A stretch of 64,000 nt of DNA, from positions 2,520 through 66,519 of the forward strand of contig CALDDN010000003.1 in the NCBI GenBank assembly GCA_937936615.1, read 5' to 3'. The stretch's first letter is position 1, and the number at the start of each line of letters is the position of its first letter. Both the position numbers and the translations under genes were made by a program. Of the stretch, positions 1 to 64,000 are shown in pieces. This stretch comes from an uncultured Bacteroidia bacterium. Its GTDB lineage: Bacteria > Bacteroidota > Bacteroidia > J057 > CALDDN01. A model generated the notes under the pieces. The model did not search any database. It was not told the DNA's origin and saw nothing but the letters and a program-made list of their open reading frames with translations.

Positions 1-1
1 C

Positions 2-883
2 TCCTACATCAACTACCTGAAGGACGTGGGCTACGGTACCTTCGCTTACGGCCACAGCGAACCGAGGCTCGCCCACTTCTGGGGTGGCATCCAGTACTTC
101 AGTTTCGGACGCTTCGAGGAAACCGACATTCTGGGCAACCGACTGGGCGATTTCTCCATCAGCACGCTCAATGTGGCTGCAGGGGCTGCCCGCAGTTTTG
201 GCCCGCTGACCCTGGGCATGAACCTCAAATACGTGCAGTCGGTCATCTACCGCCAGACCTCCTGGGGGCTGGCCACCGATTTCGGCGCGTACTGGAAGCC
301 CCGCGACTGGGGCCTCGAGGTGGGAGCGGTGGTACGCAACCTCGGGCTGGTGCTCGACCGCCTGCCGGGTCAGACACCCGACGAGGGCATGCCCTTTACC
401 GTCGATGTAGGCATCAGCCAGCAGCTGCCCAAGGCCCCCCTGCGCTTCACGCTGACGGCCGTGCAGCTCAACCGGCCCCGCATGATCTTCCCCGATCCCA
501 CAGCCCCCGTGCGATTCGACCTGGCCGGCAATCCCATCGACGACCGCCCCACCACGGGCCAGCAGATCATGCGCCACCTCGTGGCCGGTATGGAGATCGT
601 TCCCACGCGCAGCTTCAACGTCCGCTTCTCCTACAACCACCGCCGCCGCCAGGAGCTGCACCCCCCCGACATGGGCTTCAATTTCGACGGCCTCTCGCTG
701 GGCCTGGGGCTGCGCCTGGGCAGCGTCTGGCTCGACTACGCCTACGCGGGCTACCACGTGGCGGGAGGGCTGCACCATTTCCAGCTGACCATGCCCCTGG
801 CCCGCGTCGTCAAAAAACGGCTGCTGCCCCAACGAAACGTCGAGCGGCAACCCCGTGAGCTGCAGCCATTTGAAGCTAACTAA
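2..883 (+). CDS. PorQ/PorV-family-like T9SS-associated outer-membrane beta-barrel protein, 5'-truncated by window edge
   Basis: Frame 2 is open from nt 2 (SYINYLKDVGYG...), so the GTG at 26 in the ORF track is not the real start. Alternating beta-strand-like segments (GLATDFGAYWKP, GLEVGAVVRNLGL, LSLGLGLRLGSVWLDYAYAGY) fit a porin-like barrel. The PorQ family call is by recall only. Confidence 0.5.
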   Translation, partial: SYINYLKDVGYGTFAYGHSEPRLAHFWGGIQYFSFGRFEETDILGNRLGDFSISTLNVAAGAARSFGPLTLGMNLKYVQSVIYRQTSWGLATDFGAYWKPRDWGLEVGAVVRNLGLVLDRLPGQTPDEGMPFTVDVGISQQLPKAPLRFTLTAVQLNRPRMIFPDPTAPVRFDLAGNPIDDRPTTGQQIMRHLVAGMEIVPTRSFNVRFSYNHRRRQELHPPDMGFNFDGLSLGLGLRLGSVWLDYAYAGYHVAGGLHHFQLTMPLARVVKKRLLPQRNVERQPRELQPFEAN

Positions 884-981
884 AAAAAATTTGGATTGAA
901 ATCATTTTGAAATGTATCTTGCTTAACGTTTGGTTAATACTAGCTTGTCCGATCCTTAAGATTCCAAACCCTGTTTCTCCA

Positions 982-2487
982 ATGAAAGCTTTACGCTCGC
1001 TTGCTCTTGCCGGTCTCTGTCTGCTGGGGCTGCCTCAGCTGGGTATCGCCCAACCACCACCAAAAGACGTGGACATTGCCATCAGCCCCACGCCTCTGCT
1101 GCGTTACTACCGCATTCCCTCGACCGTTCAACTGGGTCTGGCCATTAGCAACAAAGGCCAGCAGACGGTCAATTCCTTCAAAATCTACGCCTCGGTCAAC
1201 GAGGGAGATACCGTCGAAACGCCAATCAGCATCAACGGTGGCATGCCGTATAATTCCCAGCTCCGCAACCTGATCCGCGTCAACGGTGTGCCCAACATCA
1301 TGGCCGAAGGTACCTATGCCCTCAAAGTCTGGATCGGCGACATCGTTACGGTCAACAACCCCACCCAGGGCGTCGACGACATGGAACCCCGCAACAGCAC
1401 CATCGAGTGGACGATGGTCGGGGTCGATGCCCGCAGCGCTTCGAACAAAAAAGTGCTCATCGAGGAGTTCACCGGAGCCTGGTGCCAGTGGTGCCCCAGC
1501 GGGTTCGATATCATCGAAAACATGCTCGAAAAGATGCCCGACAAGTTCGTGCCGGTCATGATCCACAACCGCGATGGCATGTCCTTCCCCGACGGCGACA
1601 CCTTCACCCAGCTGTCGGGCGTTACGAGCTTTCCCAGCGGGCAGGTCGACCGCATGACCTTTGGTGCCGGCTTATCCGCGGGCAATGTGTCCATCTTCGA
1701 GCCTTTTACCCGGCTCATGCTCGATGCCTACAATCCCGTCGAATTCAAGATGACCTCCAGCTACGAGGCCAGCACCCGCCGCGCCCAGATCAACCTCGAA
1801 GCCGAGTTCATGATCGACATCGCAGGCGACATCCGCTTCAACGCCTACGTTGTCGAGGACAAGCTTACTGGGTCAGGTCCGCTGTGGGATCAGAAGAACG
1901 CCCTGAGCGGCAACCCCGCTTACCGCGACAGCCGCTACTTCTCGAAGCCCCCAACGATTGTAGGCCACGAGCACAACCACGTGCTGCGCCAGTTTTTGGG
2001 GGGCATCCTGGGCGAGAAGGGCACCCTGACCGACTCCGTGGTGAAGAAGGGTACGAAGTACACCCACACCTTTACTTTTAACCTCGATACCCGTTTCAAA
2101 GCCGACAACGTCTACTTTGTAGGCTTCGTGGCCCGCAATTCGGACAAACTCCCCGAACGGGAGGTCTACAACTGCGACGGCTTCTACACTAAGGGTTGGA
2201 ACGTCTCGGTACCCGACCGCAAGAACCTGACGATTGGTGAGGTATCGGTTTTCCCTAACCCGGCCCGCCTCGAAACGAACGTCCAGTTCGAGCTGAAGAC
2301 AAGCCAGCCCGTAAGCATCCGCCTGATGGACATCATGGGCCGCGAAATCCGGAGCGAGGAGCTGGGTCAGCAGCCCGCCGGCACGGGCATGCACAGCCTC
2401 CAGATCGGCGACCTGACGCCGGGCCAGTACCTGGTGAGCATCACGGCCGGTGGCCACACGCACCTCGAAAAACTGATCGTCCAGTAA
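982..2487 (+). CDS. T9SS-secreted thioredoxin-fold protein (Omp28-related-like) with WCxxC motif
   Basis: The internal ATG at 982 gives a classical signal peptide (MKALRSLALAGLCLLGLPQLGIAQ); the track start at 907 is an upstream extension. LIEEFTGAWCQWCPSG is a thioredoxin-like CxxC. The C-terminus (VFPNPARLETNVQFEL...GQYLVSITAGG...KLIVQ) is a type-A T9SS sorting domain. Confidence 0.75.
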   Translation: MKALRSLALAGLCLLGLPQLGIAQPPPKDVDIAISPTPLLRYYRIPSTVQLGLAISNKGQQTVNSFKIYASVNEGDTVETPISINGGMPYNSQLRNLIRVNGVPNIMAEGTYALKVWIGDIVTVNNPTQGVDDMEPRNSTIEWTMVGVDARSASNKKVLIEEFTGAWCQWCPSGFDIIENMLEKMPDKFVPVMIHNRDGMSFPDGDTFTQLSGVTSFPSGQVDRMTFGAGLSAGNVSIFEPFTRLMLDAYNPVEFKMTSSYEASTRRAQINLEAEFMIDIAGDIRFNAYVVEDKLTGSGPLWDQKNALSGNPAYRDSRYFSKPPTIVGHEHNHVLRQFLGGILGEKGTLTDSVVKKGTKYTHTFTFNLDTRFKADNVYFVGFVARNSDKLPEREVYNCDGFYTKGWNVSVPDRKNLTIGEVSVFPNPARLETNVQFELKTSQPVSIRLMDIMGREIRSEELGQQPAGTGMHSLQIGDLTPGQYLVSITAGGHTHLEKLIVQ

Positions 2488-2516
2488 TCCGTCTGGGCTT
2501 CAACAAAGAGTCAGAA

Positions 2517-2547
2517 GCCGTCTCCCAGCGTGGGGGCGGCTTTTTTT
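2517..2547 (+). terminator. rho-independent terminator after the 982-2487 gene
   Basis: GCCGTCTCCCA (2517-2527), loop GCG, TGGGGGCGGC (2531-2540) with G-U wobbles, followed by T7 (2541-2547). Confidence 0.75.
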
Positions 2548-2700
2548 GATTTACGAAGGTTTGTTTGTTTGAAAAAATATTTTTTAAATAAGATTTTTTG
2601 TAAAATTTTAGTTTTATAATTGAATTAAATTATGAATTTAGCTTTGCTGGACGGGTTTATTTTGTTGGAAGAAACCAATTTTAAGCTGGAGGCCGTTGTT
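2548..2700. promoter_or_regulatory. extremely AT-rich intergenic tract upstream of the glycosyltransferase gene (probable promoter/UP-like region)
   Basis: Hand count for 2581-2640 is 5 G/C in 60 nt, versus about 60% or more in flanking genes. No convincing ORF. No clean TAnnTTTG box identified. Confidence 0.3.
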
Positions 2701-2728
2701 AGGGCTGAAATTTCACTAAGCTTGCAGG

Positions 2729-3889
2729 GTGCACATTGCCGTCAATACGCGCCTGCTGTTGTCGGGCCGGCTCGAGGGCATCGGTCGGGTGGCCCATGAG
2801 CTGTTGCAGCGGCTGCCCGGTCAGCTGCCGCAAGCCCGTTTCAGCTTTCTGTTCGACCGGCCCCACGACCGGCAGTTTATCTACAGTCCGGCGATTTCGG
2901 CGGTGGAGCTTTTCCCGCCGGCGCGGCATCCGTTTCTGTATCTGGCGTGGTTCGAGGGCCGCGTGGCGCAGTGGCTCAACCGCCAGCGGCCCGACGTGTT
3001 TTTCTCGCCCGATGCCTACTTGAGCCTGCGGGCCAGGGTGCCGCAGGTGCCGCTTTTCCACGATCTGGCTTTCGAGCACTTTCCGCACGACATCGACCGG
3101 CTGCACCGCTGGCACTACCGGACGTTTTTCCCGCGCTACGCCCACCAGGCTACGCGCATCCTGACCGTTTCGGAAGCCACGCGCCAGGACCTGATTTCGA
3201 CCTACGGAACACCGCCCGATCGGATCGTTGTAGCTCCCAATGCCTGTTCGAGTGTTTTCGGTCCCAGCTCATCCGAGGTGCAGGCTGCCTGCCGGGCGCG
3301 TTTCAGCGGGGGCCAGCCTTTTTTTCTGTCGGTTGGGGCCATCCAGCCGCGCAAGAATCTGACGCTGCTGCTGCGGGCCTTCGACCGCTTCAAGAGCGAG
3401 ACGGGCCACCCGGCCCGCCTGCTGCTGGTGGGCCGCAAGGCGTGGCGGTATGGGGAGGTGGAGCGGATCTATGCCGGCCTGACGCACCGGGCCGACGTGG
3501 AGTTCACGGGCTTTGTGAGCGATGCCGAGCTGAACGTGCTGTATGGCAGTTCGCTGGCACTGTGCTACGTGTCGCGTTACGAGGGCTTCGGGCTGCCGCT
3601 GCTCGAGGCGATGGAAGCCGAGACGGCGGTAGTGGCCTCCGACATTGCGGCCCTGCGTGAGGTGGGGGGCGATGCCGCCCGATACGTGGGCGTGGACGAT
3701 GTGTCGGGTCTGGCGTCGGTGCTGGCTCAGCTGGCGGTCGATGCGGGTCTGCGGGCCTCGCTCATCGAGCGGGGTCGGCAGCAGCGGCAGCGGTTCAGCT
3801 GGGAGGGGTCGGCGGCGGTGGTGGCGCGGGTGCTGGCCGAGGCGGCCGCGCGAGTTCGCAGGCGGGGCCAGCCTGGGCCGTCCGTTTGA
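2729..3889 (+). CDS. glycosyltransferase, GT4/GT1-type (GT-B fold)
   Basis: GTG start. N-terminus MHIAVNTRLLLSGRLEGIGRVAHELLQRL is typical of GT4 enzymes. C-terminal FVSDAELNVLYGSSLALCYVSRYEGFGLPLLEAMEAETAVVAS matches the E-x7-E glycosyl-transferase group 1 signature. Confidence 0.85.
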   Translation: MHIAVNTRLLLSGRLEGIGRVAHELLQRLPGQLPQARFSFLFDRPHDRQFIYSPAISAVELFPPARHPFLYLAWFEGRVAQWLNRQRPDVFFSPDAYLSLRARVPQVPLFHDLAFEHFPHDIDRLHRWHYRTFFPRYAHQATRILTVSEATRQDLISTYGTPPDRIVVAPNACSSVFGPSSSEVQAACRARFSGGQPFFLSVGAIQPRKNLTLLLRAFDRFKSETGHPARLLLVGRKAWRYGEVERIYAGLTHRADVEFTGFVSDAELNVLYGSSLALCYVSRYEGFGLPLLEAMEAETAVVASDIAALREVGGDAARYVGVDDVSGLASVLAQLAVDAGLRASLIERGRQQRQRFSWEGSAAVVARVLAEAAARVRRRGQPGPSV

Positions 3890-3996
3890 ATGCGGGAGCC
3901 GCATTGGGGCGTGTAAAAAGTTGATGCGGGCAGCCGCCGTGCTCACAGGCAGCAATTCAATCCGCCTGGGTGTATTATATATGCATTACCTTAATG

Positions 3997-4052
3997 TTAA
4001 GCAGAAAATTCAAAGCCTGCAATCCGACGGCTGCATGGCCTTTTCTGCTTAA
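3997..4052. repeat. 12-bp perfect inverted repeat (TTAAGCAGAAAA / TTTTCTGCTTAA) with 32-nt spacer, in the 5' leader of the giant CUB gene
   Basis: Arms at 3997-4008 and 4041-4052 are exact reverse complements. The spacer contains a second imperfect pair, GCCTGCA / TGCATGGC. There is no downstream T-run, so it is not a canonical terminator. Confidence 0.6.
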
Positions 4053-4098
4053 CTTGCCGTACAAGCCTATCGTTCGACACTTCATTGCTTTTTCATCT

Positions 4099-7000
4099 AT
4101 GATTCAATCGACACGCCAATCAATCGGCAGGGGGCTGTTGCTGTTTTTGCTCCTGCTCTGGGGGGGAGTGGTGCAGGCCCAATTGGCCACGTTCTACCCG
4201 CTGGAACTCCGTTCCGATCCCGACGCGGCCCTCGAACAGACGGTCGGCGGTGCCACGCAGCTGACCCTCGACCGCGCCGAGCTGCTGCGCCTCTACGAAG
4301 CCGATGCCGAAGACCTGCGCGTTACGCTGCCTCTGGCCGGTGGCGGCAAGTGGGCCTTGCACCTGACGAAAGCCCGCGTCCTGACGGATGACTTCCGCCT
4401 GACCGACCACACGGGCCGTGAACTGCCCTTTGAAGCTCCGCGCACCTACCGTGGCATCGTCCACGGGCGGCCTGGGTGCTGGGTGGCGGCGTCGTTCTCT
4501 CGGGCGGGCCTGATGGCCGTGATCGTAACGCCGGAAGGGGCCTTCAACCTGGGGCCGCAGGGGGCAGCCGGCGACACCAGCGGCCGCTACGTCCTCTTCA
4601 ACGAGCGGGAACTGAAGGTGGAACTGCCCCACCGCGAATGCCAGGTCGAAGAACCGCCGCAGGACCCGCACAAAGACTTCGACCCCGACCGCGTGATGAA
4701 TGGGGCTTATTGCTACGTCATTACGAAGCTTTTCATCTGCGATTTCCAGATGTATCTGGACTTCAACCGCTCGGTACAACGGGTGGCGGACTACGTTACG
4801 GGCATGTACAACGTGGTGGCGATGATCTACGACCGCGAGGAGATCATGACGCAAATTGCGCGGATTCAGGTGTATACGGCGGCGGATCCTTTTATTAATG
4901 TTGATAACGGTCGAGATATCCTCAATCGAGCAACAGACTTGAACTTACTCAGGGAATTTCCGAATATATCCTTGGCGCATTTCATTTCCGCACGACGCTC
5001 GCTTCAAGGCTGGGGGTATTACGATGTGCTTTGCAGTCGGCCGGCTGTGCGGCTTTCGGTGGGCTTTGTTGCACCCTTCTATTCTGAGCTTCCGGTCTAC
5101 AGCTGGCCGGTTCAATATACTTCCGTTTTATTGGGATTTAATCTGGGCAGCTGGGCAACCAACGACTGCCGATGGCCCAGTGGTCCGATCGATGGCTGTG
5201 CACCTGTTGAAGGCGGAAATTGCGCTCGTCCACCCATTCCAGAGCCGCCTTTTAAAGGTACCATCATGAGCCGATGCCAGATGCTGCCCGGCATCGGCGT
5301 TGACCTGAACCTGGGTTTGGGGCCGATTCCGGGTGAACGGGTACGCTCTCGTGTGTCACGGGCTTTTTGTGAGACCCAATACCTGTGCGATTGTTTTGCA
5401 CCCCGTGTTCCGACGGTAACGACCGATTCTTCCGGAACGCGGGCGCGAGTCGAATGGATTGGCTCGCCTCGGGCCGGGAGCTTTACATTGGATTATCGGA
5501 TTCGATTCTTTGGTACCTGGACATCAGTCGGAGAAATTACTGGATACACGTATGAGCTGGAAAACTTGCAGCCAGATACAGAGTATGAGCTGCGAATAAG
5601 GGCAAACTGTTTCCCTCCTAGTAGCCGCAATCCATCGAACTGGTCGCTGATTTACTTCACAACGCCCCGCCTCGCTGCATTTTGCGAACCGGTAGCTAGG
5701 CCTCAAGTATTCACCGATTTCGTTCAAGTGACGGACGGCAGCGGCCTGAGCGATTACCGCAACAACACCAATTGCCGGTTCGAGTACCGAACGGCATCAG
5801 GACGCCCGATCGATATCGTTTTTCTGGAGTTTCAAACTGAACGGAATTACGATTTCCTGCGCGTTTACGACGGTGTGCCCGGAAGCGGAGGTATCCAATT
5901 GGGCAGCTTCAGTGGCAGTGTGCTGCCGCAAAGCCTTAGGGCCAATTCTGGGGTGGTATATCTGGAATTTACCACGGACGGTAGCATTACCTATAGCGGC
6001 TGGCGACTGCTTCTCAAAGAAATTCCCGAAGAAAACACGACTTTTTGCCAGGGCATGCAGACCTTGACAGCTGAATTTGGAAGCTTTGACGACGGCAGCG
6101 GCCCCGATGATTACGCCAACGACAGCGATTGCCAATGGCTCATCCAGCCCCAAAATGCTCAACAAATCCGCATTCAGTTTACTGAATTTCAAACCGAAGC
6201 GCGATTCGATTTCGTGTCGGTTTACGACGGTCCGACTGTCGATGCGCCTTTGCTAGGTCGGTTCAGCGGGTTCGAATTGCCACCGGTTCTGCTTACCTCG
6301 GGTCCGTCTGCGTTGGTGGTTTTTACCAGTGATCCGTCTGTAACGGCTCCGGGCTGGCGTATCAGCTATCAGGGTATCACTCGGACTGGGCGCGTCTTCT
6401 GTCGTGGGCTGCAACGCCGAACTGCGCTAGCAGATACCGTTACCGACGGCAGTGGAGCGCAGCCTTATGCGCCCAATTCCAGCTGTCGCTGGCTCATTGA
6501 GCCGGAAGGAGCGGAAGCCATCGAAATCAACTTTACAGAATTCCATACCGAAGTCGATCAAGACTATGTCGCCATTTTTGCGGGGCCATCGATTGAATCT
6601 CCATTGGTCGGAATATTTTCAGGTCAACAGCTTCCCAGACCATTGGAAATTTTCTCTACATCGGTACTAATTGTTTTTCAAACCAACGAGCTGATTCAAG
6701 AGTCTGGCTGGAAGCTCAGCTATCGGGTTTTGGAGATCGTCGAAGAATCCTTCTGCCGCGGCACCCAGCTGCGCACCGCCCTCAACGATACCATTACCGA
6801 CGGCAGCGGCACCGCCAATTACGCCAACAACAGCGATTGCCGCTGGCTCATCCAGCCGCCCAACACCCAACGCATCGTGCTGGCGATCCAAAATCTAGAC
6901 ACGGAACGCGAACGCGACGAACTGCGCATCTACGACGGCTCCGACGATACGGCTCCGCTCTTGGGCACCTTCAGCGGCAGCGTCCGCAACCAGCAGCTCA

Positions 7001-10000
7001 TCGCCACGTCGGGTGCGGCCTTCGTTGTCTTCACCTCCGATGAGCAAAACACCGCCGCCGGCTGGCAACTCAGCTACAACGCCGAGGAGATTCCCGACCC
7101 GGTCTTCTGCCGCGGCGAGCAGACCCGCACCGCTCCGACCGATACCATCACCGACGGCAGCGGCCCGTTCGATTACGGCAACAACAGCGCGTGCAGCTGG
7201 CTCATCCAGCCCGACAGCGCGTCCAACATCCGCATCACCTTCGACTCGCTGCGCACCGAACTGGGCTTCGACTTCGTAACGATTCACGACGGCCCGACGG
7301 CGCAAGCTCCCGTACTGGGCCGCTTCAGCGGGTCGAACCTGCCCGCACCTCTTGTTACGTCGCAGGGTACGGCTCTGGTGGTATTCAATTCCGATTTCTC
7401 GATTACCGATGCTGGGTTTGGCCTGCGTTATGAGGCCCTATTCAACACCGAGCCGGTCTTCTGCCGCGGCCAGCAGACCCGCACCGCCACTGCCGACACC
7501 ATTACCGATGGCAGCGGCACCGAAAACTACGGCCCCAATTCCTTCTGCCAGTGGCTGGTTCAACCTGAGGGTGCCCGTAGCATCCTACTGACGTTCGAGG
7601 CTTTCGACACGGAACGCAACCGAGATTTCGTAACCTTCTACGCCGGTTTCGACATGGAAGCTCCCCTTGTGGGTCGCTTCAGTGGCAGCGAGCTGCCCCC
7701 TATGGTGGAGGTTACGGCACCGGTCGTACTGGTGGTTTTTACATCCGACGAGCAGAACCAAGGTACCGGCTGGCAGCTCCGCTACCGCGGGGTCAGTGCC
7801 GAGCAGACGCGCTTCTGCCACGGTCAGCAGACCGTAACGGCCCGAAGTGGCGAAATCGAAGATGGCAGCGGCGGACGCCTCTACGGCCCCAACAGCGACT
7901 GCCGCTGGCTGATCGCTCCGCCGAATGCACGCTCGCTGGAATTGACCTTCCTTCAATTTGACCTCGAGGAGCAGTTCGATAACGTTTGGGTCTACGACGG
8001 CCCGACGGAAAACGACCGCCTGTTGGGCCGCTTCAGTGGAACGCAGCTGCCGCCTGTGTTGCGAACGACTGGCGGTCAGGCCCTGATCGTCTTCCGAACC
8101 GACCGCACGGTGCAGGGCCAGGGCTGGCGGCTCCGCTACGAGGGCACCTTCCCGCCCGAACCGCGGCACTGCCTGCCCCTTGACGTGCGCACCGCTGCCA
8201 GCGATACGATCACCGACGGTAGCGGGGCCAGCAACTATTTCCCCAACGTCGCCTGCCGCTGGCTCATCGCACCTGAAGGTGCAGGTAACCTGACGATCGA
8301 TTTTCTGGCTTTTGATACCGAATCGAGAGCCGATTTTGTAACGGTGTATGCTGGCTCGAATATTCAGGCACCGGTCATCGGGCGGTTTTCGGGTCGCGAA
8401 CTGCCCCCGCGCATCGTTACAGGTACGGGTACGGCTTTGATTCAGTTTGAAAGCAATGCCGCGTTCGAGCGGTCGGGCTGGGCCTTGCGCTATCAGGCTG
8501 AATTTCCTGCCTGCCGCGGTACACAAGTACATACCGCTCGCACTGATACCATCTCCGACGGCAGTGGAGCCTTGCCCTACGGCCCTAACAGCGACTGCCG
8601 CTGGCGCATTCGCCCCGACGGTGCGCGTAACGTTGTGATTCAGTTCCTGGAGTTCGATACGCAGGCCGATACCGACTTCGTGAGCCTCTACGCTGGCCCC
8701 GATGAGCGGTCGCCGCTGCTGGGCCGCTTCAGCGGACAGACGCTGCCCGAGCGCCTCGACTCGCGCAGCAACGAGGTGCTGGTCGTCTTTCGTAGCGATG
8801 CCTTTGTGCATGGGGCAGGCTGGCAGCTGCGCTACACGGGCGAAATCCCGCAGTGCAGCGGCCTGAGCGTCCGCACGGCGGCGACCGATACGATCACCGA
8901 TGGCAGCGGCACGGCCCCTTACGGCCCGCTATCGGATTGCCAGTGGCGCATCGATGTGCCCGGGGCCGATTCGCTGATCCTGACTTTTGAACGCTTCGCG
9001 ACAGCCGGTGTGGCCGATGTGCTGATCATTTTCGACGGCCCCGATGCTACGGCTCGTGTGCTGGGCCGTTTTTCGGGTACCGATCTGCCGCCCAGGCTGG
9101 TAACGAGCACCGGCCGTGCTTTCATTGCCTTTGCTACCGACCGCACGGAACACGCCGACGGCTGGCAGCTGCGTTACGAGGCGGTGTTCCCGCCGGTATT
9201 CTGCGGGGGCATCCAGACGCGGACAGCACCGACCGACACCATCACCGACGGCAGCACGCCCAACCGGAACTACGGCCCCAACTCCGACTGCCAGTGGCTC
9301 ATCAAGGTTGCGGGGGCCGATTCGCTGCGCCTCCGCTTCGACCGTTTCGCTACCGCCGATTCGGCGGATGTGCTGACGGTCTTCGATGGAACGGATGCCG
9401 ATGCCCCGATTTTGGGCCGTTTCTGGGGGCAGAATCTGCCGCCTGCCCTGACGACTTCCAGCGGACAGGCCCGCCTGCATTTTGTGAGTGATGCCCTGGG
9501 TCAGGCTAGTGGCTGGCAGCTGCGCTACGAGGCGGTGTTCCCGCCGCCGCCGCCCGTTTTCTGCCGCGACCGCCAGGTGCGTACGGCAGCCCTGGATACG
9601 ATTTCGGATGGCAGCCCCGCCGAAGAGCTTTACGGCCCGAATTCCCGCTGCGAATGGCTCATTCGCCCGACCGAACCGGTCGAGACGCTGATCCTTTCGT
9701 TTGATCGCTTCGATACGGAGGCGGTTGCCGACCGGGTACGGGTTTATGCCGGTGAAGCGGCCACCCCGATAGCCCAGCTTTTTGAGCACAGTGGCGACCG
9801 GATTCCCGAACCGGTGGTGGTTCCGGGCGGGGTGGCCCTGGTAACCTTTTCCAGTAACGGCAGCGTGGAAGGCCGAGGCTGGCAGCTGCGTTATGGCCCC
9901 GGGCCGACGGTTCGTCAGTCTGATGGAGGACGGCAGCTTCAGTTTCAGCTGTACCCCAATCCGACTACGGGTCGGGTGGGTCTGCACTTCAGCCATGCTC

Positions 10001-10188
10001 TGCGCGGCTCAGCCCGTGTCGAGGTCATCGATCTGCTGGGACGGGTGGTTGCAGTACACGACTTAGGTTCCGAAAGCCGCACGGCCGAACTCGACCTGCA
10101 GCACCTGATGCCTGGCTCTTACCTCTTCCGCATCAGTCAGGGTACCGATCTCATCGGTGTGCAAAAGCTGATCCGGATTCAGGATTGA
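4099..10188 (+). CDS. giant T9SS cargo: reprolysin-like (M12B-like) domain with substituted active-site motif + FN3 + 12 tandem CUB-like domains + type-A CTD
   Basis: The ATG at 4099 gives the signal peptide MIQSTRQSIGRGLLLFLLLLWGGVVQAQ; the track start at 3970 is an extension. The N-terminal layout resembles the propeptide and catalytic regions of Bacteroidota reprolysin-like peptidases. There is one Cys-bracketed FN3 (about 5390-5670) and 12 repeats with a CUB signature. The C-terminus is LYPNPTTGRVGLHF...GSYLFRISQG...KLIRIQD. Confidence 0.85.
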   Translation: MIQSTRQSIGRGLLLFLLLLWGGVVQAQLATFYPLELRSDPDAALEQTVGGATQLTLDRAELLRLYEADAEDLRVTLPLAGGGKWALHLTKARVLTDDFRLTDHTGRELPFEAPRTYRGIVHGRPGCWVAASFSRAGLMAVIVTPEGAFNLGPQGAAGDTSGRYVLFNERELKVELPHRECQVEEPPQDPHKDFDPDRVMNGAYCYVITKLFICDFQMYLDFNRSVQRVADYVTGMYNVVAMIYDREEIMTQIARIQVYTAADPFINVDNGRDILNRATDLNLLREFPNISLAHFISARRSLQGWGYYDVLCSRPAVRLSVGFVAPFYSELPVYSWPVQYTSVLLGFNLGSWATNDCRWPSGPIDGCAPVEGGNCARPPIPEPPFKGTIMSRCQMLPGIGVDLNLGLGPIPGERVRSRVSRAFCETQYLCDCFAPRVPTVTTDSSGTRARVEWIGSPRAGSFTLDYRIRFFGTWTSVGEITGYTYELENLQPDTEYELRIRANCFPPSSRNPSNWSLIYFTTPRLAAFCEPVARPQVFTDFVQVTDGSGLSDYRNNTNCRFEYRTASGRPIDIVFLEFQTERNYDFLRVYDGVPGSGGIQLGSFSGSVLPQSLRANSGVVYLEFTTDGSITYSGWRLLLKEIPEENTTFCQGMQTLTAEFGSFDDGSGPDDYANDSDCQWLIQPQNAQQIRIQFTEFQTEARFDFVSVYDGPTVDAPLLGRFSGFELPPVLLTSGPSALVVFTSDPSVTAPGWRISYQGITRTGRVFCRGLQRRTALADTVTDGSGAQPYAPNSSCRWLIEPEGAEAIEINFTEFHTEVDQDYVAIFAGPSIESPLVGIFSGQQLPRPLEIFSTSVLIVFQTNELIQESGWKLSYRVLEIVEESFCRGTQLRTALNDTITDGSGTANYANNSDCRWLIQPPNTQRIVLAIQNLDTERERDELRIYDGSDDTAPLLGTFSGSVRNQQLIATSGAAFVVFTSDEQNTAAGWQLSYNAEEIPDPVFCRGEQTRTAPTDTITDGSGPFDYGNNSACSWLIQPDSASNIRITFDSLRTELGFDFVTIHDGPTAQAPVLGRFSGSNLPAPLVTSQGTALVVFNSDFSITDAGFGLRYEALFNTEPVFCRGQQTRTATADTITDGSGTENYGPNSFCQWLVQPEGARSILLTFEAFDTERNRDFVTFYAGFDMEAPLVGRFSGSELPPMVEVTAPVVLVVFTSDEQNQGTGWQLRYRGVSAEQTRFCHGQQTVTARSGEIEDGSGGRLYGPNSDCRWLIAPPNARSLELTFLQFDLEEQFDNVWVYDGPTENDRLLGRFSGTQLPPVLRTTGGQALIVFRTDRTVQGQGWRLRYEGTFPPEPRHCLPLDVRTAASDTITDGSGASNYFPNVACRWLIAPEGAGNLTIDFLAFDTESRADFVTVYAGSNIQAPVIGRFSGRELPPRIVTGTGTALIQFESNAAFERSGWALRYQAEFPACRGTQVHTARTDTISDGSGALPYGPNSDCRWRIRPDGARNVVIQFLEFDTQADTDFVSLYAGPDERSPLLGRFSGQTLPERLDSRSNEVLVVFRSDAFVHGAGWQLRYTGEIPQCSGLSVRTAATDTITDGSGTAPYGPLSDCQWRIDVPGADSLILTFERFATAGVADVLIIFDGPDATARVLGRFSGTDLPPRLVTSTGRAFIAFATDRTEHADGWQLRYEAVFPPVFCGGIQTRTAPTDTITDGSTPNRNYGPNSDCQWLIKVAGADSLRLRFDRFATADSADVLTVFDGTDADAPILGRFWGQNLPPALTTSSGQARLHFVSDALGQASGWQLRYEAVFPPPPPVFCRDRQVRTAALDTISDGSPAEELYGPNSRCEWLIRPTEPVETLILSFDRFDTEAVADRVRVYAGEAATPIAQLFEHSGDRIPEPVVVPGGVALVTFSSNGSVEGRGWQLRYGPGPTVRQSDGGRQLQFQLYPNPTTGRVGLHFSHALRGSARVEVIDLLGRVVAVHDLGSESRTAELDLQHLMPGSYLFRISQGTDLIGVQKLIRIQD
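5110..5169 (+). other. position of the expected zincin HExxHxxGxxH motif, here VQYTSVLLGFNLGSWATNDC (all His/Glu replaced)
   Basis: By-eye alignment to the DYVAHEMGHQFGANHTFN-type motif of reprolysin-like peptidases keeps Y, G, G and T. It gives H->V, E->L, H->F and H->A. Confidence 0.5.
5680..9894 (+). repeat. 12 tandem CUB-like domain repeats (about 345-351 nt period) inside the 4099-10188 CDS
   Basis: The recurring pattern is FC.G.Q.RTA..DTITDGSG...Y..NS.C.W.I.P...F..F.TE...DFV.VYDG...LGRFSG..LP...ALVVF.SD...GW.L.Y. A 35/36-nt identical segment occurs at 9160-9195 and 9511-9546, a 351-nt offset. Confidence 0.8.
9934..10185 (+). other. type-A T9SS C-terminal sorting domain of the CUB protein
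   Basis: LQFQLYPNPTTGRVGLHFSH...HLMPGSYLFRISQGTDLIGVQKLIRIQD. Confidence 0.8.
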
Positions 10189-10209
10189 AGTTTTTTATCA
10201 AGAAAAGCG

Positions 10210-10240
10210 AAAAGCCCCGCTCAACGAGCGGGGCTTTTCC
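10210..10240. terminator. bidirectional rho-independent terminator between convergent genes
   Basis: AAAA-GCCCCGCTC (10214-10222), AAC, GAGCGGGGC (10226-10234), then TTTTCCTTTC. The A-run upstream and T-run downstream serve both strands. Confidence 0.8.
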
Positions 10241-10320
10241 TTTCAAACTTATCTGAAGCTCTTTACCTCAATGTCGGTATCCTGGGGCCTATAGGAGGGA
10301 AAGCCATGTGTAGAGACGAT

Positions 10321-10956
10321 TTAATCGCGCACGCGCCATAAAATTTCGTTGCGTCGAACGAAAGGCGGGTTCCACGGCGGATCGTAGTAAGCCAGCATGG
10401 GTTCACCTTCCAGCTTGAGGCCGTTTTGGGCGGCCCACTGCTGGAGTTCCTGCTGCCAGCGTTCGATTTTTCGATCGGTCATGTAGCCCGAGAAGCGGGC
10501 CGCCACCCAGCGGGCCGAGGGCTGTTCGACAAACCGCACCCGCTCGTTTACCGGCTTGGGCAGGCTTTCGAGGGTGTACTGGGCTGGCATCAGGAAGGTA
10601 ACGGTCCACGTGCCCCGTGTTTCCGATTGCAGGGTTACGGGGGTAGTCATGGCGATTTTTTCGGGGGCGACGGTTACGGGGGTGGTCATGGCCAGCTTGC
10701 TGGAGCCTTGGTTGTTGCCAAAAATGTAGTTGGCCAGCAGGCGGAAGCCCCGATTTTCGGCCGTTTCGCGGTCCCCTTCGACCTGCACGTAAGCCAGAAT
10801 GCGGGGCGCGTAGTTGCGCAGTTCGAAGTGGCCGCTGCGCTGTTCGACCGTGTAGCGGGCCGACTCATATTCGGAAAAAACTACGACCCCTGCGTAGGCC
10901 AGCGTAGCCGCGCCCAGAATCCCCAGAGCAATCAGCAGTATCAATTTTCGTCTCAT
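10321..10956 (-). CDS. SOUL/HEBP-family heme-binding protein with N-terminal membrane anchor
   Basis: YESARYTVEQRSGHFELRNYAPRILAYV...RGFRLLANYIFGNN...KLAMTTPVT...MTTPV, and a C-terminal ...LAYYDPPWNPPFVRRNEILWRV typical of the SOUL family. Confidence 0.8.
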   Translation of the reverse strand: MRRKLILLIALGILGAATLAYAGVVVFSEYESARYTVEQRSGHFELRNYAPRILAYVQVEGDRETAENRGFRLLANYIFGNNQGSSKLAMTTPVTVAPEKIAMTTPVTLQSETRGTWTVTFLMPAQYTLESLPKPVNERVRFVEQPSARWVAARFSGYMTDRKIERWQQELQQWAAQNGLKLEGEPMLAYYDPPWNPPFVRRNEILWRVRD

Positions 10957-11035
10957 TAATTAAATTCAATTCAGGTTGACTACCAATACAACTTCAATTC
11001 TGGCTCGGATGGTTCCTCGGGACCGGCATGCGGAC

Positions 11036-11065
11036 TTGATAAGACCTTAAAAGCTCGTATCTTTG
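11036..11065 (+). promoter_or_regulatory. candidate Bacteroidota-type promoter (TTG - 19 nt - TATCTTTG) for ppiD-like gene
   Basis: TTG at 11036-11038 and TAnnTTTG match TATCTTTG at 11058-11065, 86 nt upstream of the ATG at 11151. Confidence 0.4.
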
Positions 11066-11150
11066 CGCTTCGCTTCAAAATGTAGAATTCAAGTCCCAAG
11101 CGAGTTGGGCTTGCCGAAACGTATCTTACGCGACTGAACGCCTTTCGACT

Positions 11151-13268
11151 ATGGCCGGTGTAATTAACCGCATCCGCACCAAGGGTTCCCTAGCCCTGTT
11201 GATCCTGATCGGGGTGGCAATGGCCTCCTTTATTCTGACTGACGTACTGACCCGGATTTCGGACATTGTGCGTGGCTCTTCGCCCACGGCGGTGGGGATT
11301 GTCGCCGGTCAGGAGATCAACTACAATTACTTCAAATTCCGGATCGATCAGGCCACGGCCCTGGCGCAGCTCAACCAGGACCCCAACAACCCCCAGCCCA
11401 TCGACCCCACGCGCATGTCGAACGACACCTGGGCACAGGTCGTCAATGAAATTATTTACGAGAAGCAGTACGAACCGCTGGGCCTGAAGGTAAGCAAAGA
11501 GGAATACCAGGACATGCTTCTGGGGCCGGAACCCGATCCGCAGGCCACCCAGATGTTTGGCGACCGCAACAGCATGATGCAGGTGATGCAGCAGGCCGAA
11601 AAAGATGGCAACCTCAAGTTTCGCATCGCCATGGCTGAAAAGTACCTGGTTGAAAACCGCCTGCGTCGCAAGTACGAGGCTCTGGTCAAGGGAGGCATCT
11701 TTGTTTCCAAGGCTGAAGCCCGCCGCCGCTACCAGGAGGAAAACACCCGGTATACCTTTGATTACTTAGCGGTCAACTTTGCAGCTATCGCCGATTCAAC
11801 CGTTCAGGTCAGCGAGTCGGATTTCAGCCGCTTCTATCAGGAAAACATCGAGGAATTCCGCCAGAATATCCCTCAAACGGCCATCAGCTTCATCAGCCTG
11901 CCGAAGGTCGCTACAGCCCGCGATACGATGAATGCCTACAATTACCTGCTCGCGCTGGTGGAAGAGTTTAAAAAGACGGATAACGACTCGCTGTTTGCCG
12001 CGGACAAGAACCGTTCCGATCAATCGTTTCCCTATGAGTTCCAGCAGCGGGCCGAACTGGATGCCGAGACAGCCGCCCGCATCCAAGGAATTGCCATCGA
12101 TTCGGTCGTCGGACCGTTTCTGTCGGGCAACCAGTTCAAACTGATCAAACTGACGGATGTGGTGCGCCGCGACACGGCTCCTTTCCTCAAGCTGCGCCAT
12201 ATCTTCATCCGTCCCAAGGGCAATACCGCCCAGGATACCTTCCAGGCTCAAATGCAGGCCCAGATTCAGGCATCGCTCATCAATAGCGACAATTTTACAA
12301 GCTACGTGCAGAGTCTTTCGGACGACGGGGCCACCAAACAGCAGGGCGGCGATTTGGGTTGGTTCAAGTACGGTATGTTTGGTAAAAAGTTTGATACGGA
12401 AGTCAAAAAACTGCAGAAAGGTCAGATAGCAGCCATCATGTCGGACTTCGGTGCCCACATCGTCGAGGTACAGGATCGGAGCGTGGAAGGGGTTCGCGTG
12501 GCGACCATCGCGCACGATATCCAGCCGGGGCAGCAAACCATCGACAGCCTGTTGACTCTGGCCGAGAAGTTCCGTACGTCCGTGTCCGATACGGCCAGCT
12601 TTGTCAAAAAAGCGGCTGAAATGAAGCTCAACGTAACGGCCAATCAGATCGCGCAGCCGGGTTCCGCATTCATCGGAGGCCTTTACGGAAGCGGTACCAA
12701 AGATGTGATTGTCTGGGCACTCAATGCCGAAGTCAATACCGTCAGCAATGTTTTCGAGACGGAAAACAGCGTGGTAGTAGCCGTGGTCAACGAGAAATTG
12801 GAGCGGGGCTACCGCTCGCTCAACTCGGTACGTGAGCAGATTCGGCCCCGCGTGCTGGCAGCCAAAAAGGCGGAACTGATCCTCAACCGCTTCAAAACCG
12901 CAGTGAAAAACAATTCGGACCTCATGCAGATGCGCAACGAATACGGGCCGGGAGCCTATACCAGTACAGCCGCCGACGTAACGTTTGCATCGGGCTACAT
13001 TCCGGGCATCGGCTCGGACCCGATCCTCATCGGTTCGCTTCCGGGGCTGAAAGTCAATCAGATTTCAAAGCCAATTGTCGGTAAAACAGGCGTGTTTGTG
13101 GTTAAAATCACGTCGATCGAACAGCCCGAAAAGCTCGACGACAAGGCTCTGGAAGAATACCGGTTTACCCAGCAGCAAAACAAGCGTAACCAGTACCTGA
13201 ACAAGGCGCAACAGGGCCTGCGGGCACATGCCGAGATCGTAGACCTGCGTTACAACTTCGGCTACTGA
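11151..13268 (+). CDS. ppiD: membrane-anchored periplasmic chaperone / peptidyl-prolyl isomerase (PpiD/SurA-like, parvulin domain)
   Basis: N-terminal TM (LALLILIGVAMASFILT), a SurA_N-like region, and a parvulin motif (LKLRHIFIRP...GGDLGWFKYGMFGKKFDTEVKKLQKGQIAAIMSDFGAHIVEV). Confidence 0.8.
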   Translation: MAGVINRIRTKGSLALLILIGVAMASFILTDVLTRISDIVRGSSPTAVGIVAGQEINYNYFKFRIDQATALAQLNQDPNNPQPIDPTRMSNDTWAQVVNEIIYEKQYEPLGLKVSKEEYQDMLLGPEPDPQATQMFGDRNSMMQVMQQAEKDGNLKFRIAMAEKYLVENRLRRKYEALVKGGIFVSKAEARRRYQEENTRYTFDYLAVNFAAIADSTVQVSESDFSRFYQENIEEFRQNIPQTAISFISLPKVATARDTMNAYNYLLALVEEFKKTDNDSLFAADKNRSDQSFPYEFQQRAELDAETAARIQGIAIDSVVGPFLSGNQFKLIKLTDVVRRDTAPFLKLRHIFIRPKGNTAQDTFQAQMQAQIQASLINSDNFTSYVQSLSDDGATKQQGGDLGWFKYGMFGKKFDTEVKKLQKGQIAAIMSDFGAHIVEVQDRSVEGVRVATIAHDIQPGQQTIDSLLTLAEKFRTSVSDTASFVKKAAEMKLNVTANQIAQPGSAFIGGLYGSGTKDVIVWALNAEVNTVSNVFETENSVVVAVVNEKLERGYRSLNSVREQIRPRVLAAKKAELILNRFKTAVKNNSDLMQMRNEYGPGAYTSTAADVTFASGYIPGIGSDPILIGSLPGLKVNQISKPIVGKTGVFVVKITSIEQPEKLDDKALEEYRFTQQQNKRNQYLNKAQQGLRAHAEIVDLRYNFGY

Positions 13269-13300
13269 TCGCCGGAAGCCGCTCACCTGCCTGCTGAGCC

Positions 13301-14872
13301 GTGCTGCGCCTCTTCACCTACACTAACCCACTCATTTATGTGCTGTTGGTGGGGTTGGTTTTTCTACTGAGGTCGGCCACGTTCCGGTCCGACTACGCCT
13401 GCCCTGCCGAATCGCGCAACAGCGTCCTGGCCCAGCGCATGGCTGACGGGGCCTCGCTCTACGCCGATGCATGGGAGTCGCGTCCACCCGCCACTGCATG
13501 GGTTTACCGTGCCGCCCGTGCTCTGGCCGGCTCCTACAGCCTGACGCTGCTGCGGGTTCTGGCCTGTCTGTATGTGGTGATCTGCTGCATGCTGCTGCAT
13601 CTCACCCTCATCGAATACCGGATCGAATACCGGCTGACTTTTTTTCCGCCTCTGCTTTTTGCTCTGTTATTCTGTGCCCCGTGGTCGAGTCAGGAGGTGA
13701 ACGAGGATTTTCTGCTGGTGCTGCCGGTGCTGGCGGTCATGCGCCTGCAAATCCGTCACTACGTCGAGGGCCAGCTGCTGAGCGAACAGCTTTACGTAGC
13801 CGGTCTGTGGTGTGGCTGGGCAAGCCTGCTTAAGTACCAGGGATTGCTGCTGCTGCTGACGGCTGCCTTCTGTACGCTGGTGTTGAGCCGCCGTCCCCTG
13901 CGCGATCTGGTCGCCCTGCTCACGGGCCAGCTGACGGTGATACTGGGCCTGCTGCTCTGGCTCGATCTGCATCGAGCCATCGACGACTGGTGGGATCAGA
14001 CAGTCCTCTATGCTTTCGACCGCATTCGCATCGCTGAGCACTTCCCTGCCGAGTCGGTCGCTTTTGCCTTCGCCGAGCAGGCCCTCGTTTACGGCCTGGC
14101 AGTAACACTGGGGCTTCGGGCGTGGCTGGTATTGCGAACCCGCCCTGCTGCAGCGACGATTCGCGAGCGCAAAATCGAAGCCCTTTTTACCTACTGGCTC
14201 ACGGGTATGGCCGCGAGCCTGCTCATCGCTGCAGCCCAAACGCGGCTGACGCACTACTGGCTGCTGCTGCCACCACTCGTATTTTTTATGGCGGTTCATG
14301 CCCGCAGCGTCCGGCGCAGCTTTTGGCGGCGACTTCCCTATAGCGTGCTGGTGCTCTGGCTGGCTGCTCTGAGTCTGCTGCATGTGCTGGTAGCCCAGCC
14401 GGCAAGCCTGCGCAGCCTCCGGCGGCAGATCGACTGGCCCGAATACTGGCGCAAGCAGCAGGAGCGTATCGTGCCCAATGCCAGCCAGCTGCTGGCCCGC
14501 GAATACCTGGCCCAGCATCCGGCCCTTGCGGGCATCTGGTACGTTGGCGACGACCCGTTGTTTTACCAGCGGGTGGGCGAGCGCGTCGGCATCCGCTACA
14601 CGCACCTGCCCATGACCCTGATCAAGTTCGACTGGCTGGAGCGCAACCACCGCCAGGCGGCTCTGTTCTCCCGCAGCGAACCCTTACCCCGCGTGTACGA
14701 AACTTTTCTGCACGAGCAGCCCGATGTTGTTTTCGACCCTCATGGAGTGTTTGCCGAAACCCGCGATCGCTTGCCGCTGCTGCTGCGGCCCTACGAGCTA
14801 GAACAGACGGGGCAGCTGACAATCTTCCGCCGCAGTAACCGGCCTTCGGCCCGATTTTCTTTTCCACCTTGA
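13301..14872 (+). CDS. polytopic membrane protein, possible GT-C (family 39/83-like) glycosyltransferase
   Basis: GTG start. At least 10 hydrophobic segments are followed by a soluble C-terminal domain. The general layout resembles ArnT/PMT-like enzymes, but no diagnostic motif was verified. Confidence 0.55.
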   Translation: MLRLFTYTNPLIYVLLVGLVFLLRSATFRSDYACPAESRNSVLAQRMADGASLYADAWESRPPATAWVYRAARALAGSYSLTLLRVLACLYVVICCMLLHLTLIEYRIEYRLTFFPPLLFALLFCAPWSSQEVNEDFLLVLPVLAVMRLQIRHYVEGQLLSEQLYVAGLWCGWASLLKYQGLLLLLTAAFCTLVLSRRPLRDLVALLTGQLTVILGLLLWLDLHRAIDDWWDQTVLYAFDRIRIAEHFPAESVAFAFAEQALVYGLAVTLGLRAWLVLRTRPAAATIRERKIEALFTYWLTGMAASLLIAAAQTRLTHYWLLLPPLVFFMAVHARSVRRSFWRRLPYSVLVLWLAALSLLHVLVAQPASLRSLRRQIDWPEYWRKQQERIVPNASQLLAREYLAQHPALAGIWYVGDDPLFYQRVGERVGIRYTHLPMTLIKFDWLERNHRQAALFSRSEPLPRVYETFLHEQPDVVFDPHGVFAETRDRLPLLLRPYELEQTGQLTIFRRSNRPSARFSFPP

Positions 14873-15005
14873 ATCCACTGGCCCGTTTCGATCTGAAGGC
14901 CTTCGAGGCCTCTTTCCACCACGCAATTCACAGCTGGGGCGGCCTGCGCTTTGCGTTTCACCGATCGATTCGTAATTTTTGTTGTGTCATTTGGTTGCCT
15001 GTCTC

Positions 15006-15806
15006 ATGATCAGTCCTGCAGAAATTCGCCAGCATAACTTCAAACGCGGCATTCGGGGCTTCGACCCCGAGGAGGTCAAAGCTTTCCTCCAGACTTTGGC
15101 CCAGGAATGGGAAAACCTGCTGAGCGAAAACCGGAGCCTCAAAGCCGAACTCAAAGCCACACAGGAAAGCCTCCAGCATTTCCGTGAAATGGAATCGATG
15201 CTGCACAAAACCCTCCTGCAGGCCGAACAATCCTCCAAGGCGACCCTCGAGAATGCACAGCGGGAGGCAGAGATCCGGTTGCAGGAAGCCGACCAGCAGG
15301 CCCAGCAGCTGCTGCACAACGCCCGCATCGAAAGCGAAATGAAAAAGCAGGAAGCCGAACAGCGTGCAGTGGGCATTCTGACCCAGGCCTACGAAGATCG
15401 CAGCCGAATCGAGCAGGAAGTTCATCAGCTGAGCCTGCGCCGCAATGAAATCCTGAGCCAGCTTTCGCTGTTCCTGACCTCGCAGCTTGAACGCATTCAG
15501 ACCTTCAGCCAGCACGAGGTCATCAGCCTGGCGCGATCGACCGACCTCTCCGCGCCCGCGGGTGCCTCCCGTCCCGAAGCGGAACCGCCCCGTGCAGTGT
15601 CCGCACCCCGCCCGGTGCCTGCCCCTGTCTCCGAGCCTGAAGCCCGGGTTTTGCAGCCTGTATCTTTTGCCCAACCCCTGTTGAATTCCAACGGGGCGAG
15701 TACCGATATTCTGCGCAACGCCCCCCGCCGTTCCTTTTTTGAATCGATGCTGGCCACCGCCGACCGTACCGGCATGCTTGCCGCTTTAGCCGACGAGCTC
15801 GAATGA
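15006..15806 (+). CDS. DivIVA domain-containing protein with P/A/S-rich C-terminal half
   Basis: MISPAEIRQHNFKRGIRGFDPEEVKAFLQTLAQEWENLLSENRSLKAEL is the canonical DivIVA N-terminal domain plus coiled coil. The internal ATG at 15006 is preferred over the track start at 14979. Confidence 0.85.
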   Translation: MISPAEIRQHNFKRGIRGFDPEEVKAFLQTLAQEWENLLSENRSLKAELKATQESLQHFREMESMLHKTLLQAEQSSKATLENAQREAEIRLQEADQQAQQLLHNARIESEMKKQEAEQRAVGILTQAYEDRSRIEQEVHQLSLRRNEILSQLSLFLTSQLERIQTFSQHEVISLARSTDLSAPAGASRPEAEPPRAVSAPRPVPAPVSEPEARVLQPVSFAQPLLNSNGASTDILRNAPRRSFFESMLATADRTGMLAALADELE

Positions 15807-16339
15807 TCCTCTCGGACCGTGAAATTCTGGCCCAGCGCGAGGCCGGTTCGATTGTGATCGAACCTTGGCGGCCCGACTGCCTGGGCAGCAACAGCTACGA
15901 TGTCCATTTAGGCCGCTGGCTGGCGGTCTATACCCAGCCGGAACTCGATGCCCGTCAGCACAATGCCATCGACTACATCGAAATCCCCGAAACGGGCTAT
16001 GTTCTGCAGCCGGGCATTCTGTACCTGGGGGTTACGGAAGAATACACCGAAACCCATGCCCATGTGCCATTTCTGGAAGGCAAAAGCAGTGTTGGCCGGC
16101 TCGGCATTCATATTCATGCTACCGCCGGCAAAGGCGATGTAGGATTCTGCAACACCTGGACGCTGGAAATCTCGGTCGTACACCCCGTGCGGGTCTATGC
16201 CGGTATGCCCATTGGCCAGCTGATTTTTTTTGAACTCAAAGGGGAGGTTGAACGGCCCTATTGCGATAAGGCTTCTGCCAAGTATACCCAACGAACTGAC
16301 CTCCCCGTTGAATCGATGATGTGGAAGAACAAGTTCTAG
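15803..16339 (+). CDS. dcd: dCTP deaminase
   Basis: MILSDREIL...IEPW....LGSNSYDVHLG...EGKSSVGRLGI..H.TAG..D.GF.G..TLE. ATGA overlap with the upstream gene. Confidence 0.9.
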   Translation: MILSDREILAQREAGSIVIEPWRPDCLGSNSYDVHLGRWLAVYTQPELDARQHNAIDYIEIPETGYVLQPGILYLGVTEEYTETHAHVPFLEGKSSVGRLGIHIHATAGKGDVGFCNTWTLEISVVHPVRVYAGMPIGQLIFFELKGEVERPYCDKASAKYTQRTDLPVESMMWKNKF

Positions 16340-16346
16340 GCCCTGC

Positions 16347-17348
16347 ATGAAATTAACGCCACCCCGCCCCTTAGCCGAACTGGCCGCCCTCCTCGGTGCC
16401 CGGGCCATCGGCCCCCCCGACCACCCGGTCGCCGGCATCAACGAAATTCACCGCGTTGAATCGGGCGATTTGACCTTCGTCGACGTCGAAAAATATTTCA
16501 AAAAAGCCCTCGATAGCGCAGCTACCACCATTCTCATCAACCAGGCGATCGATCCTCCACCGGGTAAAGCCCTGCTCGTCTCGGATGATCCCTTCCGCGA
16601 CTACAACCGACTGACCGAACATTACCAGCCTCGAATCGACCCCACCCAGCACGCCCAGCCCCAGCTGGGGGCCAAGGTCCGGATCGGGCAAAACGTCGTT
16701 TTTGGTATCGATGTCGTCATCGGCGACGACGTCGAAATCGGGCATAACGTTGTGATCGGCAGCCACGTGCGGATTGGTACGGGCACCGTGATTCATTCCC
16801 ACGTCAGTATCTACGACTACACCACCATCGGGCAGCACTGCATGATCCAGAGCGGTGCCCGCATCGGGGCCGAAGCTTTCTATTACAAAAAACGCGAATG
16901 GGGCCGCGAGAAAATGCTCTCCAAAGGCCATACTGTGCTCGAAGATTACGTAGACGTCGGGGCCAATACGACGATCGACCGCGGGGTGAGTGCCGAAACC
17001 CGAATCGGTGCCCATACCAAAATCGATAATCTGGTTCAGATTGGCCACGATACGCTCATTGGTCGACGGTGCATTCTCGCTTCGCAGGTGGGAATCGCGG
17101 GGGTGAGCACCATCGGCGACGACTGTATCCTCTGGGGACAGGTCGGCGTGGCCAGCGATACCGTCATCGGGAACCGCGCTATCGTACTGGCGCAGTCGGG
17201 TGTTCAGGGCGAGCTGGCCGGTGCCAAAACCTATTTCGGTTCGCCGGCGGCGGAGCGCATCCAGCGGTGGCGCGAGATCGCCGCGGTGGGCCGTCTGCCC
17301 GCATTCATGCAACGCATCGAGGGCATGAGCTTCGACGACATCAGCTAG
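16347..17348 (+). CDS. lpxD: UDP-3-O-(3-hydroxyacyl)glucosamine N-acyltransferase
   Basis: N-terminal LpxD-type domain (LAELAALLGA...GINEIHRVESGDLTFV) followed by a long hexapeptide-repeat left-handed beta-helix (IGQNVVFGIDVVIGDDVEIGHNVVIGSHVRIG...). Confidence 0.9.
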   Translation: MKLTPPRPLAELAALLGARAIGPPDHPVAGINEIHRVESGDLTFVDVEKYFKKALDSAATTILINQAIDPPPGKALLVSDDPFRDYNRLTEHYQPRIDPTQHAQPQLGAKVRIGQNVVFGIDVVIGDDVEIGHNVVIGSHVRIGTGTVIHSHVSIYDYTTIGQHCMIQSGARIGAEAFYYKKREWGREKMLSKGHTVLEDYVDVGANTTIDRGVSAETRIGAHTKIDNLVQIGHDTLIGRRCILASQVGIAGVSTIGDDCILWGQVGVASDTVIGNRAIVLAQSGVQGELAGAKTYFGSPAAERIQRWREIAAVGRLPAFMQRIEGMSFDDIS

Positions 17349-17351
17349 GGG

Positions 17352-17909
17352 ATGAGCCAGCGTGTGCTCATCGACCGCCGCCGCATGGAGCTGACGCTGC
17401 TGCGTCTGGCCCATCAGCTGCTGGAGCACCATCCCCGGCTGGCGGGCTGCTGCATGGTGGGCATCCAGCCACGGGGGGTGTTTCTCGCCCGCCGGCTGCG
17501 TGACGTGCTGGCCCGGCTCTATCCTGATTTTGAACTACCCTACGCTGAACTCGACGTTACGTTTCACCGCGACGACCTGCGCCGAAGTTCCACGCCCATC
17601 GTGCCCGAGTCGACCCATGTGCCCCCGGGTTTTTCGACCGAAGACCGGGTGGTCGTGCTCGTCGATGATGTCCTCTATACGGGCCGAACCGTGCAGGCCG
17701 CCCTTTCGGCCATTCTGGCCTTTGGGCGGCCCCGGAGTACCGAGCTGCTCGTGCTCGTCGACCGCCGCCGCAAACGTGAACTGCCTATCGAAGCCCACTA
17801 CGTAGGGATTGCCGTCGATACCCTCGACCATGAACGGGTCCTGGTGCGCTGGCCCGACAACCCCGACGAAACCGACCTCGTCGTCATCCAGTCGCAACGC
17901 CATGTCTGA
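17352..17909 (+). CDS. pyrR: bifunctional pyrimidine operon regulator / uracil phosphoribosyltransferase PyrR
   Basis: VVLVDDVLYTGRTVQAAL is a PRPP-binding motif. LVLVDRRRKRELPIEAHYVG is the characteristic PyrR C-terminus. Confidence 0.9.
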   Translation: MSQRVLIDRRRMELTLLRLAHQLLEHHPRLAGCCMVGIQPRGVFLARRLRDVLARLYPDFELPYAELDVTFHRDDLRRSSTPIVPESTHVPPGFSTEDRVVVLVDDVLYTGRTVQAALSAILAFGRPRSTELLVLVDRRRKRELPIEAHYVGIAVDTLDHERVLVRWPDNPDETDLVVIQSQRHV

Positions 17910-18831
17910 ATTCCGCCTCTCGGTGCGTCATCTGCTGGGTATCAAAGACCTGACCGAGGCCGACTTGCACGCCATTTTCCGGACTACCCGCGAGTTTGCT
18001 GGTATTCTGGAACGGCCTATCAAGAAGGTGCCCTCGCTGCGCGATTTTACGGTAGCCAATCTCTTTTTTGAAAATTCGACCCGGACCCGTATTTCGTTCG
18101 AACTGGCCGAAAAACGGCTTTCGGCCGATGTGATCAATTTCTCGGCATCTGGTTCAAGTGTATCCAAGGGCGAAACCTTGCTCGATACGGTAAACAATAT
18201 CCTGGCCATGAAGGTCGATCTGGTGGTCATCCGGCACGCCTGCCCGGGGGCCCCCCACCTGCTGAGCCGCCACATCGCCGCCCAGATCATCAACGCCGGC
18301 GACGGTGCCCACGAACACCCTACCCAGGCTCTGCTCGACTGTTACACCCTGCTCAAGCACCTGGGCCGCATCGACGGGATACGCGTGGGTATCGTGGGCG
18401 ACATCCGCCACAGCCGCGTGGCCCTGTCCAATATTCTGGCCCTCAAGAAATTGGGAGCCGAAGTCCGCGTCTGCGGCCCGCCCACGCTCATTCCATCGAC
18501 CGTTACAACCTTGGGCGTTACCGTCGAGCCGAGCCTCGACCGCCTGCTGGCCTGGGCCGATGCCGTCAATGTGCTGCGCATCCAGCTGGAACGGCAGAAC
18601 ATCAAGTACATTCCTTCGCTGCGCGAATACGCCCGCCACTACGGCATCGACCGCGACCGCATCCAGAAACTGGACAAGCAGATTTTGATTTTACATCCCG
18701 GGCCGATGAACCGCGGGGTGGAAATCACGAGTGAAGTAGCCGATTCGAAGCAGGCCGTCATCCTCGATCAGGTTTTGAATGGCGTGGCCGTGCGCATGGC
18801 CGTGCTCTATCTGCTGGCCGGACGAAGCTGA
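17902..18831 (+). CDS. pyrB: aspartate carbamoyltransferase catalytic subunit
   Basis: ENSTRTRISFELA, HPTQALLD and ILHPGPMNRGVEI motifs. The internal ATG at 17902 (MSEFRLSVRHLLGIKDL) overlaps the pyrR end by 8 nt; the track start at 17809 is an out-of-context extension. Confidence 0.9.
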   Translation: MSEFRLSVRHLLGIKDLTEADLHAIFRTTREFAGILERPIKKVPSLRDFTVANLFFENSTRTRISFELAEKRLSADVINFSASGSSVSKGETLLDTVNNILAMKVDLVVIRHACPGAPHLLSRHIAAQIINAGDGAHEHPTQALLDCYTLLKHLGRIDGIRVGIVGDIRHSRVALSNILALKKLGAEVRVCGPPTLIPSTVTTLGVTVEPSLDRLLAWADAVNVLRIQLERQNIKYIPSLREYARHYGIDRDRIQKLDKQILILHPGPMNRGVEITSEVADSKQAVILDQVLNGVAVRMAVLYLLAGRS

Positions 18832-18836
18832 CGGTT

Positions 18837-21332
18837 CTAGAACCTAAAGCTGTATTCAAGCTTGAACATTTGATTCCAGCGGCCCTGCAGCCCTAGCCGG
18901 CCATCCAGACCGATGTAATAGCCCACTCCAAAAAAACGCAGTGAGGCAAACTGCCGCGTCCACTCGGGCGGCAGGATGTTGTTGACGCCGGCACCCACTT
19001 CGTAGTAGCCCCGGTCGAGTGCGGCCAGCTCAATGGCTTGTGTTTCGCTGGTGGTGGTCTGAATTGAGCTGCCCCACGCCCAGGCCCCCCGAATGATCGG
19101 ATCGGGTGAGTAGGCCGCCGAGGGAAACCGATTGTTAACGTATTCCCATTCGATGAAAGCCGTCGCGAAGTCGCGGGCGGCGAAGACCCGCTGCCCCGAA
19201 ATGGGCAGCGTTTGCAGCGTAAAGCTGTCGCTTACACGGGAAGACTGGCCGTTGGCCGGAAAGAGGAAGAGAACGGGTAGCGGCGCAGTCCCGGTCAGGT
19301 GGCCCGCATTGCCCTGCAGGCGCATGCGGCCCCAGCGGCGCAGCAGAAGCACCTGTGTCAGGCTGGCTTCGAGTTTCTGGTAGGCGGGGCCATTGGGTTG
19401 TTCGCCGATTGTCAGGCGCAGCTCGGCAATGGGGTAGGGGGCGGCGGTGGCCCATTCGCCCAGCGGGCTTTTGACCCATTGCTCGCGCCAGGCGAAACGC
19501 ACCTGCCCCACGGCTTCGCGGATTTCCATGCGAGGCAGCCGGTCGGTCAGCGGAGCAATCTGCCAGTCGCGCTGGCGCAGTTCGAGGCGGGCCGTTGTCC
19601 AGGGGGCGACGCTCAGGGTCAGATTGGCCCAGCGCGTCTGCCGGTAGGCCATTGGTTCAAAGAAGAAGCTGCGTAGGGCCGTGTTGACCCGCGTTCGCTC
19701 GTGGATGGGCCGGGCCGTCTGAAAAGCCAGGTAGTCGTCGCCCAGCCCATTCAGCTCGCGTTCGTAGCCCAATTGCAGGGCCGGCGTGGCCTTCTGGAAG
19801 GGGGTGAGCGTCAGCTCGGCCCCGTACTTCCATTCCTGGTCGGTGAAGCCGTAGCCCACCCAGCCACCGATGTTGCCCGAGCGACTGATCCGTTCATTGG
19901 TGCGCAAGCCCACCCCAAGGCGGAAACGGTCGACGGGCGTGTATCTGATTATCCGATTCAGATTCAGATCCAACGAGCCGATCTGGATATAACCCGTTCG
20001 CAGGCGGTCGAACTGCCGGAAGAGCCAGAAGAAGAATTTTTGCGAACCCAGGAGGCTGTCTACTTTATGGTAGGTTTGTTTTTCCTGAAGGGTCAGGGCG
20101 ATGCCCCGCAGGCGGTCCCAGGTGCTGTCGGGAATTCCTGCCGCATCGGGGGCCACTTCCAGGACATACTGGTCGAAGTCGCGTTTTAGGAGCATGGGGG
20201 CCAGATCGACCGAGTCGATGCTCGACCGCGCCACCAGCAGCAGGGGCACGGTATCGCGGTCGTTGGGTACCTGCAGGCCCAGGTCGGTCCAGAGCTGGTG
20301 CGGAAACCACGTGCTGTCGTTGAGGGGGCGGTGAATCTGGCGGATGCTGACCTGACGGGCAGCCAGGAGCAAATCGGCCGGCAGGGGAGCCTTGGCTTCC
20401 AGACTGGCGACGGCCCAGGTGCGGCTGTGCAGCTGCAGGCGGCCTGTCAGGCCATTGGCATACCGGCTTTGCGGCCTGAATTCGATGGTAAAGAGCGTAT
20501 CGCGGTCATCGAGCAGCGTATCGGTCAGCACGTAGTAGTAGAGGTTGAGTGCGTTGGGATGCAGCGGGCTGGTGTATTCGGTGCTCAGTATGCGTAGAGT
20601 CGCTTCGTAGACCGATAAGTCCTGCAGGTCGGTCGGGGTCAGGGGCAGGGCCAGGCCCGGAAGTCCGGATGTTCGGCTGGCGATGACGGTTTCTTTGAGG
20701 CGATCGGGTCGGCGGTGGATGCGCTCGGTTACAGTCTCCCACAGAAAGAGGTGCTGCTGTTGCGTGATTTCCTCCATTCTCGCCTCCGTGATCGAGTCCC
20801 TGCCGACGGATGATCGATTGGGATTGAAGGTAATGTGCAGCTTGTTGTAGGAGCGCGTCCGGTACTGGGGCAGCCGGTTGGGGTTGTTGCGGTTGCGGCT
20901 GGCGATGGCCGACCGGATGAGCCGATGGGCGGGGTTTTCACCCGGGCGGATGACCACGGCTTCGAGTTCGGAAGCCTTCGGCTGCATGCGCACGCGAAAT
21001 TCAGGGGGTGTTGGTGCGGTCAAGTAAATGAACTGCGGGGTGTAGCCCAGGCACGAGATACGCAGGCTGTCGGGTAGTTGCTTGAGTTCGAGCCGAAAGA
21101 AACCGTCCAGGTCGGCGATGGTGCCTCGCTGGTTGCGCTGGGCGTAGACGGTGGCCGAGGGCACGGCCTCTCCGGTCTGGGCATCTACGATGCGGCCGCT
21201 GAGCATTGTTTGGGCTGCTGCAGGTTTTGTTTGAACTAAAAAAAAGAGCGCGAATAAAACAGGCCATGCGGTACCTACCACATGGCCTGTTTTATTCTTG
21301 AAAAAAAGAATATAAGTAAGTTTTTGCATCAT
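18837..21332 (-). CDS. carboxypeptidase-regulatory-like (CarbopepD_reg) + DUF5686-type outer-membrane protein
   Basis: Start at MMQKLTYILFF... with a signal sequence, then SGRIVDAQTGEAVPSATVYAQ...GTIADLDGFFRL (Cna/CarboxypepD_reg-like). The roughly 830-aa size and C-terminal ...FKLEYSFRF beta-barrel ending are typical of DUF5686 proteins. The stop of gcdH lies 2 nt upstream. Confidence 0.75.
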   Translation of the reverse strand: MMQKLTYILFFKNKTGHVVGTAWPVLFALFFLVQTKPAAAQTMLSGRIVDAQTGEAVPSATVYAQRNQRGTIADLDGFFRLELKQLPDSLRISCLGYTPQFIYLTAPTPPEFRVRMQPKASELEAVVIRPGENPAHRLIRSAIASRNRNNPNRLPQYRTRSYNKLHITFNPNRSSVGRDSITEARMEEITQQQHLFLWETVTERIHRRPDRLKETVIASRTSGLPGLALPLTPTDLQDLSVYEATLRILSTEYTSPLHPNALNLYYYVLTDTLLDDRDTLFTIEFRPQSRYANGLTGRLQLHSRTWAVASLEAKAPLPADLLLAARQVSIRQIHRPLNDSTWFPHQLWTDLGLQVPNDRDTVPLLLVARSSIDSVDLAPMLLKRDFDQYVLEVAPDAAGIPDSTWDRLRGIALTLQEKQTYHKVDSLLGSQKFFFWLFRQFDRLRTGYIQIGSLDLNLNRIIRYTPVDRFRLGVGLRTNERISRSGNIGGWVGYGFTDQEWKYGAELTLTPFQKATPALQLGYERELNGLGDDYLAFQTARPIHERTRVNTALRSFFFEPMAYRQTRWANLTLSVAPWTTARLELRQRDWQIAPLTDRLPRMEIREAVGQVRFAWREQWVKSPLGEWATAAPYPIAELRLTIGEQPNGPAYQKLEASLTQVLLLRRWGRMRLQGNAGHLTGTAPLPVLFLFPANGQSSRVSDSFTLQTLPISGQRVFAARDFATAFIEWEYVNNRFPSAAYSPDPIIRGAWAWGSSIQTTTSETQAIELAALDRGYYEVGAGVNNILPPEWTRQFASLRFFGVGYYIGLDGRLGLQGRWNQMFKLEYSFRF

Positions 21333-21334
21333 GT

Positions 21335-22531
21335 TCAACGGAAGGCACTGATGCCCGTGATGTCCATGCCCGTAATGAGCAGGTGGATGTCGTGGGTGCC
21401 CTCGTAGGTGATGACCGATTCCAGGTTCATCATGTGGCGCATGATGGGGTAGTCGCCCACGATGCCCATGCCGCCGAGGATTTGCCGTGCTTCGCGAGCG
21501 ATGTTGAGAGCCATTTCGACGTTGTTGCGCTTGGCCATCGAAATCTGGGCGGTGGTGGCGCGGCCTTCGTTGCGGAGCTGGCCCAGGCGCAGGTTCAGCA
21601 GCTGGGCCTTGGTGATCTCGGTTACCATTTCGGCCAGCTTCTTCTGGATGAGCTGGAACGAGGCGATGGGCTTGTCGAACTGGATGCGTTCGAGGCTGTA
21701 GCGCAGGGCGGTTTCGTAGCAGGCGATGGCCGAGCCGACGGCTCCCCAGGCGATGCCGTAACGGGCACTGTCGAGGCAGGATAGCGGCCCTTTGAGGCCC
21801 GTAATTCCGGGCAGGATGTTGGCTTTGGGTACTTTCACGTTGTCGAAGACCAGTTCGCCGGTGGCTGAAGCTCGCAGCGACCATTTGTTGTGGATTTCGG
21901 GTGTGGTGAAACCCTCCATGCCCCGTTCGACGATCAGCCCTTGGATGCGGCCTTCGGGATTTTTGGCCCACACCACGGCAATCTGCGCGAAGGGTGAGTT
22001 CGATATCCACATCTTCGAACCGTTGAGGATGACGTGGTCGCCTGCATCGGTGAAATGGGTGCGCATGCCGCCCGGGTTCGAGCCGAAGTCGGCTTCCGTC
22101 AGTCCAAAGCAGCCCATCCATTCGCCCGTGGCCAGCTTGGGCAGGTACTTTTGCCGTTGCTCTTCGGTGCCGTAGGCGTAAATGGGGAACATCACCAGCG
22201 AGGACTGCACCGAGGCCATCGACCGGATGCCCGAATCGCCCCGTTCGATTTCCTGCATGATCAGGCCGTAGGCGATGTAATCGACCCCCGAGCAGCCGTA
22301 TTCTTCGGGCAGGAAGCAGCCGAAAATCCCCAGTTCGCCCATTTCGGGGATCAGGTGGGTGGGGCATTCCGAACGCTGGGCGTAGTCTTCGATGATGGGC
22401 AGCAGCTTTTCGTCGACCCAGGTTTTGACCGAGTCGCGTATCTGGCGGTGTTCTTCCGTCAGCAGCTCTTCGATCCAGTAGTAATCCGTCCTGTTGGTTC
22501 TGACGGCCGGTGTTTCCAGAGACTGGAGCAT
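21335..22531 (-). CDS. gcdH: glutaryl-CoA dehydrogenase (acyl-CoA dehydrogenase family)
   Basis: Long collinear similarity to GCDH: SVQSSLVMFPIYAYGTEEQRQKYLPKLATGEWMGCFGLTE, KFSLRAS-like WSLRASATGELVFDNVKVP, LIQKKLAEMVTEIT, NLESVITYEGTHDIHLLITG. Confidence 0.9.
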   Translation of the reverse strand: MLQSLETPAVRTNRTDYYWIEELLTEEHRQIRDSVKTWVDEKLLPIIEDYAQRSECPTHLIPEMGELGIFGCFLPEEYGCSGVDYIAYGLIMQEIERGDSGIRSMASVQSSLVMFPIYAYGTEEQRQKYLPKLATGEWMGCFGLTEADFGSNPGGMRTHFTDAGDHVILNGSKMWISNSPFAQIAVVWAKNPEGRIQGLIVERGMEGFTTPEIHNKWSLRASATGELVFDNVKVPKANILPGITGLKGPLSCLDSARYGIAWGAVGSAIACYETALRYSLERIQFDKPIASFQLIQKKLAEMVTEITKAQLLNLRLGQLRNEGRATTAQISMAKRNNVEMALNIAREARQILGGMGIVGDYPIMRHMMNLESVITYEGTHDIHLLITGMDITGISAFR

Positions 22532-22552
22532 AACAAGGGATGAATTGAGGCT

Positions 22553-22565
22553 AAATATACCATTC
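22553..22565 (-). promoter_or_regulatory. candidate -7 promoter box GAATGGTATATTTA upstream of gcdH
   Basis: The minus-strand reading GAATGGTATATTT(A) ends about 21 nt upstream of the ATG at 22531. The 13-mer is identical to the one upstream of the 24459-27833 gene. Confidence 0.35.
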
Positions 22566-22600
22566 TTTCAACGCAGAACCAAGGATTAGGTTTCACTTTC

Positions 22601-22635
22601 AATTAAAAATGCAGGCCACAACCGAGGCCTGCATT
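22601..22635 (-). terminator. rho-independent terminator downstream of pckA
   Basis: Minus strand: AATGCAGGCC - 8-nt loop - GGCCTGCATT followed by TTTAATTG. The stem arms are at 22608-22617 and 22626-22635. Confidence 0.75.
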
Positions 22636-22666
22636 CATTGAAGTCAACAGCAGTAGGCGGGCTGCC

Positions 22667-24265
22667 TTAAACCATGATCTTGGGGGCCGCTGCTTTGGTT
22701 TCGTCGTTGGCAAATTCGTTGTACTGAGCGAAGTTCTGGCTGAAAAGTTGGGCGAGCTTGCGGGCCTGGGCATCGTAGGCTGCCGGATCGGCCCAGGTGC
22801 CACGTGGATTGAGGATTTCGGTGGGAACCCCCGGCACAGCTGCAGGCACTTGCAGGCCAAATACTTCATCGGTGCGGTATTCGATCCCTTCGAGTTTCCC
22901 CTGGAGGGCAGCTGTAATCAGGGCGCGGGTGTAGGGCAACGAAATGCGCGAACCCACCCCGTAGGGGCCGCCCGTCCAGCCGGTGTTTACAAGCCAGACG
23001 CTGGTGGCGTGCTGCTTCATTTTCTCGCCCAGTAGAGCTGCGTAGCGGGTGGGGTGCAGCGGCAGGAAGGCCTCCCCGAAACAGGCCGAGAATGTCGGCT
23101 GCGGTTCTTTGACTCCAGCTTCGGTACCGGCAACCTTGGCCGTGTAGCCCGACAGAAAGAAAAACATCGCCTGGCCTGGGGTCAGCTTCGCAATGGGCGG
23201 CAGCACGCCGTAGGCATCGGCCGATAAAAAGAAGATGTTTTGAGGAATACCGCCTACCGAGGGTTCGAGGGCGTTATCGATGAAGTGGATGGGGTAGGCT
23301 GCGCGTGTGTTTTCCGTGATCGACTGGTCGTCGTAATCCACGGTGCGCGTACCCGGGAAAAACCGGGTGTTTTCGACCAGCGACCCGAAGCGGATGGCGT
23401 TCCAGATTTGGGGTTCTTTCTCCTTGGAGAGGTTGATGCATTTGGCGTAGCAGCCGCCTTCAAAATTGAAAACCCCCGTTTCGGTCCAGCCGTGCTCGTC
23501 GTCGCCGATGAGGCGGCGGTTGGGGTCGGCCGAGAGCGTCGTTTTGCCCGTGCCCGAAAGGCCGTAGAACAGAGCTACATCGCCCCCCTCCCCCACATTG
23601 GCCGAGCAGTGCATCGAAAGCACGCCTTTGAGCGGCAGCAGGTAGTTCAACACGGTAAAAATGCCTTTCTTGATTTCCCCCGTGTAGGCTGAGCCGCCGA
23701 TCAGGATCAGCCGTCGGCTGAAATTGATGATCGTGAAGTTGTGCGCCCGCGTGCCGTCGATTTCGGGAATGGCCCGGAAGTTGGGGCAGGCCAGGATGGT
23801 GAAATCTGGCTCGAAACCGGCCAGCTCATCGGCTGTGGGGCGGATGAACAGGGCGTTGACGAATAAATTTTGCCAGGGGTAGGCGTTGAAGACCCGCACG
23901 CGCAGCCGGTGTGCGGGATCGGCCCCCGCGTAACAGTCCCGCACGTACCACTCGCGATTCTGCATGTAGGCACTTATCCGCGCAAAGAGGCGGTCGAACT
24001 GTTCCTCGCTGAATCGGTGGTTGATTTTGTCCCACCAGACCTGATCGCGGGTCTGCTCATCGACGACCACGTACTTATCTTTAGGAGATCGACCGGTGAA
24101 TTCACCCGTCGATACGCAAAGCGCGCCCGAATCGGCCAACTCGCCCTGGCCTTTGCGGATTGCATGTTCGACCAGTTCGGCAGGTGTAAGCTGGTAGTGC
24201 AGGGTGCCTAAGTGTTTGAGGTTGAGGTAATCGGCCAGATGTTGGTGCGCCATGGGAATCGGCAT
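22667..24265 (-). CDS. pckA: phosphoenolpyruvate carboxykinase (ATP)
   Basis: Full-length collinear PckA. It has the kinase-1a loop FYGLSGTGKTTLS and the motifs IGDDEHGW and NTGWTGG. Confidence 0.95.
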   Translation of the reverse strand: MPIPMAHQHLADYLNLKHLGTLHYQLTPAELVEHAIRKGQGELADSGALCVSTGEFTGRSPKDKYVVVDEQTRDQVWWDKINHRFSEEQFDRLFARISAYMQNREWYVRDCYAGADPAHRLRVRVFNAYPWQNLFVNALFIRPTADELAGFEPDFTILACPNFRAIPEIDGTRAHNFTIINFSRRLILIGGSAYTGEIKKGIFTVLNYLLPLKGVLSMHCSANVGEGGDVALFYGLSGTGKTTLSADPNRRLIGDDEHGWTETGVFNFEGGCYAKCINLSKEKEPQIWNAIRFGSLVENTRFFPGTRTVDYDDQSITENTRAAYPIHFIDNALEPSVGGIPQNIFFLSADAYGVLPPIAKLTPGQAMFFFLSGYTAKVAGTEAGVKEPQPTFSACFGEAFLPLHPTRYAALLGEKMKQHATSVWLVNTGWTGGPYGVGSRISLPYTRALITAALQGKLEGIEYRTDEVFGLQVPAAVPGVPTEILNPRGTWADPAAYDAQARKLAQLFSQNFAQYNEFANDETKAAAPKIMV

Positions 24266-24304
24266 CTGTAGGAGTGAGGTAAAATCGGCTTAACCGAAGC
24301 GCGG

Positions 24305-24312
24305 CAAATTTA
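24305..24312 (-). promoter_or_regulatory. candidate -7 box TAAATTTG upstream of pckA
   Basis: The minus-strand TAAATTTG matches TAnnTTTG, about 40 nt upstream of the ATG at 24265. The nearest TTG is 24 nt upstream, a non-ideal spacing. Confidence 0.3.
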
Positions 24313-24458
24313 GTTTTTTTTGCCGAGGGCACAGGTCAAGCAGCCCGTCTGGCAGGGTGGCTTTGGCCTGCGCCTGCTTCATTGCGACTTCCTGAGCCAA
24401 TGATTTTAAGCTGTTTAGAGAATTGGAGGCAGGTTAAATGATCCCATGGGCCTTGTTC

Positions 24459-27400
24459 CTACAGCCCTACCCACTTGAGTACCGCCGTACGCGTTGCCGT
24501 TCGGCACATTACCACGTATACGCCTGCAGCAAGCCCCTCGATTTCCACTTGCCGTTCGGCATGGCCTTGCGTAGAGGCAGGATGTAACCGTTCGTAGACC
24601 CGTTTGCCCTGTAGGTCTGTAATCTCGATGTGTAGCTCGTCGTCGTTCCAGTCGGCAGGCAGCAGCAAGCTGAACCGCCCGGTTCCCGGATTGGGGTAGA
24701 GCTTCCATTCGCTGGTATTCCATGGGTCTGTGCCTTCCAGTTTGCCTTGGGGCGGAGTGTTGAACCAGGTCGAGCGGTTGGATGAGGTAACACCTCCGCA
24801 GGTAGTCGAGATGCTCAGCTCGTAGGAGCGTGCAGGCAGCAGGTTCTGGATCGTGTAACTGAGTTGCGGGGCCTGCACGAAGGCCGTAACACTGTTCAAT
24901 GAACTGGTTTCGCGCCAGGTCAGGCGGTAGGTCGTTGCCCCTGCTACCGACGACCAGCTCACGAACGCGCCCGTACCGAATGGCGAGACGCTAACTGAAG
25001 CAGGCGGCGTGCATGCCGGTGCCGACTGGCCGGCCGTTTCGGCGAAGTAAGGCCCCCCGAATGAGGAAACTGCCTGCCCCACGCATTCGGTACGCAGGTA
25101 GACCTCGTATCGGGTCGCCGCACTGAGGCCGGTCAGCACGACGCTGGTGGCCGGAGCAAAAACGCTAACAAAATTCCACGCGCTGGCCTGCAACGGACGG
25201 TAGTAGACCTGCCAGCTCAGTGCATTGGGCTGCTGGGGCCAGCTGACCCGCAAGCTCGTAGGCGTGATTTCGCTGAACTGAGGCACAGGAGCCACGCAGG
25301 CCGCCGGTGCCGTCGATTGCGTCGTGAACGACTGCAGGCCCGAGCCGTCCGACAGCCGTTCGCCACAGACGGCCTGCACGTACCATTGATAGGCAGTTCC
25401 AGCCTGAAGCCCCGTCAGGTTAAAGCTGGGCGAGCCAAGGACAAGAACCTGAAAATTGGCATCATCGCTGCGACGGAAAAACAGCCGGTAGGAGCTGGCT
25501 CCCGCCACATTTGCCCAGCTCAGGAAGGCCGAGCTGGCGGTAAGGTTCGAGGCCGTCAGTTGGGTAGGTGTGGCGCAGGCTGTGGCTTGGGCAATCCCCA
25601 CCTGAGCAGTTGCCTGGTTTTCACAGCCGTTGGCATCGCGCACGGCGAGGCTGTAAGTGCCCGCGAGAAGCCCCGTAAAAATCGTCTGGCTGCTAAAGGG
25701 GCCGTTTTGCAGGCGGATGAGATAGGGGGCCTGACCGCCCGACGGGCTTACCGAGAGGCTGCCGTTGGCCGATTGCGGGCTGCTGGCGGGGCTGCTGCTG
25801 ACCTGCAGCTGAGGCAGTGGCAGCACGTTGACCGGAACCGTCCGCGTACTGGTGCAGCCGTTGGCGTAGAAGCCCGTTACCGTGAACGTCTGGCTGGCTG
25901 CCGGTACAAAGGTGTAAATCGAACTGGAAGCCGAAGCCGAAAGCACGGGCGACCAAGCGTAACTTTGGGCACCGCTGGCCGTCAGGCTGACGGTGCTTCC
26001 CTGGCAGACCGTTGCGGCGATCGGCGTCAGGTTCAGCGGGCCTCCGGCATCTACCTGAATCAGAAACCAGCGCACCGTGCTGGCCGCACCGGCTGCGTTA
26101 CGGGCCGTCAGCCGCACCGAGTAAGTACCGGGATTCAAATAGGTATGGGCCGGATTGGCGATAAAGTGATCGGGTCGACCGTCGTTGTCGATATCCCATT
26201 CCCAGCTGGTGGGGTTGTTGGTGCTCAAATCGAGAAACTGCACCCGCAGCGGCGCACAGCCCCTCGTCCGGTCGACCTGAAAGTTGGGTACCGGTGGTTG
26301 CAGGCCCTCGCTGCCTTCGAGGCGGCACTGCCAGCCGGGCACGCGGCGCATGGCCTGTGTACCGCAGAGGCTGCGGCTTTCGCTGCGCTGCATGATGCTC
26401 TGCCCGCCGCCGATGTCGCTGGCAAAATTCAGCTGGCGTTGTTCCTGATTGGGGCCGATTGCAAAGTGCATGACCCGGCCCGGTGCCACGATGTGCCCCA
26501 GCTGATGCGCATGCCCCAGTTCGTGCACGGCCACGCTTTCAAAGTCAAACCGCCCCCAGGTCGGCTGGCTGGGGCCAAAATGCCAGTTGATCTGGCTGTT
26601 GAACAGGAGATCCAGATCTTTGACCTGCCAAAACAGTACATTATTGACAAAACATCCTGAGATTCGCGAGAAGGTCGCCGCCAGCACGCCTTGCGACAGC
26701 CGGCATTGGGTATCGTAATTGATCAGGTTTATTCCGTCGTCGGCCGAGCAGCTGACGCTCGCCGGCTGGTTCGACAGCGAAAAATTGACTCCCGTTCCGC
26801 ACCGCCACGTCTCCAGGGCACGCCGCAGGGCAGCCACCGCTGCCGGATTCTGGCTCAAGGCCGGCGCCATCTGGAACGAAATACCACCCTGGCCGTTCTG
26901 ATTGATCAAATCGGCTGGTGCCGATACCCCAGAAAAAAAGTTGGTATAGTTGAGCACGGCAAAGGTGATGTTGAGGTTGAACGCGCTCGTCGCCGTTTGG
27001 CCCGACGAGTTCACAACCTGTACCCGGCCCGTGCCGGCCCGACTGGGCACCACGACATCGATTCGGGTATCGCTCCAGAAGCGGATATCGGTATTGCTGG
27101 CTGAAATGAAGCCTTGACCGCCGTTATCGGCATTGGCAAAATTGACCCGACCCCAAAAGCCCGGACTTCGCCCGAAGTTGCTGCCAACAATCGTCAATAC
27201 GCTGCCCGTGCCGGCGGTTATCGTACCGGGGATCAGTGTCGTGATGACCGGTGTGGACATTGTCTGGGCGGGGTCGACCTTGAATTGCGGCTCGTGGCGG
27301 GCGGGCAGTTCCTGAATGTAGGCTGGCCGCAGCCGACAGGTTTGAGTCAGGGTCTGAATCAGCTGCGCCGGCGACTCGAACCGGTCAAAAGGCGCGACCA

Positions 27401-27833
27401 CCGAACCCGCTTCATAGTACAGAATCCCCTGACTGTAGGCCACCGGCTCGTAAACCGGCAGGTTTTGGTAGCTTCGACCCGTCGGTGCAAGCAGAAACAG
27501 ACCGCTCTGGTTCCGGCTCAGCTCGATGCCCGGTGATATTCGATGGATTTCCAGGTCGATCTGTCCGCCCGGCACAGCCAGCCAGATGCTGGTTTGCCCG
27601 CGGTTTCCTTTGAAAATAGTAGCCAGTTCCAGCTTGCCGTAAGTGTAAATCCAGTCGGATTCAGGTTCACGCAGTGCCCTGAGGTCTGAAATCCAGCCTT
27701 CGGCGATCAGGTCGGCCGCTTCGACGCGTCGGGCCAGATCGACCGGTACGAGGCTGCATTGGCCCGAAGCCTTACCAAAACATGCGAACCAAAGCCAGAG
27801 AACCAGTAAGGCAGAGGGGTACAGATGTAACAT
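24459..27833 (-). CDS. T9SS-secreted zinc metalloprotease (HELGHxxxxGH, metzincin-like) with IPT/TIG, PKD and 3 FN3 modules
   Basis: Signal peptide MLHLYPSALLVLWLWFACFGKASGQ. IPT-like segment PVITTLIPGTITAGTGSVLTIVGSNFG. Intact VAVHELGHAHQLGHIV (nt about 26490-26530). PKD-like segment CAPLRVQFLDLS...GTYSVRLTARNAAG. CTD LYPNPGTGRFSLLLP...GVYVVMC...LKWVGL. Confidence 0.85.
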   Translation of the reverse strand: MLHLYPSALLVLWLWFACFGKASGQCSLVPVDLARRVEAADLIAEGWISDLRALREPESDWIYTYGKLELATIFKGNRGQTSIWLAVPGGQIDLEIHRISPGIELSRNQSGLFLLAPTGRSYQNLPVYEPVAYSQGILYYEAGSVVAPFDRFESPAQLIQTLTQTCRLRPAYIQELPARHEPQFKVDPAQTMSTPVITTLIPGTITAGTGSVLTIVGSNFGRSPGFWGRVNFANADNGGQGFISASNTDIRFWSDTRIDVVVPSRAGTGRVQVVNSSGQTATSAFNLNITFAVLNYTNFFSGVSAPADLINQNGQGGISFQMAPALSQNPAAVAALRRALETWRCGTGVNFSLSNQPASVSCSADDGINLINYDTQCRLSQGVLAATFSRISGCFVNNVLFWQVKDLDLLFNSQINWHFGPSQPTWGRFDFESVAVHELGHAHQLGHIVAPGRVMHFAIGPNQEQRQLNFASDIGGGQSIMQRSESRSLCGTQAMRRVPGWQCRLEGSEGLQPPVPNFQVDRTRGCAPLRVQFLDLSTNNPTSWEWDIDNDGRPDHFIANPAHTYLNPGTYSVRLTARNAAGAASTVRWFLIQVDAGGPLNLTPIAATVCQGSTVSLTASGAQSYAWSPVLSASASSSIYTFVPAASQTFTVTGFYANGCTSTRTVPVNVLPLPQLQVSSSPASSPQSANGSLSVSPSGGQAPYLIRLQNGPFSSQTIFTGLLAGTYSLAVRDANGCENQATAQVGIAQATACATPTQLTASNLTASSAFLSWANVAGASSYRLFFRRSDDANFQVLVLGSPSFNLTGLQAGTAYQWYVQAVCGERLSDGSGLQSFTTQSTAPAACVAPVPQFSEITPTSLRVSWPQQPNALSWQVYYRPLQASAWNFVSVFAPATSVVLTGLSAATRYEVYLRTECVGQAVSSFGGPYFAETAGQSAPACTPPASVSVSPFGTGAFVSWSSVAGATTYRLTWRETSSLNSVTAFVQAPQLSYTIQNLLPARSYELSISTTCGGVTSSNRSTWFNTPPQGKLEGTDPWNTSEWKLYPNPGTGRFSLLLPADWNDDELHIEITDLQGKRVYERLHPASTQGHAERQVEIEGLAAGVYVVMCRTATRTAVLKWVGL
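24750..25577 (-). repeat. 3 tandem Cys-bracketed FN3-like modules in the metalloprotease gene
   Basis: The modules begin CATPTQLTASNLT..., CVAPVPQFSEITP... and CTPPASVSVSPFG.... Each has a W..V.GA..Y core and a late conserved Cys (VQAVCG, LRTECV, ISTTCG). Confidence 0.7.
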
Positions 27834-27854
27834 TTTGATTTTACTTTATATCAT

Positions 27855-27868
27855 CAAATATACCATTC
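27855..27868 (-). promoter_or_regulatory. candidate -7 promoter box GAATGGTATATTTG upstream of the metalloprotease gene
   Basis: The minus-strand TATATTTG matches TAnnTTTG and ends about 21 nt upstream of the ATG at 27833. It lies in an AT-rich divergent region shared with birA. Confidence 0.4.
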
Positions 27869-27890
27869 CGTTCCGAATACTTGCCCTTGC

Positions 27891-28640
27891 ATGGACTTGA
27901 CCGAAATGGGTGCGAGCCGCCTGATTCTCGACGAGGTCGACTCGACTCAAGACTGGCTGTCCAGTCGCTGGGCCGCCCATCCCGAATGGCCCCATGGTTT
28001 TCTGGTTGCAGCTCATCATCAGTGGGCCGGTCGGGGACAGGCCGGCCGCAGCTGGCAGGCCGCAGCCGGCCTTAATTTCACGGGCAGTTTGCTCCTGCGT
28101 GAGGGAAGGGTGCCCGCCGAAAGACCCTTTCAGTTGAACAAAGCGGCTGCTCTGGCCGTTCGCGATGCATGCGCTAGATTGACCGGCCAAAGCCTCAGCT
28201 TGCAGGTCAAGTGGCCCAACGATGTGCTCGCTCAGGGCCGCAAGCTGGCGGGCATTCTGCTGCAACTGGTCTGGAAAGGTCAACACCTGGCGGCAACCAT
28301 CCTCGGAATCGGCGTCAACGTCAATCAGCACGACTTTCCTCCCGAGCTGCGGGCCACTTCGCTATCCCTGCTGGCCGGTGTCCAATTCGATTTGAACGAC
28401 GTTATCGATGTGCTCTGCCGGTGCCTCGATCACCGCATGCGTCAAATAGCGGCGGCTCCCGACCAGCTCGATGCAGATTATCTGGCCAACCTCTACCGCT
28501 ATCAGGAGTGGGCGCAGTACCGGTACCAAAATCGAGTGCTTACCGCCGGCATCGTAGGCGTCGATGCCCGAGGATGTCTCGTTCTGGAGTCGGATCAGGG
28601 CTTGCTCCGGGTTCAGCCCTGCCAGATCGACTACCTCTAA
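27891..28640 (+). CDS. birA: biotin--[acetyl-CoA-carboxylase] ligase
   Basis: VDSTQDWL...QWAGRGQAGRSWQA (GRGRxGRxW-type biotin-binding loop), KWPNDVL..GRKLAGILL. Confidence 0.85.
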   Translation: MDLTEMGASRLILDEVDSTQDWLSSRWAAHPEWPHGFLVAAHHQWAGRGQAGRSWQAAAGLNFTGSLLLREGRVPAERPFQLNKAAALAVRDACARLTGQSLSLQVKWPNDVLAQGRKLAGILLQLVWKGQHLAATILGIGVNVNQHDFPPELRATSLSLLAGVQFDLNDVIDVLCRCLDHRMRQIAAAPDQLDADYLANLYRYQEWAQYRYQNRVLTAGIVGVDARGCLVLESDQGLLRVQPCQIDYL

Positions 28641-28669
28641 TGCCCCTCTGGGCTGTATTTTTGTAAAAA

Positions 28670-29263
28670 GTGAAAAAAAACATGCTGGGACTGAAACTGC
28701 CGACCGATGAACGCTGGGTGCGTCTTGTGGAGAGCAACCTGGAGGAGGTGCTCACCGACCACGCCTGGTGCGAGCAGAAAGCTGCCTCCAATGCCATTTC
28801 CACCATTGTCCATTTTTCGGAATACCCCGAACTGGTCGATACCCTCTCAGCTATTGCCATCGAGGAAATGACCCACTTTCGTCAGGTGGTGGAACTGATC
28901 CGGGCGCGAGGCTGGACCTTGGGACGTGAGCGTAAAGACGACTACGTCAACGAACTGCTGCAGTTTGTGCGCAAAGGCCCCGACCGCGAAACGTACCTGG
29001 TAGACCGGCTGCTGTTTGCCGCGATGATCGAGGCCCGCAGTTGCGAACGTTTCCGTTTACTTTCCGAGAAAGTAGGCGATGAGCAGCTGGCCGCTTTCTA
29101 CCGCGAACTGATGATCTCCGAGGCCCAGCATTACACCACTTTCATCAACCTGGCTCGCAAACTGGCTCCCCGCGCCGACGTCGACCATCGCTGGCATGAG
29201 TTTCTCGAATACGAGGCCCAGGTGATTGCCCGCTATGGTAAGCGGGAAACGATTCACGGCTGA
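28670..29263 (+). CDS. miaE: tRNA-(ms2io6A37)-hydroxylase MiaE
   Basis: LGLKLPTDERWV...DHAWCEQKAASNAIS...EEMTHF...EARSCERF...ISEAQHY are the di-iron ExxH motifs of MiaE. The true start may be the ATG at 28682 rather than the GTG at 28670. Confidence 0.8.
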   Translation: MKKNMLGLKLPTDERWVRLVESNLEEVLTDHAWCEQKAASNAISTIVHFSEYPELVDTLSAIAIEEMTHFRQVVELIRARGWTLGRERKDDYVNELLQFVRKGPDRETYLVDRLLFAAMIEARSCERFRLLSEKVGDEQLAAFYRELMISEAQHYTTFINLARKLAPRADVDHRWHEFLEYEAQVIARYGKRETIHG

Positions 29264-29280
29264 AGTCAGAAGTTAAAAAG

Positions 29281-30051
29281 TCAGAAATTAAAGAGGTTCA
29301 ATTCCAGAACCAGACCCAATTTTTGCTGCTGCCCCGCCGGCAGGTTGGGGAACTGGAACCCGACGCAGACCTGCAAGCCTTTGCCCATTTCGTACATCAA
29401 TCCCAGAACAGTTGCCCCGATATCGTGCGCTCCGATGAGGGCATCGCCCATCGCCACAAGCTTGTTGCCAACGAGGGGGTACTCGAAACCCAGCATCCAG
29501 CCCACGGGCAGGCCGTCGCCGGCGAAGGCTGCATTGGTCAGATAGGGTCCGCCCACGAACAGAGTTCCGGGTTGGGGCTTGTAGGCCAGCAGGCTGTAAT
29601 GAAACTGACTGAAATGCCGGTAGTCGGCGCGGCGATTCCAGTTTGTGCCTATTTGGGTGCCTATGGTTTGGTGCCACTTGCCTTTTTTCCAAAGTTTTTT
29701 CTGGCAGGTGAACATAATCAGCGACGTGAGCGGAGCCGACAGGCGTGTACCCCGTCGCTGGACGTTCTGCTCGAACGCAATGCCATCGTGCCCGATCGCG
29801 AAGGGCTTGTTGAGCACATTCAGCCCGATCTCCCAGTCTGAACCCAGACCCAGTACAAAGTGGCTTTTGGTTTCCCAGTCGTTGGGCGAATAGGCGTTGG
29901 TCTGGTTCTGATAGAACAGGCCCTTTTGGGGAGTCAGTATGCCACTGGGCATATTGAACAGATTCTGTTGGGCCAGCAGGCGTTGGGGGGAGCCCACTGC
30001 GGCCAGCACACCCAGCAGGACCAAAAAAAGATAATTCAGACGAGCAGGCAT
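29281..30051 (-). CDS. hypothetical secreted/outer-membrane protein
   Basis: Start chosen at MPARLNYLFLVLLGVLAAVGSPQRLLAQ (signal peptide). It has a beta-rich, aromatic-rich sequence ending ...LGLVLELNLFNF (C-terminal Phe). The overlapping ORF 29288-30088 in another frame is P/R/G-rich and was rejected. Confidence 0.6.
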   Translation of the reverse strand: MPARLNYLFLVLLGVLAAVGSPQRLLAQQNLFNMPSGILTPQKGLFYQNQTNAYSPNDWETKSHFVLGLGSDWEIGLNVLNKPFAIGHDGIAFEQNVQRRGTRLSAPLTSLIMFTCQKKLWKKGKWHQTIGTQIGTNWNRRADYRHFSQFHYSLLAYKPQPGTLFVGGPYLTNAAFAGDGLPVGWMLGFEYPLVGNKLVAMGDALIGAHDIGATVLGLMYEMGKGLQVCVGFQFPNLPAGQQQKLGLVLELNLFNF

Positions 30052-30236
30052 GAGTATTGAGGATTGGGTCTCGGTAGCCCACACTCAATACGCATTTGCC
30101 CTGAATTAGGTTTCGGGTCTGATAATTTCTTCTGATTTGACAGAAGATGTATCTGACGACTTATCAGATTGATGTTGTTTGCCTGAGAACCGCTTTTTTC
30201 TGGATGATTTAGGATTTTGTTTTGATCAAAATCGTG

Positions 30237-30863
30237 TCAATTGAGGTGAGAGAGCAAGCCTTCGACCGCTTTCGTGGGCTTGGGGGCATTGATCCATGCC
30301 GAGAGAACGGCTACCCCGTAGGCTCCTTGGGCCAGTACCTGCGGCAGGGTATCGTTGCCGATGTTGCCGATGGCAATGACGCGGTGTCGGCTGCGTTCGC
30401 ACAGCCGCCTGAGACCTTCCAGCTGAAGGGGCGGGCGGGGCGTGTACTTGGTGGTTGTACCGAAGACTGGGCCGATTCCCACGTAGTCGATCACATCGAG
30501 GGTGTTGGCGGCTTCCAGTTCCTCGTCCGTATGAACGGTCAGGCCGATGATGGCCTCCGGTCCCAGCAGGTCGCGGGCCCGGGTGGGGGGCAGGTCCTCC
30601 TTGCCGATGTGGGTACCGCAGCCGATTTCTGCCGCCAGGTCGACGTAGTCGTTGATGAGCAGGGTGTTGCCGTGGCGGCGGGCCAGCTCGCCAATGCGCA
30701 GCAGCTCGTCGTGGTGGCGTTCGGGGGCATAGGCCTTCTCGCGGTATTGCAGCACGACTTCCGGCGAGCCGACCGAAAAGGCCATCTCAGCCAGCTGGCG
30801 GTGAGCGTACCGCTGTTGAATGTGGGTATCGGTCAGCAGGTGCAGGCGACCCAAAAGTTTCAT
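30237..30863 (-). CDS. thiE: thiamine-phosphate synthase
   Basis: LHLLTD...VLQYREK...LLINDYVDLAAEIG..GTHIGKEDLP...IGLTVH...DYVGIGPVFGTTTK. Confidence 0.9.
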   Translation of the reverse strand: MKLLGRLHLLTDTHIQQRYAHRQLAEMAFSVGSPEVVLQYREKAYAPERHHDELLRIGELARRHGNTLLINDYVDLAAEIGCGTHIGKEDLPPTRARDLLGPEAIIGLTVHTDEELEAANTLDVIDYVGIGPVFGTTTKYTPRPPLQLEGLRRLCERSRHRVIAIGNIGNDTLPQVLAQGAYGVAVLSAWINAPKPTKAVEGLLSHLN

Positions 30864-31525
30864 AGGTTAAAAAAACGCATCAGCTGGTTGTAGTGGTCGT
30901 GAGCGTCGTCCAGGTATTTGGCGTCCGAAAATACGCCGGCAATCGAATAGCCAAAGCGTTCGAGCGATTGAACGATGGCATTGGTGCTGCGGCCGGCCAC
31001 TTTGAGGTGAACCTGCATCAGCTGCGACTCGTTGAGCGAGGTGGTATAGAAGTTCAGGATTTTGCCTCCGTCCGATTCAACAATCGAAGCGAGTTTCTTC
31101 AATTCAAAATCGTTGGGATGCATTTCCAGAATGATCGTATCGCCGGCTTCCTGCACGTTGACGATCTGGGTAAAGACTTCGAGCAGTTCTTTGACCCCGA
31201 TGCTGCCCAGGTAGCGGCGGTCGGTATCGACGACTGGGGCTACTGTCAGCTGGTGTTCTGAAACCAGTTTCAGGGCATCGTAAACGTGCTGCGTGTTCAG
31301 GACGCACAGGTGGGAGGTGTCGGGCTGCCGCTTGATGAGGCTGCCGATCGAGCAGATGCCGCCTTCGTGCAGGCTGTCGAAGCTGGCAATGCCCACAAAG
31401 CGGGTGTTTTCGACAACGGGCAGGTGGTGCACGCTGAGCAGATTCATCCAGAGCAAGGCCGATTCCCCCGTATCGTAGAGGTGGAGGGCCGGGATGGCGT
31501 GGGAAATAAACTGTTCGGCCGTCAT
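30860..31525 (-). CDS. CBS domain pair protein
   Basis: Two CBS-like segments (HHLPVVENTRFVGIASFDSL; LTVAPVVDTDRRYLGSIGVKELL) plus a C-terminal ACT-like region. There are 4-nt overlaps with both neighbours. Confidence 0.75.
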   Translation of the reverse strand: MTAEQFISHAIPALHLYDTGESALLWMNLLSVHHLPVVENTRFVGIASFDSLHEGGICSIGSLIKRQPDTSHLCVLNTQHVYDALKLVSEHQLTVAPVVDTDRRYLGSIGVKELLEVFTQIVNVQEAGDTIILEMHPNDFELKKLASIVESDGGKILNFYTTSLNESQLMQVHLKVAGRSTNAIVQSLERFGYSIAGVFSDAKYLDDAHDHYNQLMRFFNL

Positions 31526-32295
31526 GCGCAGGCAGTCAGGTAATGGGTGGATAAAAAATCGGCCAACAGGCGGTTGAAGCGTTCGGGCTGCTCCATCATG
31601 GGGGCATGGCCGCAGTGGTCGATGAAATAAAGTTCGGATCGGGGGATGTTGCGATGAAACTCGTGTGCCACCCGCACGGGAGTAATGGTATCGTTGAGGC
31701 CCCAGATCAGGCAGGTGGGCATTTTCAGGTCGGGCAGGTGGCTTTTCATGCTCATGCGCTGGGCACCCCGCGCCAGCTGGATGACTCGGAGGGCCAGGTG
31801 CCGGTCGTTGACGATTTCGTACACTTCCTGCACCAGTTCCGGCGTAGCCGTTTCCGACGAGTAAAATGTAAACTCGACGCGCTCGCGCACGTATTCGTAG
31901 TCGCCGCGGCGGGGGAAGGTGCTGCCCATGCCTGCCTCGAAGAGGCCCGAACTGCCTGTCAGGATCATCGTGCGGGTATTTTCGGGCCGCCGCAGGGCCA
32001 GCATCTGGGCCAGATGCCCGCCCAGCGAATTGCCCAGTGTCGCATAGCCCTGCAGTCCCTTGTGCTCGATGAATCGCTCGATGTAGTCGGTGATGTCCTC
32101 CAGCGTAGGCTTGATCTGCACCATCCGGTAGATCGGCAGAATGGGGATGAGCACCGTATACTGCTCCCGAAAGGTCTTGAGCACGGAATACCAGTTGCTC
32201 AGTGCCCCGAAAAGGCCGTGCAAGAGCATCAGCGGGGGGCCGCTGCCTTCTTCGATGTACTCGAACTCACCTTCTTTTTTCAGCAGATATTCCAT
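31522..32295 (-). CDS. alpha/beta-fold hydrolase
   Basis: HGLFG oxyanion region, GNSLGG nucleophile elbow (GxSxG), and C-terminal DHCGHAPMMEQP catalytic His. Confidence 0.8.
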   Translation of the reverse strand: MEYLLKKEGEFEYIEEGSGPPLMLLHGLFGALSNWYSVLKTFREQYTVLIPILPIYRMVQIKPTLEDITDYIERFIEHKGLQGYATLGNSLGGHLAQMLALRRPENTRTMILTGSSGLFEAGMGSTFPRRGDYEYVRERVEFTFYSSETATPELVQEVYEIVNDRHLALRVIQLARGAQRMSMKSHLPDLKMPTCLIWGLNDTITPVRVAHEFHRNIPRSELYFIDHCGHAPMMEQPERFNRLLADFLSTHYLTACA

Positions 32296-32915
32296 GACCG
32301 GTTTTCCAGAGTCGGCATGAGGATTGTAGCGTGCAGTTCGACCTGGGCCAGCCAGTTAGCCAGCATGCGTTCGCCCCAAGGGGTCATTACCGATTCGGGA
32401 TGAAACTGCACCCCCCAGAGCAGCTGCTCGGGCCATTCCATGGCCATGACGGTGCCCAGGGCATCGTCGGTGCGGGCATTGACACGCCAGCCGGCCGGTA
32501 GCGAGCCTTCATCAACGGCCCACGAGTGGTAGCGCATCACCTCCACTACCCGGGGAAGCCCCTGAAACAGCCCGCCGCCACTGTGCCGGAGCTTCGATCG
32601 CTTGCCGTGCATTGGTTCCGGACAGGCAGTAAGCCTACCGCCCGTCAGCTCGGCCAGCAGCTGATGCCCCAGGCAGATGCCTAGAATGGGCAGCCGACCC
32701 ATCAGATCACGGATTCGGTCGGGGCACTGGCCGGCATCCAGGGGAAGGCCCGGCCCAGGCGAGACAACGACCCCATGGAAGTCCGCGGCGATGGACTCGG
32801 CACCCGGCAGCACATCGTTACGATGTACTGCCACCTCCGCCCCCAGGCTGCGCAAGGCACCGACCACGTTCCAGGTGAACGAGTCGTAGTTGTCGATGAG
32901 CAGCAGATGGATCAT
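32280..32915 (-). CDS. anthranilate/aminodeoxychorismate synthase component II (TrpG/PabA-type glutamine amidotransferase)
   Basis: LLIDNYDSFTWN, ILGICLGHQ (catalytic Cys), VQFHPES. Confidence 0.85.
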   Translation of the reverse strand: MIHLLLIDNYDSFTWNVVGALRSLGAEVAVHRNDVLPGAESIAADFHGVVVSPGPGLPLDAGQCPDRIRDLMGRLPILGICLGHQLLAELTGGRLTACPEPMHGKRSKLRHSGGGLFQGLPRVVEVMRYHSWAVDEGSLPAGWRVNARTDDALGTVMAMEWPEQLLWGVQFHPESVMTPWGERMLANWLAQVELHATILMPTLENRSWNIC

Positions 32916-32930
32916 GTCGAACTTGTTTCG

Positions 32931-33389
32931 CTAGGCACTCAGCAGCTTACGGGCCAGTTCACTTACGGCTTTATTGTCGGCGCGGCCCGCCAGGCGCGTG
33001 CCGGCTTCTTTCATCACTTTGCCCAGGTCTTTGACGCCGGCGGCACCCACCTGGGTGATGATTTCACGCAGCGCACTCTCCAGTTCGGCTTCCGAAAGTG
33101 CCTGAGGCAGGTAGCGGGCGATGATCTCGGCTTCTTCCTGCTCGGCCTGGGCCAGGTCGGCCCGCCCGTTGGCCGTAAACTGCTCGACGGAATCGCGCCG
33201 CTGCTTGACCTGTTTCTGTAGCAGCTGCAGTTCTTCGGCTTCGGTCAGCGGCTCGTCAGGATTGCGGCCTTCGGCCGTTTCGGCCAGCAGAATGGCCGAT
33301 TTGACGGCCCGCAAGGCGCGCAGAGCGGCCTGGTCCTTGGCCTTCATGGCTGCTTTGATGTCTTCGCCGATGCGTTCTTTCAGGCTCAT
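32931..33389 (-). CDS. GatB/YqeY domain-containing protein
   Basis: MSLKERIGEDIKAAMKAKDQAALRALRAVKSAILLAE... is collinear with the YqeY family over its full roughly 150-aa length. Confidence 0.85.
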   Translation of the reverse strand: MSLKERIGEDIKAAMKAKDQAALRALRAVKSAILLAETAEGRNPDEPLTEAEELQLLQKQVKQRRDSVEQFTANGRADLAQAEQEEAEIIARYLPQALSEAELESALREIITQVGAAGVKDLGKVMKEAGTRLAGRADNKAVSELARKLLSA

Positions 33390-33393
33390 GGGC

Positions 33394-33930
33394 TTACTTG
33401 ATGAGCGAATACAGGTCTTTGGCTTTAGTCTCCTGTCGGAATACCTTCACAAATTTGTTGTTGTTGTCGTAAACGTAGATGGAGGGCACCTCGCTGGGGC
33501 CAAAAAAATTATCAATATTAAAATCCAGGTCCTTGACAAATGAAATGGGGGGAGCACCCGGTTTGTCGAAGTATTTTTTACGGAATGCTTCGATCGTGGC
33601 GTTGTTATCCTCCCAGGTTACAAACACGAACTGCGAGCCTTTGAACTGGGGCAGTTCCGCCGAAATCCAGGCGGCTTCCTGATTGCAGTGGTCGCAGTCG
33701 GGGCTGAAGAAAAAGATGAAAGTCGTCAGGCCCGCCTTGAGGTTGGCACGGGCAAAAGGTTTGCCCTGCAGGTCGTAGAACTTGAAGTTGGGCAGGTCTT
33801 TGGGTGGCCCTTGGGCTAGCGCAGGTAGAGCCAGCCAGGCCGACAGCAAGGCCAGCAATACGACAGCCACCAGCCGTTGGCAGGTGACCGGGGCTACGCT
33901 CAGGGCCAGTACACGCGACGGGTTCGACAT
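33394..33930 (-). CDS. TlpA/AhpC-like thiol-disulfide oxidoreductase (redoxin) with signal peptide
   Basis: Start chosen at MSNPSRVLALSV...LALPALAQG. It has a thioredoxin-like CxxC (FFFSPDCDHCNQE). It is the first gene of a tightly packed minus-strand operon running to thiE. Confidence 0.75.
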   Translation of the reverse strand: MSNPSRVLALSVAPVTCQRLVAVVLLALLSAWLALPALAQGPPKDLPNFKFYDLQGKPFARANLKAGLTTFIFFFSPDCDHCNQEAAWISAELPQFKGSQFVFVTWEDNNATIEAFRKKYFDKPGAPPISFVKDLDFNIDNFFGPSEVPSIYVYDNNNKFVKVFRQETKAKDLYSLIK

Positions 33931-34013
33931 AGGTTCTTTTGGGTTTAGGATTAAGAATCGAGTTTGGCTTACAGGTTTCAAATCTTGTGCCGCCTTTAGG
34001 TCGGCCTTCCGCC

Positions 34014-34021
34014 CAAAACTA
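34014..34021 (-). promoter_or_regulatory. candidate -7 box TAGTTTTG for the redoxin-to-thiE operon
   Basis: The minus-strand TAGTTTTG matches TAnnTTTG, about 85 nt upstream of the ATG at 33930. Its position argues against the longer ORF start at 34026. Confidence 0.3.
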
Positions 34022-34134
34022 CGCAATTCGTTTCAGGCTTCGGTTATCGGATCATTGAGCCAGTTAAACGGTAAAAATCAGCCGCTGAACGATTGGTAAC
34101 TTTTTTTAACGCCTTGCGTAAGTTATATTTACAT

Positions 34135-34150
34135 ACGAACGCTTGTTCGT
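34135..34150. promoter_or_regulatory. candidate TetR/PaaR-type operator: palindrome ACGAAC-GCTT-GTTCGT
   Basis: Perfect 6-bp arms at 34135-34140 and 34145-34150. They lie 3 nt downstream of a near-consensus -7 box TATATTTA (34124-34131) and 21 nt upstream of the tetR-family ATG at 34171. Confidence 0.45.
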
Positions 34151-34170
34151 TTTCTTGTGTTCAATAAAGA

Positions 34171-34764
34171 GTGAAAATGAAGACCACCACCACCAGCAGC
34201 CGCCGTGAGCAAATTGCCGATGCCGCTGCCGCTCTGATCGGCGAAAAAGGCTATGCCGCGGTCTCCGTTCGTGGCCTGGCCGATGCTGTCGGGCTTGAAA
34301 CTTCGAGCATCTATTCGCATTTCGCCTCCAAAGAAGAAATTCTGTGGGAAATCGCCGTGCGCTGCGCCGATGATTTCCACCAGACGGTCGAACCGATTTA
34401 CCGCTCCAATCTGCATACGCGCGAAAAACTCAGCCGTATGCTTGCCGCGCATGTTGCCGTTACGCTGCGCAACCGGGTGGCGGCACCGGTCTTCGTGCAG
34501 GAATGGCGGCACCTGGGTGAGCCGCAGCGCAGCCAGTTTGCCGCCCGCCGCGATGCCTACGAAGCCATGTTCCGCGATGTGGTAAATCAGGGCCTGGCTG
34601 AGCGGGTTTTTCGCGAAATCGACGCCCGGCTGGCCGTGCTTACCCTGCTGTCGGCTCTCAACTCGACGGCCCGCTGGTACCGCCCCGAGGGCGAGCTGAT
34701 GCCCGACGAGATCGGCGAGCAGCTGGCCGAGATGCTGCTCTATGGCCTTACACAAAGCTTCTGA
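34171..34764 (+). CDS. TetR/AcrR-family transcriptional regulator (possible PaaR-like regulator of the paa genes)
   Basis: The N-terminal HTH is REQIADAAAALIGEKGYAAVSVRGLADAVGLETSSIYSHFASKEEIL. The gene lies directly upstream of paaABCD on the same strand. Confidence 0.85.
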   Translation: MKMKTTTTSSRREQIADAAAALIGEKGYAAVSVRGLADAVGLETSSIYSHFASKEEILWEIAVRCADDFHQTVEPIYRSNLHTREKLSRMLAAHVAVTLRNRVAAPVFVQEWRHLGEPQRSQFAARRDAYEAMFRDVVNQGLAERVFREIDARLAVLTLLSALNSTARWYRPEGELMPDEIGEQLAEMLLYGLTQSF

Positions 34765-34809
34765 ATCAATTTTTTGTCTGATTAACCCTTAAAAAATATA
34801 AATACACCC

Positions 34810-35799
34810 ATGTACGGTAGTCTGAGCATCATTGAAGTGGACAACTGGGGGCGAAAAGTCCACGAAGAAGACCCCCAGAAACTGGCCGAGTTCGAGGCCC
34901 GTATCGAACGGGGCGAGAAAATCGAGCCGCAGGACTGGATGCCCTTCGAGTATCGCCGCCAGCTCATCCGCATGATCGAGCAGCATGCCCACTCGGAGAT
35001 CATCGGTGCGCTGCCCGAGGGCACGTGGATTACCCGCGCCCCCGGTTTCAAACGCAAACTGGCCCTCATGGCCAAGGTGCAGGACGAAGTAGGCCATGCC
35101 CAGCTGCTCTACTCGGCTGCCGAAACCCTGGGTAAGCCCCGCGAGCAGATGATCAACGATCTGATCAACGGCAAGTCCAAGTATTCCAACGTCTTTAACT
35201 ATCCTGCCGTTACCTGGGCCGATACCGCCGTCATCGCCTGGCTGATCGATGCGGGAGCCATCATCAATCAGGTGGCCAACGCCAAAGGTTCGTATGGCCC
35301 CTATGGCCGTGCCCTTGATCGCATCTGCGCCGAGGAGTCCTTCCACCTGCGCTACGGCTACGATACCTGCGTACACCTGGCCACGGGCACCCCCAAACAG
35401 CGGCAGATGCTGCAGGAAGCCCTCAACCGCTGGTGGACCCCCATCATGCACTTCCACGGTCCCCCCGACAAGACCTCCGTCCACACCGAAACCCTGATGA
35501 AGTGGCAGGTTAAAATGGCCTCCAACGACGCCATGCGCCAGCAGTTTCTGGACATGTACGTGCCCAAAATCTGGGAACTGGGCCTCACGATCCCTGATCC
35601 CAATCTCCGCAAAAACACCGAAACCGGCCTCTGGGAATATACCGAGCCGGACTGGGACGAGTTCATGCGCGTCATCAACGGCGACGGCCCCTGCAATGCC
35701 GAACGTCTGGCCGTGCGCCGCTACGCCGAAGAGAAAGGCCGCTGGGTGCGCCAGGCTCTCATCCGACCCACCGAACGCTACGTTACGCCGCTGGCATAG
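34810..35799 (+). CDS. paaA: 1,2-phenylacetyl-CoA epoxidase subunit A
   Basis: ...[16 protein letters not shown]...[14 protein letters not shown]...EESFHLRYG are the di-iron EX2H motifs, and the sequence is collinear with PaaA. Confidence 0.9.
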
Positions 35800-35916
35800 A
35801 GTCAGGCAGCTGATTTTTCCGGGGGGCAAAGCCCCCGGAAAAATCAGATTTTTTCTGAAAAACAGACTGGAGCTTTAGCTTGAAATCCCAAATCCTGAAA
35901 TTGACCGACCCTGAAG

Positions 35917-36393
35917 ATGCAATTTGAATCGCTTGATCCCCGAGTCAACCGGCTGCGACTCGTTCGCACCAACGAGGCCTTCGATGTGGGGCACGAAATG
36001 GACCAGTGGCAGACCTGGGAAGTCTTCCACCAGCAGGCGCGGGGCGACCAGCACCGCCATGTGGGCATCGTCCATGCTCCCACCGCCGAGATGGCCCTGC
36101 TTTTTGCCAAAGAACAGTACGCCCGCCGCATGAAATGCGTCAACCTCTGGGTGGTGCGAACGGCCGACGTCTACGCTTCGGAATACGAAGATGCGGACAT
36201 GTTCGAACCCGCCTTCGATAAGTCCTACCGCGAGTCCTTCGGCTACACCCAGACCCGCGCCCGCATCGACGAGTACCGCAAGGCCCAGGGCCTGACCACC
36301 CCCGCCGCCGCGGAAACCGAAAAGCAGGCCGAGCCTGTCGCCGCAAAAACCACCGTCAAAAAAGCTGGCATCGTAATCGGCAAAAAGAAATGA
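35917..36393 (+). CDS. paaB: 1,2-phenylacetyl-CoA epoxidase subunit B with extended termini
   Basis: The core WQTWEVFHQQARGDQHRHVGIVHAPTAEMALLFAKEQYARRMKCVNLWVV aligns with E. coli PaaB (YEVFVRGKQGLSHRHVGSLHAAD..MAL..A...YTRR......WVV). A roughly 50-aa A/K/T-rich C-terminal tail follows. The start could alternatively be the ATG at 35998. Confidence 0.8.
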   Translation: MQFESLDPRVNRLRLVRTNEAFDVGHEMDQWQTWEVFHQQARGDQHRHVGIVHAPTAEMALLFAKEQYARRMKCVNLWVVRTADVYASEYEDADMFEPAFDKSYRESFGYTQTRARIDEYRKAQGLTTPAAAETEKQAEPVAAKTTVKKAGIVIGKKK

Positions 36394-37145
36394 ATACCGA
36401 AGCCCTCAAAGACTTGCTTTTCCGTCTGGCGGACGACGATCTGGTGATTGGTCACCGCAATTCCGAGTGGACGGGTATCGGGCCTGTCCTCGAAGAAGAC
36501 ATCGCCTTTGCGTCGATGGCCCAGGACTGCGTAGGCCACGCCCAGTCCTATTACACGCTCATTCACGAGCTGGGTGAGGCCGACCCCGACCGGCTGGCCT
36601 TCCACCGCTCTGAAAAAGACTTCCGGTCGTGCCACCTCGTCGAGCAGCCCATCGGCGATTACGCCTTCAGCCTCATTCGCCACTTCCTCTACGATCTGGC
36701 CAAGCAGGTACGCCTCGAAGCCCTGACGCAGTCGAGCTACGCGCCTCTGGCCCAGCTGGCCGATCGCATCCGTCGCGAGCATAAATACGCCCGGATGCAC
36801 GCTACGACGTGGGTCAGGCAGCTGGCTGCGGGCAGCGATGAGGCCCGCCTGCGCCTGCAGTCGGCCTTGAACGAAGCCTACCCCATGGCACTGGGCCTTT
36901 TCGAGAGTACCGACTTCACCGAAACTTTGGCTGCCGAGGGAGTTCAGCCTGCCGAAAGTGTTCTGCAGAGCCGCTGGCAGCAGCTGCTCGAGCAGACCCT
37001 TGCCGGAACAGGCCTCAGCCTCCCCGGCGATTTCGATGCCGCAGCCTACATGGGGGGGCGCAAAGGTTACCACAGCGAACACTTGGGGCCGATGCTGGCC
37101 GAAATGACCGAAGTCTACGCCCTCGATCCTGAAGCCGTATGGTAA
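36390..37145 (+). CDS. paaC: 1,2-phenylacetyl-CoA epoxidase subunit C
   Basis: LFRLADDDLVIGHRNSEWTGIGPVLEEDIAFASMAQDCVGHAQSYY is typical of PaaC (PaaI in the older nomenclature). ATGA overlap with paaB. Confidence 0.85.
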   Translation: MNTEALKDLLFRLADDDLVIGHRNSEWTGIGPVLEEDIAFASMAQDCVGHAQSYYTLIHELGEADPDRLAFHRSEKDFRSCHLVEQPIGDYAFSLIRHFLYDLAKQVRLEALTQSSYAPLAQLADRIRREHKYARMHATTWVRQLAAGSDEARLRLQSALNEAYPMALGLFESTDFTETLAAEGVQPAESVLQSRWQQLLEQTLAGTGLSLPGDFDAAAYMGGRKGYHSEHLGPMLAEMTEVYALDPEAVW

Positions 37146-37618
37146 GACCCAACCCCACCCGTGAGCAGGTACTTGACTGGCTGCAAGCCGTCAAAGACCC
37201 TGAAATTCCTACTGTTTCGGTAGTCGACCTGGGCGTTATATCGGAGGTCGAGACTGGCCCCGATGGCGTTCGGGTCGAGATGATCCCTACGTTCTCGGGC
37301 TGCCATGCGCTGGGCTTCATGCAGATTCATGTAGAGGAATGCCTGCGGGCGCAGGGTTTGGAGCAGGTGGAAGTCAAGGTTAACCGCAACAAACCCTGGA
37401 GCAGCGACTATCTGACCGAGGCCGGACGCCGCGGCTTGCGTGCCCACGGACTGGCTCTGCCACCACGGCACGCCGACGGCCCCGATGAGCCTGCCGAATG
37501 CCCTAAATGTGGATCGACCCGTACCCAGCTGCTCAGTCCGTTCGGTCCGACGCTCTGCCGTGCGATTCACCAATGTGGCGACTGTCTCGAGACCTTCGAA
37601 CAGTTCAAGCCTGTTTAG
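37139..37618 (+). CDS. paaD: phenylacetate-CoA oxygenase subunit PaaD (DUF59/SUF-like + C-terminal Zn-ribbon)
   Basis: VKDPEIPTVSVVDLGVI is the DUF59 motif. The C-terminal Cys cluster is CPKCGS...CGDC. 7-nt overlap with paaC. Confidence 0.85.
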   Translation: MVRPNPTREQVLDWLQAVKDPEIPTVSVVDLGVISEVETGPDGVRVEMIPTFSGCHALGFMQIHVEECLRAQGLEQVEVKVNRNKPWSSDYLTEAGRRGLRAHGLALPPRHADGPDEPAECPKCGSTRTQLLSPFGPTLCRAIHQCGDCLETFEQFKPV

Positions 37619-37833
37619 GCGGGGCCGACTCCCTGTGTATCGGATGATCTTGCCGGGCACCGCGTCCGGCATTTTCTTTTTTACGGGGGCTGCGGTTCGG
37701 CAGGAAATTTTAGCCGCCGGAGCTGCAAATCGGGTTCGCGTTTGCCGGCTGCATGCTATATTTAATTTCAGTCTTTAGAGTACCCGATTGCGGACGCAGG
37801 CCAGCAAATGCAAGATGCCTTTATATTACGGAC

Positions 37834-37863
37834 TTGTTAACAAAGCTTAAAACTGTATATTTG
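37834..37863 (+). promoter_or_regulatory. candidate Bacteroidota-type promoter (TTG - 19 nt - TATATTTG) for the BNR/CARDB cargo gene
   Basis: TTG at 37834-37836 and TATATTTG at 37856-37863, 95 nt upstream of the ATG at 37958. Confidence 0.4.
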
Positions 37864-37957
37864 CTAATGATAAGTCAATGCAGATGCACCGCGAGGTGCC
37901 GCCACCAAGACACGAACCCACATCCAATTACCCATACCACGCTTCATTTTTCGATTT

Positions 37958-40900
37958 ATGCTCAAGAAAACCACCCTGCTTACGCTGCTGGTCCTGCTCT
38001 TGACTACGGCTTACGGCCAACAGCGGTCGGTTCCGTACGTGCCCGATGGTGGCAGAGTCTTTGATCATCAGCAGATGCTGATGCAAAAGCTACATCAGGA
38101 ACTAGGCGCGGAAACCGAAGCCGCCCCTGTACGGAGTGTCAACGATGGTCCGGTACGTCCTGCGACGGGCAGCCCGGCAGGTAAAACCTCCTCGTTCACG
38201 GTTCAGCCGGTCGGCAAGGCAACGAACGCTTTTACGATTATCAATAACCGCGTCAATCAGGTTTATGCCGTCGACCGTCCGGGTACGCAGAACGATTTCA
38301 TGGGCTGGATTCGCCGCCACTCGACTCTGCAGTTCGGGGGTTCGCCCGAAACGACAGCCAACGGGGTACTGCGTACAGATTTCTTTTCATCGGCTTGCCC
38401 AGGCACACCGTCCAACAACCGCTGGCAGATCGACGTCGGCCCCTTCAATCCGATTCCTTATGGCAACTCGGCCCGTGCTCGCTATCCACAAGCCACCATT
38501 CACGTACCGGAGGGCAGCGAAGACCGATTTGCCGACTACCGCCTGATCTGGACGGCTACCTGCACCGATGGCAACCGCTGGGGTAATTTGACTTGGGGCG
38601 TGGCCCGCGATCTCTGCGGCGTAGGTGTCGGTAACGCCTCGACAGCCAGTGCGTCGGCAGCCGAGCGTTCGAGCTTTGGCTTTCTGAACAACCGCCAGGA
38701 CAATCTGACTCTCATTCCGGGTGGTCTGTGCGAAGGCCGCAAAGGCGAGTTCTGGAAAATGGATGTCTGTTTCTCGGGTCCGACGGGCGGTGGTGGCCGT
38801 TATCTGGACAGCCTCTACCTGTTCAAAGGCACTCTCAACACGGCTAACAATACCATCAACTGGGTCAAGTACCGCACCTTTACCATCAACCTGTGGCGCG
38901 AGCGTTCCGGTCGCGACAACGGAAATTTCACGGGCTATATGCCCGGCGGTGCCAACATGGCCTTCTCGCCCGACGGACGTTGGGGCTGGGCAGCCGTGGC
39001 TTTTGATAACGATGAGCCGGCCAGCGAGCGTGCCTTCGAAGCTAACCCGCACTTCTGGTGGACCAATGATTTTGGCGTAACATGGAATGGCCCCATTCGC
39101 GTACCCGTCATGCAAATGAACGAAATCCGCGACAACATCCGCTTCACCTTCCGCAACGAACAGACGGGCCGTGTCGATACTTCGACGGCGATCCCCTCGC
39201 AGCTGGGTGATCATGACATTGTCGTCGACCGCAACGGCAACCCCCACTACCTGGCTGTATTCGCCAATGCTTCGTTTGCCAATCCCGTTCCGGATAGTAT
39301 CCGTTTCTTCAGTGCGGGCCGCAACGTCCTGGTCGACATCACGACCAATGATCAGGGCCGTACCTGGCAGGCTGTTCGGGTTGCAACCATCTACAAGCCA
39401 CGAGGTACGGTAGCCGGTACCAGTAATTTCAATTTTGACAACTTCATTCAGGCGGCTCGCGATCCGGAAGGCAATTTCGTATTTGCCAGCTGGGTGGATG
39501 ACACTACCGTTTCTTCGGGTGCCTTCAACATGAACCCCGATCTCTTTACCCGCGGCATCCGCGTCAGCGATGTAGCTATGACCCCTGAAGACTACACCCA
39601 GTCGCGTGACAACATTACTTATCGGGGTAAAATCTATTTCCCGACCATGGCTCCTGTTGCCTTGACGGGCACCGGCGATGGCGGTCGTTCGTTCACCCTC
39701 CCGACGGTGTTCGCCGAAATTCCGAATGGCGAGAACAATGAAACGAGCTTCAATTTCATTACCGACCGTACCCTCAACGAAGCGCAGTTCGTGCTTCCGG
39801 AAATAGACCTAGCCATCACCGAAGTTACTTCCCCGCGAACGCGGCTCTGCTTCGCTGAACAAGCCGAGGTTACGGTGCAGCTGCGCAACAACGGCACAGG
39901 ACCCATTGAAGGGCCTTTTGAGATTGCATACAGTGTCAACAATGGCGCACCGGTCGTCGAAACCATTACGCTCCCTGAGCCCATGGCTCCGGGTGCCACG
40001 ATGAACTATACTTTCACCCGCCGCGCCAACATCGCTCAAAGCGGCAACTACGAGTTTTACATCGAAACGCGGGTTTTCAACGACAACGTATTCGAGAATC
40101 ACCGCCGCCGCGTCAACGTGGTCAATTTTGGTGGAACGAACCGCGAGATTTTCTCGGCTACTACCTTGTCGGGCTGCGGTACGCTTGACATCAACACGGG
40201 CCTGGAAGGCTTTACCACGACCTGGACGCTCAATGGCCAGAACCTCCCGAATACCGGCAGTCGCCTGCTTCTGACGCAGAACGACCTGCCCGGTGGCCAG
40301 GGTACCCTGCAAATCAGTGTAACCAGTCCGGAATGTACCCCCAGCTCGCTGACCGACGAGGTCGAAGTGCGCATCAACGACATTCCCAACCTGACGGTTG
40401 CCTCGAACGCCATCTGCCAGGCCAATGCACCCCTGCGGGCTTCCATGACGACCCAGCCCAATGCCGCCTACGATTACAGCTGGACTGAAGTCGGTGGCAG
40501 CCGCAGATTCACTACCAACGATATTTCGCTCGATCGCACCGGCCGCTTCACCGCCCGCATCATCAACCGTGAGACAGGCTGCGACACCTCGGCTGTTGTC
40601 GATCTGCGGATCTGGAACATTCGGATCAACCTGCAGGCTCCGCCCCAGGTATGCGAACCGCTGGTGCTCGATCCTGACAATGAAACTACCGGCCCGGGTG
40701 TCGTCTACCGCTGGCAAGTGGACGGCAATCTGGCCTACGAGGGCACCACACCCCAGTTCTCGACCAGTGTTGATACCGGTGGCACGCGGGCCAAGACTTA
40801 CCGCGTTACGGCCCTCGACCCTCTGGGATGCAACGCCAGCAATCCGGCTACCTCGGAGGTTACAGTGGCTACTTTTACCAAGAACTTTGATGCCAACGGC

Positions 40901-41629
40901 ACTTCGCGCGACACCCTGAAGGCCGACTTCATCGGTAACTACGAAATCGGCCCCATTCCGGTACAAGTCTGCTGCTGCCGCAATCTTATTCTACGTGATG
41001 CCTCGAAGCGGGGTATGACCCCCGTAACGGGCCGTTTCTGGGTCTTCGAGGGCGATCTGGGAATCAATGCGCCGAACGCAGGTCTGCTGCGTCAGGGCGA
41101 CAAAGGCAGCCCAACAGCATCCGGCACCGAGGAAATCGTCATCCGCATCGACTGCGCCAGCCGTTACGCGACCCGAACTTATCGCGTAGTTTACACGGTG
41201 CAATCGGGACCGTGTACCGATGAGATCCGATACAATATTCAGTCGATCCGGCCCGACCGTTTCGCGCTCTGTGCATCGCCCGATGTCAGCGGTTTCCCCA
41301 ACCTGGATGCTCAGCAGAATCTGGATAATCAGGCAGGCTGGGATTCGTGCCGCGTCAGCCGCCCCGACCGCGTCAATCCGCTGCTGGGCGTGGCTCTCTA
41401 TCCCAACCCGGGTACGGGCAGCTACCAGCTGTCGCTGGCCCTGCAGCGTCCCAGCGATATCGAAGTGCTGGTCTACGATCCAAGCGGACGGATCGTGTGG
41501 ACGAAAACCGAATTTGCGGGCAACCGCCACCAAACGCCTATCGACCTGACACAGCTGCCCGCCGGCATCTACATGGTCAAGGTTCAGACTCCTGAGGGTT
41601 ACCAGACCATACGCCTGATTCAACAATAA
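37958..41629 (+). CDS. T9SS cargo with Asp-box (BNR) beta-propeller-like N-terminal region, CARDB-like and Ig-like modules
   Basis: Signal peptide MLKKTTLLTLLVLLLTTAYGQ. Two Asp-box motifs: TNDFGVTWNG (about 39061-39090) and TNDQGRTWQA (about 39341-39370). CARDB-like segment DLAITEVTSP...VTVQLRNNGTGPIEGPFEIAYSVNNG. CTD LYPNPGTGSYQLSLAL...GIYMVKVQT...IRLIQQ. Confidence 0.75.
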   Translation: MLKKTTLLTLLVLLLTTAYGQQRSVPYVPDGGRVFDHQQMLMQKLHQELGAETEAAPVRSVNDGPVRPATGSPAGKTSSFTVQPVGKATNAFTIINNRVNQVYAVDRPGTQNDFMGWIRRHSTLQFGGSPETTANGVLRTDFFSSACPGTPSNNRWQIDVGPFNPIPYGNSARARYPQATIHVPEGSEDRFADYRLIWTATCTDGNRWGNLTWGVARDLCGVGVGNASTASASAAERSSFGFLNNRQDNLTLIPGGLCEGRKGEFWKMDVCFSGPTGGGGRYLDSLYLFKGTLNTANNTINWVKYRTFTINLWRERSGRDNGNFTGYMPGGANMAFSPDGRWGWAAVAFDNDEPASERAFEANPHFWWTNDFGVTWNGPIRVPVMQMNEIRDNIRFTFRNEQTGRVDTSTAIPSQLGDHDIVVDRNGNPHYLAVFANASFANPVPDSIRFFSAGRNVLVDITTNDQGRTWQAVRVATIYKPRGTVAGTSNFNFDNFIQAARDPEGNFVFASWVDDTTVSSGAFNMNPDLFTRGIRVSDVAMTPEDYTQSRDNITYRGKIYFPTMAPVALTGTGDGGRSFTLPTVFAEIPNGENNETSFNFITDRTLNEAQFVLPEIDLAITEVTSPRTRLCFAEQAEVTVQLRNNGTGPIEGPFEIAYSVNNGAPVVETITLPEPMAPGATMNYTFTRRANIAQSGNYEFYIETRVFNDNVFENHRRRVNVVNFGGTNREIFSATTLSGCGTLDINTGLEGFTTTWTLNGQNLPNTGSRLLLTQNDLPGGQGTLQISVTSPECTPSSLTDEVEVRINDIPNLTVASNAICQANAPLRASMTTQPNAAYDYSWTEVGGSRRFTTNDISLDRTGRFTARIINRETGCDTSAVVDLRIWNIRINLQAPPQVCEPLVLDPDNETTGPGVVYRWQVDGNLAYEGTTPQFSTSVDTGGTRAKTYRVTALDPLGCNASNPATSEVTVATFTKNFDANGTSRDTLKADFIGNYEIGPIPVQVCCCRNLILRDASKRGMTPVTGRFWVFEGDLGINAPNAGLLRQGDKGSPTASGTEEIVIRIDCASRYATRTYRVVYTVQSGPCTDEIRYNIQSIRPDRFALCASPDVSGFPNLDAQQNLDNQAGWDSCRVSRPDRVNPLLGVALYPNPGTGSYQLSLALQRPSDIEVLVYDPSGRIVWTKTEFAGNRHQTPIDLTQLPAGIYMVKVQTPEGYQTIRLIQQ

Positions 41630-41683
41630 AGCGGCAGTCCCTGACTTTTTGTGTGTGACCATCAGAGCAACTGCACACGGACT

Positions 41684-41724
41684 AAAAAAAAAAACGCCCC
41701 CGACTCTTCGGGGGCGCTTTTTTG
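41684..41724 (+). terminator. rho-independent terminator (A-run / GC stem / T-run)
   Basis: A11, then CGCCCCCGA (41695-41703), CTCT, TCGGGGGCG (41708-41716), then CTTTTTTGG. Confidence 0.85.
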
Positions 41725-41841
41725 GTGGGCGATCTGTACTTCAGGCTGCTTTTCCACAAGAGGTTGGTAAGTACGCAACAGGCTATGTAACCTGTTGTGC
41801 GAAACGGCAGTAAATTAGGTGTGTATTTGGAGATCAAGACT

Positions 41842-42441
41842 ATGGATTTCGCCGCCCTTGAATCGCATGTGCTGAGCTGGCTGGAACAAAAGCTCCCTCC
41901 GAACCTGTTCTACCATGGTTTGGACCACACCAGAGACGTGCTTAAATCTGTGCAGCTGCTGGGCCGTGAGGAACGGGTGAGCAACCACGATTTGCTCAAG
42001 CTCAAGGCGGCGGCTCTGTATCACGATTCTGGCTTTGTCGAGCAATATCGGGCCAACGAGCCTATCGGAGCACGATTTGCCCGTGAGCAGCTGCCTGCCT
42101 GGGGCTTCACGGCTGCCGATGCCGAGCACATCGGTGAAATGATTTTAGCGACCAAGATACCGCAGGAACCGCACGACCACCTCGCCCAGATACTCTGCGA
42201 TGCCGACCTGGATTACTTGGGCCGCGACGATTACCACGTCATCGCGCACAGTCTCCGCCTCGAATGGATGAAGTACGGCGATCCTAAAGATTTAGTCGAA
42301 TGGTACGAGCTGCAGGTGCGTTTTTTAAGTTCGCATACCTACTTTACGGCCAGTGCCCGCCGCTTGCGGGATGCACGCAAGCAGGAACATCTGGCCGAAA
42401 TTGAGGAATTGGTCGCCATTCGTTCCTCGGTCAGCAAATGA
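41842..42441 (+). CDS. HD-domain phosphohydrolase-like protein
   Basis: YHGLDHTRDV...AALYHDSGF...DADLDYLGRDD is the HD superfamily signature. The ATG at 41842 (MDFAALESHV) is preferred over the GTG at 41797. Confidence 0.75.
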   Translation: MDFAALESHVLSWLEQKLPPNLFYHGLDHTRDVLKSVQLLGREERVSNHDLLKLKAAALYHDSGFVEQYRANEPIGARFAREQLPAWGFTAADAEHIGEMILATKIPQEPHDHLAQILCDADLDYLGRDDYHVIAHSLRLEWMKYGDPKDLVEWYELQVRFLSSHTYFTASARRLRDARKQEHLAEIEELVAIRSSVSK

Positions 42442-42509
42442 GCGAGCGTTCGCCCGCTTAGAGGGCCGCTACTTTTCTTTCGTATTTTCGTGCTACCGGA
42501 ATATCTTCG

Positions 42510-43874
42510 ATGCCATCCTCCTACATGAGTGAAACCAGTCTGGCCACACGCGCGGCACTCCTGAAAGAAGTCGAAATTTTCTCGCAATCCAATGACAAGG
42601 TCGTCGAACGCATCGCACGGGGACTTTTCGAACTCAAATTGCAGGCCGGTGTGGGCATCATTCGTAAGGGTGAGATGGGTAACTGCATGTACATCATCGC
42701 CGAGGGACGTGTCCGGGTGCATGACGGTGAGGTTACCTTCGTTGAGCTGGGCCATTCCGACATTTTCGGCGAGTTCTCGCTGCTCGATTCCGAACCGCGA
42801 TCGGCTTCCGTAACGACAATCGTTCCCAGTGTCCTCTACCGCCTCGATCAGGAGACGTTCTACGAGATTCTGGACGAGCACCCTGAAATTACGCGCAACA
42901 CCATCCGGCTGATTGTCAACCGCCTGCGCAAGCTCAACGACAAGAACACCGCCGCTATGCGTAAGCGGCAGGAGGAACTGACCAGACTGGTCGAAGAGCG
43001 TACCCGCGATCTGCAAATCAGAAACGAACAGCTCAACAGCGCCTTTGACGAGATCAAGGCTCAAAATGAGCACCTGGCGCGGGCTTACAAGGAAATAGAA
43101 GAGAAAAACGCTGAGATTACGGCCAGCATCCGCTATGCCCGCCGTATCCAGTCCGCCCTGCTGCCTACGCAGGAATACGTCCGACGCTTCTTTCCCGATT
43201 CTTTCACGCTCTACCGTCCTAAGGATATCGTGAGCGGCGATTTTTACTGGTTCGCCGAACGCGGGGGTAAACTCTTTTTTGCAGCGGTGGACTGCACGGG
43301 GCACGGTGTGCCGGGGGCCTTCATGTCGGTACTGGGCAATTCGTTGCTCAACCAGCTGGTCAAGGAACAGGGCTTGACCCAGCCAGCCGAAATCCTCAAT
43401 CAACTGCATGCCCGCGTTGTCGATACCCTCAAGCAGATTGACCCCAACTCCGTAACGAGCGACGGCATGGACCTGGCACTGTGTGTTTACGATCCGCAGC
43501 CCCGAACGATGCTCTACGCGGGGGCACAGCGTCCACTTGTTCACTTTCGCGGTAAGGAGATGACCGAAATACCGGGCGACAAGTTCTCGATCGGGGGAAC
43601 GGGCTTTGCGCGGATGCGGGAGCCTTACAGCCAGCACCGCATTTACATGCAGCCCGGTGACACGGTCTACATCTTTTCGGACGGTTATGCCGATCAGTTT
43701 GGGGGCGAGCGGGGCCGCAAAATGCAGACCTCGCGCTTCGTTTCCCTCCTGGCCGAGCTTGTCGAAGAAGATATGCAGACCCAGTACGAACGACTCAATC
43801 TCTTTTTTGACGAATGGCGCGGCGATCTGGAACAACTGGATGATGTGCTGGTCTTCGGGCTGCGCTTTCATTGA
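42510..43874 (+). CDS. cyclic-nucleotide-binding domain + coiled coil + PP2C/SpoIIE-type phosphatase
   Basis: cNMP-binding segment: GEMGNCMYIIAEGRVRV...FGEFSLLDSEPRSASVTT. The C-terminal SGDFYWF...AAVDCTGHGVPGAFMS...DGMD..L...FSDGYADQFGG is a SpoIIE/PP2C domain. Confidence 0.85.
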   Translation: MPSSYMSETSLATRAALLKEVEIFSQSNDKVVERIARGLFELKLQAGVGIIRKGEMGNCMYIIAEGRVRVHDGEVTFVELGHSDIFGEFSLLDSEPRSASVTTIVPSVLYRLDQETFYEILDEHPEITRNTIRLIVNRLRKLNDKNTAAMRKRQEELTRLVEERTRDLQIRNEQLNSAFDEIKAQNEHLARAYKEIEEKNAEITASIRYARRIQSALLPTQEYVRRFFPDSFTLYRPKDIVSGDFYWFAERGGKLFFAAVDCTGHGVPGAFMSVLGNSLLNQLVKEQGLTQPAEILNQLHARVVDTLKQIDPNSVTSDGMDLALCVYDPQPRTMLYAGAQRPLVHFRGKEMTEIPGDKFSIGGTGFARMREPYSQHRIYMQPGDTVYIFSDGYADQFGGERGRKMQTSRFVSLLAELVEEDMQTQYERLNLFFDEWRGDLEQLDDVLVFGLRFH

Positions 43875-43917
43875 TCGAAACCCGCTGGCAGGAAAAACAT
43901 CTTGCTTTAATTTGTGC

Positions 43918-44208
43918 ATGGAAATTGACGACGCGCTGATCGACAACCTGGAGCGGCTCTGTCGGCTGCGTTTTGCAGCCGCCGACCGCGAGGCCATAAA
44001 ACAGGATTTGAGTAGGATGCTGGCTCTGGTGGACCGAATTGCTCAACTGGATACCAGCGGGGTCGATCCCCTGATTCACCTGACTCTGGAAGACAGCCAC
44101 TACCGTCCGGCTCAAGTGCCTCAGTACCTCGACCGGGCCGATGCCTTGCTCAACGCGCCTCACGCCGACAGCGATTACTTCCGGGTTCCTCGTTTTGTGG
44201 ACAAGTAA
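43918..44208 (+). CDS. gatC: Asp-tRNA(Asn)/Glu-tRNA(Gln) amidotransferase subunit C
   Basis: MEIDDALIDNLERLCRLRFAAADREAIKQDLSRMLALVDRIAQLDTSGVDPL..., 96 aa. It is embedded at the 3' end of a longer spurious track ORF (43606-44208). Confidence 0.85.
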   Translation: MEIDDALIDNLERLCRLRFAAADREAIKQDLSRMLALVDRIAQLDTSGVDPLIHLTLEDSHYRPAQVPQYLDRADALLNAPHADSDYFRVPRFVDK

Positions 44209-44216
44209 GCCTCTGC

Positions 44217-47200
44217 ATGCCCCCAGCTGGCCCCCCGCCCTTCGTCCGTCTTGGCTTCTTCTGGAAGCCCCTGAGTCGCTCGTCGCAGCTGATGCTCGGC
44301 CTGCTGCTGGCCGCAACGGCCATTGGAGCCGGACTCCTGGTTTGGGCCAGTGAATACCCCTTCGACAGCCATACCCGCTGGAATCTGGTTGCCGACGATG
44401 TGCCCTCGGAGGTGGTCGTGGCCACGGTAGAATCAAACTACCGGCCTCTCAATCTGACGGCCCAAGCTTACCTTCCCTTTTTGCAGCCGACCCCATCGCC
44501 GATCTCGACGGGGGATGGCTGGGTGGGATTGGTGGCTCTGCTTTCGATACTGGGTTGGGCGGCTCTGCTGGCTGCTTTTACCCGTGTCGAGGGCTTTTGG
44601 GGCTACCTCATTCTGTTTCTGTTTTCGAGCTACCTCTATTTAGGCCGTTTTGCCAAGGTTCTGACCGGTAACCCTGATCTGCTGCTGGCAGGTTCTGCTG
44701 GTTTGATTGTCCTGTTTTTGGTTCTGGCCTACTTGATCCAGTTGCGGTTGGTACGCCTGTCGGTTGCGGGGGCTTTTGCTTTGTTTGCGGGCTTGCTGGG
44801 CGTGCTTCACGGGCTGGCGTGGCAGATCGGTGGCTCAGCGGGTCTGTTCGAGGTAGTCTGGGCACCGGTGGTCGTGCTCTTCGTGATCGGCGTGCTGGCC
44901 TTGTTGCTCGTAGCCAAAGACTTGTCTGCTATTGCACTCTACGCCGCCACCAACGCCCGCAAGCCTGAGCACCGGCTTGGGTATGGAGGAACACTGGCTG
45001 TTTTGGGCGCGGTCGTTCTGCTTGGCGGCCTGTGTCTGGCTCAGGCCTACGAATTGGTTCCACGCCAGGACTTGGTTATCCGTCCGGCCTGGCTGGTGGC
45101 TCCTGCGTTGTTGCTAACTCTTTTTACGACGCAGAATGCTTATTTCCAGGTTAGCGACCTGATACCTGCACCTGTGGCCTACGGGGCCCTCCTGCAGGGC
45201 ATGGCCTTGCTGCTGCTGACTCTGCTGCTGGGAAGCCTGTTTTTTGCCGATCACAGCCTGGCCTATCAGCTTGACCGGCTGGTTGCTGGTGCATTCTTCG
45301 GTGTCTCGCTGGCTTACTGGATCTATGTGGCGGCCAATTTCAAATCGCGGCTGCGGGCCCGGCTCAACGTGTACTATATCCTGATGTTTGCCCGCGTATT
45401 TCGTTTCGAGGTCATCTGGATGATCGCCCTGTCGCTGCTGCTGCTGCTCGAGGGGGCCTATTCCTGGCGAAGCTACTACGCCTTGATGTGCAGCATCAAG
45501 AATACGTTTGCCGATGCCGAGTACCTGGCCGATGCGCCCGATCAGGCCCTGCTCTGGTACGAGCAGGCAGCTGGCTTCATGCCCCACGATATCAAAGCCA
45601 ACTACAACGCTGCCCAGCTTTTTCTGACGACCGGCAGCTACGTGAATGATCCGAGCCAGGTGCCCCGCCTCATCAAACTTCTGGAAGCCAGCGATCACCG
45701 CGGCCAGTTTCCCCAAGGGGCGGCGGCTCTGGCTCTTTTTCTGCAGATCAGCCGCCAGCCCGAGGAGGCCCTCGAACGCCTGCGGCTGCGCCCGCCGGGC
45801 GTTCAGCACCCCCAGCTTGATGCGCTGCGGGCGGCTCTGTTCTTTCAGACCAACCAGCCCGATTCAGCCATCTATTATTTCAAGCAAAGCCTCGAGCAGA
45901 AACCCGGGCAGGCCCATCTGTTTCTCAATCTGGGCCATCTGTATCTGGCTTACCAACGACCGGAACTGGCCCGTACTTACCTCAATGCGGCTGCCCGCCT
46001 CTCTCCCGATGATCCCTACGTGCGGCAGGCCCGCATTTTCGTTGAACTGGAACGACCCTCGGGAGCCATTCAGGCTCATGAGGTTGCGGTTTCGACCCAT
46101 GTGCAGCACTATGCCGCTAATTACAACCTGGCTTGGCTGGCCTTTCAGCAGGGGCGTTACGAGCTGGCCGATACCCTGGCCGGTGCACTCTTGCAGCAGG
46201 CCCAGCGGCCGGAGGTTTTTCTGCTGCGCCTCACCGCGCAGGCCTTCATGGACTCGATCGGCAACGCGCTGAGCCGCTACTACTGGCTGGGCGAAAATCA
46301 CCCCGATTACAGAGCCTCGGCCGCCCACAACCTGGCCCTCTACTACCACAGCAAAGGACTGTCCGAAGTGGCGGAGTATCTCTTTGGGGAAGCGGTAGCG
46401 GCCGGGTGGGAAACCCAGCGCATTGAGCAGGCCCTGATGTGGGCCGACCTGGGCCAGCACGATCGGGCCTATCGCCAGCTGGCAGTCTGCCGGGCCGACT
46501 TCCCGGCTTTCGATGAGCCGATTCGTCGCGAAATGGCCCTGCTTGATTTTGCCCACGGCACCGAGCTTCGCTTTTTGCCGTGGGACTTTAAGGGCATCAC
46601 CTACCATGAGGCGATGCGCGGCGGCATCTATGGCCGTCAGGCCAACAACAACCTCGAACCGGCGTTGCGCTTCTATCAGCCGCTGGTCGATCAGGATTCC
46701 AGTCTGACGGCTCCCTATCTCGAAATTGGACGTATCTATAACAATTTGGGAGAATACGAGACGGGGAATTTGCAGTTTTTGTTTGGATTGGAGCGCGATC
46801 CTAAGGATATACCGCTGCGTGCCGAGCTGGCCCGTGGCTACTACAGCAGCCAGCAGACCGAGCGTGGCGACAGCCTGCTGGCCCTGCTGGCTGGCGAGCA
46901 GGGCCAACACCCCGAGGTGTTGCGCCTGCAGGGCTTTGCCGCTGAAATGAAGGGCCAGCCTGAACGTGCCCTGACGTTTTACGAGCAGCTGGCTGCCAGT
47001 CAGCCTTTCGATCGGTCGGCCTACCTGGCGGCGGCTCCACTCTACGAACGACTGCGGCGCACCGAGGATGGCCTGCGTCTGCTGGGGCAGGCTCTGCGTT
47101 TCAACAAACGCAACCCCGAATTGTGGTATTGGTATGCCCGTTTTGCGGGGCCATTCGGTCTCGAGGACGATGCCCGCGGGGCTTTCGCGCAGGCTGTCGA

Positions 47201-47264
47201 GCTGGCAGCTACCGAAGCCGATCGCCAACGCTACCGGCGTGGCCAGCTGGAGCTGGGTTTCTGA
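44217..47264 (+). CDS. polytopic membrane protein (about 10 TM) fused to a long TPR-repeat domain
   Basis: The N-terminal roughly 400 aa are hydrophobic helices. The C-terminal roughly 600 aa have repeated A..Y/L..A........A...(F/Y)..AL...P TPR-like units (e.g. AIYYFKQSLEQKPGQAHLFLNLGHLYLAYQRPELARTYLNAAARLSPDDP). Confidence 0.7.
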   Translation: MPPAGPPPFVRLGFFWKPLSRSSQLMLGLLLAATAIGAGLLVWASEYPFDSHTRWNLVADDVPSEVVVATVESNYRPLNLTAQAYLPFLQPTPSPISTGDGWVGLVALLSILGWAALLAAFTRVEGFWGYLILFLFSSYLYLGRFAKVLTGNPDLLLAGSAGLIVLFLVLAYLIQLRLVRLSVAGAFALFAGLLGVLHGLAWQIGGSAGLFEVVWAPVVVLFVIGVLALLLVAKDLSAIALYAATNARKPEHRLGYGGTLAVLGAVVLLGGLCLAQAYELVPRQDLVIRPAWLVAPALLLTLFTTQNAYFQVSDLIPAPVAYGALLQGMALLLLTLLLGSLFFADHSLAYQLDRLVAGAFFGVSLAYWIYVAANFKSRLRARLNVYYILMFARVFRFEVIWMIALSLLLLLEGAYSWRSYYALMCSIKNTFADAEYLADAPDQALLWYEQAAGFMPHDIKANYNAAQLFLTTGSYVNDPSQVPRLIKLLEASDHRGQFPQGAAALALFLQISRQPEEALERLRLRPPGVQHPQLDALRAALFFQTNQPDSAIYYFKQSLEQKPGQAHLFLNLGHLYLAYQRPELARTYLNAAARLSPDDPYVRQARIFVELERPSGAIQAHEVAVSTHVQHYAANYNLAWLAFQQGRYELADTLAGALLQQAQRPEVFLLRLTAQAFMDSIGNALSRYYWLGENHPDYRASAAHNLALYYHSKGLSEVAEYLFGEAVAAGWETQRIEQALMWADLGQHDRAYRQLAVCRADFPAFDEPIRREMALLDFAHGTELRFLPWDFKGITYHEAMRGGIYGRQANNNLEPALRFYQPLVDQDSSLTAPYLEIGRIYNNLGEYETGNLQFLFGLERDPKDIPLRAELARGYYSSQQTERGDSLLALLAGEQGQHPEVLRLQGFAAEMKGQPERALTFYEQLAASQPFDRSAYLAAAPLYERLRRTEDGLRLLGQALRFNKRNPELWYWYARFAGPFGLEDDARGAFAQAVELAATEADRQRYRRGQLELGF

Positions 47265-47267
47265 GCC

Positions 47268-47687
47268 TCAGGCGTGGTTTTTGATCCATTCTACCGCCAG
47301 GAAATACGACCACTTGCCGAAGCCAGCGATTACACCGTCGCAGGCCGCACTGATGACCGACTGGTGGCGGAAGGCTTCGCGCTTGAACACGTTGCTCAAA
47401 TGCACCTCGACGGTGGGAATGGTAACAAAACGCAGGGCGTCGTAGAGCGCGTAGCTGTAATGCGAAAGGGCTCCGGCGTTGATGACCACCCCGTCGTAAA
47501 TGATGAACCGGTGCAGTTTGTCGATCAGTTCGCCCTCGTGGTTCGATTGGAAAAGCTCGAAGCTGTAGCCCGGAAAGTATTTTTGCAGTTCGACCAAAAT
47601 TTGCTCGAAGCTTTCCAGCCCATAGACATCCACTTCACGCTGTCCTGTGAAATTGAGGTTCGGGCCATTGAGGATCAGGATGTTCAC
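47268..47687 (-). CDS. aroQ: type II 3-dehydroquinate dehydratase
   Basis: The GTG start gives VNILILNGPNLNFTGQREVDVYG...SNHEGELID...VINAGALSHYSYAL.DAL...EVHLSNVFKREAFR. The 425-aa track ORF is an antisense read-through over xerD. Confidence 0.9.
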   Translation of the reverse strand: MNILILNGPNLNFTGQREVDVYGLESFEQILVELQKYFPGYSFELFQSNHEGELIDKLHRFIIYDGVVINAGALSHYSYALYDALRFVTIPTVEVHLSNVFKREAFRHQSVISAACDGVIAGFGKWSYFLAVEWIKNHA

Positions 47688-47732
47688 GCGCAGAAAGATT
47701 TCGATGTATACAGATTGTGAATTACGTAAAAA

Positions 47733-48653
47733 ATGACGTGGTCGGAATCCATCGATTGGTTCATCGCTCAGGCCCGTGTGGAAATGGGCTACAGTGCCCA
47801 CACCCTCGAGGCCTACGCCCATGAACTGGCACGATACGTCAAATTTCTGAGTGAGCGATTCGGCTTGACGCACGTGGGCCAGGTCGAAGTCAACCACCTG
47901 CACAGCTTCATGATCGAACTGATCGAAGTTCATCGGCTGGGCGAGTTCAGCCAGGCCCGTGCCCTCTCGGCTTTGCGCACCTACCACCGTTACGCCCTGC
48001 GCGAGGAATGGACTGCCGAGAACCCGGCTGCGCTGCTCGACCTGCCCCGTCTGCACCGCAAATTGCCCACCATTCTCAGTGTCGAGGAGGTCGAGAAGCT
48101 GCTGGCCGCCTGCTCCGACGATGGCCCTCTGGGCCTCCGTAACCGCGCCATTGTTGAAGTGCTCTACGCGGCGGGTCTGCGGGTATCGGAGCTGGTCAAC
48201 CTGCAGACCGGCCAGCTGGCTCTGGATGAGGGCTGGGTTCGGGTGCTGGGCAAAGGCCGACGCGAGCGTTTCGGGTTGTTGGGGCAGCCCGCCATCGATG
48301 CGCTGCGGCTTTATCTGGCCGAAGGCCGCCCGCAGCTCGTTTCCGGCCAGCCTGTTCCCTGGATTTTCCTCAATCGTTACGGCCGGCAGCTGAGCCGGCA
48401 GGCGGTGTTTCTGCTCATTCAGCAGAAGGCCCGCGAAGCCGGCATTACCAAGGTCGTCGGTCCGCACACCCTGCGCCATTGCTTCGCTACCCACCTCATC
48501 GAAAACGGGGCCGACCTGGTGGCGGTACGCGACTTGCTGGGCCATGCCTCGATTTCAACCACCGAAATCTATGTCCACACCGATGCCCGTCGTCTGCGTG
48601 AGGTTGTGGACCGCTACCATCCCCTCTCGCACTCGGAATATCCCCGTGGATAG
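47733..48653 (+). CDS. xerD: site-specific tyrosine recombinase XerD
   Basis: N-terminal SAM-like domain (YSAHTLEAYAHELARYVKFL). Catalytic region RNRAIVEVLYAAGLRVSELVNL...HTLRHCFATHLIENGADLVAVRDLLGHASISTTEIYVH. Divergent from aroQ, with no flanking repeats. Confidence 0.85.
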   Translation: MTWSESIDWFIAQARVEMGYSAHTLEAYAHELARYVKFLSERFGLTHVGQVEVNHLHSFMIELIEVHRLGEFSQARALSALRTYHRYALREEWTAENPAALLDLPRLHRKLPTILSVEEVEKLLAACSDDGPLGLRNRAIVEVLYAAGLRVSELVNLQTGQLALDEGWVRVLGKGRRERFGLLGQPAIDALRLYLAEGRPQLVSGQPVPWIFLNRYGRQLSRQAVFLLIQQKAREAGITKVVGPHTLRHCFATHLIENGADLVAVRDLLGHASISTTEIYVHTDARRLREVVDRYHPLSHSEYPRG

Positions 48654-48704
48654 GCGGTGTGTAAATTTTAGATTGTGCAAACCGGCCAGCGGCTTCGAAA
48701 AGCT

Positions 48705-48712
48705 TAATTTTG
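48705..48712 (+). promoter_or_regulatory. candidate -7 box TAATTTTG upstream of the PAS mega-sensor gene
   Basis: Matches TAnnTTTG, 58 nt upstream of the ATG at 48770. No well-spaced TTG -33 element was seen. Confidence 0.3.
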
Positions 48713-48769
48713 AGAGTTTGGCACCGGCTAAGCTGGAGCCCCAGGCCTAACCGCACAATTCTAACACCT

Positions 48770-51700
48770 ATGTCAGCACCCGGACGGACGCCCGCCACCG
48801 CCCCACCTGCCCCGCCCCGCATCGATTGGCCACACGGGGCACCCGGTGCCTGGCCCCAGTTGCTGCTCCTGGGCTTGGCTTTGGTCTTGGTGGGTATTGG
48901 GGGCTGGCTTCTGATTCAGAATCCGATGGCGCAACAGCCGCTGAACCAGGTGCGGCAGCAGCTTCACGCTACGCAGCAGCTTCAGAACCATTTCGTCGAA
49001 CTTCGCAAGCAGCTGCTCAATCTGGAGCAGGCCCAGCTCGAGGCCATCGGCGACGCGCTATACCGTCAAACCATCCGCTGCTTCACGGCCATTGACCAGC
49101 CTGCCGACAGCGTAGCTGCCTGGGCACAGCTCGTAGCCGGTTCGAAAGAAAATCAGAGCGACTGGAGTCAAACCCTCAACCGGTTCTATACCAGCAGCCA
49201 GCGTTACCTGCAGTTAATCTATCAGGTCGCCACTCAGGACACGGTCCAGACACTGGTTTTTAAAAAAGCGGCGTTCAGGCCTGAAACGCCGCCACCTACT
49301 CTCGAAGCCGCCCGGCTGGCCACCTACGAGTCGCTGATTCAACTGGACAGCTTGGTGGCTGCGGCACATTCGCAACTGGCGCGACAGGCCAGTTCCCCTC
49401 CGAAAGGCGATCCCATACGCTGGGCTTACCTCGTTTTGGGGCTTGCCACCCTGCTAGTCGTCCTGCTCTTGATTTTACCCGCCCGCCAGCACCGCCAGGC
49501 TGTTGCCCGGCTCATGAGGCTGCTTACCCGGTTGCGGGTGGCTGCCCGTCTTGACAACACCGCCGCCACTTCCGTTTCGCTCGACCGGGGGCAGCTGGCG
49601 TTTCAGAAGGCCATAGAGGTGATCGAAGAAGACCTGAGCAGCCTGCAGAACCACCTGGCCGCGCTTTCGCTGGGGCAACCCCTCAAAGTCTCACTGGGTT
49701 TGAACCAGCGCCGACCGGAGTTCGACGGCCTTCTGGGCCAGCTGAGCCATCGGCTGCAAGCTGCTGGCGATACCCTGATCGAATGGCGGGCCTTGCTCGA
49801 ATGTGTCGACGCCCTGCAGCTGCCGCCCGAGGCATCGACTGCCGACTTGGGCCATGCCTGGTGCAGGGCTTTGCTGGGCTATCTCAACGCGACAGAAGCA
49901 TTGTTCATCACGCGTCAGGGCTCCGGCCCGCGCGTTTCGATGGAGCTAGTGGCCCGAGCGGGCGATGTTTTTTTTCGCTCTGACCTCTGTCAGCATCCGC
50001 AGGCCAAGGCTTGGATCGAAAATCAGCTGCGCCGAACAGATTTCCACCATGAAGCGGCTTCCAGCCTTGCGGCACCTCTTTTTGTGTCGTCTGCCATTCA
50101 GCTCAAAGAACTGAATGTGATTGCCTGGCCTCTCGAAACCCAACCCGATCGCGTATCCCTGCTGCTGCTGCTGATTCCGGACAGCCACCTGGAACGCTAC
50201 CGGACATCCAACCGCATGCTCCTGCAGTTGATGCGTGCTCAAGTGGCTCTGAGAACATCTGCCAGCCAGCTCGATGAGCTACTTCCACGCTTGCAAGCCA
50301 GTGAGCGTCGCCTGACCGAGGAGCAGGACCGTGCCTGTCGACTCGAACACAACGTAACGCGCCTCACGAAGCTGGTCGACGAACTGCAAGGCCAGCAGGC
50401 ATTGATCGAGGGGTTCTGGAACGCGGCCATGCCCGCCTTGGTGCTGGATGCCGATCATGTAATTGTGTCGGCCAATGAGCTGGCCTGCCGCCTGCTGGGC
50501 TCTCGTTCTGAACTTTTGTATGGCCGACCACTGGCTGAGCTGGCCGAGCTGTCTGCCGGTTTGAACTGGCCCGCTGCGGGCAGCCCCATCGACCGGTGGT
50601 CGGGCGAGGTCTACTGGAAAAAATCCGAATCCGAACGCCTGCTCATCGGCTTGCACTGGGTACCTGAACCTGCCGCCGCCGGACGCCCCCCCAGCTATCG
50701 GGTCTTTTTAACCGACCGCTCCGATGTGGAATACCTGGCCGGTGAACTGCGGCTTCTCATGGAGAAGCTCTCGGACAAGGAGCAGGAGGCCTACAACCTG
50801 CAACTGCTGCTCGAGTCGGCACAAAGTAACGTCAGCCATCTGCGCAACGCTCTCGACAACCTGACCCAGGCCCTCAATGACTCGGCTATCGTAGCCGAAA
50901 CCGACACCTTGGGCCGGATTATTTCCGTCAACGAGCAGTTCTTGCAATCCTGCCGTTACAGTCGTGAGGAGATCATAGGTCAGAATCACCGCATCCTCAA
51001 ATCGGGCCATCAGCCCGACGATCTGTACGAGCAGCTCTGGCGAACCATTACCAGCGGCCAGACCTGGAAAGGGGAATTGAAAAACCGCCGCAAAAACGGC
51101 AGTTACTATTGGATATCGACCACCATTACGCCCATTCGCGAAGAAGACGGTCAGTTCAAACGATTTATCGCGGTAAGCTTCGACATTACGCGGCGCAAGC
51201 TGCAGGAAGACCAGCTCATGGCGGCTATCGAGCTTTCGCACACGCAGGAGCAGGAGATGATGCAGAACGTCGAGGACCTTCGCGAGCTTCAGGCTATGCT
51301 GCGTCAGACCCAGCTCGACCTGCGCGGTCGTACCGAGGCCATCCGCAATGCCGCTCTGGTCAGCGAAACCGATCTGCGTGGAAACATCCAGCATGCCAAC
51401 GAGGCTTTCCTTCAGGCTGCCGGTTACGGCATGGCCGATTTGGCCAACAAAAACCACCGGATTCTCAAATCGGGCGTGCACGAAGCGGCTTTCTATCACC
51501 GCATGTGGAAAACGATATCCAGCGGCGAGGTCTGGCGCGACCTGATCTGCAACAAGTCGGCCGATGGTCGGCTCTACTGGGTTAATCTGTGCATTACGCC
51601 GGTACTCAATTTCGATAATCAGCCTATAAAATACATTGGCATCGGATTCGAGGTTACGCACCTCGTGAAACTGGAGACCGAGCTTGGCCAGCTCAGGGAT

Positions 51701-54388
51701 GAGCAGACCCGGTTGCTCGAACAGCTCGACAAACAGGAACGCAAGCTGCTGGCAGCCACTTACGAGCTGACCGGACGTACCCAAGCCCTGCAGGCGGCAG
51801 CGGTGGTGGCCGAAATCGATCCCAACGGCACCATTACCCACGCCAACGACCGCCTCCTGATTCTGGCCCGCGAATCCTACGACGATCTCTGTGGCAAGCC
51901 TTTCGCCCATTACTTTCACAGCCCCGAGCTGAATCTGGAAGAACCCGCTTTCTGGCAGCAGCTGGCTGAACAGGGCCGCTGGACAGGTGAGCTGATTCTG
52001 ACGGTCTACGAATCGACCCCTCTGTGGGTGCTGGTGCACCTGCACGCCGTACCCGGCGAGTTGGGCCAGCTGCGTTACTATCTCTGCCTTATCAACGACA
52101 TTACCCTGCTCAAAAAGCAGGAAGCCGAGCTGGCCCGTCTTCAAATGGCGGTAAATCAGCTGCGTCAGGAACTGGAGGCCGAGCGGCAGCACCAGCCCGA
52201 GTTACCTGACGTGTTTCCGGCAGCCCTTTTTCGTCGTTCGCTTTCCGATACCCAGCCTTTTATCTGGGTAGGGGCGCACATTCACGCCCTGACGGGGCGT
52301 GATGCCGCGCAGTGGCTCAGCCCTGCCTGCCCTTGGCCGGCTCTGCTGCATCCCGACGACCGTTCGCATGTCCTGCTGGCACTGGAAGCTGCCCGCCTCG
52401 AACGGCGCGGGTATCTCGTAACCTTTCGCTGGCTCGATGCCCGGGGGCAGTGGCGTTTCATTCGCGAGGAAGGGAAGCCCGGCTACGACGATCAGGGCCG
52501 TCTGACGCATTTCGATGGCCTGTGGATTGACATCAGCCGTGAAATCCAAGCTCTGAACGAACTGCGCCAGCAGCTGGAAGCCACCGAACGCCAGGCTCAT
52601 GATCGAATCCGGGCATCGGAAGAGCTGGAAAAAGAGCTGCAACTGCTCGAAGCCCGCGCCCGAGCTTTGCAGCTGGCAGCCCTGGTTATCGAGACGGACA
52701 CGGCGGGACGGGTGCTGCAAATCAATGACGAGGCCCAAACCCGCCTCGGCCGGTCTCGAACCGAGCTGACCAATCAGCTGCCAGCTTCGTGGCTGGCACC
52801 CGAACACAGCCCCGCTTTCGTTGCCGATTTGATCCGGCAGGCCGCTTCGGGCAGCATCTGGCGGGGGCAGCTCAAGCTGCAATCACGTAGCCATGGCGGC
52901 GGCTTCTGGTGTCGGGCCGTCGTGGCCGCCATTCAGCCGCTCAGGGGCGAAGGCGTCCGCCTGCTCTGGATGCTGCACGACAGCCAGCGTGAACTGGAGC
53001 AGGAGCGGGCTTTGCGTCAGCTCTATCAGATTTCTCAGGAACGCGAGCGTGAGTTCGGTACCGCCGCGCTGGAAATGGAGAAAATCCAGCAGCTCATTCT
53101 TGAGAACCAGCTCCTGCTCTCGAGCCGTGTCGAAGCCCTCAACCATTCGGCTCTGGTATCTGAAACCGATACACAGGGTCGCATTACTTACGTCAACGAT
53201 CAGGCCCTGCGTGTCTGGGGCTATTCCCGCGAGGAAGCCCTAGGCCGCCGCCACAATCTTATCTCGTCCGATCACCACAGCCGCTCATTTTTTGCGCAGC
53301 TCTGGTCGACCATCACCGCTGGCCACGTCTGGCGCGGCCAAATTTTGAACCGCAACAAGCAGGGCGACTATTTCTGGGTTCAGCTGACCATTACGCCCGT
53401 ACTCGACGGTCAAGCCGTGCCTACCCGCTATATCGGTGTGGCTTTCGATGTTACGGAGCGGGTTCGCCAGAGCACCAAGGCCAGCCGCCTGCCCGAGGCC
53501 AGCCGCTCGGGCACTCTCGGAGCCCGTATGCATCAGGTGCTGCGCCACATCGGGGGAGCCGACCCCGAGGCACCCCGTCCTGCATTCGACCAGCTGCCCT
53601 TCCCCGCGGCCGAACTCGACGAACGCTGGCGGTTCCGGCGGGCGAACGCAGCCTTTCAGGAGCGGCTCGGCTGGCAGGCTGCCGAGCTGGCAGGGGAGTC
53701 TATCGTACTGATTCTGCAGGCCGAGCAGAGTTCGGGGGCCAGCCTCGACCAGCTGACCCAGGTGCTCACCGAGCATCGTTTTGCCTATGCCGAATTACAG
53801 TACATCGACCGCCAGCGTGCGGGCAAGCGGTTTGCTACGGCCTTCGCTCTGCAGCAGCAGCCCGAAGGGCCGGCCATCTGGATGCTGCTCTTCGATCTGG
53901 AAAAGCAGCTGCAGGTAGGCAGCCGGAGCGAGAGCGGTCCGAGCATCAGCGAGCGCATGATCGAACGGCTGACGGCTCATACGCTGTATTTCGAAATGGA
54001 TCTGGACGGCAATTTTGCTTTTGTTCATGAACGGATGCTTGCCCTGCTGGGACGGAGCAGCGACCAGGTGCTGGGTAAACCTTTTCCCGTGATTTCCAGC
54101 CGTCGGACGCCGGTAGCTTTATTCGAGGGGCTGATCCATACCCTCAATGAAGGCAAGACCTGGTATGGCTCGCTCGAGTGGGTCGATGCCCGCGGGGTGC
54201 TTATTCGCGTGATTGGCGCGGTTGCGCCTATTCTGGGAGCCGGTCGGGTAGTCGAACGCATTGTGGGTCTCTTCGTTGAGTATGACCGCTTCGATATCCG
54301 CGCTCTGGAATTGGACGAATCTGAAACTCAGGCTCCCGCTCAGCTTCAGACCGAGCGTCGGCCGGCCAAAGAACGCGACCAGGCGTAA
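48770..54388 (+). CDS. membrane-anchored multi-PAS sensor protein (2 TM, HAMP-like, GAF-like, about 9 PAS/PAC) without recognisable output domain
   Basis: ATG at 48770 (MSAPGRTPATAPP...). TM1 is WPQLLLLGLALVLVGIGGWLLIQ and TM2 is WAYLVLGLATLLVVLLLILPA. Near-canonical PAS modules include AIVAETDTLGRIISVNEQFLQSCRYSREEIIGQNHRILKSG...WKGELKNRRKNGSYYWISTTITPI. I could find no H-box, HATPase, GGDEF/EAL, REC or MCP hairpin motifs. Confidence 0.85.
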   Translation: MSAPGRTPATAPPAPPRIDWPHGAPGAWPQLLLLGLALVLVGIGGWLLIQNPMAQQPLNQVRQQLHATQQLQNHFVELRKQLLNLEQAQLEAIGDALYRQTIRCFTAIDQPADSVAAWAQLVAGSKENQSDWSQTLNRFYTSSQRYLQLIYQVATQDTVQTLVFKKAAFRPETPPPTLEAARLATYESLIQLDSLVAAAHSQLARQASSPPKGDPIRWAYLVLGLATLLVVLLLILPARQHRQAVARLMRLLTRLRVAARLDNTAATSVSLDRGQLAFQKAIEVIEEDLSSLQNHLAALSLGQPLKVSLGLNQRRPEFDGLLGQLSHRLQAAGDTLIEWRALLECVDALQLPPEASTADLGHAWCRALLGYLNATEALFITRQGSGPRVSMELVARAGDVFFRSDLCQHPQAKAWIENQLRRTDFHHEAASSLAAPLFVSSAIQLKELNVIAWPLETQPDRVSLLLLLIPDSHLERYRTSNRMLLQLMRAQVALRTSASQLDELLPRLQASERRLTEEQDRACRLEHNVTRLTKLVDELQGQQALIEGFWNAAMPALVLDADHVIVSANELACRLLGSRSELLYGRPLAELAELSAGLNWPAAGSPIDRWSGEVYWKKSESERLLIGLHWVPEPAAAGRPPSYRVFLTDRSDVEYLAGELRLLMEKLSDKEQEAYNLQLLLESAQSNVSHLRNALDNLTQALNDSAIVAETDTLGRIISVNEQFLQSCRYSREEIIGQNHRILKSGHQPDDLYEQLWRTITSGQTWKGELKNRRKNGSYYWISTTITPIREEDGQFKRFIAVSFDITRRKLQEDQLMAAIELSHTQEQEMMQNVEDLRELQAMLRQTQLDLRGRTEAIRNAALVSETDLRGNIQHANEAFLQAAGYGMADLANKNHRILKSGVHEAAFYHRMWKTISSGEVWRDLICNKSADGRLYWVNLCITPVLNFDNQPIKYIGIGFEVTHLVKLETELGQLRDEQTRLLEQLDKQERKLLAATYELTGRTQALQAAAVVAEIDPNGTITHANDRLLILARESYDDLCGKPFAHYFHSPELNLEEPAFWQQLAEQGRWTGELILTVYESTPLWVLVHLHAVPGELGQLRYYLCLINDITLLKKQEAELARLQMAVNQLRQELEAERQHQPELPDVFPAALFRRSLSDTQPFIWVGAHIHALTGRDAAQWLSPACPWPALLHPDDRSHVLLALEAARLERRGYLVTFRWLDARGQWRFIREEGKPGYDDQGRLTHFDGLWIDISREIQALNELRQQLEATERQAHDRIRASEELEKELQLLEARARALQLAALVIETDTAGRVLQINDEAQTRLGRSRTELTNQLPASWLAPEHSPAFVADLIRQAASGSIWRGQLKLQSRSHGGGFWCRAVVAAIQPLRGEGVRLLWMLHDSQRELEQERALRQLYQISQEREREFGTAALEMEKIQQLILENQLLLSSRVEALNHSALVSETDTQGRITYVNDQALRVWGYSREEALGRRHNLISSDHHSRSFFAQLWSTITAGHVWRGQILNRNKQGDYFWVQLTITPVLDGQAVPTRYIGVAFDVTERVRQSTKASRLPEASRSGTLGARMHQVLRHIGGADPEAPRPAFDQLPFPAAELDERWRFRRANAAFQERLGWQAAELAGESIVLILQAEQSSGASLDQLTQVLTEHRFAYAELQYIDRQRAGKRFATAFALQQQPEGPAIWMLLFDLEKQLQVGSRSESGPSISERMIERLTAHTLYFEMDLDGNFAFVHERMLALLGRSSDQVLGKPFPVISSRRTPVALFEGLIHTLNEGKTWYGSLEWVDARGVLIRVIGAVAPILGAGRVVERIVGLFVEYDRFDIRALELDESETQAPAQLQTERRPAKERDQA
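50420..54300 (+). repeat. array of about 9 PAS/PAC modules separated by coiled-coil linkers (protein-level tandem repeat)
   Basis: Three close copies begin AIVAETDTLGRI, ALVSETDLRGNI and ALVSETDTQGRI. Six diverged copies begin LVLDADHVIV, AVVAEIDPNGTI, FPAALFRRSL, ALVIETDTAGRV, FPAAELDERW and HTLYFEMDLDGN. Confidence 0.7.
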
Positions 54389-54469
54389 CCCCAAGGCTTC
54401 CATCGCGTATCTTAGCACGGGCATTGTCCCCTGTTGATACCCTTTCCCTGCTGGAGTCCCGCACGCATC

Positions 54470-55315
54470 ATGTTCAATCTGCCCAGTGAATATGACATCG
54501 AAATCGAACTCGATGACTTGAACAAGCTAACCGATGCCGTATTGACCAAGTACGGCTACGACTTTGGGAACTATGCCATGTCCTCGTTCAAGCGGCGGAT
54601 CATCATGGTGCTCAAAAAGCATGGTATCAAGACCGTGGAATTGCTTATTCAAAAGATATTGCATGATTCGCAATTTTTCGAGCAATTCATTCTGGATATA
54701 ACGGTTAATACGACCGAGCTATTTCGCGATCCCAGTTTTTTTCGGTATCTGCGCGAGAAGATCATTCCGGTGCTCAATACCCGACCGGAATTCAATATCT
54801 GGCACGCTGCCTGTTCTTCGGGCGAGGAAGTAATTTCGATGTCGATTCTGCTGCACGAAGAAGGGCTGCTGTCGCGGGCCAAAGTCTACGCAACCGACAT
54901 TAACCACGCGGTGCTCAAGCGGGCTGCCGAAGCCCGTTACCCTCTGCGCAATCTTGAGCTTTTCAAGCAGAACTACGAGCTGACCATGCCCAAAGGCAAG
55001 CTCGAAGACTACTACATCGTCAAAGACAATGAAATTTACTTTGATCCGGCCCTGGTATCGCATGTCAAATTCAAGCATCATGACCTGGCGGTCGATCATC
55101 ATTTTTTCAAATTCGACTTTATATTCTGCCGCAATGTCCTGATTTATTTCAATCAGGATTTGCAGAATCGTGTTTTTGAACTGCTGCACAACAGCTTGTT
55201 TCTGGGCGGTTTCCTGGCATTGGGTGCCAAGGAATCGATGGTTTGGTGTCGCATTTCAGACAAATTCGAAGTTGTCAATGAGATCGAAAAAGTCTATAAA
55301 AAGATCAAATTGTGA
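54470..55315 (+). CDS. cheR: CheR-type protein-glutamate O-methyltransferase (stand-alone)
   Basis: N-terminal helical domain (YGYDFGNYAMSSFKRRI). SAM-binding IWHAACSSGEEVISMSILL, ATDINHAVLKRAAEARYP, FDFIFCRNVLIYFNQDLQNRV. The ATG at 54470 is preferred over the track start at 54434. GC is markedly low. Confidence 0.85.
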   Translation: MFNLPSEYDIEIELDDLNKLTDAVLTKYGYDFGNYAMSSFKRRIIMVLKKHGIKTVELLIQKILHDSQFFEQFILDITVNTTELFRDPSFFRYLREKIIPVLNTRPEFNIWHAACSSGEEVISMSILLHEEGLLSRAKVYATDINHAVLKRAAEARYPLRNLELFKQNYELTMPKGKLEDYYIVKDNEIYFDPALVSHVKFKHHDLAVDHHFFKFDFIFCRNVLIYFNQDLQNRVFELLHNSLFLGGFLALGAKESMVWCRISDKFEVVNEIEKVYKKIKL

Positions 55316-55364
55316 TCAGTTTATTTGTAAATAATCTAAAAGTCAATACCTGAAACCCGCGTAG

Positions 55365-55946
55365 ATGAGCGGTTCATTTAACAAGGAGCAATACCACGTA
55401 TTGGTTATCGGGGGGTCTGCGGGCAGCTTTCCGTCGGTCTCGCGCATCCTCGAGCACCTGCCCAATGACTACCGCCTGCCGGTGGTCATGTGCCTGCACC
55501 GCCTGCGCGACAAGCGCGAGGGCTTCAAAGAAGCCCTCGAAATCAAGTCGAAAATGCCCGTTTGTGAACCCAACGATAAAGACCTCATCCTGCCCGCCCA
55601 CGTTTACATTGCACCGGCCAACTACCACCTGCTCATCGAAACCCCTCATTTTTTTGCCTTAGCTACCACCGAACTGGTACAGTACTCCCGTCCCTCAATC
55701 GATGTCCTGTTTGAGTCTGCGGCCGATGCGCTGAAATCGAACGTGTTGGCTGTACTGCTCTCGGGTGCCAACCGCGACGGGGCCTTGGGTATGAAACGCA
55801 TCCACGTCAAAGGCGGTTACACGGTTGTTCAGGACCCTGCTACGTGCAGCATGAACACCATGCCCCAAGCCGCTCTCGACCTAACCCCTGTGGATCGAAT
55901 TCTCGATCTGGATCGGATTATCGAATTTCTCATCGACTTGCACTAA
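55365..55946 (+). CDS. cheB: CheB-type methylesterase catalytic domain only (no receiver domain)
   Basis: At 193 aa it is catalytic domain only. VLVIGGSAGSFPSV carries the Ser, VVMCLHRL the His region, VLLSGANRDGALGM the Asp, and GGYTVVQDPATC...MPQAAL follows. Confidence 0.8.
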   Translation: MSGSFNKEQYHVLVIGGSAGSFPSVSRILEHLPNDYRLPVVMCLHRLRDKREGFKEALEIKSKMPVCEPNDKDLILPAHVYIAPANYHLLIETPHFFALATTELVQYSRPSIDVLFESAADALKSNVLAVLLSGANRDGALGMKRIHVKGGYTVVQDPATCSMNTMPQAALDLTPVDRILDLDRIIEFLIDLH

Positions 55947-55956
55947 ACCTTCTCCC

Positions 55957-56550
55957 GTGTTTACAGGTATTGTAGAGGCCATGGCCACGGTTGTGGACCT
56001 CAGGCCCGAGGGCAGCAACCTGCGCCTGACTCTCGAAACCCCTCTGGCCGCCGACCTGCGTGTTGATCAGAGTGTGGCCCACAACGGCGTGTGCCTTACG
56101 GTCGAACGGGCCGAAGCCAGCCGCTATGAAGTGGTGGCCGTTGCCGAAACCCTGAGCAAAACCAATCTGGCCGACCTGCGGGTCGGTGATGCCGTCAACC
56201 TGGAACGCTGCCTGCGGGCCGATGCCCGCCTCGACGGGCATATGGTGCAGGGGCATGTCGACCGCACGCTGCACCTGCTGGCTGTGGTCGAACTGGACGG
56301 CAGCTGGCTGCTGGATATCGAACTGCCGGCTGCAGATCGTGCTCTGGTAGTGTCCAAAGGTTCGATTGCCCTCAACGGCGTCAGCCTGACGGTAGCCGAT
56401 CTGGCCGAGGCCCAGTTTAGCGTGGCCATCATTCCCTACACCTGGACACATACTAACTTGAGCCGTCTTGATCCCGGGCATCGGCTCAACGTCGAGTACG
56501 ACCTGCTGGGCAAGTACATTGTGCGCTGGCTGGAGCTTCGCGCCGGTTGA
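55957..56550 (+). CDS. ribE: riboflavin synthase (alpha chain)
   Basis: The GTG start gives MFTGIVEAMATVVDL.... It has the duplicated lumazine-binding repeat (GDAVNLERCL...; GVSLTVADL...). Confidence 0.9.
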   Translation: MFTGIVEAMATVVDLRPEGSNLRLTLETPLAADLRVDQSVAHNGVCLTVERAEASRYEVVAVAETLSKTNLADLRVGDAVNLERCLRADARLDGHMVQGHVDRTLHLLAVVELDGSWLLDIELPAADRALVVSKGSIALNGVSLTVADLAEAQFSVAIIPYTWTHTNLSRLDPGHRLNVEYDLLGKYIVRWLELRAG

Positions 56551-56609
56551 TGGCCGCCGGGCGTGGGATATTTCCTTATTTTTGGGCAGCCCTTATTATG
56601 CCCCTGTGT

Positions 56610-59600
56610 ATGCGATACCTGGTACTTGTTGTTTGGATGTGGCTGGCGGCAGCCATGCTTGCTCAGGCTCAACTCCCATTTGCCATAGGCGGTCCGACCG
56701 CCGACGTGGCCGCGGATGTGGTCCGTGATGCCTCCAACCACATCTACGTGCTCGTTAACTTTACCGGTAACCAGCCTGTCGATTTCGATCCGACAGGCAA
56801 TACCTTCAACCTCACGGGAACCGATGCCCAATCGGATGTGGCGTTGGCCAAGTACACCGCCGACGGTGGTTTCGTGTGGGCTGTCGCCCTGCAGGGGGCG
56901 CAGGAGGATGTGGGCTATTCGCTGGCCCTCAGCCCCGATGGCAGTGGCATCTACGTCGTTGGCTCCTTTTCCGGAACGATCGATTTCAACCCTGGGCCTG
57001 GCGTCGAGCAGCGTACCTCGACCGGTCAGCTCGATGCCTTCCTGGCCCGCTTTCGCACGGCAGATGGTTCGTTGGTCTGGGCCATCACCTTCGGCGGCAC
57101 GGGTAACGATTACGCCTTTGATGCAGTGGCCGATGCCCAGGACCGCGTTTTTGTATCCGGAGTCTACCAAAGTGTGGTCGATTTTGATCCCTCGGCGGGT
57201 ACTCGTCTGGTTACTACGGCAGGTCTTTCGGACAATTACCTGGCCTGCTACGAGGGCAGCAACGGAGCTTTCGTCTGGGTCAACCCCATCGGGGGCATTC
57301 TGGACGATTATGCCGGAACGGGTGGCACAGGCGTTGTCCTCGACAACCAAGGAGGTGTTTACATAACGGGCCTATTTGCCGGCTCTGCCGATTTCAATCC
57401 TGATCCCAACGTCGATTTTCCTCTGGCAGCCATCGGAGGCCTCGACCATTTCGTAGCCCGCTACGAGACCACATCGGGAGCATTTTTCTGGGCTTCAGGC
57501 TTTGGGGGCCTCGACAATGAATTTGCCGGCATTGGCGGCATTGCCTGGACTTCCAACGGGCAGGTTGCGATTGCGGGCGGCTTCCGAGGAACGGGTGAGT
57601 CCTATCCCACGCCCGGCCCGTTCATCGATTCCAAAGGCGAACTGGATGTCCTCCTGGCAGGTTTTGACGCCGGAACAGGCGATGCGCTCTGGTCTGTTGG
57701 CTTTGGCGGTCCGGAGAACGATGCAGCCAGCCGCCTCATTGCTGACGGTGCCAACGAATACTATGTTACCGGTGCGTTCAGTGGCACAGCCGATTTTGAT
57801 CCCCTGTCAGCAAGCCAGTTCCTGATCGAATCGCGGGGAACGGGCGGGGCTACCGATGTTTTTGTAGGCAAGTATGGCCCCATCGGCAATTTCATCTGGG
57901 CGGTTTCTGCCGGGCCGGTACTGACGGGCGCAGCCAGCCATACCGCCGGTCTGGGGCTGGCCTGGAACGGCAGCCTGAACCGCCTTTACGCAGCCGGTCG
58001 TTTTCACGGAACGGCGGACTTCAATCCTGGACCTCCGGTAACCAATCTGGTTTCTGCCGGCGAGGCCGATGCTTTTGTGTGGAGCCTCGATGGCAACGGA
58101 CAGTTCAGCCAGACAATTGCTTGCCCTGCACCGGTTTCGCTGACCTCCTCAACCATTACGGAAAACAGCGCGGTGCTTGTCTGGCCTGCCGTGCCGCAGG
58201 CCGGCAGCTACGAAGTAAGCTTCGGACCGCTTGCCGACCCCAGCCCGCAGGTTACGACTGGTTTTACAGGGACGCAGTTTTCGGCCAGCAACTTGCAGCC
58301 CAATACCCTGTACCGGATCGCCGTGCGCAGCGAGTGCGGAACCGACCGCTCGGCTGTCATCGATTTTGCATTTGTAACCAGCGACCTGCCTCCCCAGCCT
58401 TGCCCGCTGCCCCTTCCGCCCACGGTCAGCGACCTGAATCCGACCCGGGCACGGCTCAACTGGACGGCCTTTCCCAACGTCATCAGCTACGAAGTGAGCT
58501 ATCGCGAGGTGGGAGCACCTAATTTTATCGTCGTTCCCAATCTGCCTACGGCCACACTTCAGCTCGACAACCTGAGTCCGGCAACAAGGTATGAGGTACG
58601 CCTGCGCAACGCATGCATCGGTTTTGGCTTCACACCTTTTTCCGATGTCATCACCTTTACCACCCCCGGCCTGCTCGATCAATGCCTGAACGCCGTCCGC
58701 CCGCCCGTTGTGGTTGAAACCGGTACTACAAGCGTGCGCCTGAACTGGACGGCAGCTCCCGGGGCCAATTTCTACGAACTGCAGTACCGCCGCGTGGGCG
58801 ATGCGTTCTGGGTCGGTCTGCCCGGCACCACGGCTCTGCAAGCTTTGGTCGCCGACCTGATCCCCAATACGGAATACGAATTCCGCCTGCGGGTTAACTG
58901 TTCGGGTACGCCCTCTCCCTTTACGTCGGAGGTACGGGCGGTTACCGGAACGGTACCTTCGCCCTCGTGTGCCATTCCGACCGATGTTCGCATCGACGAG
59001 ATCAGCGAAAGCCGTGCCGTGGTACGGTGGCAGCCGGCAGCCGGTGCCTTGCGCTACGAGGTAAGCTACCGCACCACGCGGGGTTTCATCACCGTATCGG
59101 TACCCAATATATCGAGTACTGAACTGGAGCTGACCAACCTGCTGACTGCCACCGAATACGGCGTGCGGGTGCGGGCCCTATGCGCCAGCGGCAGTTCCAA
59201 CTTCAGTCAGGAGCTGTTCTTCCGTACCGCCCAGCCACCGATCGTCTGCTTTACGCCGGCTGTTTCGGTGGGGGCGGTCGGCGAAACAGCTGCGACTGTC
59301 TTCGGAGTCAACGTCCTCGATGAGTACGAAGTAGAATTTAAGGCCGAGGGTGCGACCGACTTTACGTCCGTGATCGCCAGCGTGGTACCTTTTCAGCTGG
59401 TGAATCTGCTTCCGGGTACCCGCTACGAGCTGCGCATCCGCAATCGCTGCCCCAACAACACCTTTTCGCCTTATTCGGCTTCGGTCGTCTTTACAACCGA
59501 TCGCACCCCCGATCCTTGTCCTACGCCGACCCGTCTGACGGTCGAAGTACTCGGACCGACCCTGGCACGGGTATCGTGGCCGGAATCGATCGCGTTCTAC

Positions 59601-61973
59601 AAAATTGAATACCGGGTCGAAGGCAGCGAACGCTGGATTTCAGGCTTTTTCACTGAAAGTGGCCCCATCCTGCTGCGAAATCTGGAACCGGCCACCCCCT
59701 ACGAGGTGCGTCTCGTGCCCATCTGCGAGGGCATCGAGGGCCGTCCCTCGCCGACACAGCCCTTCCTTACGGGAGCGGCTGTGCCTTGCCCGGCCCCGAC
59801 AGCCCGCCTGCTGACGGTCGACCAGACTACGGCTACGCTCAGTTGGGTACCCGATGCGGCCCTCTATGAAATTGGCCTGCGTGTGGCTGGTCAGGATTTA
59901 TTCAGTGAGGATTTTACGCTGGATAACCCCTTGATGCTCAAAGGCCTGCAAGCCGGAACGGCCTATGAATTCCGGGTGCGCCGCATCTGCGTCGATGGGC
60001 TGCCCTCGCCCTGGTCGAATGTTGTGCGGTTTGAAACCCAGGCCCGACCAGTGAACTGTACGACACCCCTTGTAACGTTGGTGTCCAATGCAGGAGGTGC
60101 AGTAACGCTGAGCTGGCCGGCCGTGCCCGATGCGATCAGCTACGAAGTTTTCTTCGGAGTGGTCGGCAGCTCGCGTGTTGAAACCCGCGTTTCGCTTACA
60201 CCTTTCATTGTATTGGATGGCCTGGCTCCAGGTACGGAATACCGGTATCAGGTGCGCAGCCGCTGCGGTACCGAGCTGTGGTCGCTCTTCACCGAAACGA
60301 TGACCTTTCGCACGGGCGACCTCGGTTGTCCGCGACCGGTGCTCACGCTGGCCGATGCCGGAACCGACTTTCTGCTCTTCGATGTCGAGCCGGAGTCTGC
60401 GTCTGGATACGAGATTGAATACCGGCCTCAGAATGGAACGGACTTCGTTCGATTGGCGGCCCCAGCAGGCAATTCGCTGCTGCTGTCCAATCTGGCAGCA
60501 GGCTTTACTTACGAAGTTCGGGCACGAAGCCGCTGCGCCGGTGGCAGGCTATCGGACCAGTCGGAACCGGTTCTGGCGACTACCCAGAACCTGCGTGAAT
60601 GTCCGACCCCGACTCTGAGGCTGGCCAACCTGACACCGGTTTCGGCAGTGGTGGTCTGGAATCCGTCCGACGCAGGCTTTGAAGTGGGGATTCGTTCAAC
60701 TGGTCAGGTCGAGTTCGTAACGACATTTGAATCGGGCCAGCGCAACACCTTTGTTTTCAGTGGGCTGCAGCCCAACACTGCCTACGAAGTTCGAGTACGT
60801 AATTTCTGTGGCGATCGCTTTGGGGGCTTCTCCAACGTGCTGACGTTCCGCACGCCGGAGCAGCCCACTACCGACGATTGCCCCGTTCCAAACCTGCAGC
60901 TGGTGGGTCTCGAGCGCAACGCTGCAACCTTTAACTGGAGTCCGCCTGCCTCGGCCTTTGAAATCGGTTTCCGTCTGGCCGACAGCCCTACATGGAGCAC
61001 TTTTGCGGTGATGGGCACCCAGCCCTTCCGCCTGCCCAACCTGACTGCCGGCACCCGCTATGAGTTCCGCGTACGCAACCTTTGTACAGGCAATCGCTAC
61101 TCGCCCTATTCGAATGCAGTCAGCTTCACCACCTTGGGCGACGGCCCGCCCCCGCCGGCCTGCAACGCACCGGTTCCCCGTATCGACGAAGTCGGTTTCA
61201 CGACGGCCCGCCTTTCGTGGCCGCCCGTTTCGGGGGCTGTCGAATACGAAATCGAACGCACCGGCCCCGATGGCGTGCAGACTGCATTCAGCATCCAGCC
61301 CGGCATAGTCTGGAATAACCTGGCCCCCGGCAGCCGCTATACGGCTCGGGTGCGTACGCGCTGTCAGTCGGGGCTTTCGCCTTTTTCGCTGCAGCTGGTT
61401 TTCGATACGCCGCGGCAGCCGGTTGGCGATGCCTGCTTCACACCGACGGGTCTCGACTTCGAGGCTATAACCGACCGCTCGGCGCGGGTAGTCTGGTCGC
61501 CCGTTCCGGGTGCTCTGCGTTATCAGGTGCTCTGGCGGCAGGCTGGTCAGCCCAACACGCTGCGCAGCATCGAAACCTCCAGTCCTTCGGTTACACTGGA
61601 GTTGCTTATCCCGAATTTTCCCTATGAAGTACAGGTTCGAGCTGTCTGTACGGGCGGTCGGGCAAGTGATTACACGGCCTTCCGTCGCTTTACAACCCGA
61701 CTGAACCGCGATGCGGCTCCCACGGCTTCCGTTTCAGCTTTCGAAATCTACCCCAATCCGACGACAGGTCTGCTGACCCTTCGCGGTCTGTCCGCTGCAG
61801 CTCCGAACACCTTGCGCCTGCTTGATCTGAGCGGTCGCCTGCTGTGGGAGACGGCAACCGCGGCTGAAGCAGTCGATCTTGATTTCGGCTGGGTCGGGCA
61901 GGGACTTTACCTGCTCGAATGCCAGGCCGATGGGCAGCGGCATGTGCAACGCTTGGTTATTCTGCCTCGCTGA
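56610..61973 (+). CDS. giant T9SS cargo: 7-bladed SBBP-type beta-propeller + 13 Cys-bracketed FN3 modules + type-A CTD
   Basis: The preferred start at 56610 (MRYLVLVVWMWLAAAMLAQAQ) gives a signal peptide; ATGs at 56550 and 56598 are alternatives. CTD FEIYPNPTTGLLTLRGL...GLYLLECQADG...RLVILPR (about 61731-61970). Confidence 0.85.
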   Translation: MRYLVLVVWMWLAAAMLAQAQLPFAIGGPTADVAADVVRDASNHIYVLVNFTGNQPVDFDPTGNTFNLTGTDAQSDVALAKYTADGGFVWAVALQGAQEDVGYSLALSPDGSGIYVVGSFSGTIDFNPGPGVEQRTSTGQLDAFLARFRTADGSLVWAITFGGTGNDYAFDAVADAQDRVFVSGVYQSVVDFDPSAGTRLVTTAGLSDNYLACYEGSNGAFVWVNPIGGILDDYAGTGGTGVVLDNQGGVYITGLFAGSADFNPDPNVDFPLAAIGGLDHFVARYETTSGAFFWASGFGGLDNEFAGIGGIAWTSNGQVAIAGGFRGTGESYPTPGPFIDSKGELDVLLAGFDAGTGDALWSVGFGGPENDAASRLIADGANEYYVTGAFSGTADFDPLSASQFLIESRGTGGATDVFVGKYGPIGNFIWAVSAGPVLTGAASHTAGLGLAWNGSLNRLYAAGRFHGTADFNPGPPVTNLVSAGEADAFVWSLDGNGQFSQTIACPAPVSLTSSTITENSAVLVWPAVPQAGSYEVSFGPLADPSPQVTTGFTGTQFSASNLQPNTLYRIAVRSECGTDRSAVIDFAFVTSDLPPQPCPLPLPPTVSDLNPTRARLNWTAFPNVISYEVSYREVGAPNFIVVPNLPTATLQLDNLSPATRYEVRLRNACIGFGFTPFSDVITFTTPGLLDQCLNAVRPPVVVETGTTSVRLNWTAAPGANFYELQYRRVGDAFWVGLPGTTALQALVADLIPNTEYEFRLRVNCSGTPSPFTSEVRAVTGTVPSPSCAIPTDVRIDEISESRAVVRWQPAAGALRYEVSYRTTRGFITVSVPNISSTELELTNLLTATEYGVRVRALCASGSSNFSQELFFRTAQPPIVCFTPAVSVGAVGETAATVFGVNVLDEYEVEFKAEGATDFTSVIASVVPFQLVNLLPGTRYELRIRNRCPNNTFSPYSASVVFTTDRTPDPCPTPTRLTVEVLGPTLARVSWPESIAFYKIEYRVEGSERWISGFFTESGPILLRNLEPATPYEVRLVPICEGIEGRPSPTQPFLTGAAVPCPAPTARLLTVDQTTATLSWVPDAALYEIGLRVAGQDLFSEDFTLDNPLMLKGLQAGTAYEFRVRRICVDGLPSPWSNVVRFETQARPVNCTTPLVTLVSNAGGAVTLSWPAVPDAISYEVFFGVVGSSRVETRVSLTPFIVLDGLAPGTEYRYQVRSRCGTELWSLFTETMTFRTGDLGCPRPVLTLADAGTDFLLFDVEPESASGYEIEYRPQNGTDFVRLAAPAGNSLLLSNLAAGFTYEVRARSRCAGGRLSDQSEPVLATTQNLRECPTPTLRLANLTPVSAVVVWNPSDAGFEVGIRSTGQVEFVTTFESGQRNTFVFSGLQPNTAYEVRVRNFCGDRFGGFSNVLTFRTPEQPTTDDCPVPNLQLVGLERNAATFNWSPPASAFEIGFRLADSPTWSTFAVMGTQPFRLPNLTAGTRYEFRVRNLCTGNRYSPYSNAVSFTTLGDGPPPPACNAPVPRIDEVGFTTARLSWPPVSGAVEYEIERTGPDGVQTAFSIQPGIVWNNLAPGSRYTARVRTRCQSGLSPFSLQLVFDTPRQPVGDACFTPTGLDFEAITDRSARVVWSPVPGALRYQVLWRQAGQPNTLRSIETSSPSVTLELLIPNFPYEVQVRAVCTGGRASDYTAFRRFTTRLNRDAAPTASVSAFEIYPNPTTGLLTLRGLSAAAPNTLRLLDLSGRLLWETATAAEAVDLDFGWVGQGLYLLECQADGQRHVQRLVILPR
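56690..58100 (+). repeat. seven SBBP-like beta-propeller blades
   Basis: The motifs D...(I/V)Y(V/I).G.F.G(T/S).DF(D/N)P alternate with .D.F(L/V)A(K/R)(Y/F)...G...W(A/S)...GG...D. Examples: IYVVGSFSGTIDFNPGPG / LDAFLARFRTADGSLVWAITFGGTGND. I counted 7 units. Confidence 0.65.
58122..61700 (+). repeat. 13 tandem Cys-bracketed FN3-like modules (about 275 nt period)
   Basis: Each module starts with C(P/x)(x)P and contains (L/V).W......(Y/F)E(V/I).(Y/F)R, then L.P.T.Y(E/R)(V/F)R(V/I)R..C. The first is CPAPVSLTSSTITENSAVLVWPAVPQAGSYEVSF...YRIAVRSEC. The last is CFTPTGLDFEAITDRSARVVW...YEVQVRAVC. Confidence 0.75.
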
Positions 61974-63625
61974 TGCAGCGTACGATTCGGCTTGGAGCTT
62001 TTTTGGCAATTCTTTTTTTTGTTTTTATTCAAAAAAAAGAGGGGCTGAAAGCCCAGGACCCCAAGTCGGTGGAATCACGCCTGGAGGAACTGGCGCGCTC
62101 TTCGGCAGGTAGGGCGCAAGTACTGACTTACGGCCAGTCCTACGCCGGACAGCCGCTGAAGGCTCTGGAGTGGCTGCCTGCGGGGCGGGCCAGCGACTCG
62201 TTGCCCGAGGTGGTTCTGATTGGCGGGATCGATCCGCAGCGGCCTTATACCGTTTCACTGGTCTTGCGTCTGGCCGAGAGCCTGATGGCTCATCGCGAGC
62301 GATACACGGGTTTTCGCTGGCTCTTCATTCCCCAGCCGGCACCTGACCACGCGGCTGAAGTGCTTTCACCTGTTGCTGCTTCTCGGGTCAACCGCCGTCC
62401 CGTGGACGAGGATCGCGACGGCTTCATCGACGAGGACGGCCCCGATGACCTTAACGGCGACGGCTTCCTGACGCAGATGCGCATTGCCGATCCGGCAGGT
62501 CCCTGGACGACGGATCCCGCCGATCCGAGGGTCATGGTTCTTGCCTCCAAGGGGGCAAATCCCACGGGCGAACGCTGGCAGGTGTATCCTGAAGGGCGCG
62601 ACGATGACCGCGACCGTCGCTGGAATGAAGATGGCGTGGGTGGGGTCGCCTTCGATTGCAATTTTCCTGCCGGCTATCGCTGGCATCAGCCAACCCGCGG
62701 GCGCGAACCGCTTTCGGAGCCGGAAAACCTGGCTCTGGCCCAGCTTTTGATCGCCCGCCCGCAGGTGGCCCTTGTCTGGGTATTTGGAGCTGACGACAAC
62801 CTGAGCCAGCCTTGGAAATCGGAAACGGGATTTCCCGTACAGGCTGTACACTCCAAAGATGAGCCAGTCTATGAAAAGCTGGGCCAGCTCTATGTCCGGC
62901 AGCTGCGTCCGCCTAAAGGCAGCGGCGGGGTGAGTTCCGGCGGAGGAAATCTTGTTCCGTGGCTCTACCGCCAGCAGGGGTGGTGGGTGTTTGCGACGCC
63001 GGGCTGGCATTTGCCGCTGAAGTCGCAGCCTGACAGTTCGGCAAGCGATTCTCTTAAAAAGAGTCTGGCCAAAGGTGCTGAGTCGAAAAATGCTGAGGTT
63101 CGGGCGCATTTGTACGCCGAGCAGCAGGGTCTGGCCAACTACTATGTTCCGTGGCAAAGGGTAGAACATCCCGATTTCCCGGGCCAGCGTGTCGAAGTCG
63201 GGGGGCTGATCGGCTGGCGGGCCTATCAGCCTGTCGATACGGCCCTTACCGCTGCGGTTGAGCGGCAGCGGGCCTTTGTGGATACGGTTGTGCATCAGAT
63301 GTGCCGTTGGGTGTGGCGGGTTCCGGATGTCGAACGGCTGTCGGGCGATCTCTATCGCGTGCGGGCCTATGCTGCCGTTCAGGGCTTGCTGCCTACGCAC
63401 ACGGCTCCTGCCGCCGAGTTGATCGATGTACCGCTCAATCGCTGGCATATCCGCCCGGGCAGGGGGCAGCGGCTGGTCGAGCATGCGGCACACGGTACGT
63501 TTGGCCGGTTGGAAGCGGGGCAGAATTTGTTGCTGGACATCGTCATACAGGGGGCTGGCAAGCTTGAACTGGTGGTAGGCCACCCCCGGACTGGCTATGC
63601 CAAGTTGAATATCGATGTTCGTTAA
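61973..63625 (+). CDS. M14 carboxypeptidase-like secreted protein with apparently substituted zinc ligands
   Basis: The ATG at 61973 overlaps the upstream stop (TGATG) and gives MQRTIRLGAFLAILFFVFIQ. DEDRDGFIDEDGPDDLNGDGFLTQMRIADPAGPW and EGRDDDRDRRWNEDGVGGVAFDCNFP are collinear with a Bacteroidota/Rhodothermus-type M14 subfamily. The expected HxxE reads IDPQR. Confidence 0.65.
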   Translation: MQRTIRLGAFLAILFFVFIQKKEGLKAQDPKSVESRLEELARSSAGRAQVLTYGQSYAGQPLKALEWLPAGRASDSLPEVVLIGGIDPQRPYTVSLVLRLAESLMAHRERYTGFRWLFIPQPAPDHAAEVLSPVAASRVNRRPVDEDRDGFIDEDGPDDLNGDGFLTQMRIADPAGPWTTDPADPRVMVLASKGANPTGERWQVYPEGRDDDRDRRWNEDGVGGVAFDCNFPAGYRWHQPTRGREPLSEPENLALAQLLIARPQVALVWVFGADDNLSQPWKSETGFPVQAVHSKDEPVYEKLGQLYVRQLRPPKGSGGVSSGGGNLVPWLYRQQGWWVFATPGWHLPLKSQPDSSASDSLKKSLAKGAESKNAEVRAHLYAEQQGLANYYVPWQRVEHPDFPGQRVEVGGLIGWRAYQPVDTALTAAVERQRAFVDTVVHQMCRWVWRVPDVERLSGDLYRVRAYAAVQGLLPTHTAPAAELIDVPLNRWHIRPGRGQRLVEHAAHGTFGRLEAGQNLLLDIVIQGAGKLELVVGHPRTGYAKLNIDVR

Positions 63626-63726
63626 GGTTCCATAATCCACCATTGGGCCGCCTGGTCCTTTCATTGGGAACTTTCGATTTTTTTTTTTAACGGAAAGGTT
63701 ATATACTTGTGCATTATAGTGCCCCA

Positions 63727-64000
63727 ATGATGCAGTTTCGACACCTTTTATATCTTGCTTTTGTCCTGGCCTGCCTGTTTGGAGGTCAGGCCAAGGGCCA
63801 AATTTCTTCGGCCCGGCTGCTCTACTTCGAGACCTTCAATGATCCGGCATCTGTAGGGGCCGTTTTCAACCCTGACGGGATCGTTACTTCTCTGGGACCG
63901 GTGTCGAATACCGGTGAAAACCGCTTCGTTCAGGGCCAAGGTTTTGAAGGTACACCCCCGTGGCCCTCGGTTCCCCGTCAGTTGGGCGACTTGGGCTTTG
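63727..64000 (+). CDS. secreted hypothetical protein, 3'-truncated by window edge
   Basis: ATG ATG at 63727 opens a frame that stays open to the window end: MMQFRHLLYLAFVLACLFGGQAKGQISSARLLYFETFNDP... (signal peptide). It is absent from the ORF track because no stop lies within the window. Confidence 0.55.
   Translation, partial: MMQFRHLLYLAFVLACLFGGQAKGQISSARLLYFETFNDPASVGAVFNPDGIVTSLGPVSNTGENRFVQGQGFEGTPPWPSVPRQLGDLGF

Follow-up and report, generated by a model that had tools for sequence, protein, structure and literature searches.

The inactive animal ADAMs (ADAM2, 11, 18, 22, 23 and 32) are M12B pseudopeptidases that have lost the HExxH zinc site and kept the Met-turn, and they act by binding and not by cleavage (PMC11266112); the same review lists no bacterial examples of inactive M12 proteins. 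They span the membrane and have disintegrin, Cys-rich and EGF domains, but no CUB domains. Among animal proteins, a reprolysin-type head is combined with CUBs in ADAMTS13, an M12B protease with two C-terminal CUB domains, the second of which (CUB2) lacks the second disulfide (PMC8051872). ADAMTS13 is active; TSP1 repeats and a spacer separate its head from the CUBs, which are devoid of the Ca2+ motif and work through intramolecular latency. In BMP1/tolloid several Ca2+-type CUBs follow a metzincin head (PMC9848320). This head is of the astacin type (M12A), and these active enzymes have no more than five CUBs, with EGF modules interspersed. Cubilin, a peripheral-membrane animal receptor (Ca2+-dependent) with no protease-like head, has a long unbroken array of 27 CUBs with the Ca2+-loop signature, in which the second disulfide is kept. 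PF00431-type CUBs are also found beside bacterial proteases, as in the Cap-CUB-S1 arrangement of P. aeruginosa protease IV (bioRxiv 10.64898/2026.09.07.749839) and the subtilisin-CUB of Bdellovibrio (PMC2605481), in both cases as a single CUB with a serine protease and with neither an array nor T9SS, and the CUB of protease IV is part of a pro-region that gets removed.

The bacterial protein analysed here belongs to the same fold family as the inactive ADAMs but, unlike them, carries CUBs. As in ADAMTS13 and BMP1/tolloid, these follow a metzincin head, and as in cubilin they form a long unbroken array with the Ca2+-loop signature. We interpret the protein, with moderate confidence, as a pseudo-protease that is exported by the T9SS and carries a CUB array, and that would act as a non-proteolytic, probably Ca2+-dependent, multivalent binder.

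The gene occupies 4099..10188 of the forward strand, as do all features given below unless stated, in the 64-kb window, i.e. the whole stretch of DNA that was analysed. From the ORF list and translation, the ATG lies at 4099 and the stop codon ends at 10188, giving exact coordinates for 2029 aa plus stop in an uninterrupted 6,087-nt ORF without frameshift. An identical protein in NCBI/ENA (P0002) carries no name. From the N-terminus, a signal peptide is followed by a prodomain with a reprolysin-like domain, a single fn3, 12 CUBs in tandem and a T9SS sorting domain, as proposed in the initial annotation and borne out by the Pfam matches to CUB (12 times), fn3 and Por_Secre_tail, together with TIGR04183. 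A probable Sec signal peptide at aa 1-27 (4099..4179), with a basic n-region, a Leu-rich core and an AQ-type c-region, was called by inspection by eye of MIQSTRQSIGRGLLLFLLLLWGGVVQAQ; residues 2-27 form a helix in the structure model, and cleavage is likely around VQA/Q, which would leave an N-terminal Gln. The fn3 spacer at aa 431-528 (5389..5682) is bracketed by Cys430/432 and Cys504 and was matched by Pfam at aa 434-502 (E = 4.9e-6), in agreement with the single fn3 expected. The T9SS type A C-terminal sorting domain, also anticipated, covers aa 1951-2029 (9949..10185) and scored above cut-off both with Pfam Por_Secre_tail (aa 1951-2024; 37.4 bits vs. 27) and with NCBIfam TIGR04183 (34.1 bits vs. 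23).

In the structure model (pLDDT 87.9 for the head), the N-terminal 430 residues adopt the fold of ADAM/adamalysin (M12B) zymogens, prodomain and catalytic domain together. A beta-rich prodomain at aa 28-187 (4180..4659), delimited with the confident model and the zymogen superposition, ends near Cys181, which is invariant in 42/42 family members. It is followed by a disordered linker at aa 188-201 (4660..4701), the sole segment with pLDDT < 50, located where the propeptide would be removed in active relatives, and then by a catalytically dead ADAM/adamalysin-like domain of metzincin fold at aa 202-430 (4702..5388), assigned from Foldseek and sequence homology. Zymogen ADAM17 was the top Foldseek match (E about 4e-15), further matches being snake-venom adamalysins, fragilysin/profragilysin-3 and ADAM8/33, and prodomain and catalytic domain jointly superposed on zymogen ADAM17 and profragilysin-3. 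At the sequence level, the head matched VAP1 and acutolysin weakly, scored 14.6 bits with Pfam Reprolysin, below the cut-off of 22.4, and had no Astacin match in Pfam. It is homologous to 2,678 family representatives, and T9SS proteins annotated as Reprolysin are genuine homologues of the reprolysin-like region of the initial annotation. The label 'tolloid-like' given to the architecture did not hold, as the head is M12B and not astacin M12A, and EGF modules are absent; among animal proteins ADAMTS13, in which CUBs accompany an M12B protease (PMC8051872), comes closer than tolloid/BMP1.

In the family alignment, the degenerate motif VLLGFNLGSWA at aa 343-353 (5125..5157) replaces HExxHxxGxxH. 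Residues H343, E344, H347 and H353 are invariant in 151/151 relatives, and 27/27 metagenome loci have the motif intact; it is retained in all 178 relatives examined (178/178), including the 63%-identical sister protein P0003, vs. V, L, F and A in the protein analysed. A pairwise alignment with P0001 likewise placed the replacements at the zinc motif, and neither HExxH nor HxxEH was found in the whole protein. The initial annotation had made no remark on the absence of HExxH. The column frequencies of the same alignment showed that the Met-turn region TIMSRC at aa 388-393 (5260..5277) is retained with Met390, whereas the near-invariant Tyr392 and His394 are changed to Arg and Gln, respectively. 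Also kept in the catalytic domain are six family-invariant Cys, both core Trp and Asp365.

The 'protease+CUB' wording of the initial annotation implied a functional metalloprotease directed to its substrates by the CUB array, in the manner of tolloid/BMP1 or ADAMTS13. The closest relatives P0003, P0007 and P0009 do have the same layout with intact zinc motifs, and the fold is retained here, as the model still has the active-site helix (residues 335-348). However, the otherwise invariant positions of the catalytic Glu and of the three His that bind zinc all carry other side chains, none of which can bind zinc, no alternative HExxH or HxxEH is present and Tyr392 and His394 are lost too, so that a working enzyme is highly improbable. 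As its catalytic residues are all replaced, the protein, judging by its sequence, cannot be a zinc protease, and most likely binds something and does not cut. The inactivation is independent of that of the animal ADAMs, since the fold-search alignments of the head to ADAM/adamalysin structures have only 11-18% sequence identity.

The CUB identity of the repeats was confirmed by sequence and by fold. Pfam CUB matched 12 stretches (699.5 bits, E = 7.3e-215), corresponding to modules of 114-124 aa with a mean pairwise identity of 43%. Each module has exactly two Cys (12/12), which form the first CUB pair, and the second pair is absent (12/12), just as had been noticed initially. CUB5, the repeat modelled, gave an AlphaFold2 model of 8 strands with a mean pLDDT of 94.1, which superposed on the CUB_C domain of TSG-6 with a TM of 0.88 and an rmsd of 1.4 A. 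The top 50 PDB matches in Foldseek were all metazoan CUBs (50/50), with no other beta-sandwich family among them, CBM/lectin included, and no CBM or lectin family of Pfam scored on the repeats. A better fit to a different beta-sandwich family, named initially as the outcome that would speak against CUB, was thus not observed. By phmmer, the best sequence match of CUB5 among solved structures was cubilin (3kq4, E = 5.9e-31), other matches of the repeats being neuropilin and PCPE-1.

Six repeats carry in full the Tyr/Glu/Asp/Asp signature that marks Ca2+-binding CUBs, as defined together with their ligand mechanism in PMC8051872. The six have a complete acidic triad (E/D/D) and are CUB1 (aa 529-649; 5683..6045), CUB2 (aa 650-767; 6046..6399), CUB4 (aa 886-1003; 6754..7107), CUB5 (aa 1004-1121; 7108..7461), CUB6 (aa 1122-1239; 7462..7815) and CUB7 (aa 1240-1357; 7816..8169). 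The third triad position is Asn in CUB3 (aa 768-885; 6400..6753), likewise in its P0003 orthologous repeat, in CUB8 (aa 1358-1471; 8170..8511) and in CUB12 (aa 1822-1945; 9562..9933), the orthologue of the last CUB of P0003; the first position is Gln in CUB9 (aa 1472-1585; 8512..8853) and Ala in both CUB10 (aa 1586-1701; 8854..9201) and CUB11 (aa 1702-1821; 9202..9561). From this signature, the array is probably Ca2+-dependent, although loop L5 lacks four residues relative to canonical CUBs (the spacing from Glu to Asp is 4 vs. 8), so that the geometry of the Ca2+ site could differ. Comparison with P0003 revealed one-to-one repeat orthology, with 52-76% identity on the diagonal, CUB1-10 corresponding in both proteins and CUB4-10 being 70-76% identical. 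CUB11 is a lineage-specific duplicate of CUB10 (65% identity), its best match in P0003 being CUB10 of that protein (66%). The position-specific triad states are the same in both proteins. The CUB array is thus the part most conserved with respect to the sister, and each repeat position is individually maintained.

The catalytic domain behaved differently in a relative-rate test, with 30 vs. 5 lineage-specific changes (p = 2e-5) indicating acceleration, while no asymmetry was detected in the prodomain, fn3 or CUB1. This acceleration fits neutral decay and a new function equally. A decaying relic without function is therefore one reading of the gene or, at a minimum, of its head, the intact ORF and conserved CUBs then reflecting only a recent loss; in line with this, the dead motif was found in a single sequence only, and fn3, at 39% identity to P0003, has the lowest conservation of any part. 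Nevertheless, each of the four catalytic codons differs in all 3 nucleotides from its counterpart in the sister gene, with the flanks in frame, which indicates that the loss is old, yet the Cys, Trp, Asp365 and Met-turn are kept and the head is modelled with confidence. The open reading frame, the identity of CUB4-10 with their preserved states and the gain of CUB11 also argue against a relic, which we consider unlikely.

CUBs were present in 11/150 nearest family representatives and in 0/29 metagenome loci. The architecture is therefore not common in relatives, nor is it annotated, as far as the name field goes, which covers two CUB-bearing relatives only, P0002 and P0003, both nameless. The active relatives (P0003, P0007-P0010, P0012, P0019, P0033 and P0140) have Reprolysin_2-5 followed by fn3 or PKD and then by 1-11 CUBs, and are true homologues over the whole length; T9SS sorting domains were detected in P0003, P0007 and P0010. 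In contrast to the protein analysed, all of them retain HExxHxxGxxH or HExxH, and its array of 12 repeats is the longest, compared to 11 CUBs in P0003 and four each in P0007 and P0009. They appear to be a small, unnamed and uncharacterised clade, for which no paper was found. The genomic setting offers no hint of a role: the adjacent genes are unrelated housekeeping genes, the neighbourhood of the sister gene is different and no second CUB ORF exists within the 64-kb window.

T9SS cargo in Bacteroidota is often glycan-directed, glycans or glycosaminoglycans are ligands of spermadhesins and PCPE-1, and anionic sugars could be bridged by a Ca2+ site. The array might accordingly bind a polysaccharide or other non-protein polymer, much as arrays of CBMs do on surface proteins of Bacteroidota, and not proteins; sugar-binding proteins are among the structural neighbours of the CUB of P. 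aeruginosa protease IV (preprint, bioRxiv 10.64898/2026.09.07.749839). We regard this as a lesser possibility, given that CBM/lectin families were absent from the repeat scores and top fold matches, that no glycoside hydrolase or PUL gene was found adjacent and that the pairing of CUBs with a protease in the active relatives suggests protein substrates. The dead head could also regulate active paralogues or act as their decoy, for instance by tying up the substrates or inhibitors of these, while the CUB array keeps it co-localised with them; pseudoenzymes often regulate active cousins (PMC11266112). The window does encode another metzincin-like T9SS protein, which has a matrixin-like domain (24459-27833, reverse strand) and is the sole Pfam peptidase match in the ORFs scanned, but the window contains no active paralogue of the family under study, and we consider this role very unlikely.

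The evidence is consistent with the 'ligand-binding array' proposed initially, and strengthens it. As a non-proteolytic binder, the protein would be exported by Sec, translocated by T9SS and then anchored at the cell surface or released, the sorting domain alone being compatible with either. The distal CUBs would engage ligand through their Ca2+ loops, which in cubilin, C1r/C1s/MASP and PCPE-1 bind basic side chains of protein ligands (PMC8051872), and the degenerate repeats toward the C-terminal sorting domain would form a stalk. The dead head may provide a second binding surface (cf. ADAM22/23) or be a cap whose structure has been retained. [quoted passage not shown]

The CUB protein is encoded on the forward strand by an open reading frame (ORF) that starts with the ATG at position 4099 and ends with the stop codon at 10186-10188 (2029 aa), exactly as placed by the initial annotation. 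Analysis with Pfam detected 12 stretches matching the CUB family PF00431, with a score of 699.5 bits (curated cut-off 21.4; E = 7.3e-215), as well as a single fn3 domain (aa 434-502), so that both the number of CUB modules and the fn3 domain proposed from the sequence were recovered. When every module was taken to start at its first Cys, the array divided into units of 114-124 aa (n = 12), with a mean pairwise identity of 43% (range 26-65%), and adjacent repeats followed each other directly with nothing between them. The first CUB Cys pair (C1 and C29), predicted to form a disulfide, was present in the 12 repeats, each of which contains exactly two Cys; the second pair, already noted as lost, was missing from all 12. 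This second pair is typical of CUB domains but not obligatory, as CUB2 of ADAMTS13 also lacks it (PMC8051872).

The repeats are genuine CUB domains. CUB5, modelled with AlphaFold2 from the alignment of the 12 repeats, showed eight strands with high confidence (mean pLDDT 94.1, pTM 0.86), and its best 50 PDB matches by Foldseek were all metazoan CUB domains, headed by CUB_C of TSG-6 (TM 0.88, rmsd 1.4 Å), with no other beta-sandwich family scoring higher. In a sequence search, a single repeat matched CUB5-8 of cubilin (3kq4, E = 5.9e-31) and also neuropilins, PCPE-1, MASPs, TSG-6 and C1s. A profile of the 12-repeat alignment run against an index of 5.8 billion proteins returned nothing at E ≤ 1e-8, the word index being too coarse for such a query. 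At the DNA level, no tandem array was detected over the gene by Tandem Repeats Finder, which indicates that the repeats are old and diverged. A recent expansion of the array, or its origin as an assembly artefact or collapse, was rejected for this reason, with the exception of a duplication involving CUB10 and CUB11.

Those CUB domains that bind Ca2+ lack strands beta1 and beta2, so that they consist of two four-stranded sheets, and have acidic residues in loops L5 and L9, the site through which their ligands are bound (PMC8051872). The eight-stranded model of CUB5 likewise has no beta1 and beta2. The corresponding acidic triad (Glu51, Asp55 and Asp96 in CUB5 numbering) was complete in six of the 12 repeats (CUB1, 2, 4, 5, 6 and 7), although with a Glu-Asp spacing shorter than the canonical one. 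In the remaining repeats, Asp96 was replaced by Asn (CUB3, 8 and 12), or Glu51 by Gln (CUB9) or Ala (CUB10 and 11). Tyr23 and Asp55 were invariant across the 53 bacterial CUBs compared. Loop L5 lacks four residues of the canonical loop because the segment bearing a Cys of the second disulfide has been deleted, and therefore the geometry of the Ca2+ site is deduced from the sequence. Half of the repeats thus carry a Ca2+-type signature, which marks them as putative Ca2+ sites.

Upstream of the fn3 domain, the head had been described as reprolysin-like, a description that held for its homology and fold but not for its Pfam scores or its catalytic motif. The matches to Reprolysin_3 (14.6 bits, cut-off 22.4) and Reprolysin (12.5 bits, cut-off 20.8) were both below threshold and covered only the part of the profiles upstream of the zinc site; the seven relatives tested all passed thresholds of Reprolysin families. 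By exhaustive search, 2,678 family representatives homologous to the head were found at E ≤ 0.001 (509 of them at E ≤ 1e-30), and members of this family carry Reprolysin_2/3/4/5 domains according to Pfam. The model of aa 1-434 (pLDDT 87.9, pTM 0.87) comprised a prodomain rich in beta structure and an alpha/beta domain, connected by a disordered linker (residues 188-201); the 'active-site' helix (residues 335-348) is still present in the alpha/beta domain. Its best Foldseek match was zymogen ADAM17, containing prodomain and metalloproteinase (E about 4e-15), represented by four entries with 377-468 aligned columns. This was followed by the snake-venom adamalysins adamalysin II and BaP1, profragilysin-3 of B. 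fragilis, ADAM8 and ADAM33, and all the peptidases among the best 50 fold matches were of M12B type or fragilysin.

No HExxH motif exists anywhere in the protein, and the sequence VLLGFNLGSWA (aa 343-353) occupies the place of the zinc motif. The residues H343, E344, H347 and H353, invariant in 151/151 aligned relatives, are V, L, F and A in the CUB protein. Tyr392 and His394, conserved in 150 and 147 of these 151 relatives, are replaced by Arg and Gln, respectively. Other positions of the domain were kept, among them six Cys (312, 357, 367, 375, 393 and 424), Trp336, Trp359, Asp365, Gly387 and the Met-turn Met390-Ser391, the latter found also in the 151 relatives. The motif was intact in all 27 JGI metagenome loci spanning the site and in 178/178 relatives overall, so that the dead state was found only in this protein. 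Its closest relative is P0003, a sister protein of 1904 aa (63% identity) with the motif HEMGHNLGSPH and 11 CUBs, encoded in the Logan assembly of SRR27422813, a sample of which no mention was found in the searchable literature. Between the sister gene and that of the CUB protein, the four catalytic codons changed from CAC to GTT, GAG to TTA, CAC to TTT and CAC to GCA, each of them at all three positions, whereas the codons flanking the motif were conserved and in frame, a pattern that points to an old, multi-step divergence. A sequencing error or frameshift at the motif was rejected, because the reading frame continues through the conserved flanks and no hidden motif exists in the other frames. 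The head has the zymogen fold of the ADAM/adamalysin type and is catalytically dead; as a homologue of M12B peptidases that lacks the defining catalytic motif, it should be termed a pseudopeptidase rather than a metallopeptidase. Cys181 (4639-4641 of the window), located where the prodomain ends and shortly ahead of the disordered linker, was invariant in 42/42 family members; this residue may be an ADAM-like cysteine switch, retained even though the protein has no zinc site.

A relative-rate test was run with four CUB-bearing relatives of intact motif (P0007-P0010) as outgroups, counting the sites at which one sister deviates while the other agrees with the outgroup majority. In the catalytic domain, 30 changes were specific to the lineage of the CUB protein and five to that of P0003 (p = 2e-5). 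The differences were not significant in the prodomain (four vs. seven), the fn3 domain (seven vs. three) or CUB1 (one vs. four). As the asymmetry is confined to the catalytic domain, constraint was relaxed or redirected only where catalysis was lost. The array shows the reverse pattern, being better conserved than any other part of the protein. CUB1-10 paired one-to-one with CUB1-10 of the sister, with identities of 52-76% on the diagonal (70-76% for CUB4-10) and roughly 30-50% off it; CUB12 paired with the last CUB of P0003, and CUB11 arose by duplication of CUB10 in the lineage of the CUB protein. The triad states also recurred at the orthologous positions of P0003. This one-to-one pairing implies that an array of at least 11 repeats is older than the split of both proteins and that each repeat position has been individually maintained.

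With respect to distribution, CUBs were detected in 11 of the 150 nearest family representatives, in one to 11 copies each, and in none of the 29 metagenome loci. The spacer between head and CUBs in these relatives was either fn3 or PKD. Seven of them were scanned with Pfam, which recognised a T9SS tail in three. The members with a PKD spacer (P0033, P0140 and P0012) have four Cys per CUB, corresponding to the canonical two disulfides, and those with an fn3 spacer (P0003, P0007-P0010 and the CUB protein) have two. The loss of the second disulfide therefore took place within this clade of bacteria. A database copy identical to the CUB protein (P0002) is deposited in NCBI/ENA, where it lies unnamed on a contig of 89 kb, and the name field was empty for both clade members that returned one (P0002 and P0003). 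No paper describing this clade was found in the literature search. When the full protein was searched against species-representative genomes, only a weak match to the sorting domain was obtained, in a Flavobacteriales MAG, and a first metagenome scan returned no close relative.

Bacterial CUBs beside proteases are documented but rare. Protease IV of P. aeruginosa has a Cap-CUB-S1 arrangement (bioRxiv 10.64898/2026.09.07.749839), and for a Bdellovibrio subtilisin-CUB protein the role in prokaryotes was termed 'not clear' (PMC2605481). Such modules were also seen in another bacterial context, a JGI protein (P0004) with four CUBs, an Amidase_2 domain and a T9SS sorting domain, in which the Cys at the C29 position is replaced in the four CUBs and the C1 column was unaligned. 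A DUF6701 protein from a Pseudomonadales MAG (P0006) carries two N-terminal CUBs.

Regarding export, the T9SS C-terminal domain proposed initially was detected at the very C-terminus by both Pfam (Por_Secre_tail, aa 1951-2024) and NCBIfam (TIGR04183, aa 1951-2025), and is of type A. For sorting domains of this type, surface attachment and release are both known outcomes. The N-terminus shows by eye the n, h and c regions typical of signal peptides and was modelled as a helix (residues 2-27). T9SS cargo is unusually abundant in the window, which contains five ORFs with sorting domains. In addition to the CUB protein, these are an Omp28 protein (907-2487, +), a protein with TIG, matrixin-like M10, PKD and three fn3 domains (24459-27833, -), a 1223-aa ORF with the sorting domain as its sole recognised part (37958-41629, +) and an fn3 array of 1808 aa (56547-61973, +). 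From these four other ORFs, the host is likely to possess a T9SS, and the five sorting-domain ORFs within 64 kb, taken with a GC content of about 59%, suggest that it is Bacteroidota-like. In the third of them, the approximately 1,140 residues before the sorting domain had no Pfam match at E ≤ 1e-5, this being a large T9SS cargo of a fold that Pfam does not recognise.

The neighbours of the gene are unrelated to it, and include the Omp28 gene, a GT4 glycosyltransferase, a convergent SOUL gene, a SurA-like PPIase, DivIVA, LpxD and PyrB. Coupling in an operon was rejected, because the downstream gene is convergent, the upstream GT4 glycosyltransferase is unrelated and the neighbours of the sister gene are different. 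No synteny was found between the window and the contig carrying the P0003 gene (L002, 1-21286), where this gene is flanked by a Fic-domain gene, an HmuY-like protein that weakly matches the sorting domain, a TonB-dependent receptor and a class I methyltransferase. Thus, the gene looks monocistronic and its neighbourhood offers no functional clue. Elsewhere in the window, an ORF of 1892 aa (48710-54388, +) matched only PAS-family models at E ≤ 1e-5, with no output domain recognised. The GC content fell to 0.513 at 54001-56000, compared to a window average of about 0.59, and the AT skew was strongly negative (-0.266) at 44001-46000, inside the ORF of a TPR protein. No RNA genes were detected in the window with Rfam.

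The 'tolloid-like' label given initially was not borne out when the protein was compared with animal systems. BMP1 and tolloid are astacins (M12A) with EGF modules, and the CUB protein has neither: its head is of M12B type, no Astacin match was obtained with Pfam at E ≤ 1 for the whole protein or at E ≤ 10 for the head, and no EGF module was matched. Its arrangement is closer to ADAMTS13, which also joins an M12B head to CUBs, one of them also without the second disulfide (PMC8051872). The loss of HExxH with retention of the Met-turn is shared with inactive animal ADAMs (PMC11266112), and the nearest animal analogue of the array is cubilin, with its long series of Ca2+-type CUBs. Every component is of a known kind; the way in which they are combined, and the occurrence of the dead state in a bacterium, appear undescribed in the searchable literature.

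The above results suggest a non-proteolytic, multivalent and probably Ca2+-dependent binder, predicted to leave the cell through Sec and the T9SS and to be then either attached to the surface or released. The repeats with intact triads lie all within CUB1-7, far from the C-terminal sorting domain, and the degenerate CUB8-12 lie nearest to it, a distribution consistent with a stalk that ends in a binding tip. For the active relatives, a plausible role of the CUBs is to bring protein substrates to the protease, in a similar way to BMP1 and PCPE-1, and in the lineage of the CUB protein this recruitment would have been kept and cleavage lost. The dead head could provide a second binding surface, as in ADAM22 and ADAM23, whose metalloprotease-like domain binds LGI1 through its surface (PMC11266112), or else it could be a cap retained for structural reasons. 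Going further, this may be the first case in which a bacterial equivalent of the inactive animal ADAMs is recognised. Its metzincin head would have become a binding surface, linked to a receptor array of CUBs that is cubilin-like and Ca2+-dependent and that a T9SS bacterium employs to capture a specific protein ligand; this ligand might be a protein of an animal or protist host, and the CUBs might have been acquired from, or be shared with, animals. We regard this extended proposal as improbable.

CUB domains are regarded as an animal invention. A bacterial clade that joins ADAM-type proteases to up to 12 CUBs with a Ca2+-site signature offers a compact system in which to address both the role of CUBs outside animals and their origin. 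Annotation pipelines would call this protein a metalloprotease by homology or leave it unnamed, and it is neither an enzyme nor uninterpretable. Together with its active sister, 63% identical, it forms a natural matched pair in which the same CUB scaffold occurs once with the catalytic site and once without it. The case is tidy and somewhat surprising, and it gives unusually clean access to the question of how a secreted protease turns into a pseudoenzyme.

Follow-up and report, generated by a model that had tools for sequence, protein, structure and literature searches.

Three genes on the + strand of the window, the whole 64-kb stretch of DNA analysed here, encode a multi-PAS membrane sensor, a CheR homologue and a CheB homologue, in this order. 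The sensor gene (48770..54388, with the ATG at 48770 and the stop at 54388) specifies an output-less protein of 1872 aa that matched only PAS families in Pfam and NCBIfam, and its start is backed by the orthologue P0126 of locus L002. The cheR gene (54470..55315) begins 81 nt past the sensor stop, and its 281-aa product, a protein-glutamate O-methyltransferase homologue, carries CheR_N (PF03705, E 1e-8) and CheR (PF01739, E 2e-38) domains. Another 49 nt separate cheR from cheB (55365..55946), whose 193-aa product comprises the methylesterase/deamidase catalytic domain only (CheB_methylest PF01339, E 3e-50), with no Response_reg match that would indicate a receiver (REC) domain. ORFs and Pfam agree in these points with the preliminary description of the locus, which had reported the same spacing and a REC-less CheB. 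All further features described here also lie on the + strand.

The sensor is anchored by two transmembrane (TM) helices, at about residues 29-50 (48854..48919; AF2 helix 28-50) and 219-240 (49424..49489), each with a Kyte-Doolittle maximum of 2.7. The hydropathy scan leaves 168 aa between them (about residues 51-218; 48920..49423), in line with the outside segment of about 170 aa noted earlier. This periplasmic segment is all-helical in the AF2 model, with four long predicted helices (pLDDT 55-87), and is probably a four-helix bundle. The top Foldseek matches were NarQ sensor-TM-HAMP fragments and chemoreceptor ligand-binding domains, all of them non-significant (E>0.2). It is also the fastest-evolving part of the protein (33% identity to L002), and the N-terminal 560 aa found one homologue only among 1.84 billion representatives.

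Residues 241-555 (49490..50434) are described, from their position and AF2 secondary structure, as cytoplasmic HAMP-like helices, a divergent alpha/beta segment at the GAF position and a long helix. They gave no HMM match to HAMP or GAF in Pfam or NCBIfam, including a sub-segment scan at E<=10, nor a significant hhalign result against the GAF profile of the related clusters (probability below 1%). The AF2 model is of low confidence here (pLDDT 45); in its secondary structure, a helix-strand pattern comes after two helices. In the orthologues, Pfam recognises HAMP and GAF_2 at this place; thus, of the HAMP-like and GAF-like assignment made earlier, the domain identity found no match, and the labels are kept as putative ones, solely by the position shared with the orthologues.

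The rest of the protein is an array of about nine PAS domains and helical linkers (residues 556-1840; 50435..54289), identified by Pfam and iterative self-search, a number that bears out the earlier count. Self-search detected seven strong copies (698-816, 855-972, 1004-1121, 1298-1413, 1455-1569, 1614-1684+ and 1733-1840), and two weaker copies (about 556-685 and 1150-1260) were detected by Pfam PAS_3/PAS_9. The best-conserved part of the sensor is PAS2 (698-816), with 90% identity to L002. PAS2 and PAS3 are LOV-like and read NHRILKSG, the flavin-adduct Cys (GxNCRFLQ) being absent, and NCBIfam scores for YtvA and LOV-HK stay far under the cut-offs. PAS domains and linkers cover every residue past 556, and the orthologues likewise terminate directly beyond their last PAS domain. 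No kinase, cyclase, MCP, REC or PP2C domain was detected with Pfam and NCBIfam, and scans of five sub-segments at E<=10 were empty for HisKA, HATPase_c, GGDEF, EAL, HD-GYP, MCPsignal (PF00015), Response_reg and SpoIIE; the output-less character proposed from the reading frame stands. The protein is 59% identical to its L002 orthologue over the full length and 37% identical to those of L010, L011 and L017, collinear over about 890 aa.

CheR and CheB are the textbook adaptation enzymes of chemotaxis, and 'orphan' cheR and cheB genes are common in non-flagellated Bacteroidota. By Pfam, the approximately 40 other ORFs of the 64-kb window contain no MCP, CheA, CheW, histidine kinase or receiver domain, so that the missing MCP/CheA/CheW context pointed out previously holds for all of its about 45 ORFs. 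The enzymes resemble those of MCP arrays in the CheR_N plus SAM domain of CheR and in the Ser/His/Asp methylesterase fold of CheB, and their putative partner is, as there, a transmembrane receptor that lacks an output domain and has a helical domain on the outside, with a HAMP-position segment after it. Unlike MCP arrays, including the F3 class and the Wsp-type systems of alternative function, the locus has no MCP signalling hairpin, CheW, CheA or methylation consensus, and the cytoplasmic part of the receptor is a PAS array with a putative GAF segment.

The relatives of the gene pair were surveyed in GTDB genomes at the 80 loci with the closest CheB; 68 of them were informative, with at least 6.5 kb available downstream. 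In 78 of the 80, cheR lies directly upstream of cheB. Downstream of cheB, a SpoIIE/PP2C sensor is found in 63 of the 68 informative loci, DUF6272 in 61 and SiaC in 61, with all three present in 60. The usual order is cheR-cheB, a membrane GAF-PAS-PP2C sensor (SiaA-like), DUF6272 (a SiaB-like kinase) and SiaC/DUF1987, and the Pfam content is dCache-HAMP-GAF-PAS-PAS-SpoIIE, DUF6272 and SiaC. The cheR-cheB pair of the window is a member of this distinct Bacteroidota family. The DUF6272 profile matches chain A of PDB entry 6kko (E 4e-23), which also contains a DUF1987 chain and therefore looks like a SiaB-SiaC complex. In L088, the SiaC-like protein keeps an NTSS motif that aligns with Thr68, the reported phosphorylation site of SiaC (PMC8457831).

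An output-less HAMP-GAF-multi-PAS sensor stands directly 5´ of cheR in at least nine loci (the window, L002, L007, L010, L011, L017, L088, L089 and L090); the linkage of sensor, cheR and REC-less cheB is thus conserved, in the same order, in eight relative loci. Across these loci the PAS protein is 37-59% identical and genomic GC ranges from 30 to 60%; in L010, L011 and L017 the genes overlap. The multi-PAS sensors share with the PP2C sensors a two-TM topology (one TM segment was detected in L089) and paralogous GAF/PAS modules. Downstream, the relatives with a multi-PAS sensor encode a GAF-PAS-PP2C protein and/or two DUF6272-SiaC pairs, except for L002. There, as in the window and L091, the three closest genomes, cheB is followed by ribE, and the switch genes are not adjacent. 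The window, L002, L010, L011 and L017 have the sensors but no SiaB or SiaC nearby, and in L034 and L049 both sensors and switch genes are missing from the surroundings of cheR-cheB. The assignment of the window trio to a Sia-type system is consequently drawn from the more distant relatives, with 58-70% CheB identity.

These neighbourhoods bear on whether the pair serves ordinary chemotaxis, as adaptation enzymes for MCP-CheA-CheW arrays encoded elsewhere, with the PAS gene an incidental neighbour. Some Bacteroidetes do encode chemoreceptors (PMC7390727), and a REC-less CheB has a precedent in bona fide chemosensory systems, those of the F3 class of Campylobacterota (PMC9239204). However, the gene order is kept across loci of very different GC, no MCP, CheA or CheW gene was found around those relatives' loci that were annotated with Pfam, and the family is tied instead to PP2C/SiaB/SiaC genes, which stand for a downstream partner switch working by Ser/Thr phosphorylation and not for a His-Asp phosphorelay. 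This explanation is regarded as highly improbable. The conserved linkage, combined with the lack of MCP, CheA and CheW in the window and in these neighbourhoods, makes a chemotaxis-independent use of CheR and CheB plausible.

The preliminary description had gone further, with a suggestion that amounts to a self-contained, kinase-less methylation module derived by splitting a CheB-CheR-PAS-histidine-kinase hybrid, with the multi-PAS protein as substrate or scaffold and no further enzymatic output. The hybrid is a single polypeptide (CheB_methylest-CheR_N-CheR-PAS_10-PAS-HisKA_2-HATPase_c), and the locus resembles it in associating CheB and CheR domains with PAS domains outside chemotaxis. In favour of the proposal, the trio is conserved as a unit, with no other signalling gene adjacent in the sub-clade of the window, and the L004 fusion has, between CheR and PAS, seven NEEL heptads, which resemble the sensor linkers (26 bits in the sensor-linker HMM). 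Where the fusion is one chain, the window has three separate proteins, encoded in the reverse order (PAS, CheR, CheB), and none of them has PAS_10, HisKA_2 or HATPase_c. A recent split was rejected: identity to the fused L004 domains is only 27% for CheR and 30% for CheB, and the stand-alone pair and the fusion coexist in the L004 genome (Catalinimonas), where the fusion adjoins the stand-alone cluster. Self-containment fares no better, as 60 of the 68 related loci join the pair to a PP2C sensor, a SiaB-like kinase and a SiaC-like protein, which means that the module has an output pathway, whereas a sensor and two modifying enzymes without an effector would have no route to a cellular response. 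Also counting against the proposal are the lack of a methylation consensus and a degenerate linker motif in the window protein, and we consider it very unlikely.

The linkers were analysed as candidate sites of modification. Orthologous sensors contain two to four strong copies of a Glu-rich heptad linker motif, scoring 60-75 bits with the linker HMM, in contrast to a single degenerate copy in the window protein, the PAS2-to-PAS3 linker TQEQEMMQNVEDLRELQAMLRQTQLDLRGRTEAIRNA (residues 825-861; 51242..51352), with 18 bits (iE 6e-7). All of the sensors with this motif are paralogues, so the shared motif alone is no sign of function. Neither the multi-PAS protein and its orthologues nor any protein family of the clusters contained the MCP methylation consensus used, [ASTG][ASTG]xx[EQ][EQ]xx[ASTG][ASTG], more often than expected from shuffling.

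Glutamate/glutamine pairs are conserved elsewhere in the clusters: the PP2C sensor has an E-[E/Q] pair at alignment columns 965/966 (E33/Q30), and the region of the SiaC C-terminus has another (E61/Q9), followed by an invariant E; columns that alternate between E and Q are frequent in all protein families. The pairs would fit an alternative in which CheR and CheB modify another Sia-type component (the PP2C sensor, a small GAF protein, the SiaB-like kinase or the SiaC-like protein) and the multi-PAS protein is a co-transcribed accessory co-sensor. Such a target would also suit L003, L008, L009 and L092, where cheR-cheB accompanies two DUF6272-SiaC pairs with no sensor within 10 kb, and the 53 of the 68 loci (most Cytophagales) that lack the upstream output-less sensor. 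It is at odds with the five loci that have no SiaB or SiaC nearby, which leave no partner universally linked to the pair, and the commonness of E/Q interchange weakens the case from the pairs themselves. We judge this alternative rather unlikely.

The loss of the downstream module from this neighbourhood, together with the degenerate linker motif, could also be taken to mean that the three genes are decaying, non-functional leftovers once the switch genes had gone. The state of the enzymes gives this idea a next to negligible probability. Diverged genomes keep the 5.6-kb, 0.85-kb and 0.58-kb ORFs intact: the window and L002 have all three, and the short contig of L091 has cheB and a partial cheR. 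No gene of the syntenic block is better conserved than cheR, whose product is 92.5% identical to that of L002 and retains 76 of the 80 family columns of at least 95% identity, the remaining four being conservative changes. CheB is 82% identical to its L002 counterpart, with 68-83% for the housekeeping neighbours in the same block, and its Ser/His/Asp triad (S18, H45 and D138) is invariant in an alignment of 20 family members. Judged from these identities, CheR and CheB are under strong purifying selection. The small size of CheB is likewise typical: the best 120 homologues are all of 165-226 aa with PF01339 alone, and stand-alone homologues of about 190-200 aa number in the thousands in Bacteroidota.

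The 64-kb window contains no DUF6272, SiaC or GAF-PAS-PP2C gene, even when searched with the family profile HMMs. It does encode a 454-aa protein (42510..43874) with cNMP-binding and SiaA-type PP2C phosphatase domains (Pfam cNMP_binding and SpoIIE), located 5 kb upstream of the multi-PAS gene with four unrelated genes between them. Its nearest solved structure is that of SiaA-PP2C (6k4e_A, E 9e-39). The protein reaches 309 bits with the PP2C profile of the cheRB clusters and is 41-47% identical to the cluster PP2C domains, as these are between cluster clades, a similarity that, compared without an outgroup, may merely reflect a common Bacteroidota PP2C type. As an unlinked output partner of the trio, this phosphatase is a speculative candidate.

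The closest described system is SiaABCD of Pseudomonas aeruginosa, which consists of the PP2C phosphatase SiaA, the kinase SiaB, the DUF1987 protein SiaC and the diguanylate cyclase SiaD. The relatives encode a comparable membrane HAMP-containing PP2C sensor, a SiaB-like DUF6272 kinase and a SiaC-family protein (PF09345, E 6e-39), in the same phosphatase-kinase-SiaC order. However, the published Sia system has no cheR or cheB, and the Bacteroidota clusters lack a GGDEF (SiaD-like) gene, have a fused ABC ATPase-permease after SiaC and add dCache, GAF and PAS domains to their sensors; the window itself has no SiaB or SiaC homologue. The relatives also follow the logic of RsbU/RsbT-type pathways, in which a small switch protein of STAS-like type is acted on by a sensor-controlled PP2C and, in the opposite sense, by a GHKL Ser/Thr kinase. 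Here the switch protein is DUF1987 instead of STAS, the cluster has no sigma-factor gene and, to our knowledge, no methylation layer formed by CheR and CheB is known in Rsb systems.

In the reading that we prefer, to which we give about an even chance, the trio is the co-sensor and covalent-modification arm of a Bacteroidota pathway in which CheR and CheB are coupled not to CheA-CheW-MCP but to a Ser/Thr partner switch of the SiaABC type, made up of a phosphatase sensor (PP2C), a SiaB-like kinase (DUF6272) and a phosphoprotein of the SiaC/DUF1987 kind. The sensor would work without an enzymatic output, as an MCP does, its nine PAS domains being able to collect cytoplasmic signals. Its state would be passed, through hetero-oligomerisation, to a paralogous membrane PP2C sensor or another SiaA-type PP2C, and this phosphatase would in turn set the phosphorylation state of the SiaC-like switch protein. 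Methylation by CheR, opposed by demethylation/deamidation by a constitutively active REC-less CheB, would reset the gain through changes at Glu/Gln residues, for which the helical sensor linkers are the most plausible location. In the window lineage, the switch genes would have moved away from cheB, where ribE is now found, so that the partners must act in trans, and SiaB and SiaC homologues would be expected elsewhere in the genome. More specifically, we propose as a tentative possibility that reversible glutamate methylation by CheR and CheB is an adaptation layer on the PP2C/SiaB-like/SiaC-like switch of Bacteroidota, with GAF/PAS membrane sensors, including the nine-PAS protein, and not MCPs, as the acceptors.

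No description of DUF6272 or of a link between cheR/cheB and Sia proteins was found in the open-access literature searched, and the relatives suggest that the trio belongs to a common, undescribed Bacteroidota pathway. We know of no firmly established CheR/CheB substrate other than MCPs. One orphan cheR/cheB family is now linked with GAF/PAS membrane sensors and a phosphatase/kinase partner switch of the Sia type, with the order cheR-cheB-sensor(s)-SiaB-like-SiaC-like in 60 of the 68 informative genomes. The result for the window is more modest, since it holds the sensor and modification half of the system only. The puzzle nevertheless becomes a testable model, a methylation-based memory on a Ser/Thr switch, for which cultured carriers of the cluster exist. 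If true, CheR and CheB would underlie a second signalling architecture, apart from chemotaxis, that is present in at least 60 of the GTDB species-representative genomes sampled.

The multi-PAS sensor gene, cheR and cheB (window 48770-55946, forward strand) are best read as the part that contributes a co-sensor and CheR/CheB to a Bacteroidota pathway containing a Sia-type PP2C/kinase/DUF1987 partner switch. The sensor is encoded by an 1872-aa ORF (ATG at 48770, stop at 54388), whose start matches the N-terminus of its sole homologue. It is followed in the same direction, after spacers of 81 nt and then 49 nt, by cheR (54470-55315; 281 aa, CheR_N plus SAM domain) and cheB (55365-55946; 193 aa, catalytic domain alone). 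A terminator scan stayed at the level of shuffled sequence and placed no terminator between the three genes, and Rfam gave no match in window 47-57 kb.

PAS-type models are the sole Pfam and NCBIfam matches in the large protein, while Pfam found the domains claimed for CheR and CheB in the preliminary description. Searching the sensor as five sub-segments at E<=10 recovered no HisKA, HATPase_c, GGDEF, EAL, HD-GYP, MCPsignal, Response_reg or SpoIIE domain. By hydropathy, two TM helices (~29-50 and ~219-240) flank a 168-aa segment; about nine PAS domains, delimited by a self-seeded iterative search and Pfam, occupy residues 556-1840, so the 32-residue C-terminal tail has no space for a hidden output domain. 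The proposed output-less, two-TM sensor with about nine PAS domains is thus borne out, except that neither sequence nor structure methods confirmed the HAMP-like and GAF-like labels once given to the region before the PAS array. The hhalign match between the segment at the GAF position and the GAF profile of the related clusters was not significant, and the AF2 model of residues 236-560 (pLDDT 45) was too low in confidence for a fold search. For residues 1-310, AF2 with a two-sequence alignment (pLDDT 62) gave TM1, four long outside helices, TM2 and two cytoplasmic helices. The topology of this model resembles that of NarQ or Tar, and Foldseek against the PDB returned nothing significant, with NarQ fragments on top.

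The N-terminal 560 residues have one homologue in 1.84 billion representative proteins by exhaustive HMMER search; a word-indexed homology search gave 0 matches for this region and, for the full sensor, only itself and 4 generic PAS proteins, nothing useful. The best-conserved part is PAS2, 90% identical to its counterpart in L002, a related locus syntenic with the window, vs 33% for the outside segment. PAS2 and PAS3 (50861-51217 and 51332-51685) are LOV-like, with NHRIL in the place of NCRFL, the motif of the flavin-adduct Cys.

Stand-alone CheB proteins of ~190-200 aa form a large Bacteroidota family, of which the window CheB is a member; its Ser18, His45 and Asp138 line up with the catalytic triad of CheB and do not vary across the alignment. 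Of the 80 columns with >=95% identity in a CheR alignment of 84 members, the window CheR matches 76 and has conservative substitutions in the remaining 4. Amino acid identity to L002 is 92.5% for CheR, 83% for the dehydroquinase and 82% for CheB, followed by XerD (69%), RibE (68%), the fn3 protein (60%) and the multi-PAS protein (59%). As judged from these comparisons, CheR and CheB are strongly constrained, which argues that the locus is no relic. The GC content of cheR and cheB (45.7% and 55% vs ~60% in neighbours) could suggest horizontal transfer of the pair. This was rejected: the GC3 dip of cheR is small (0.61 vs 0.70) and missing in L002, so its GC dip mostly reflects amino-acid composition.

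The ~40 further window ORFs are, by Pfam, housekeeping genes and T9SS cargo proteins, with no MCP, CheA, CheW, histidine kinase or receiver among them, so that the absence of a chemotaxis context noted at first holds within the 64-kb window. The ORF at 3970-10188 (forward strand) encodes a T9SS-tailed protein of 2072 aa that contains 12 CUB domains (Pfam E 1e-214); as CUB domains are chiefly extracellular and metazoan, an array of them is unusual in bacteria. On the 3´ side of the trio, ribE begins 10 nt past the cheB stop, and its own stop overlaps the start of a gene for a protein of 1808 aa that has 11 fn3 domains plus a Por_Secre_tail (the two genes spanning 55957-61973, forward strand). 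Co-transcription of cheB with ribE and this T9SS cargo gene is possible; their order is also found in L002 and L091.

It had been proposed that the trio is a split version of a CheB-CheR-PAS-histidine kinase hybrid. Such a fusion (CheB-CheR-PAS_10-PAS_4-HisKA_2-HATPase_c) occurs in Catalinimonas alkaloidigena (L004 3620-7066); seven NEEL heptads in a row separate its CheR part from its PAS part. A stand-alone cheR-cheB-Sia-like cluster lies 2 kb 3´ of this fusion gene, and a single-domain receiver follows the fusion. Identity of the fused domains to the window CheR and CheB is only 27% and 30%, respectively, which makes the stand-alone pair a lineage of its own, with no recent split.

A scan with the CheB alignment, using one genome per GTDB species, yielded the 80 closest loci, all in Bacteroidota and mostly in Cytophagales, whose flanks were annotated by seed and profile searches, with representatives verified by Pfam. 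The cheR gene lies immediately 5´ of cheB in 78 of the 80. Among the 68 loci with >=6.5 kb of 3´ sequence, cheB is followed by a SpoIIE/PP2C sensor in 63, by DUF6272 in 61 and by SiaC (PF09345) in 61, with all three in 60. In the canonical arrangement, cheR and cheB come first, followed in turn by a small GAF protein with 2 TM helices, a dCache-HAMP-GAF-PAS-PAS-PP2C sensor, DUF6272, SiaC and a fused ABC ATPase/permease. Among the cultured organisms with the full cluster are Thermonema lapsum, Cesiribacter andamanensis, Nafulsella turpanensis, Marivirga aurantiaca, Pseudochryseolinea flava and Catalinimonas spp.

DUF6272 contains GHKL N-box and G2-box motifs, and chain A of PDB entry 6kko matches the DUF6272 profile (E 4e-23); because another chain of 6kko is a DUF1987 protein, the entry appears to be of the SiaB-SiaC complex type. 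The SiaC-like protein of one related locus (L088) aligns with SiaC (E 1e-15); it has retained the NTSS segment, in which the reported phospho-Thr of SiaC falls (PMC8457831; bioRxiv 10.1101/674879). With PP2C, DUF6272 and SiaC next to cheR-cheB, the relatives encode a complete SiaA/SiaB/SiaC-type partner switch genomically joined to the pair. The conserved ~1030-aa fused ABC ATPase and permease closes the canonical Cytophagales cluster, directly 3´ of the SiaC-like gene, at L005 16269-19472 and in 54 other loci; the switch may act on this protein instead of on the diguanylate cyclase SiaD.

In the window's own clade (loci with CheB 58-88% identical to the window CheB), the cheR-cheB pair is accompanied by several subsets of these genes. 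An output-less HAMP-GAF-PAS sensor with six to nine PAS domains precedes cheR, cheB and a GAF-PAS-PP2C gene in L007 and L088, where two DUF6272-SiaC pairs follow, and in L010, L011, L017 and L090, where SiaB/SiaC pairs are not within reach. L089 has the multi-PAS gene, cheR, cheB and two DUF6272-SiaC pairs; L003, L008, L009 and L092 have cheR, cheB and two such pairs. The order in the window and L002 is multi-PAS-cheR-cheB-ribE, and the short contig L091 carries a partial cheR, cheB and ribE. The multi-PAS proteins are collinear, with that of the window 37% identical over ~890 aa to those of L010, L011 and L017 (where the sensor and cheR genes share 33-36 nt), and every one in the clade ends with its last PAS domain. 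The second DUF6272-SiaC pair is followed by a small ORF of 143-191 aa (L088 15984-16415; L089 12852-13427; L003 13114-13554; L092 12980-13420) with no significant family, its EssA-like or Rifin-like matches being weak and probably compositional.

At the same upstream position, 11 Cytophagales loci carry an output-less sensor that is shorter, at 590-810 aa, and consists of GAF alone or GAF plus 1-2 PAS; with the multi-PAS type included, an upstream output-less sensor is present in 15 of the 68 loci. Output-less and PP2C sensors have paralogous GAF/PAS modules and two TM helices (a single one is detected in L089) around a ~170-aa segment. The suspected PAS-cheR-cheB linkage is thus conserved in related loci, yet the conserved unit exceeds the trio.

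Components of the cluster can evidently be dispersed: in a few Cytophagales genomes, cheR-cheB (L034, L049) or cheB only (L027, L043) lies amid housekeeping and T9SS genes, and neither a sensor nor a Sia-like gene occurs within 10 kb. In the window, DUF6272, SiaC and cluster-type GAF were all missing when searched for with profile HMMs from 69-154 members of the clusters. The PP2C profile matched (309 bits) a 454-aa protein with cNMP-binding and SiaA-type PP2C domains (42510-43874, forward strand), encoded 5 kb 5´ of the sensor, with gatC, a TPR gene, aroQ and xerD in between. In the PP2C domain it shares 41-47% identity with the cluster PP2C domains, equal to the between-clade divergence of the cluster, and its best solved relative is the SiaA-type PP2C entry 6k4e_A (E 9e-39). 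On this circumstantial evidence, it is a candidate output partner of the trio.

As for a methyl-acceptor, the MCP methylation consensus (strict regex) was not above shuffle expectation in any cluster protein family. The GAF-to-PAS linker of the PP2C sensors is Glu-rich and nearly invariant (ELQEQQEVLRQNAEEMqATQEELkRTN), with EE pairs spaced seven residues and E/Q interchange in one column. Its HMM also matches the output-less sensors encoded 5´ of cheR, several of the linkers between PAS domains in the multi-PAS orthologues (AQEEELRQNAEEMEAQQEEMKRTQIELTGQINALNNA; each orthologue has 2-4 strong copies) and the NEEL heptads of the Catalinimonas fusion, and the motif is missing from 4 unrelated multi-PAS control proteins. 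The window protein and L002 have a single degenerate copy (residues 825-861; 18 bits vs 60-75 bits), with QE, ED and AM in place of EE pairs. PAS-PAC arrays often contain EE-heptad linkers of the AEEALRESEER type, and Glu-rich heptad linkers often precede PAS domains. Since the carriers are all paralogues, the motif type is common and the window copy is degenerate, the linker is a lead rather than evidence of methyl-acceptance; the degenerate copy, if anything, argues for weak or no methyl-acceptance by the window multi-PAS protein.

Coupling of the trio to a PP2C, what CheR/CheB modify and what the remaining genome encodes are inferred. The searchable literature showed no link of CheR/CheB to a PP2C or partner switch and no account of DUF6272, and nothing relevant on 6KKO or on CheB-CheR kinases. 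CheR/CheB adaptation and the Sia-type partner switch are known parts whose association is undescribed there; in this pathway, protein-glutamate methylation enzymes would be coupled to a Sia-type switch, with the switch genes unlinked in the lineage of the window.
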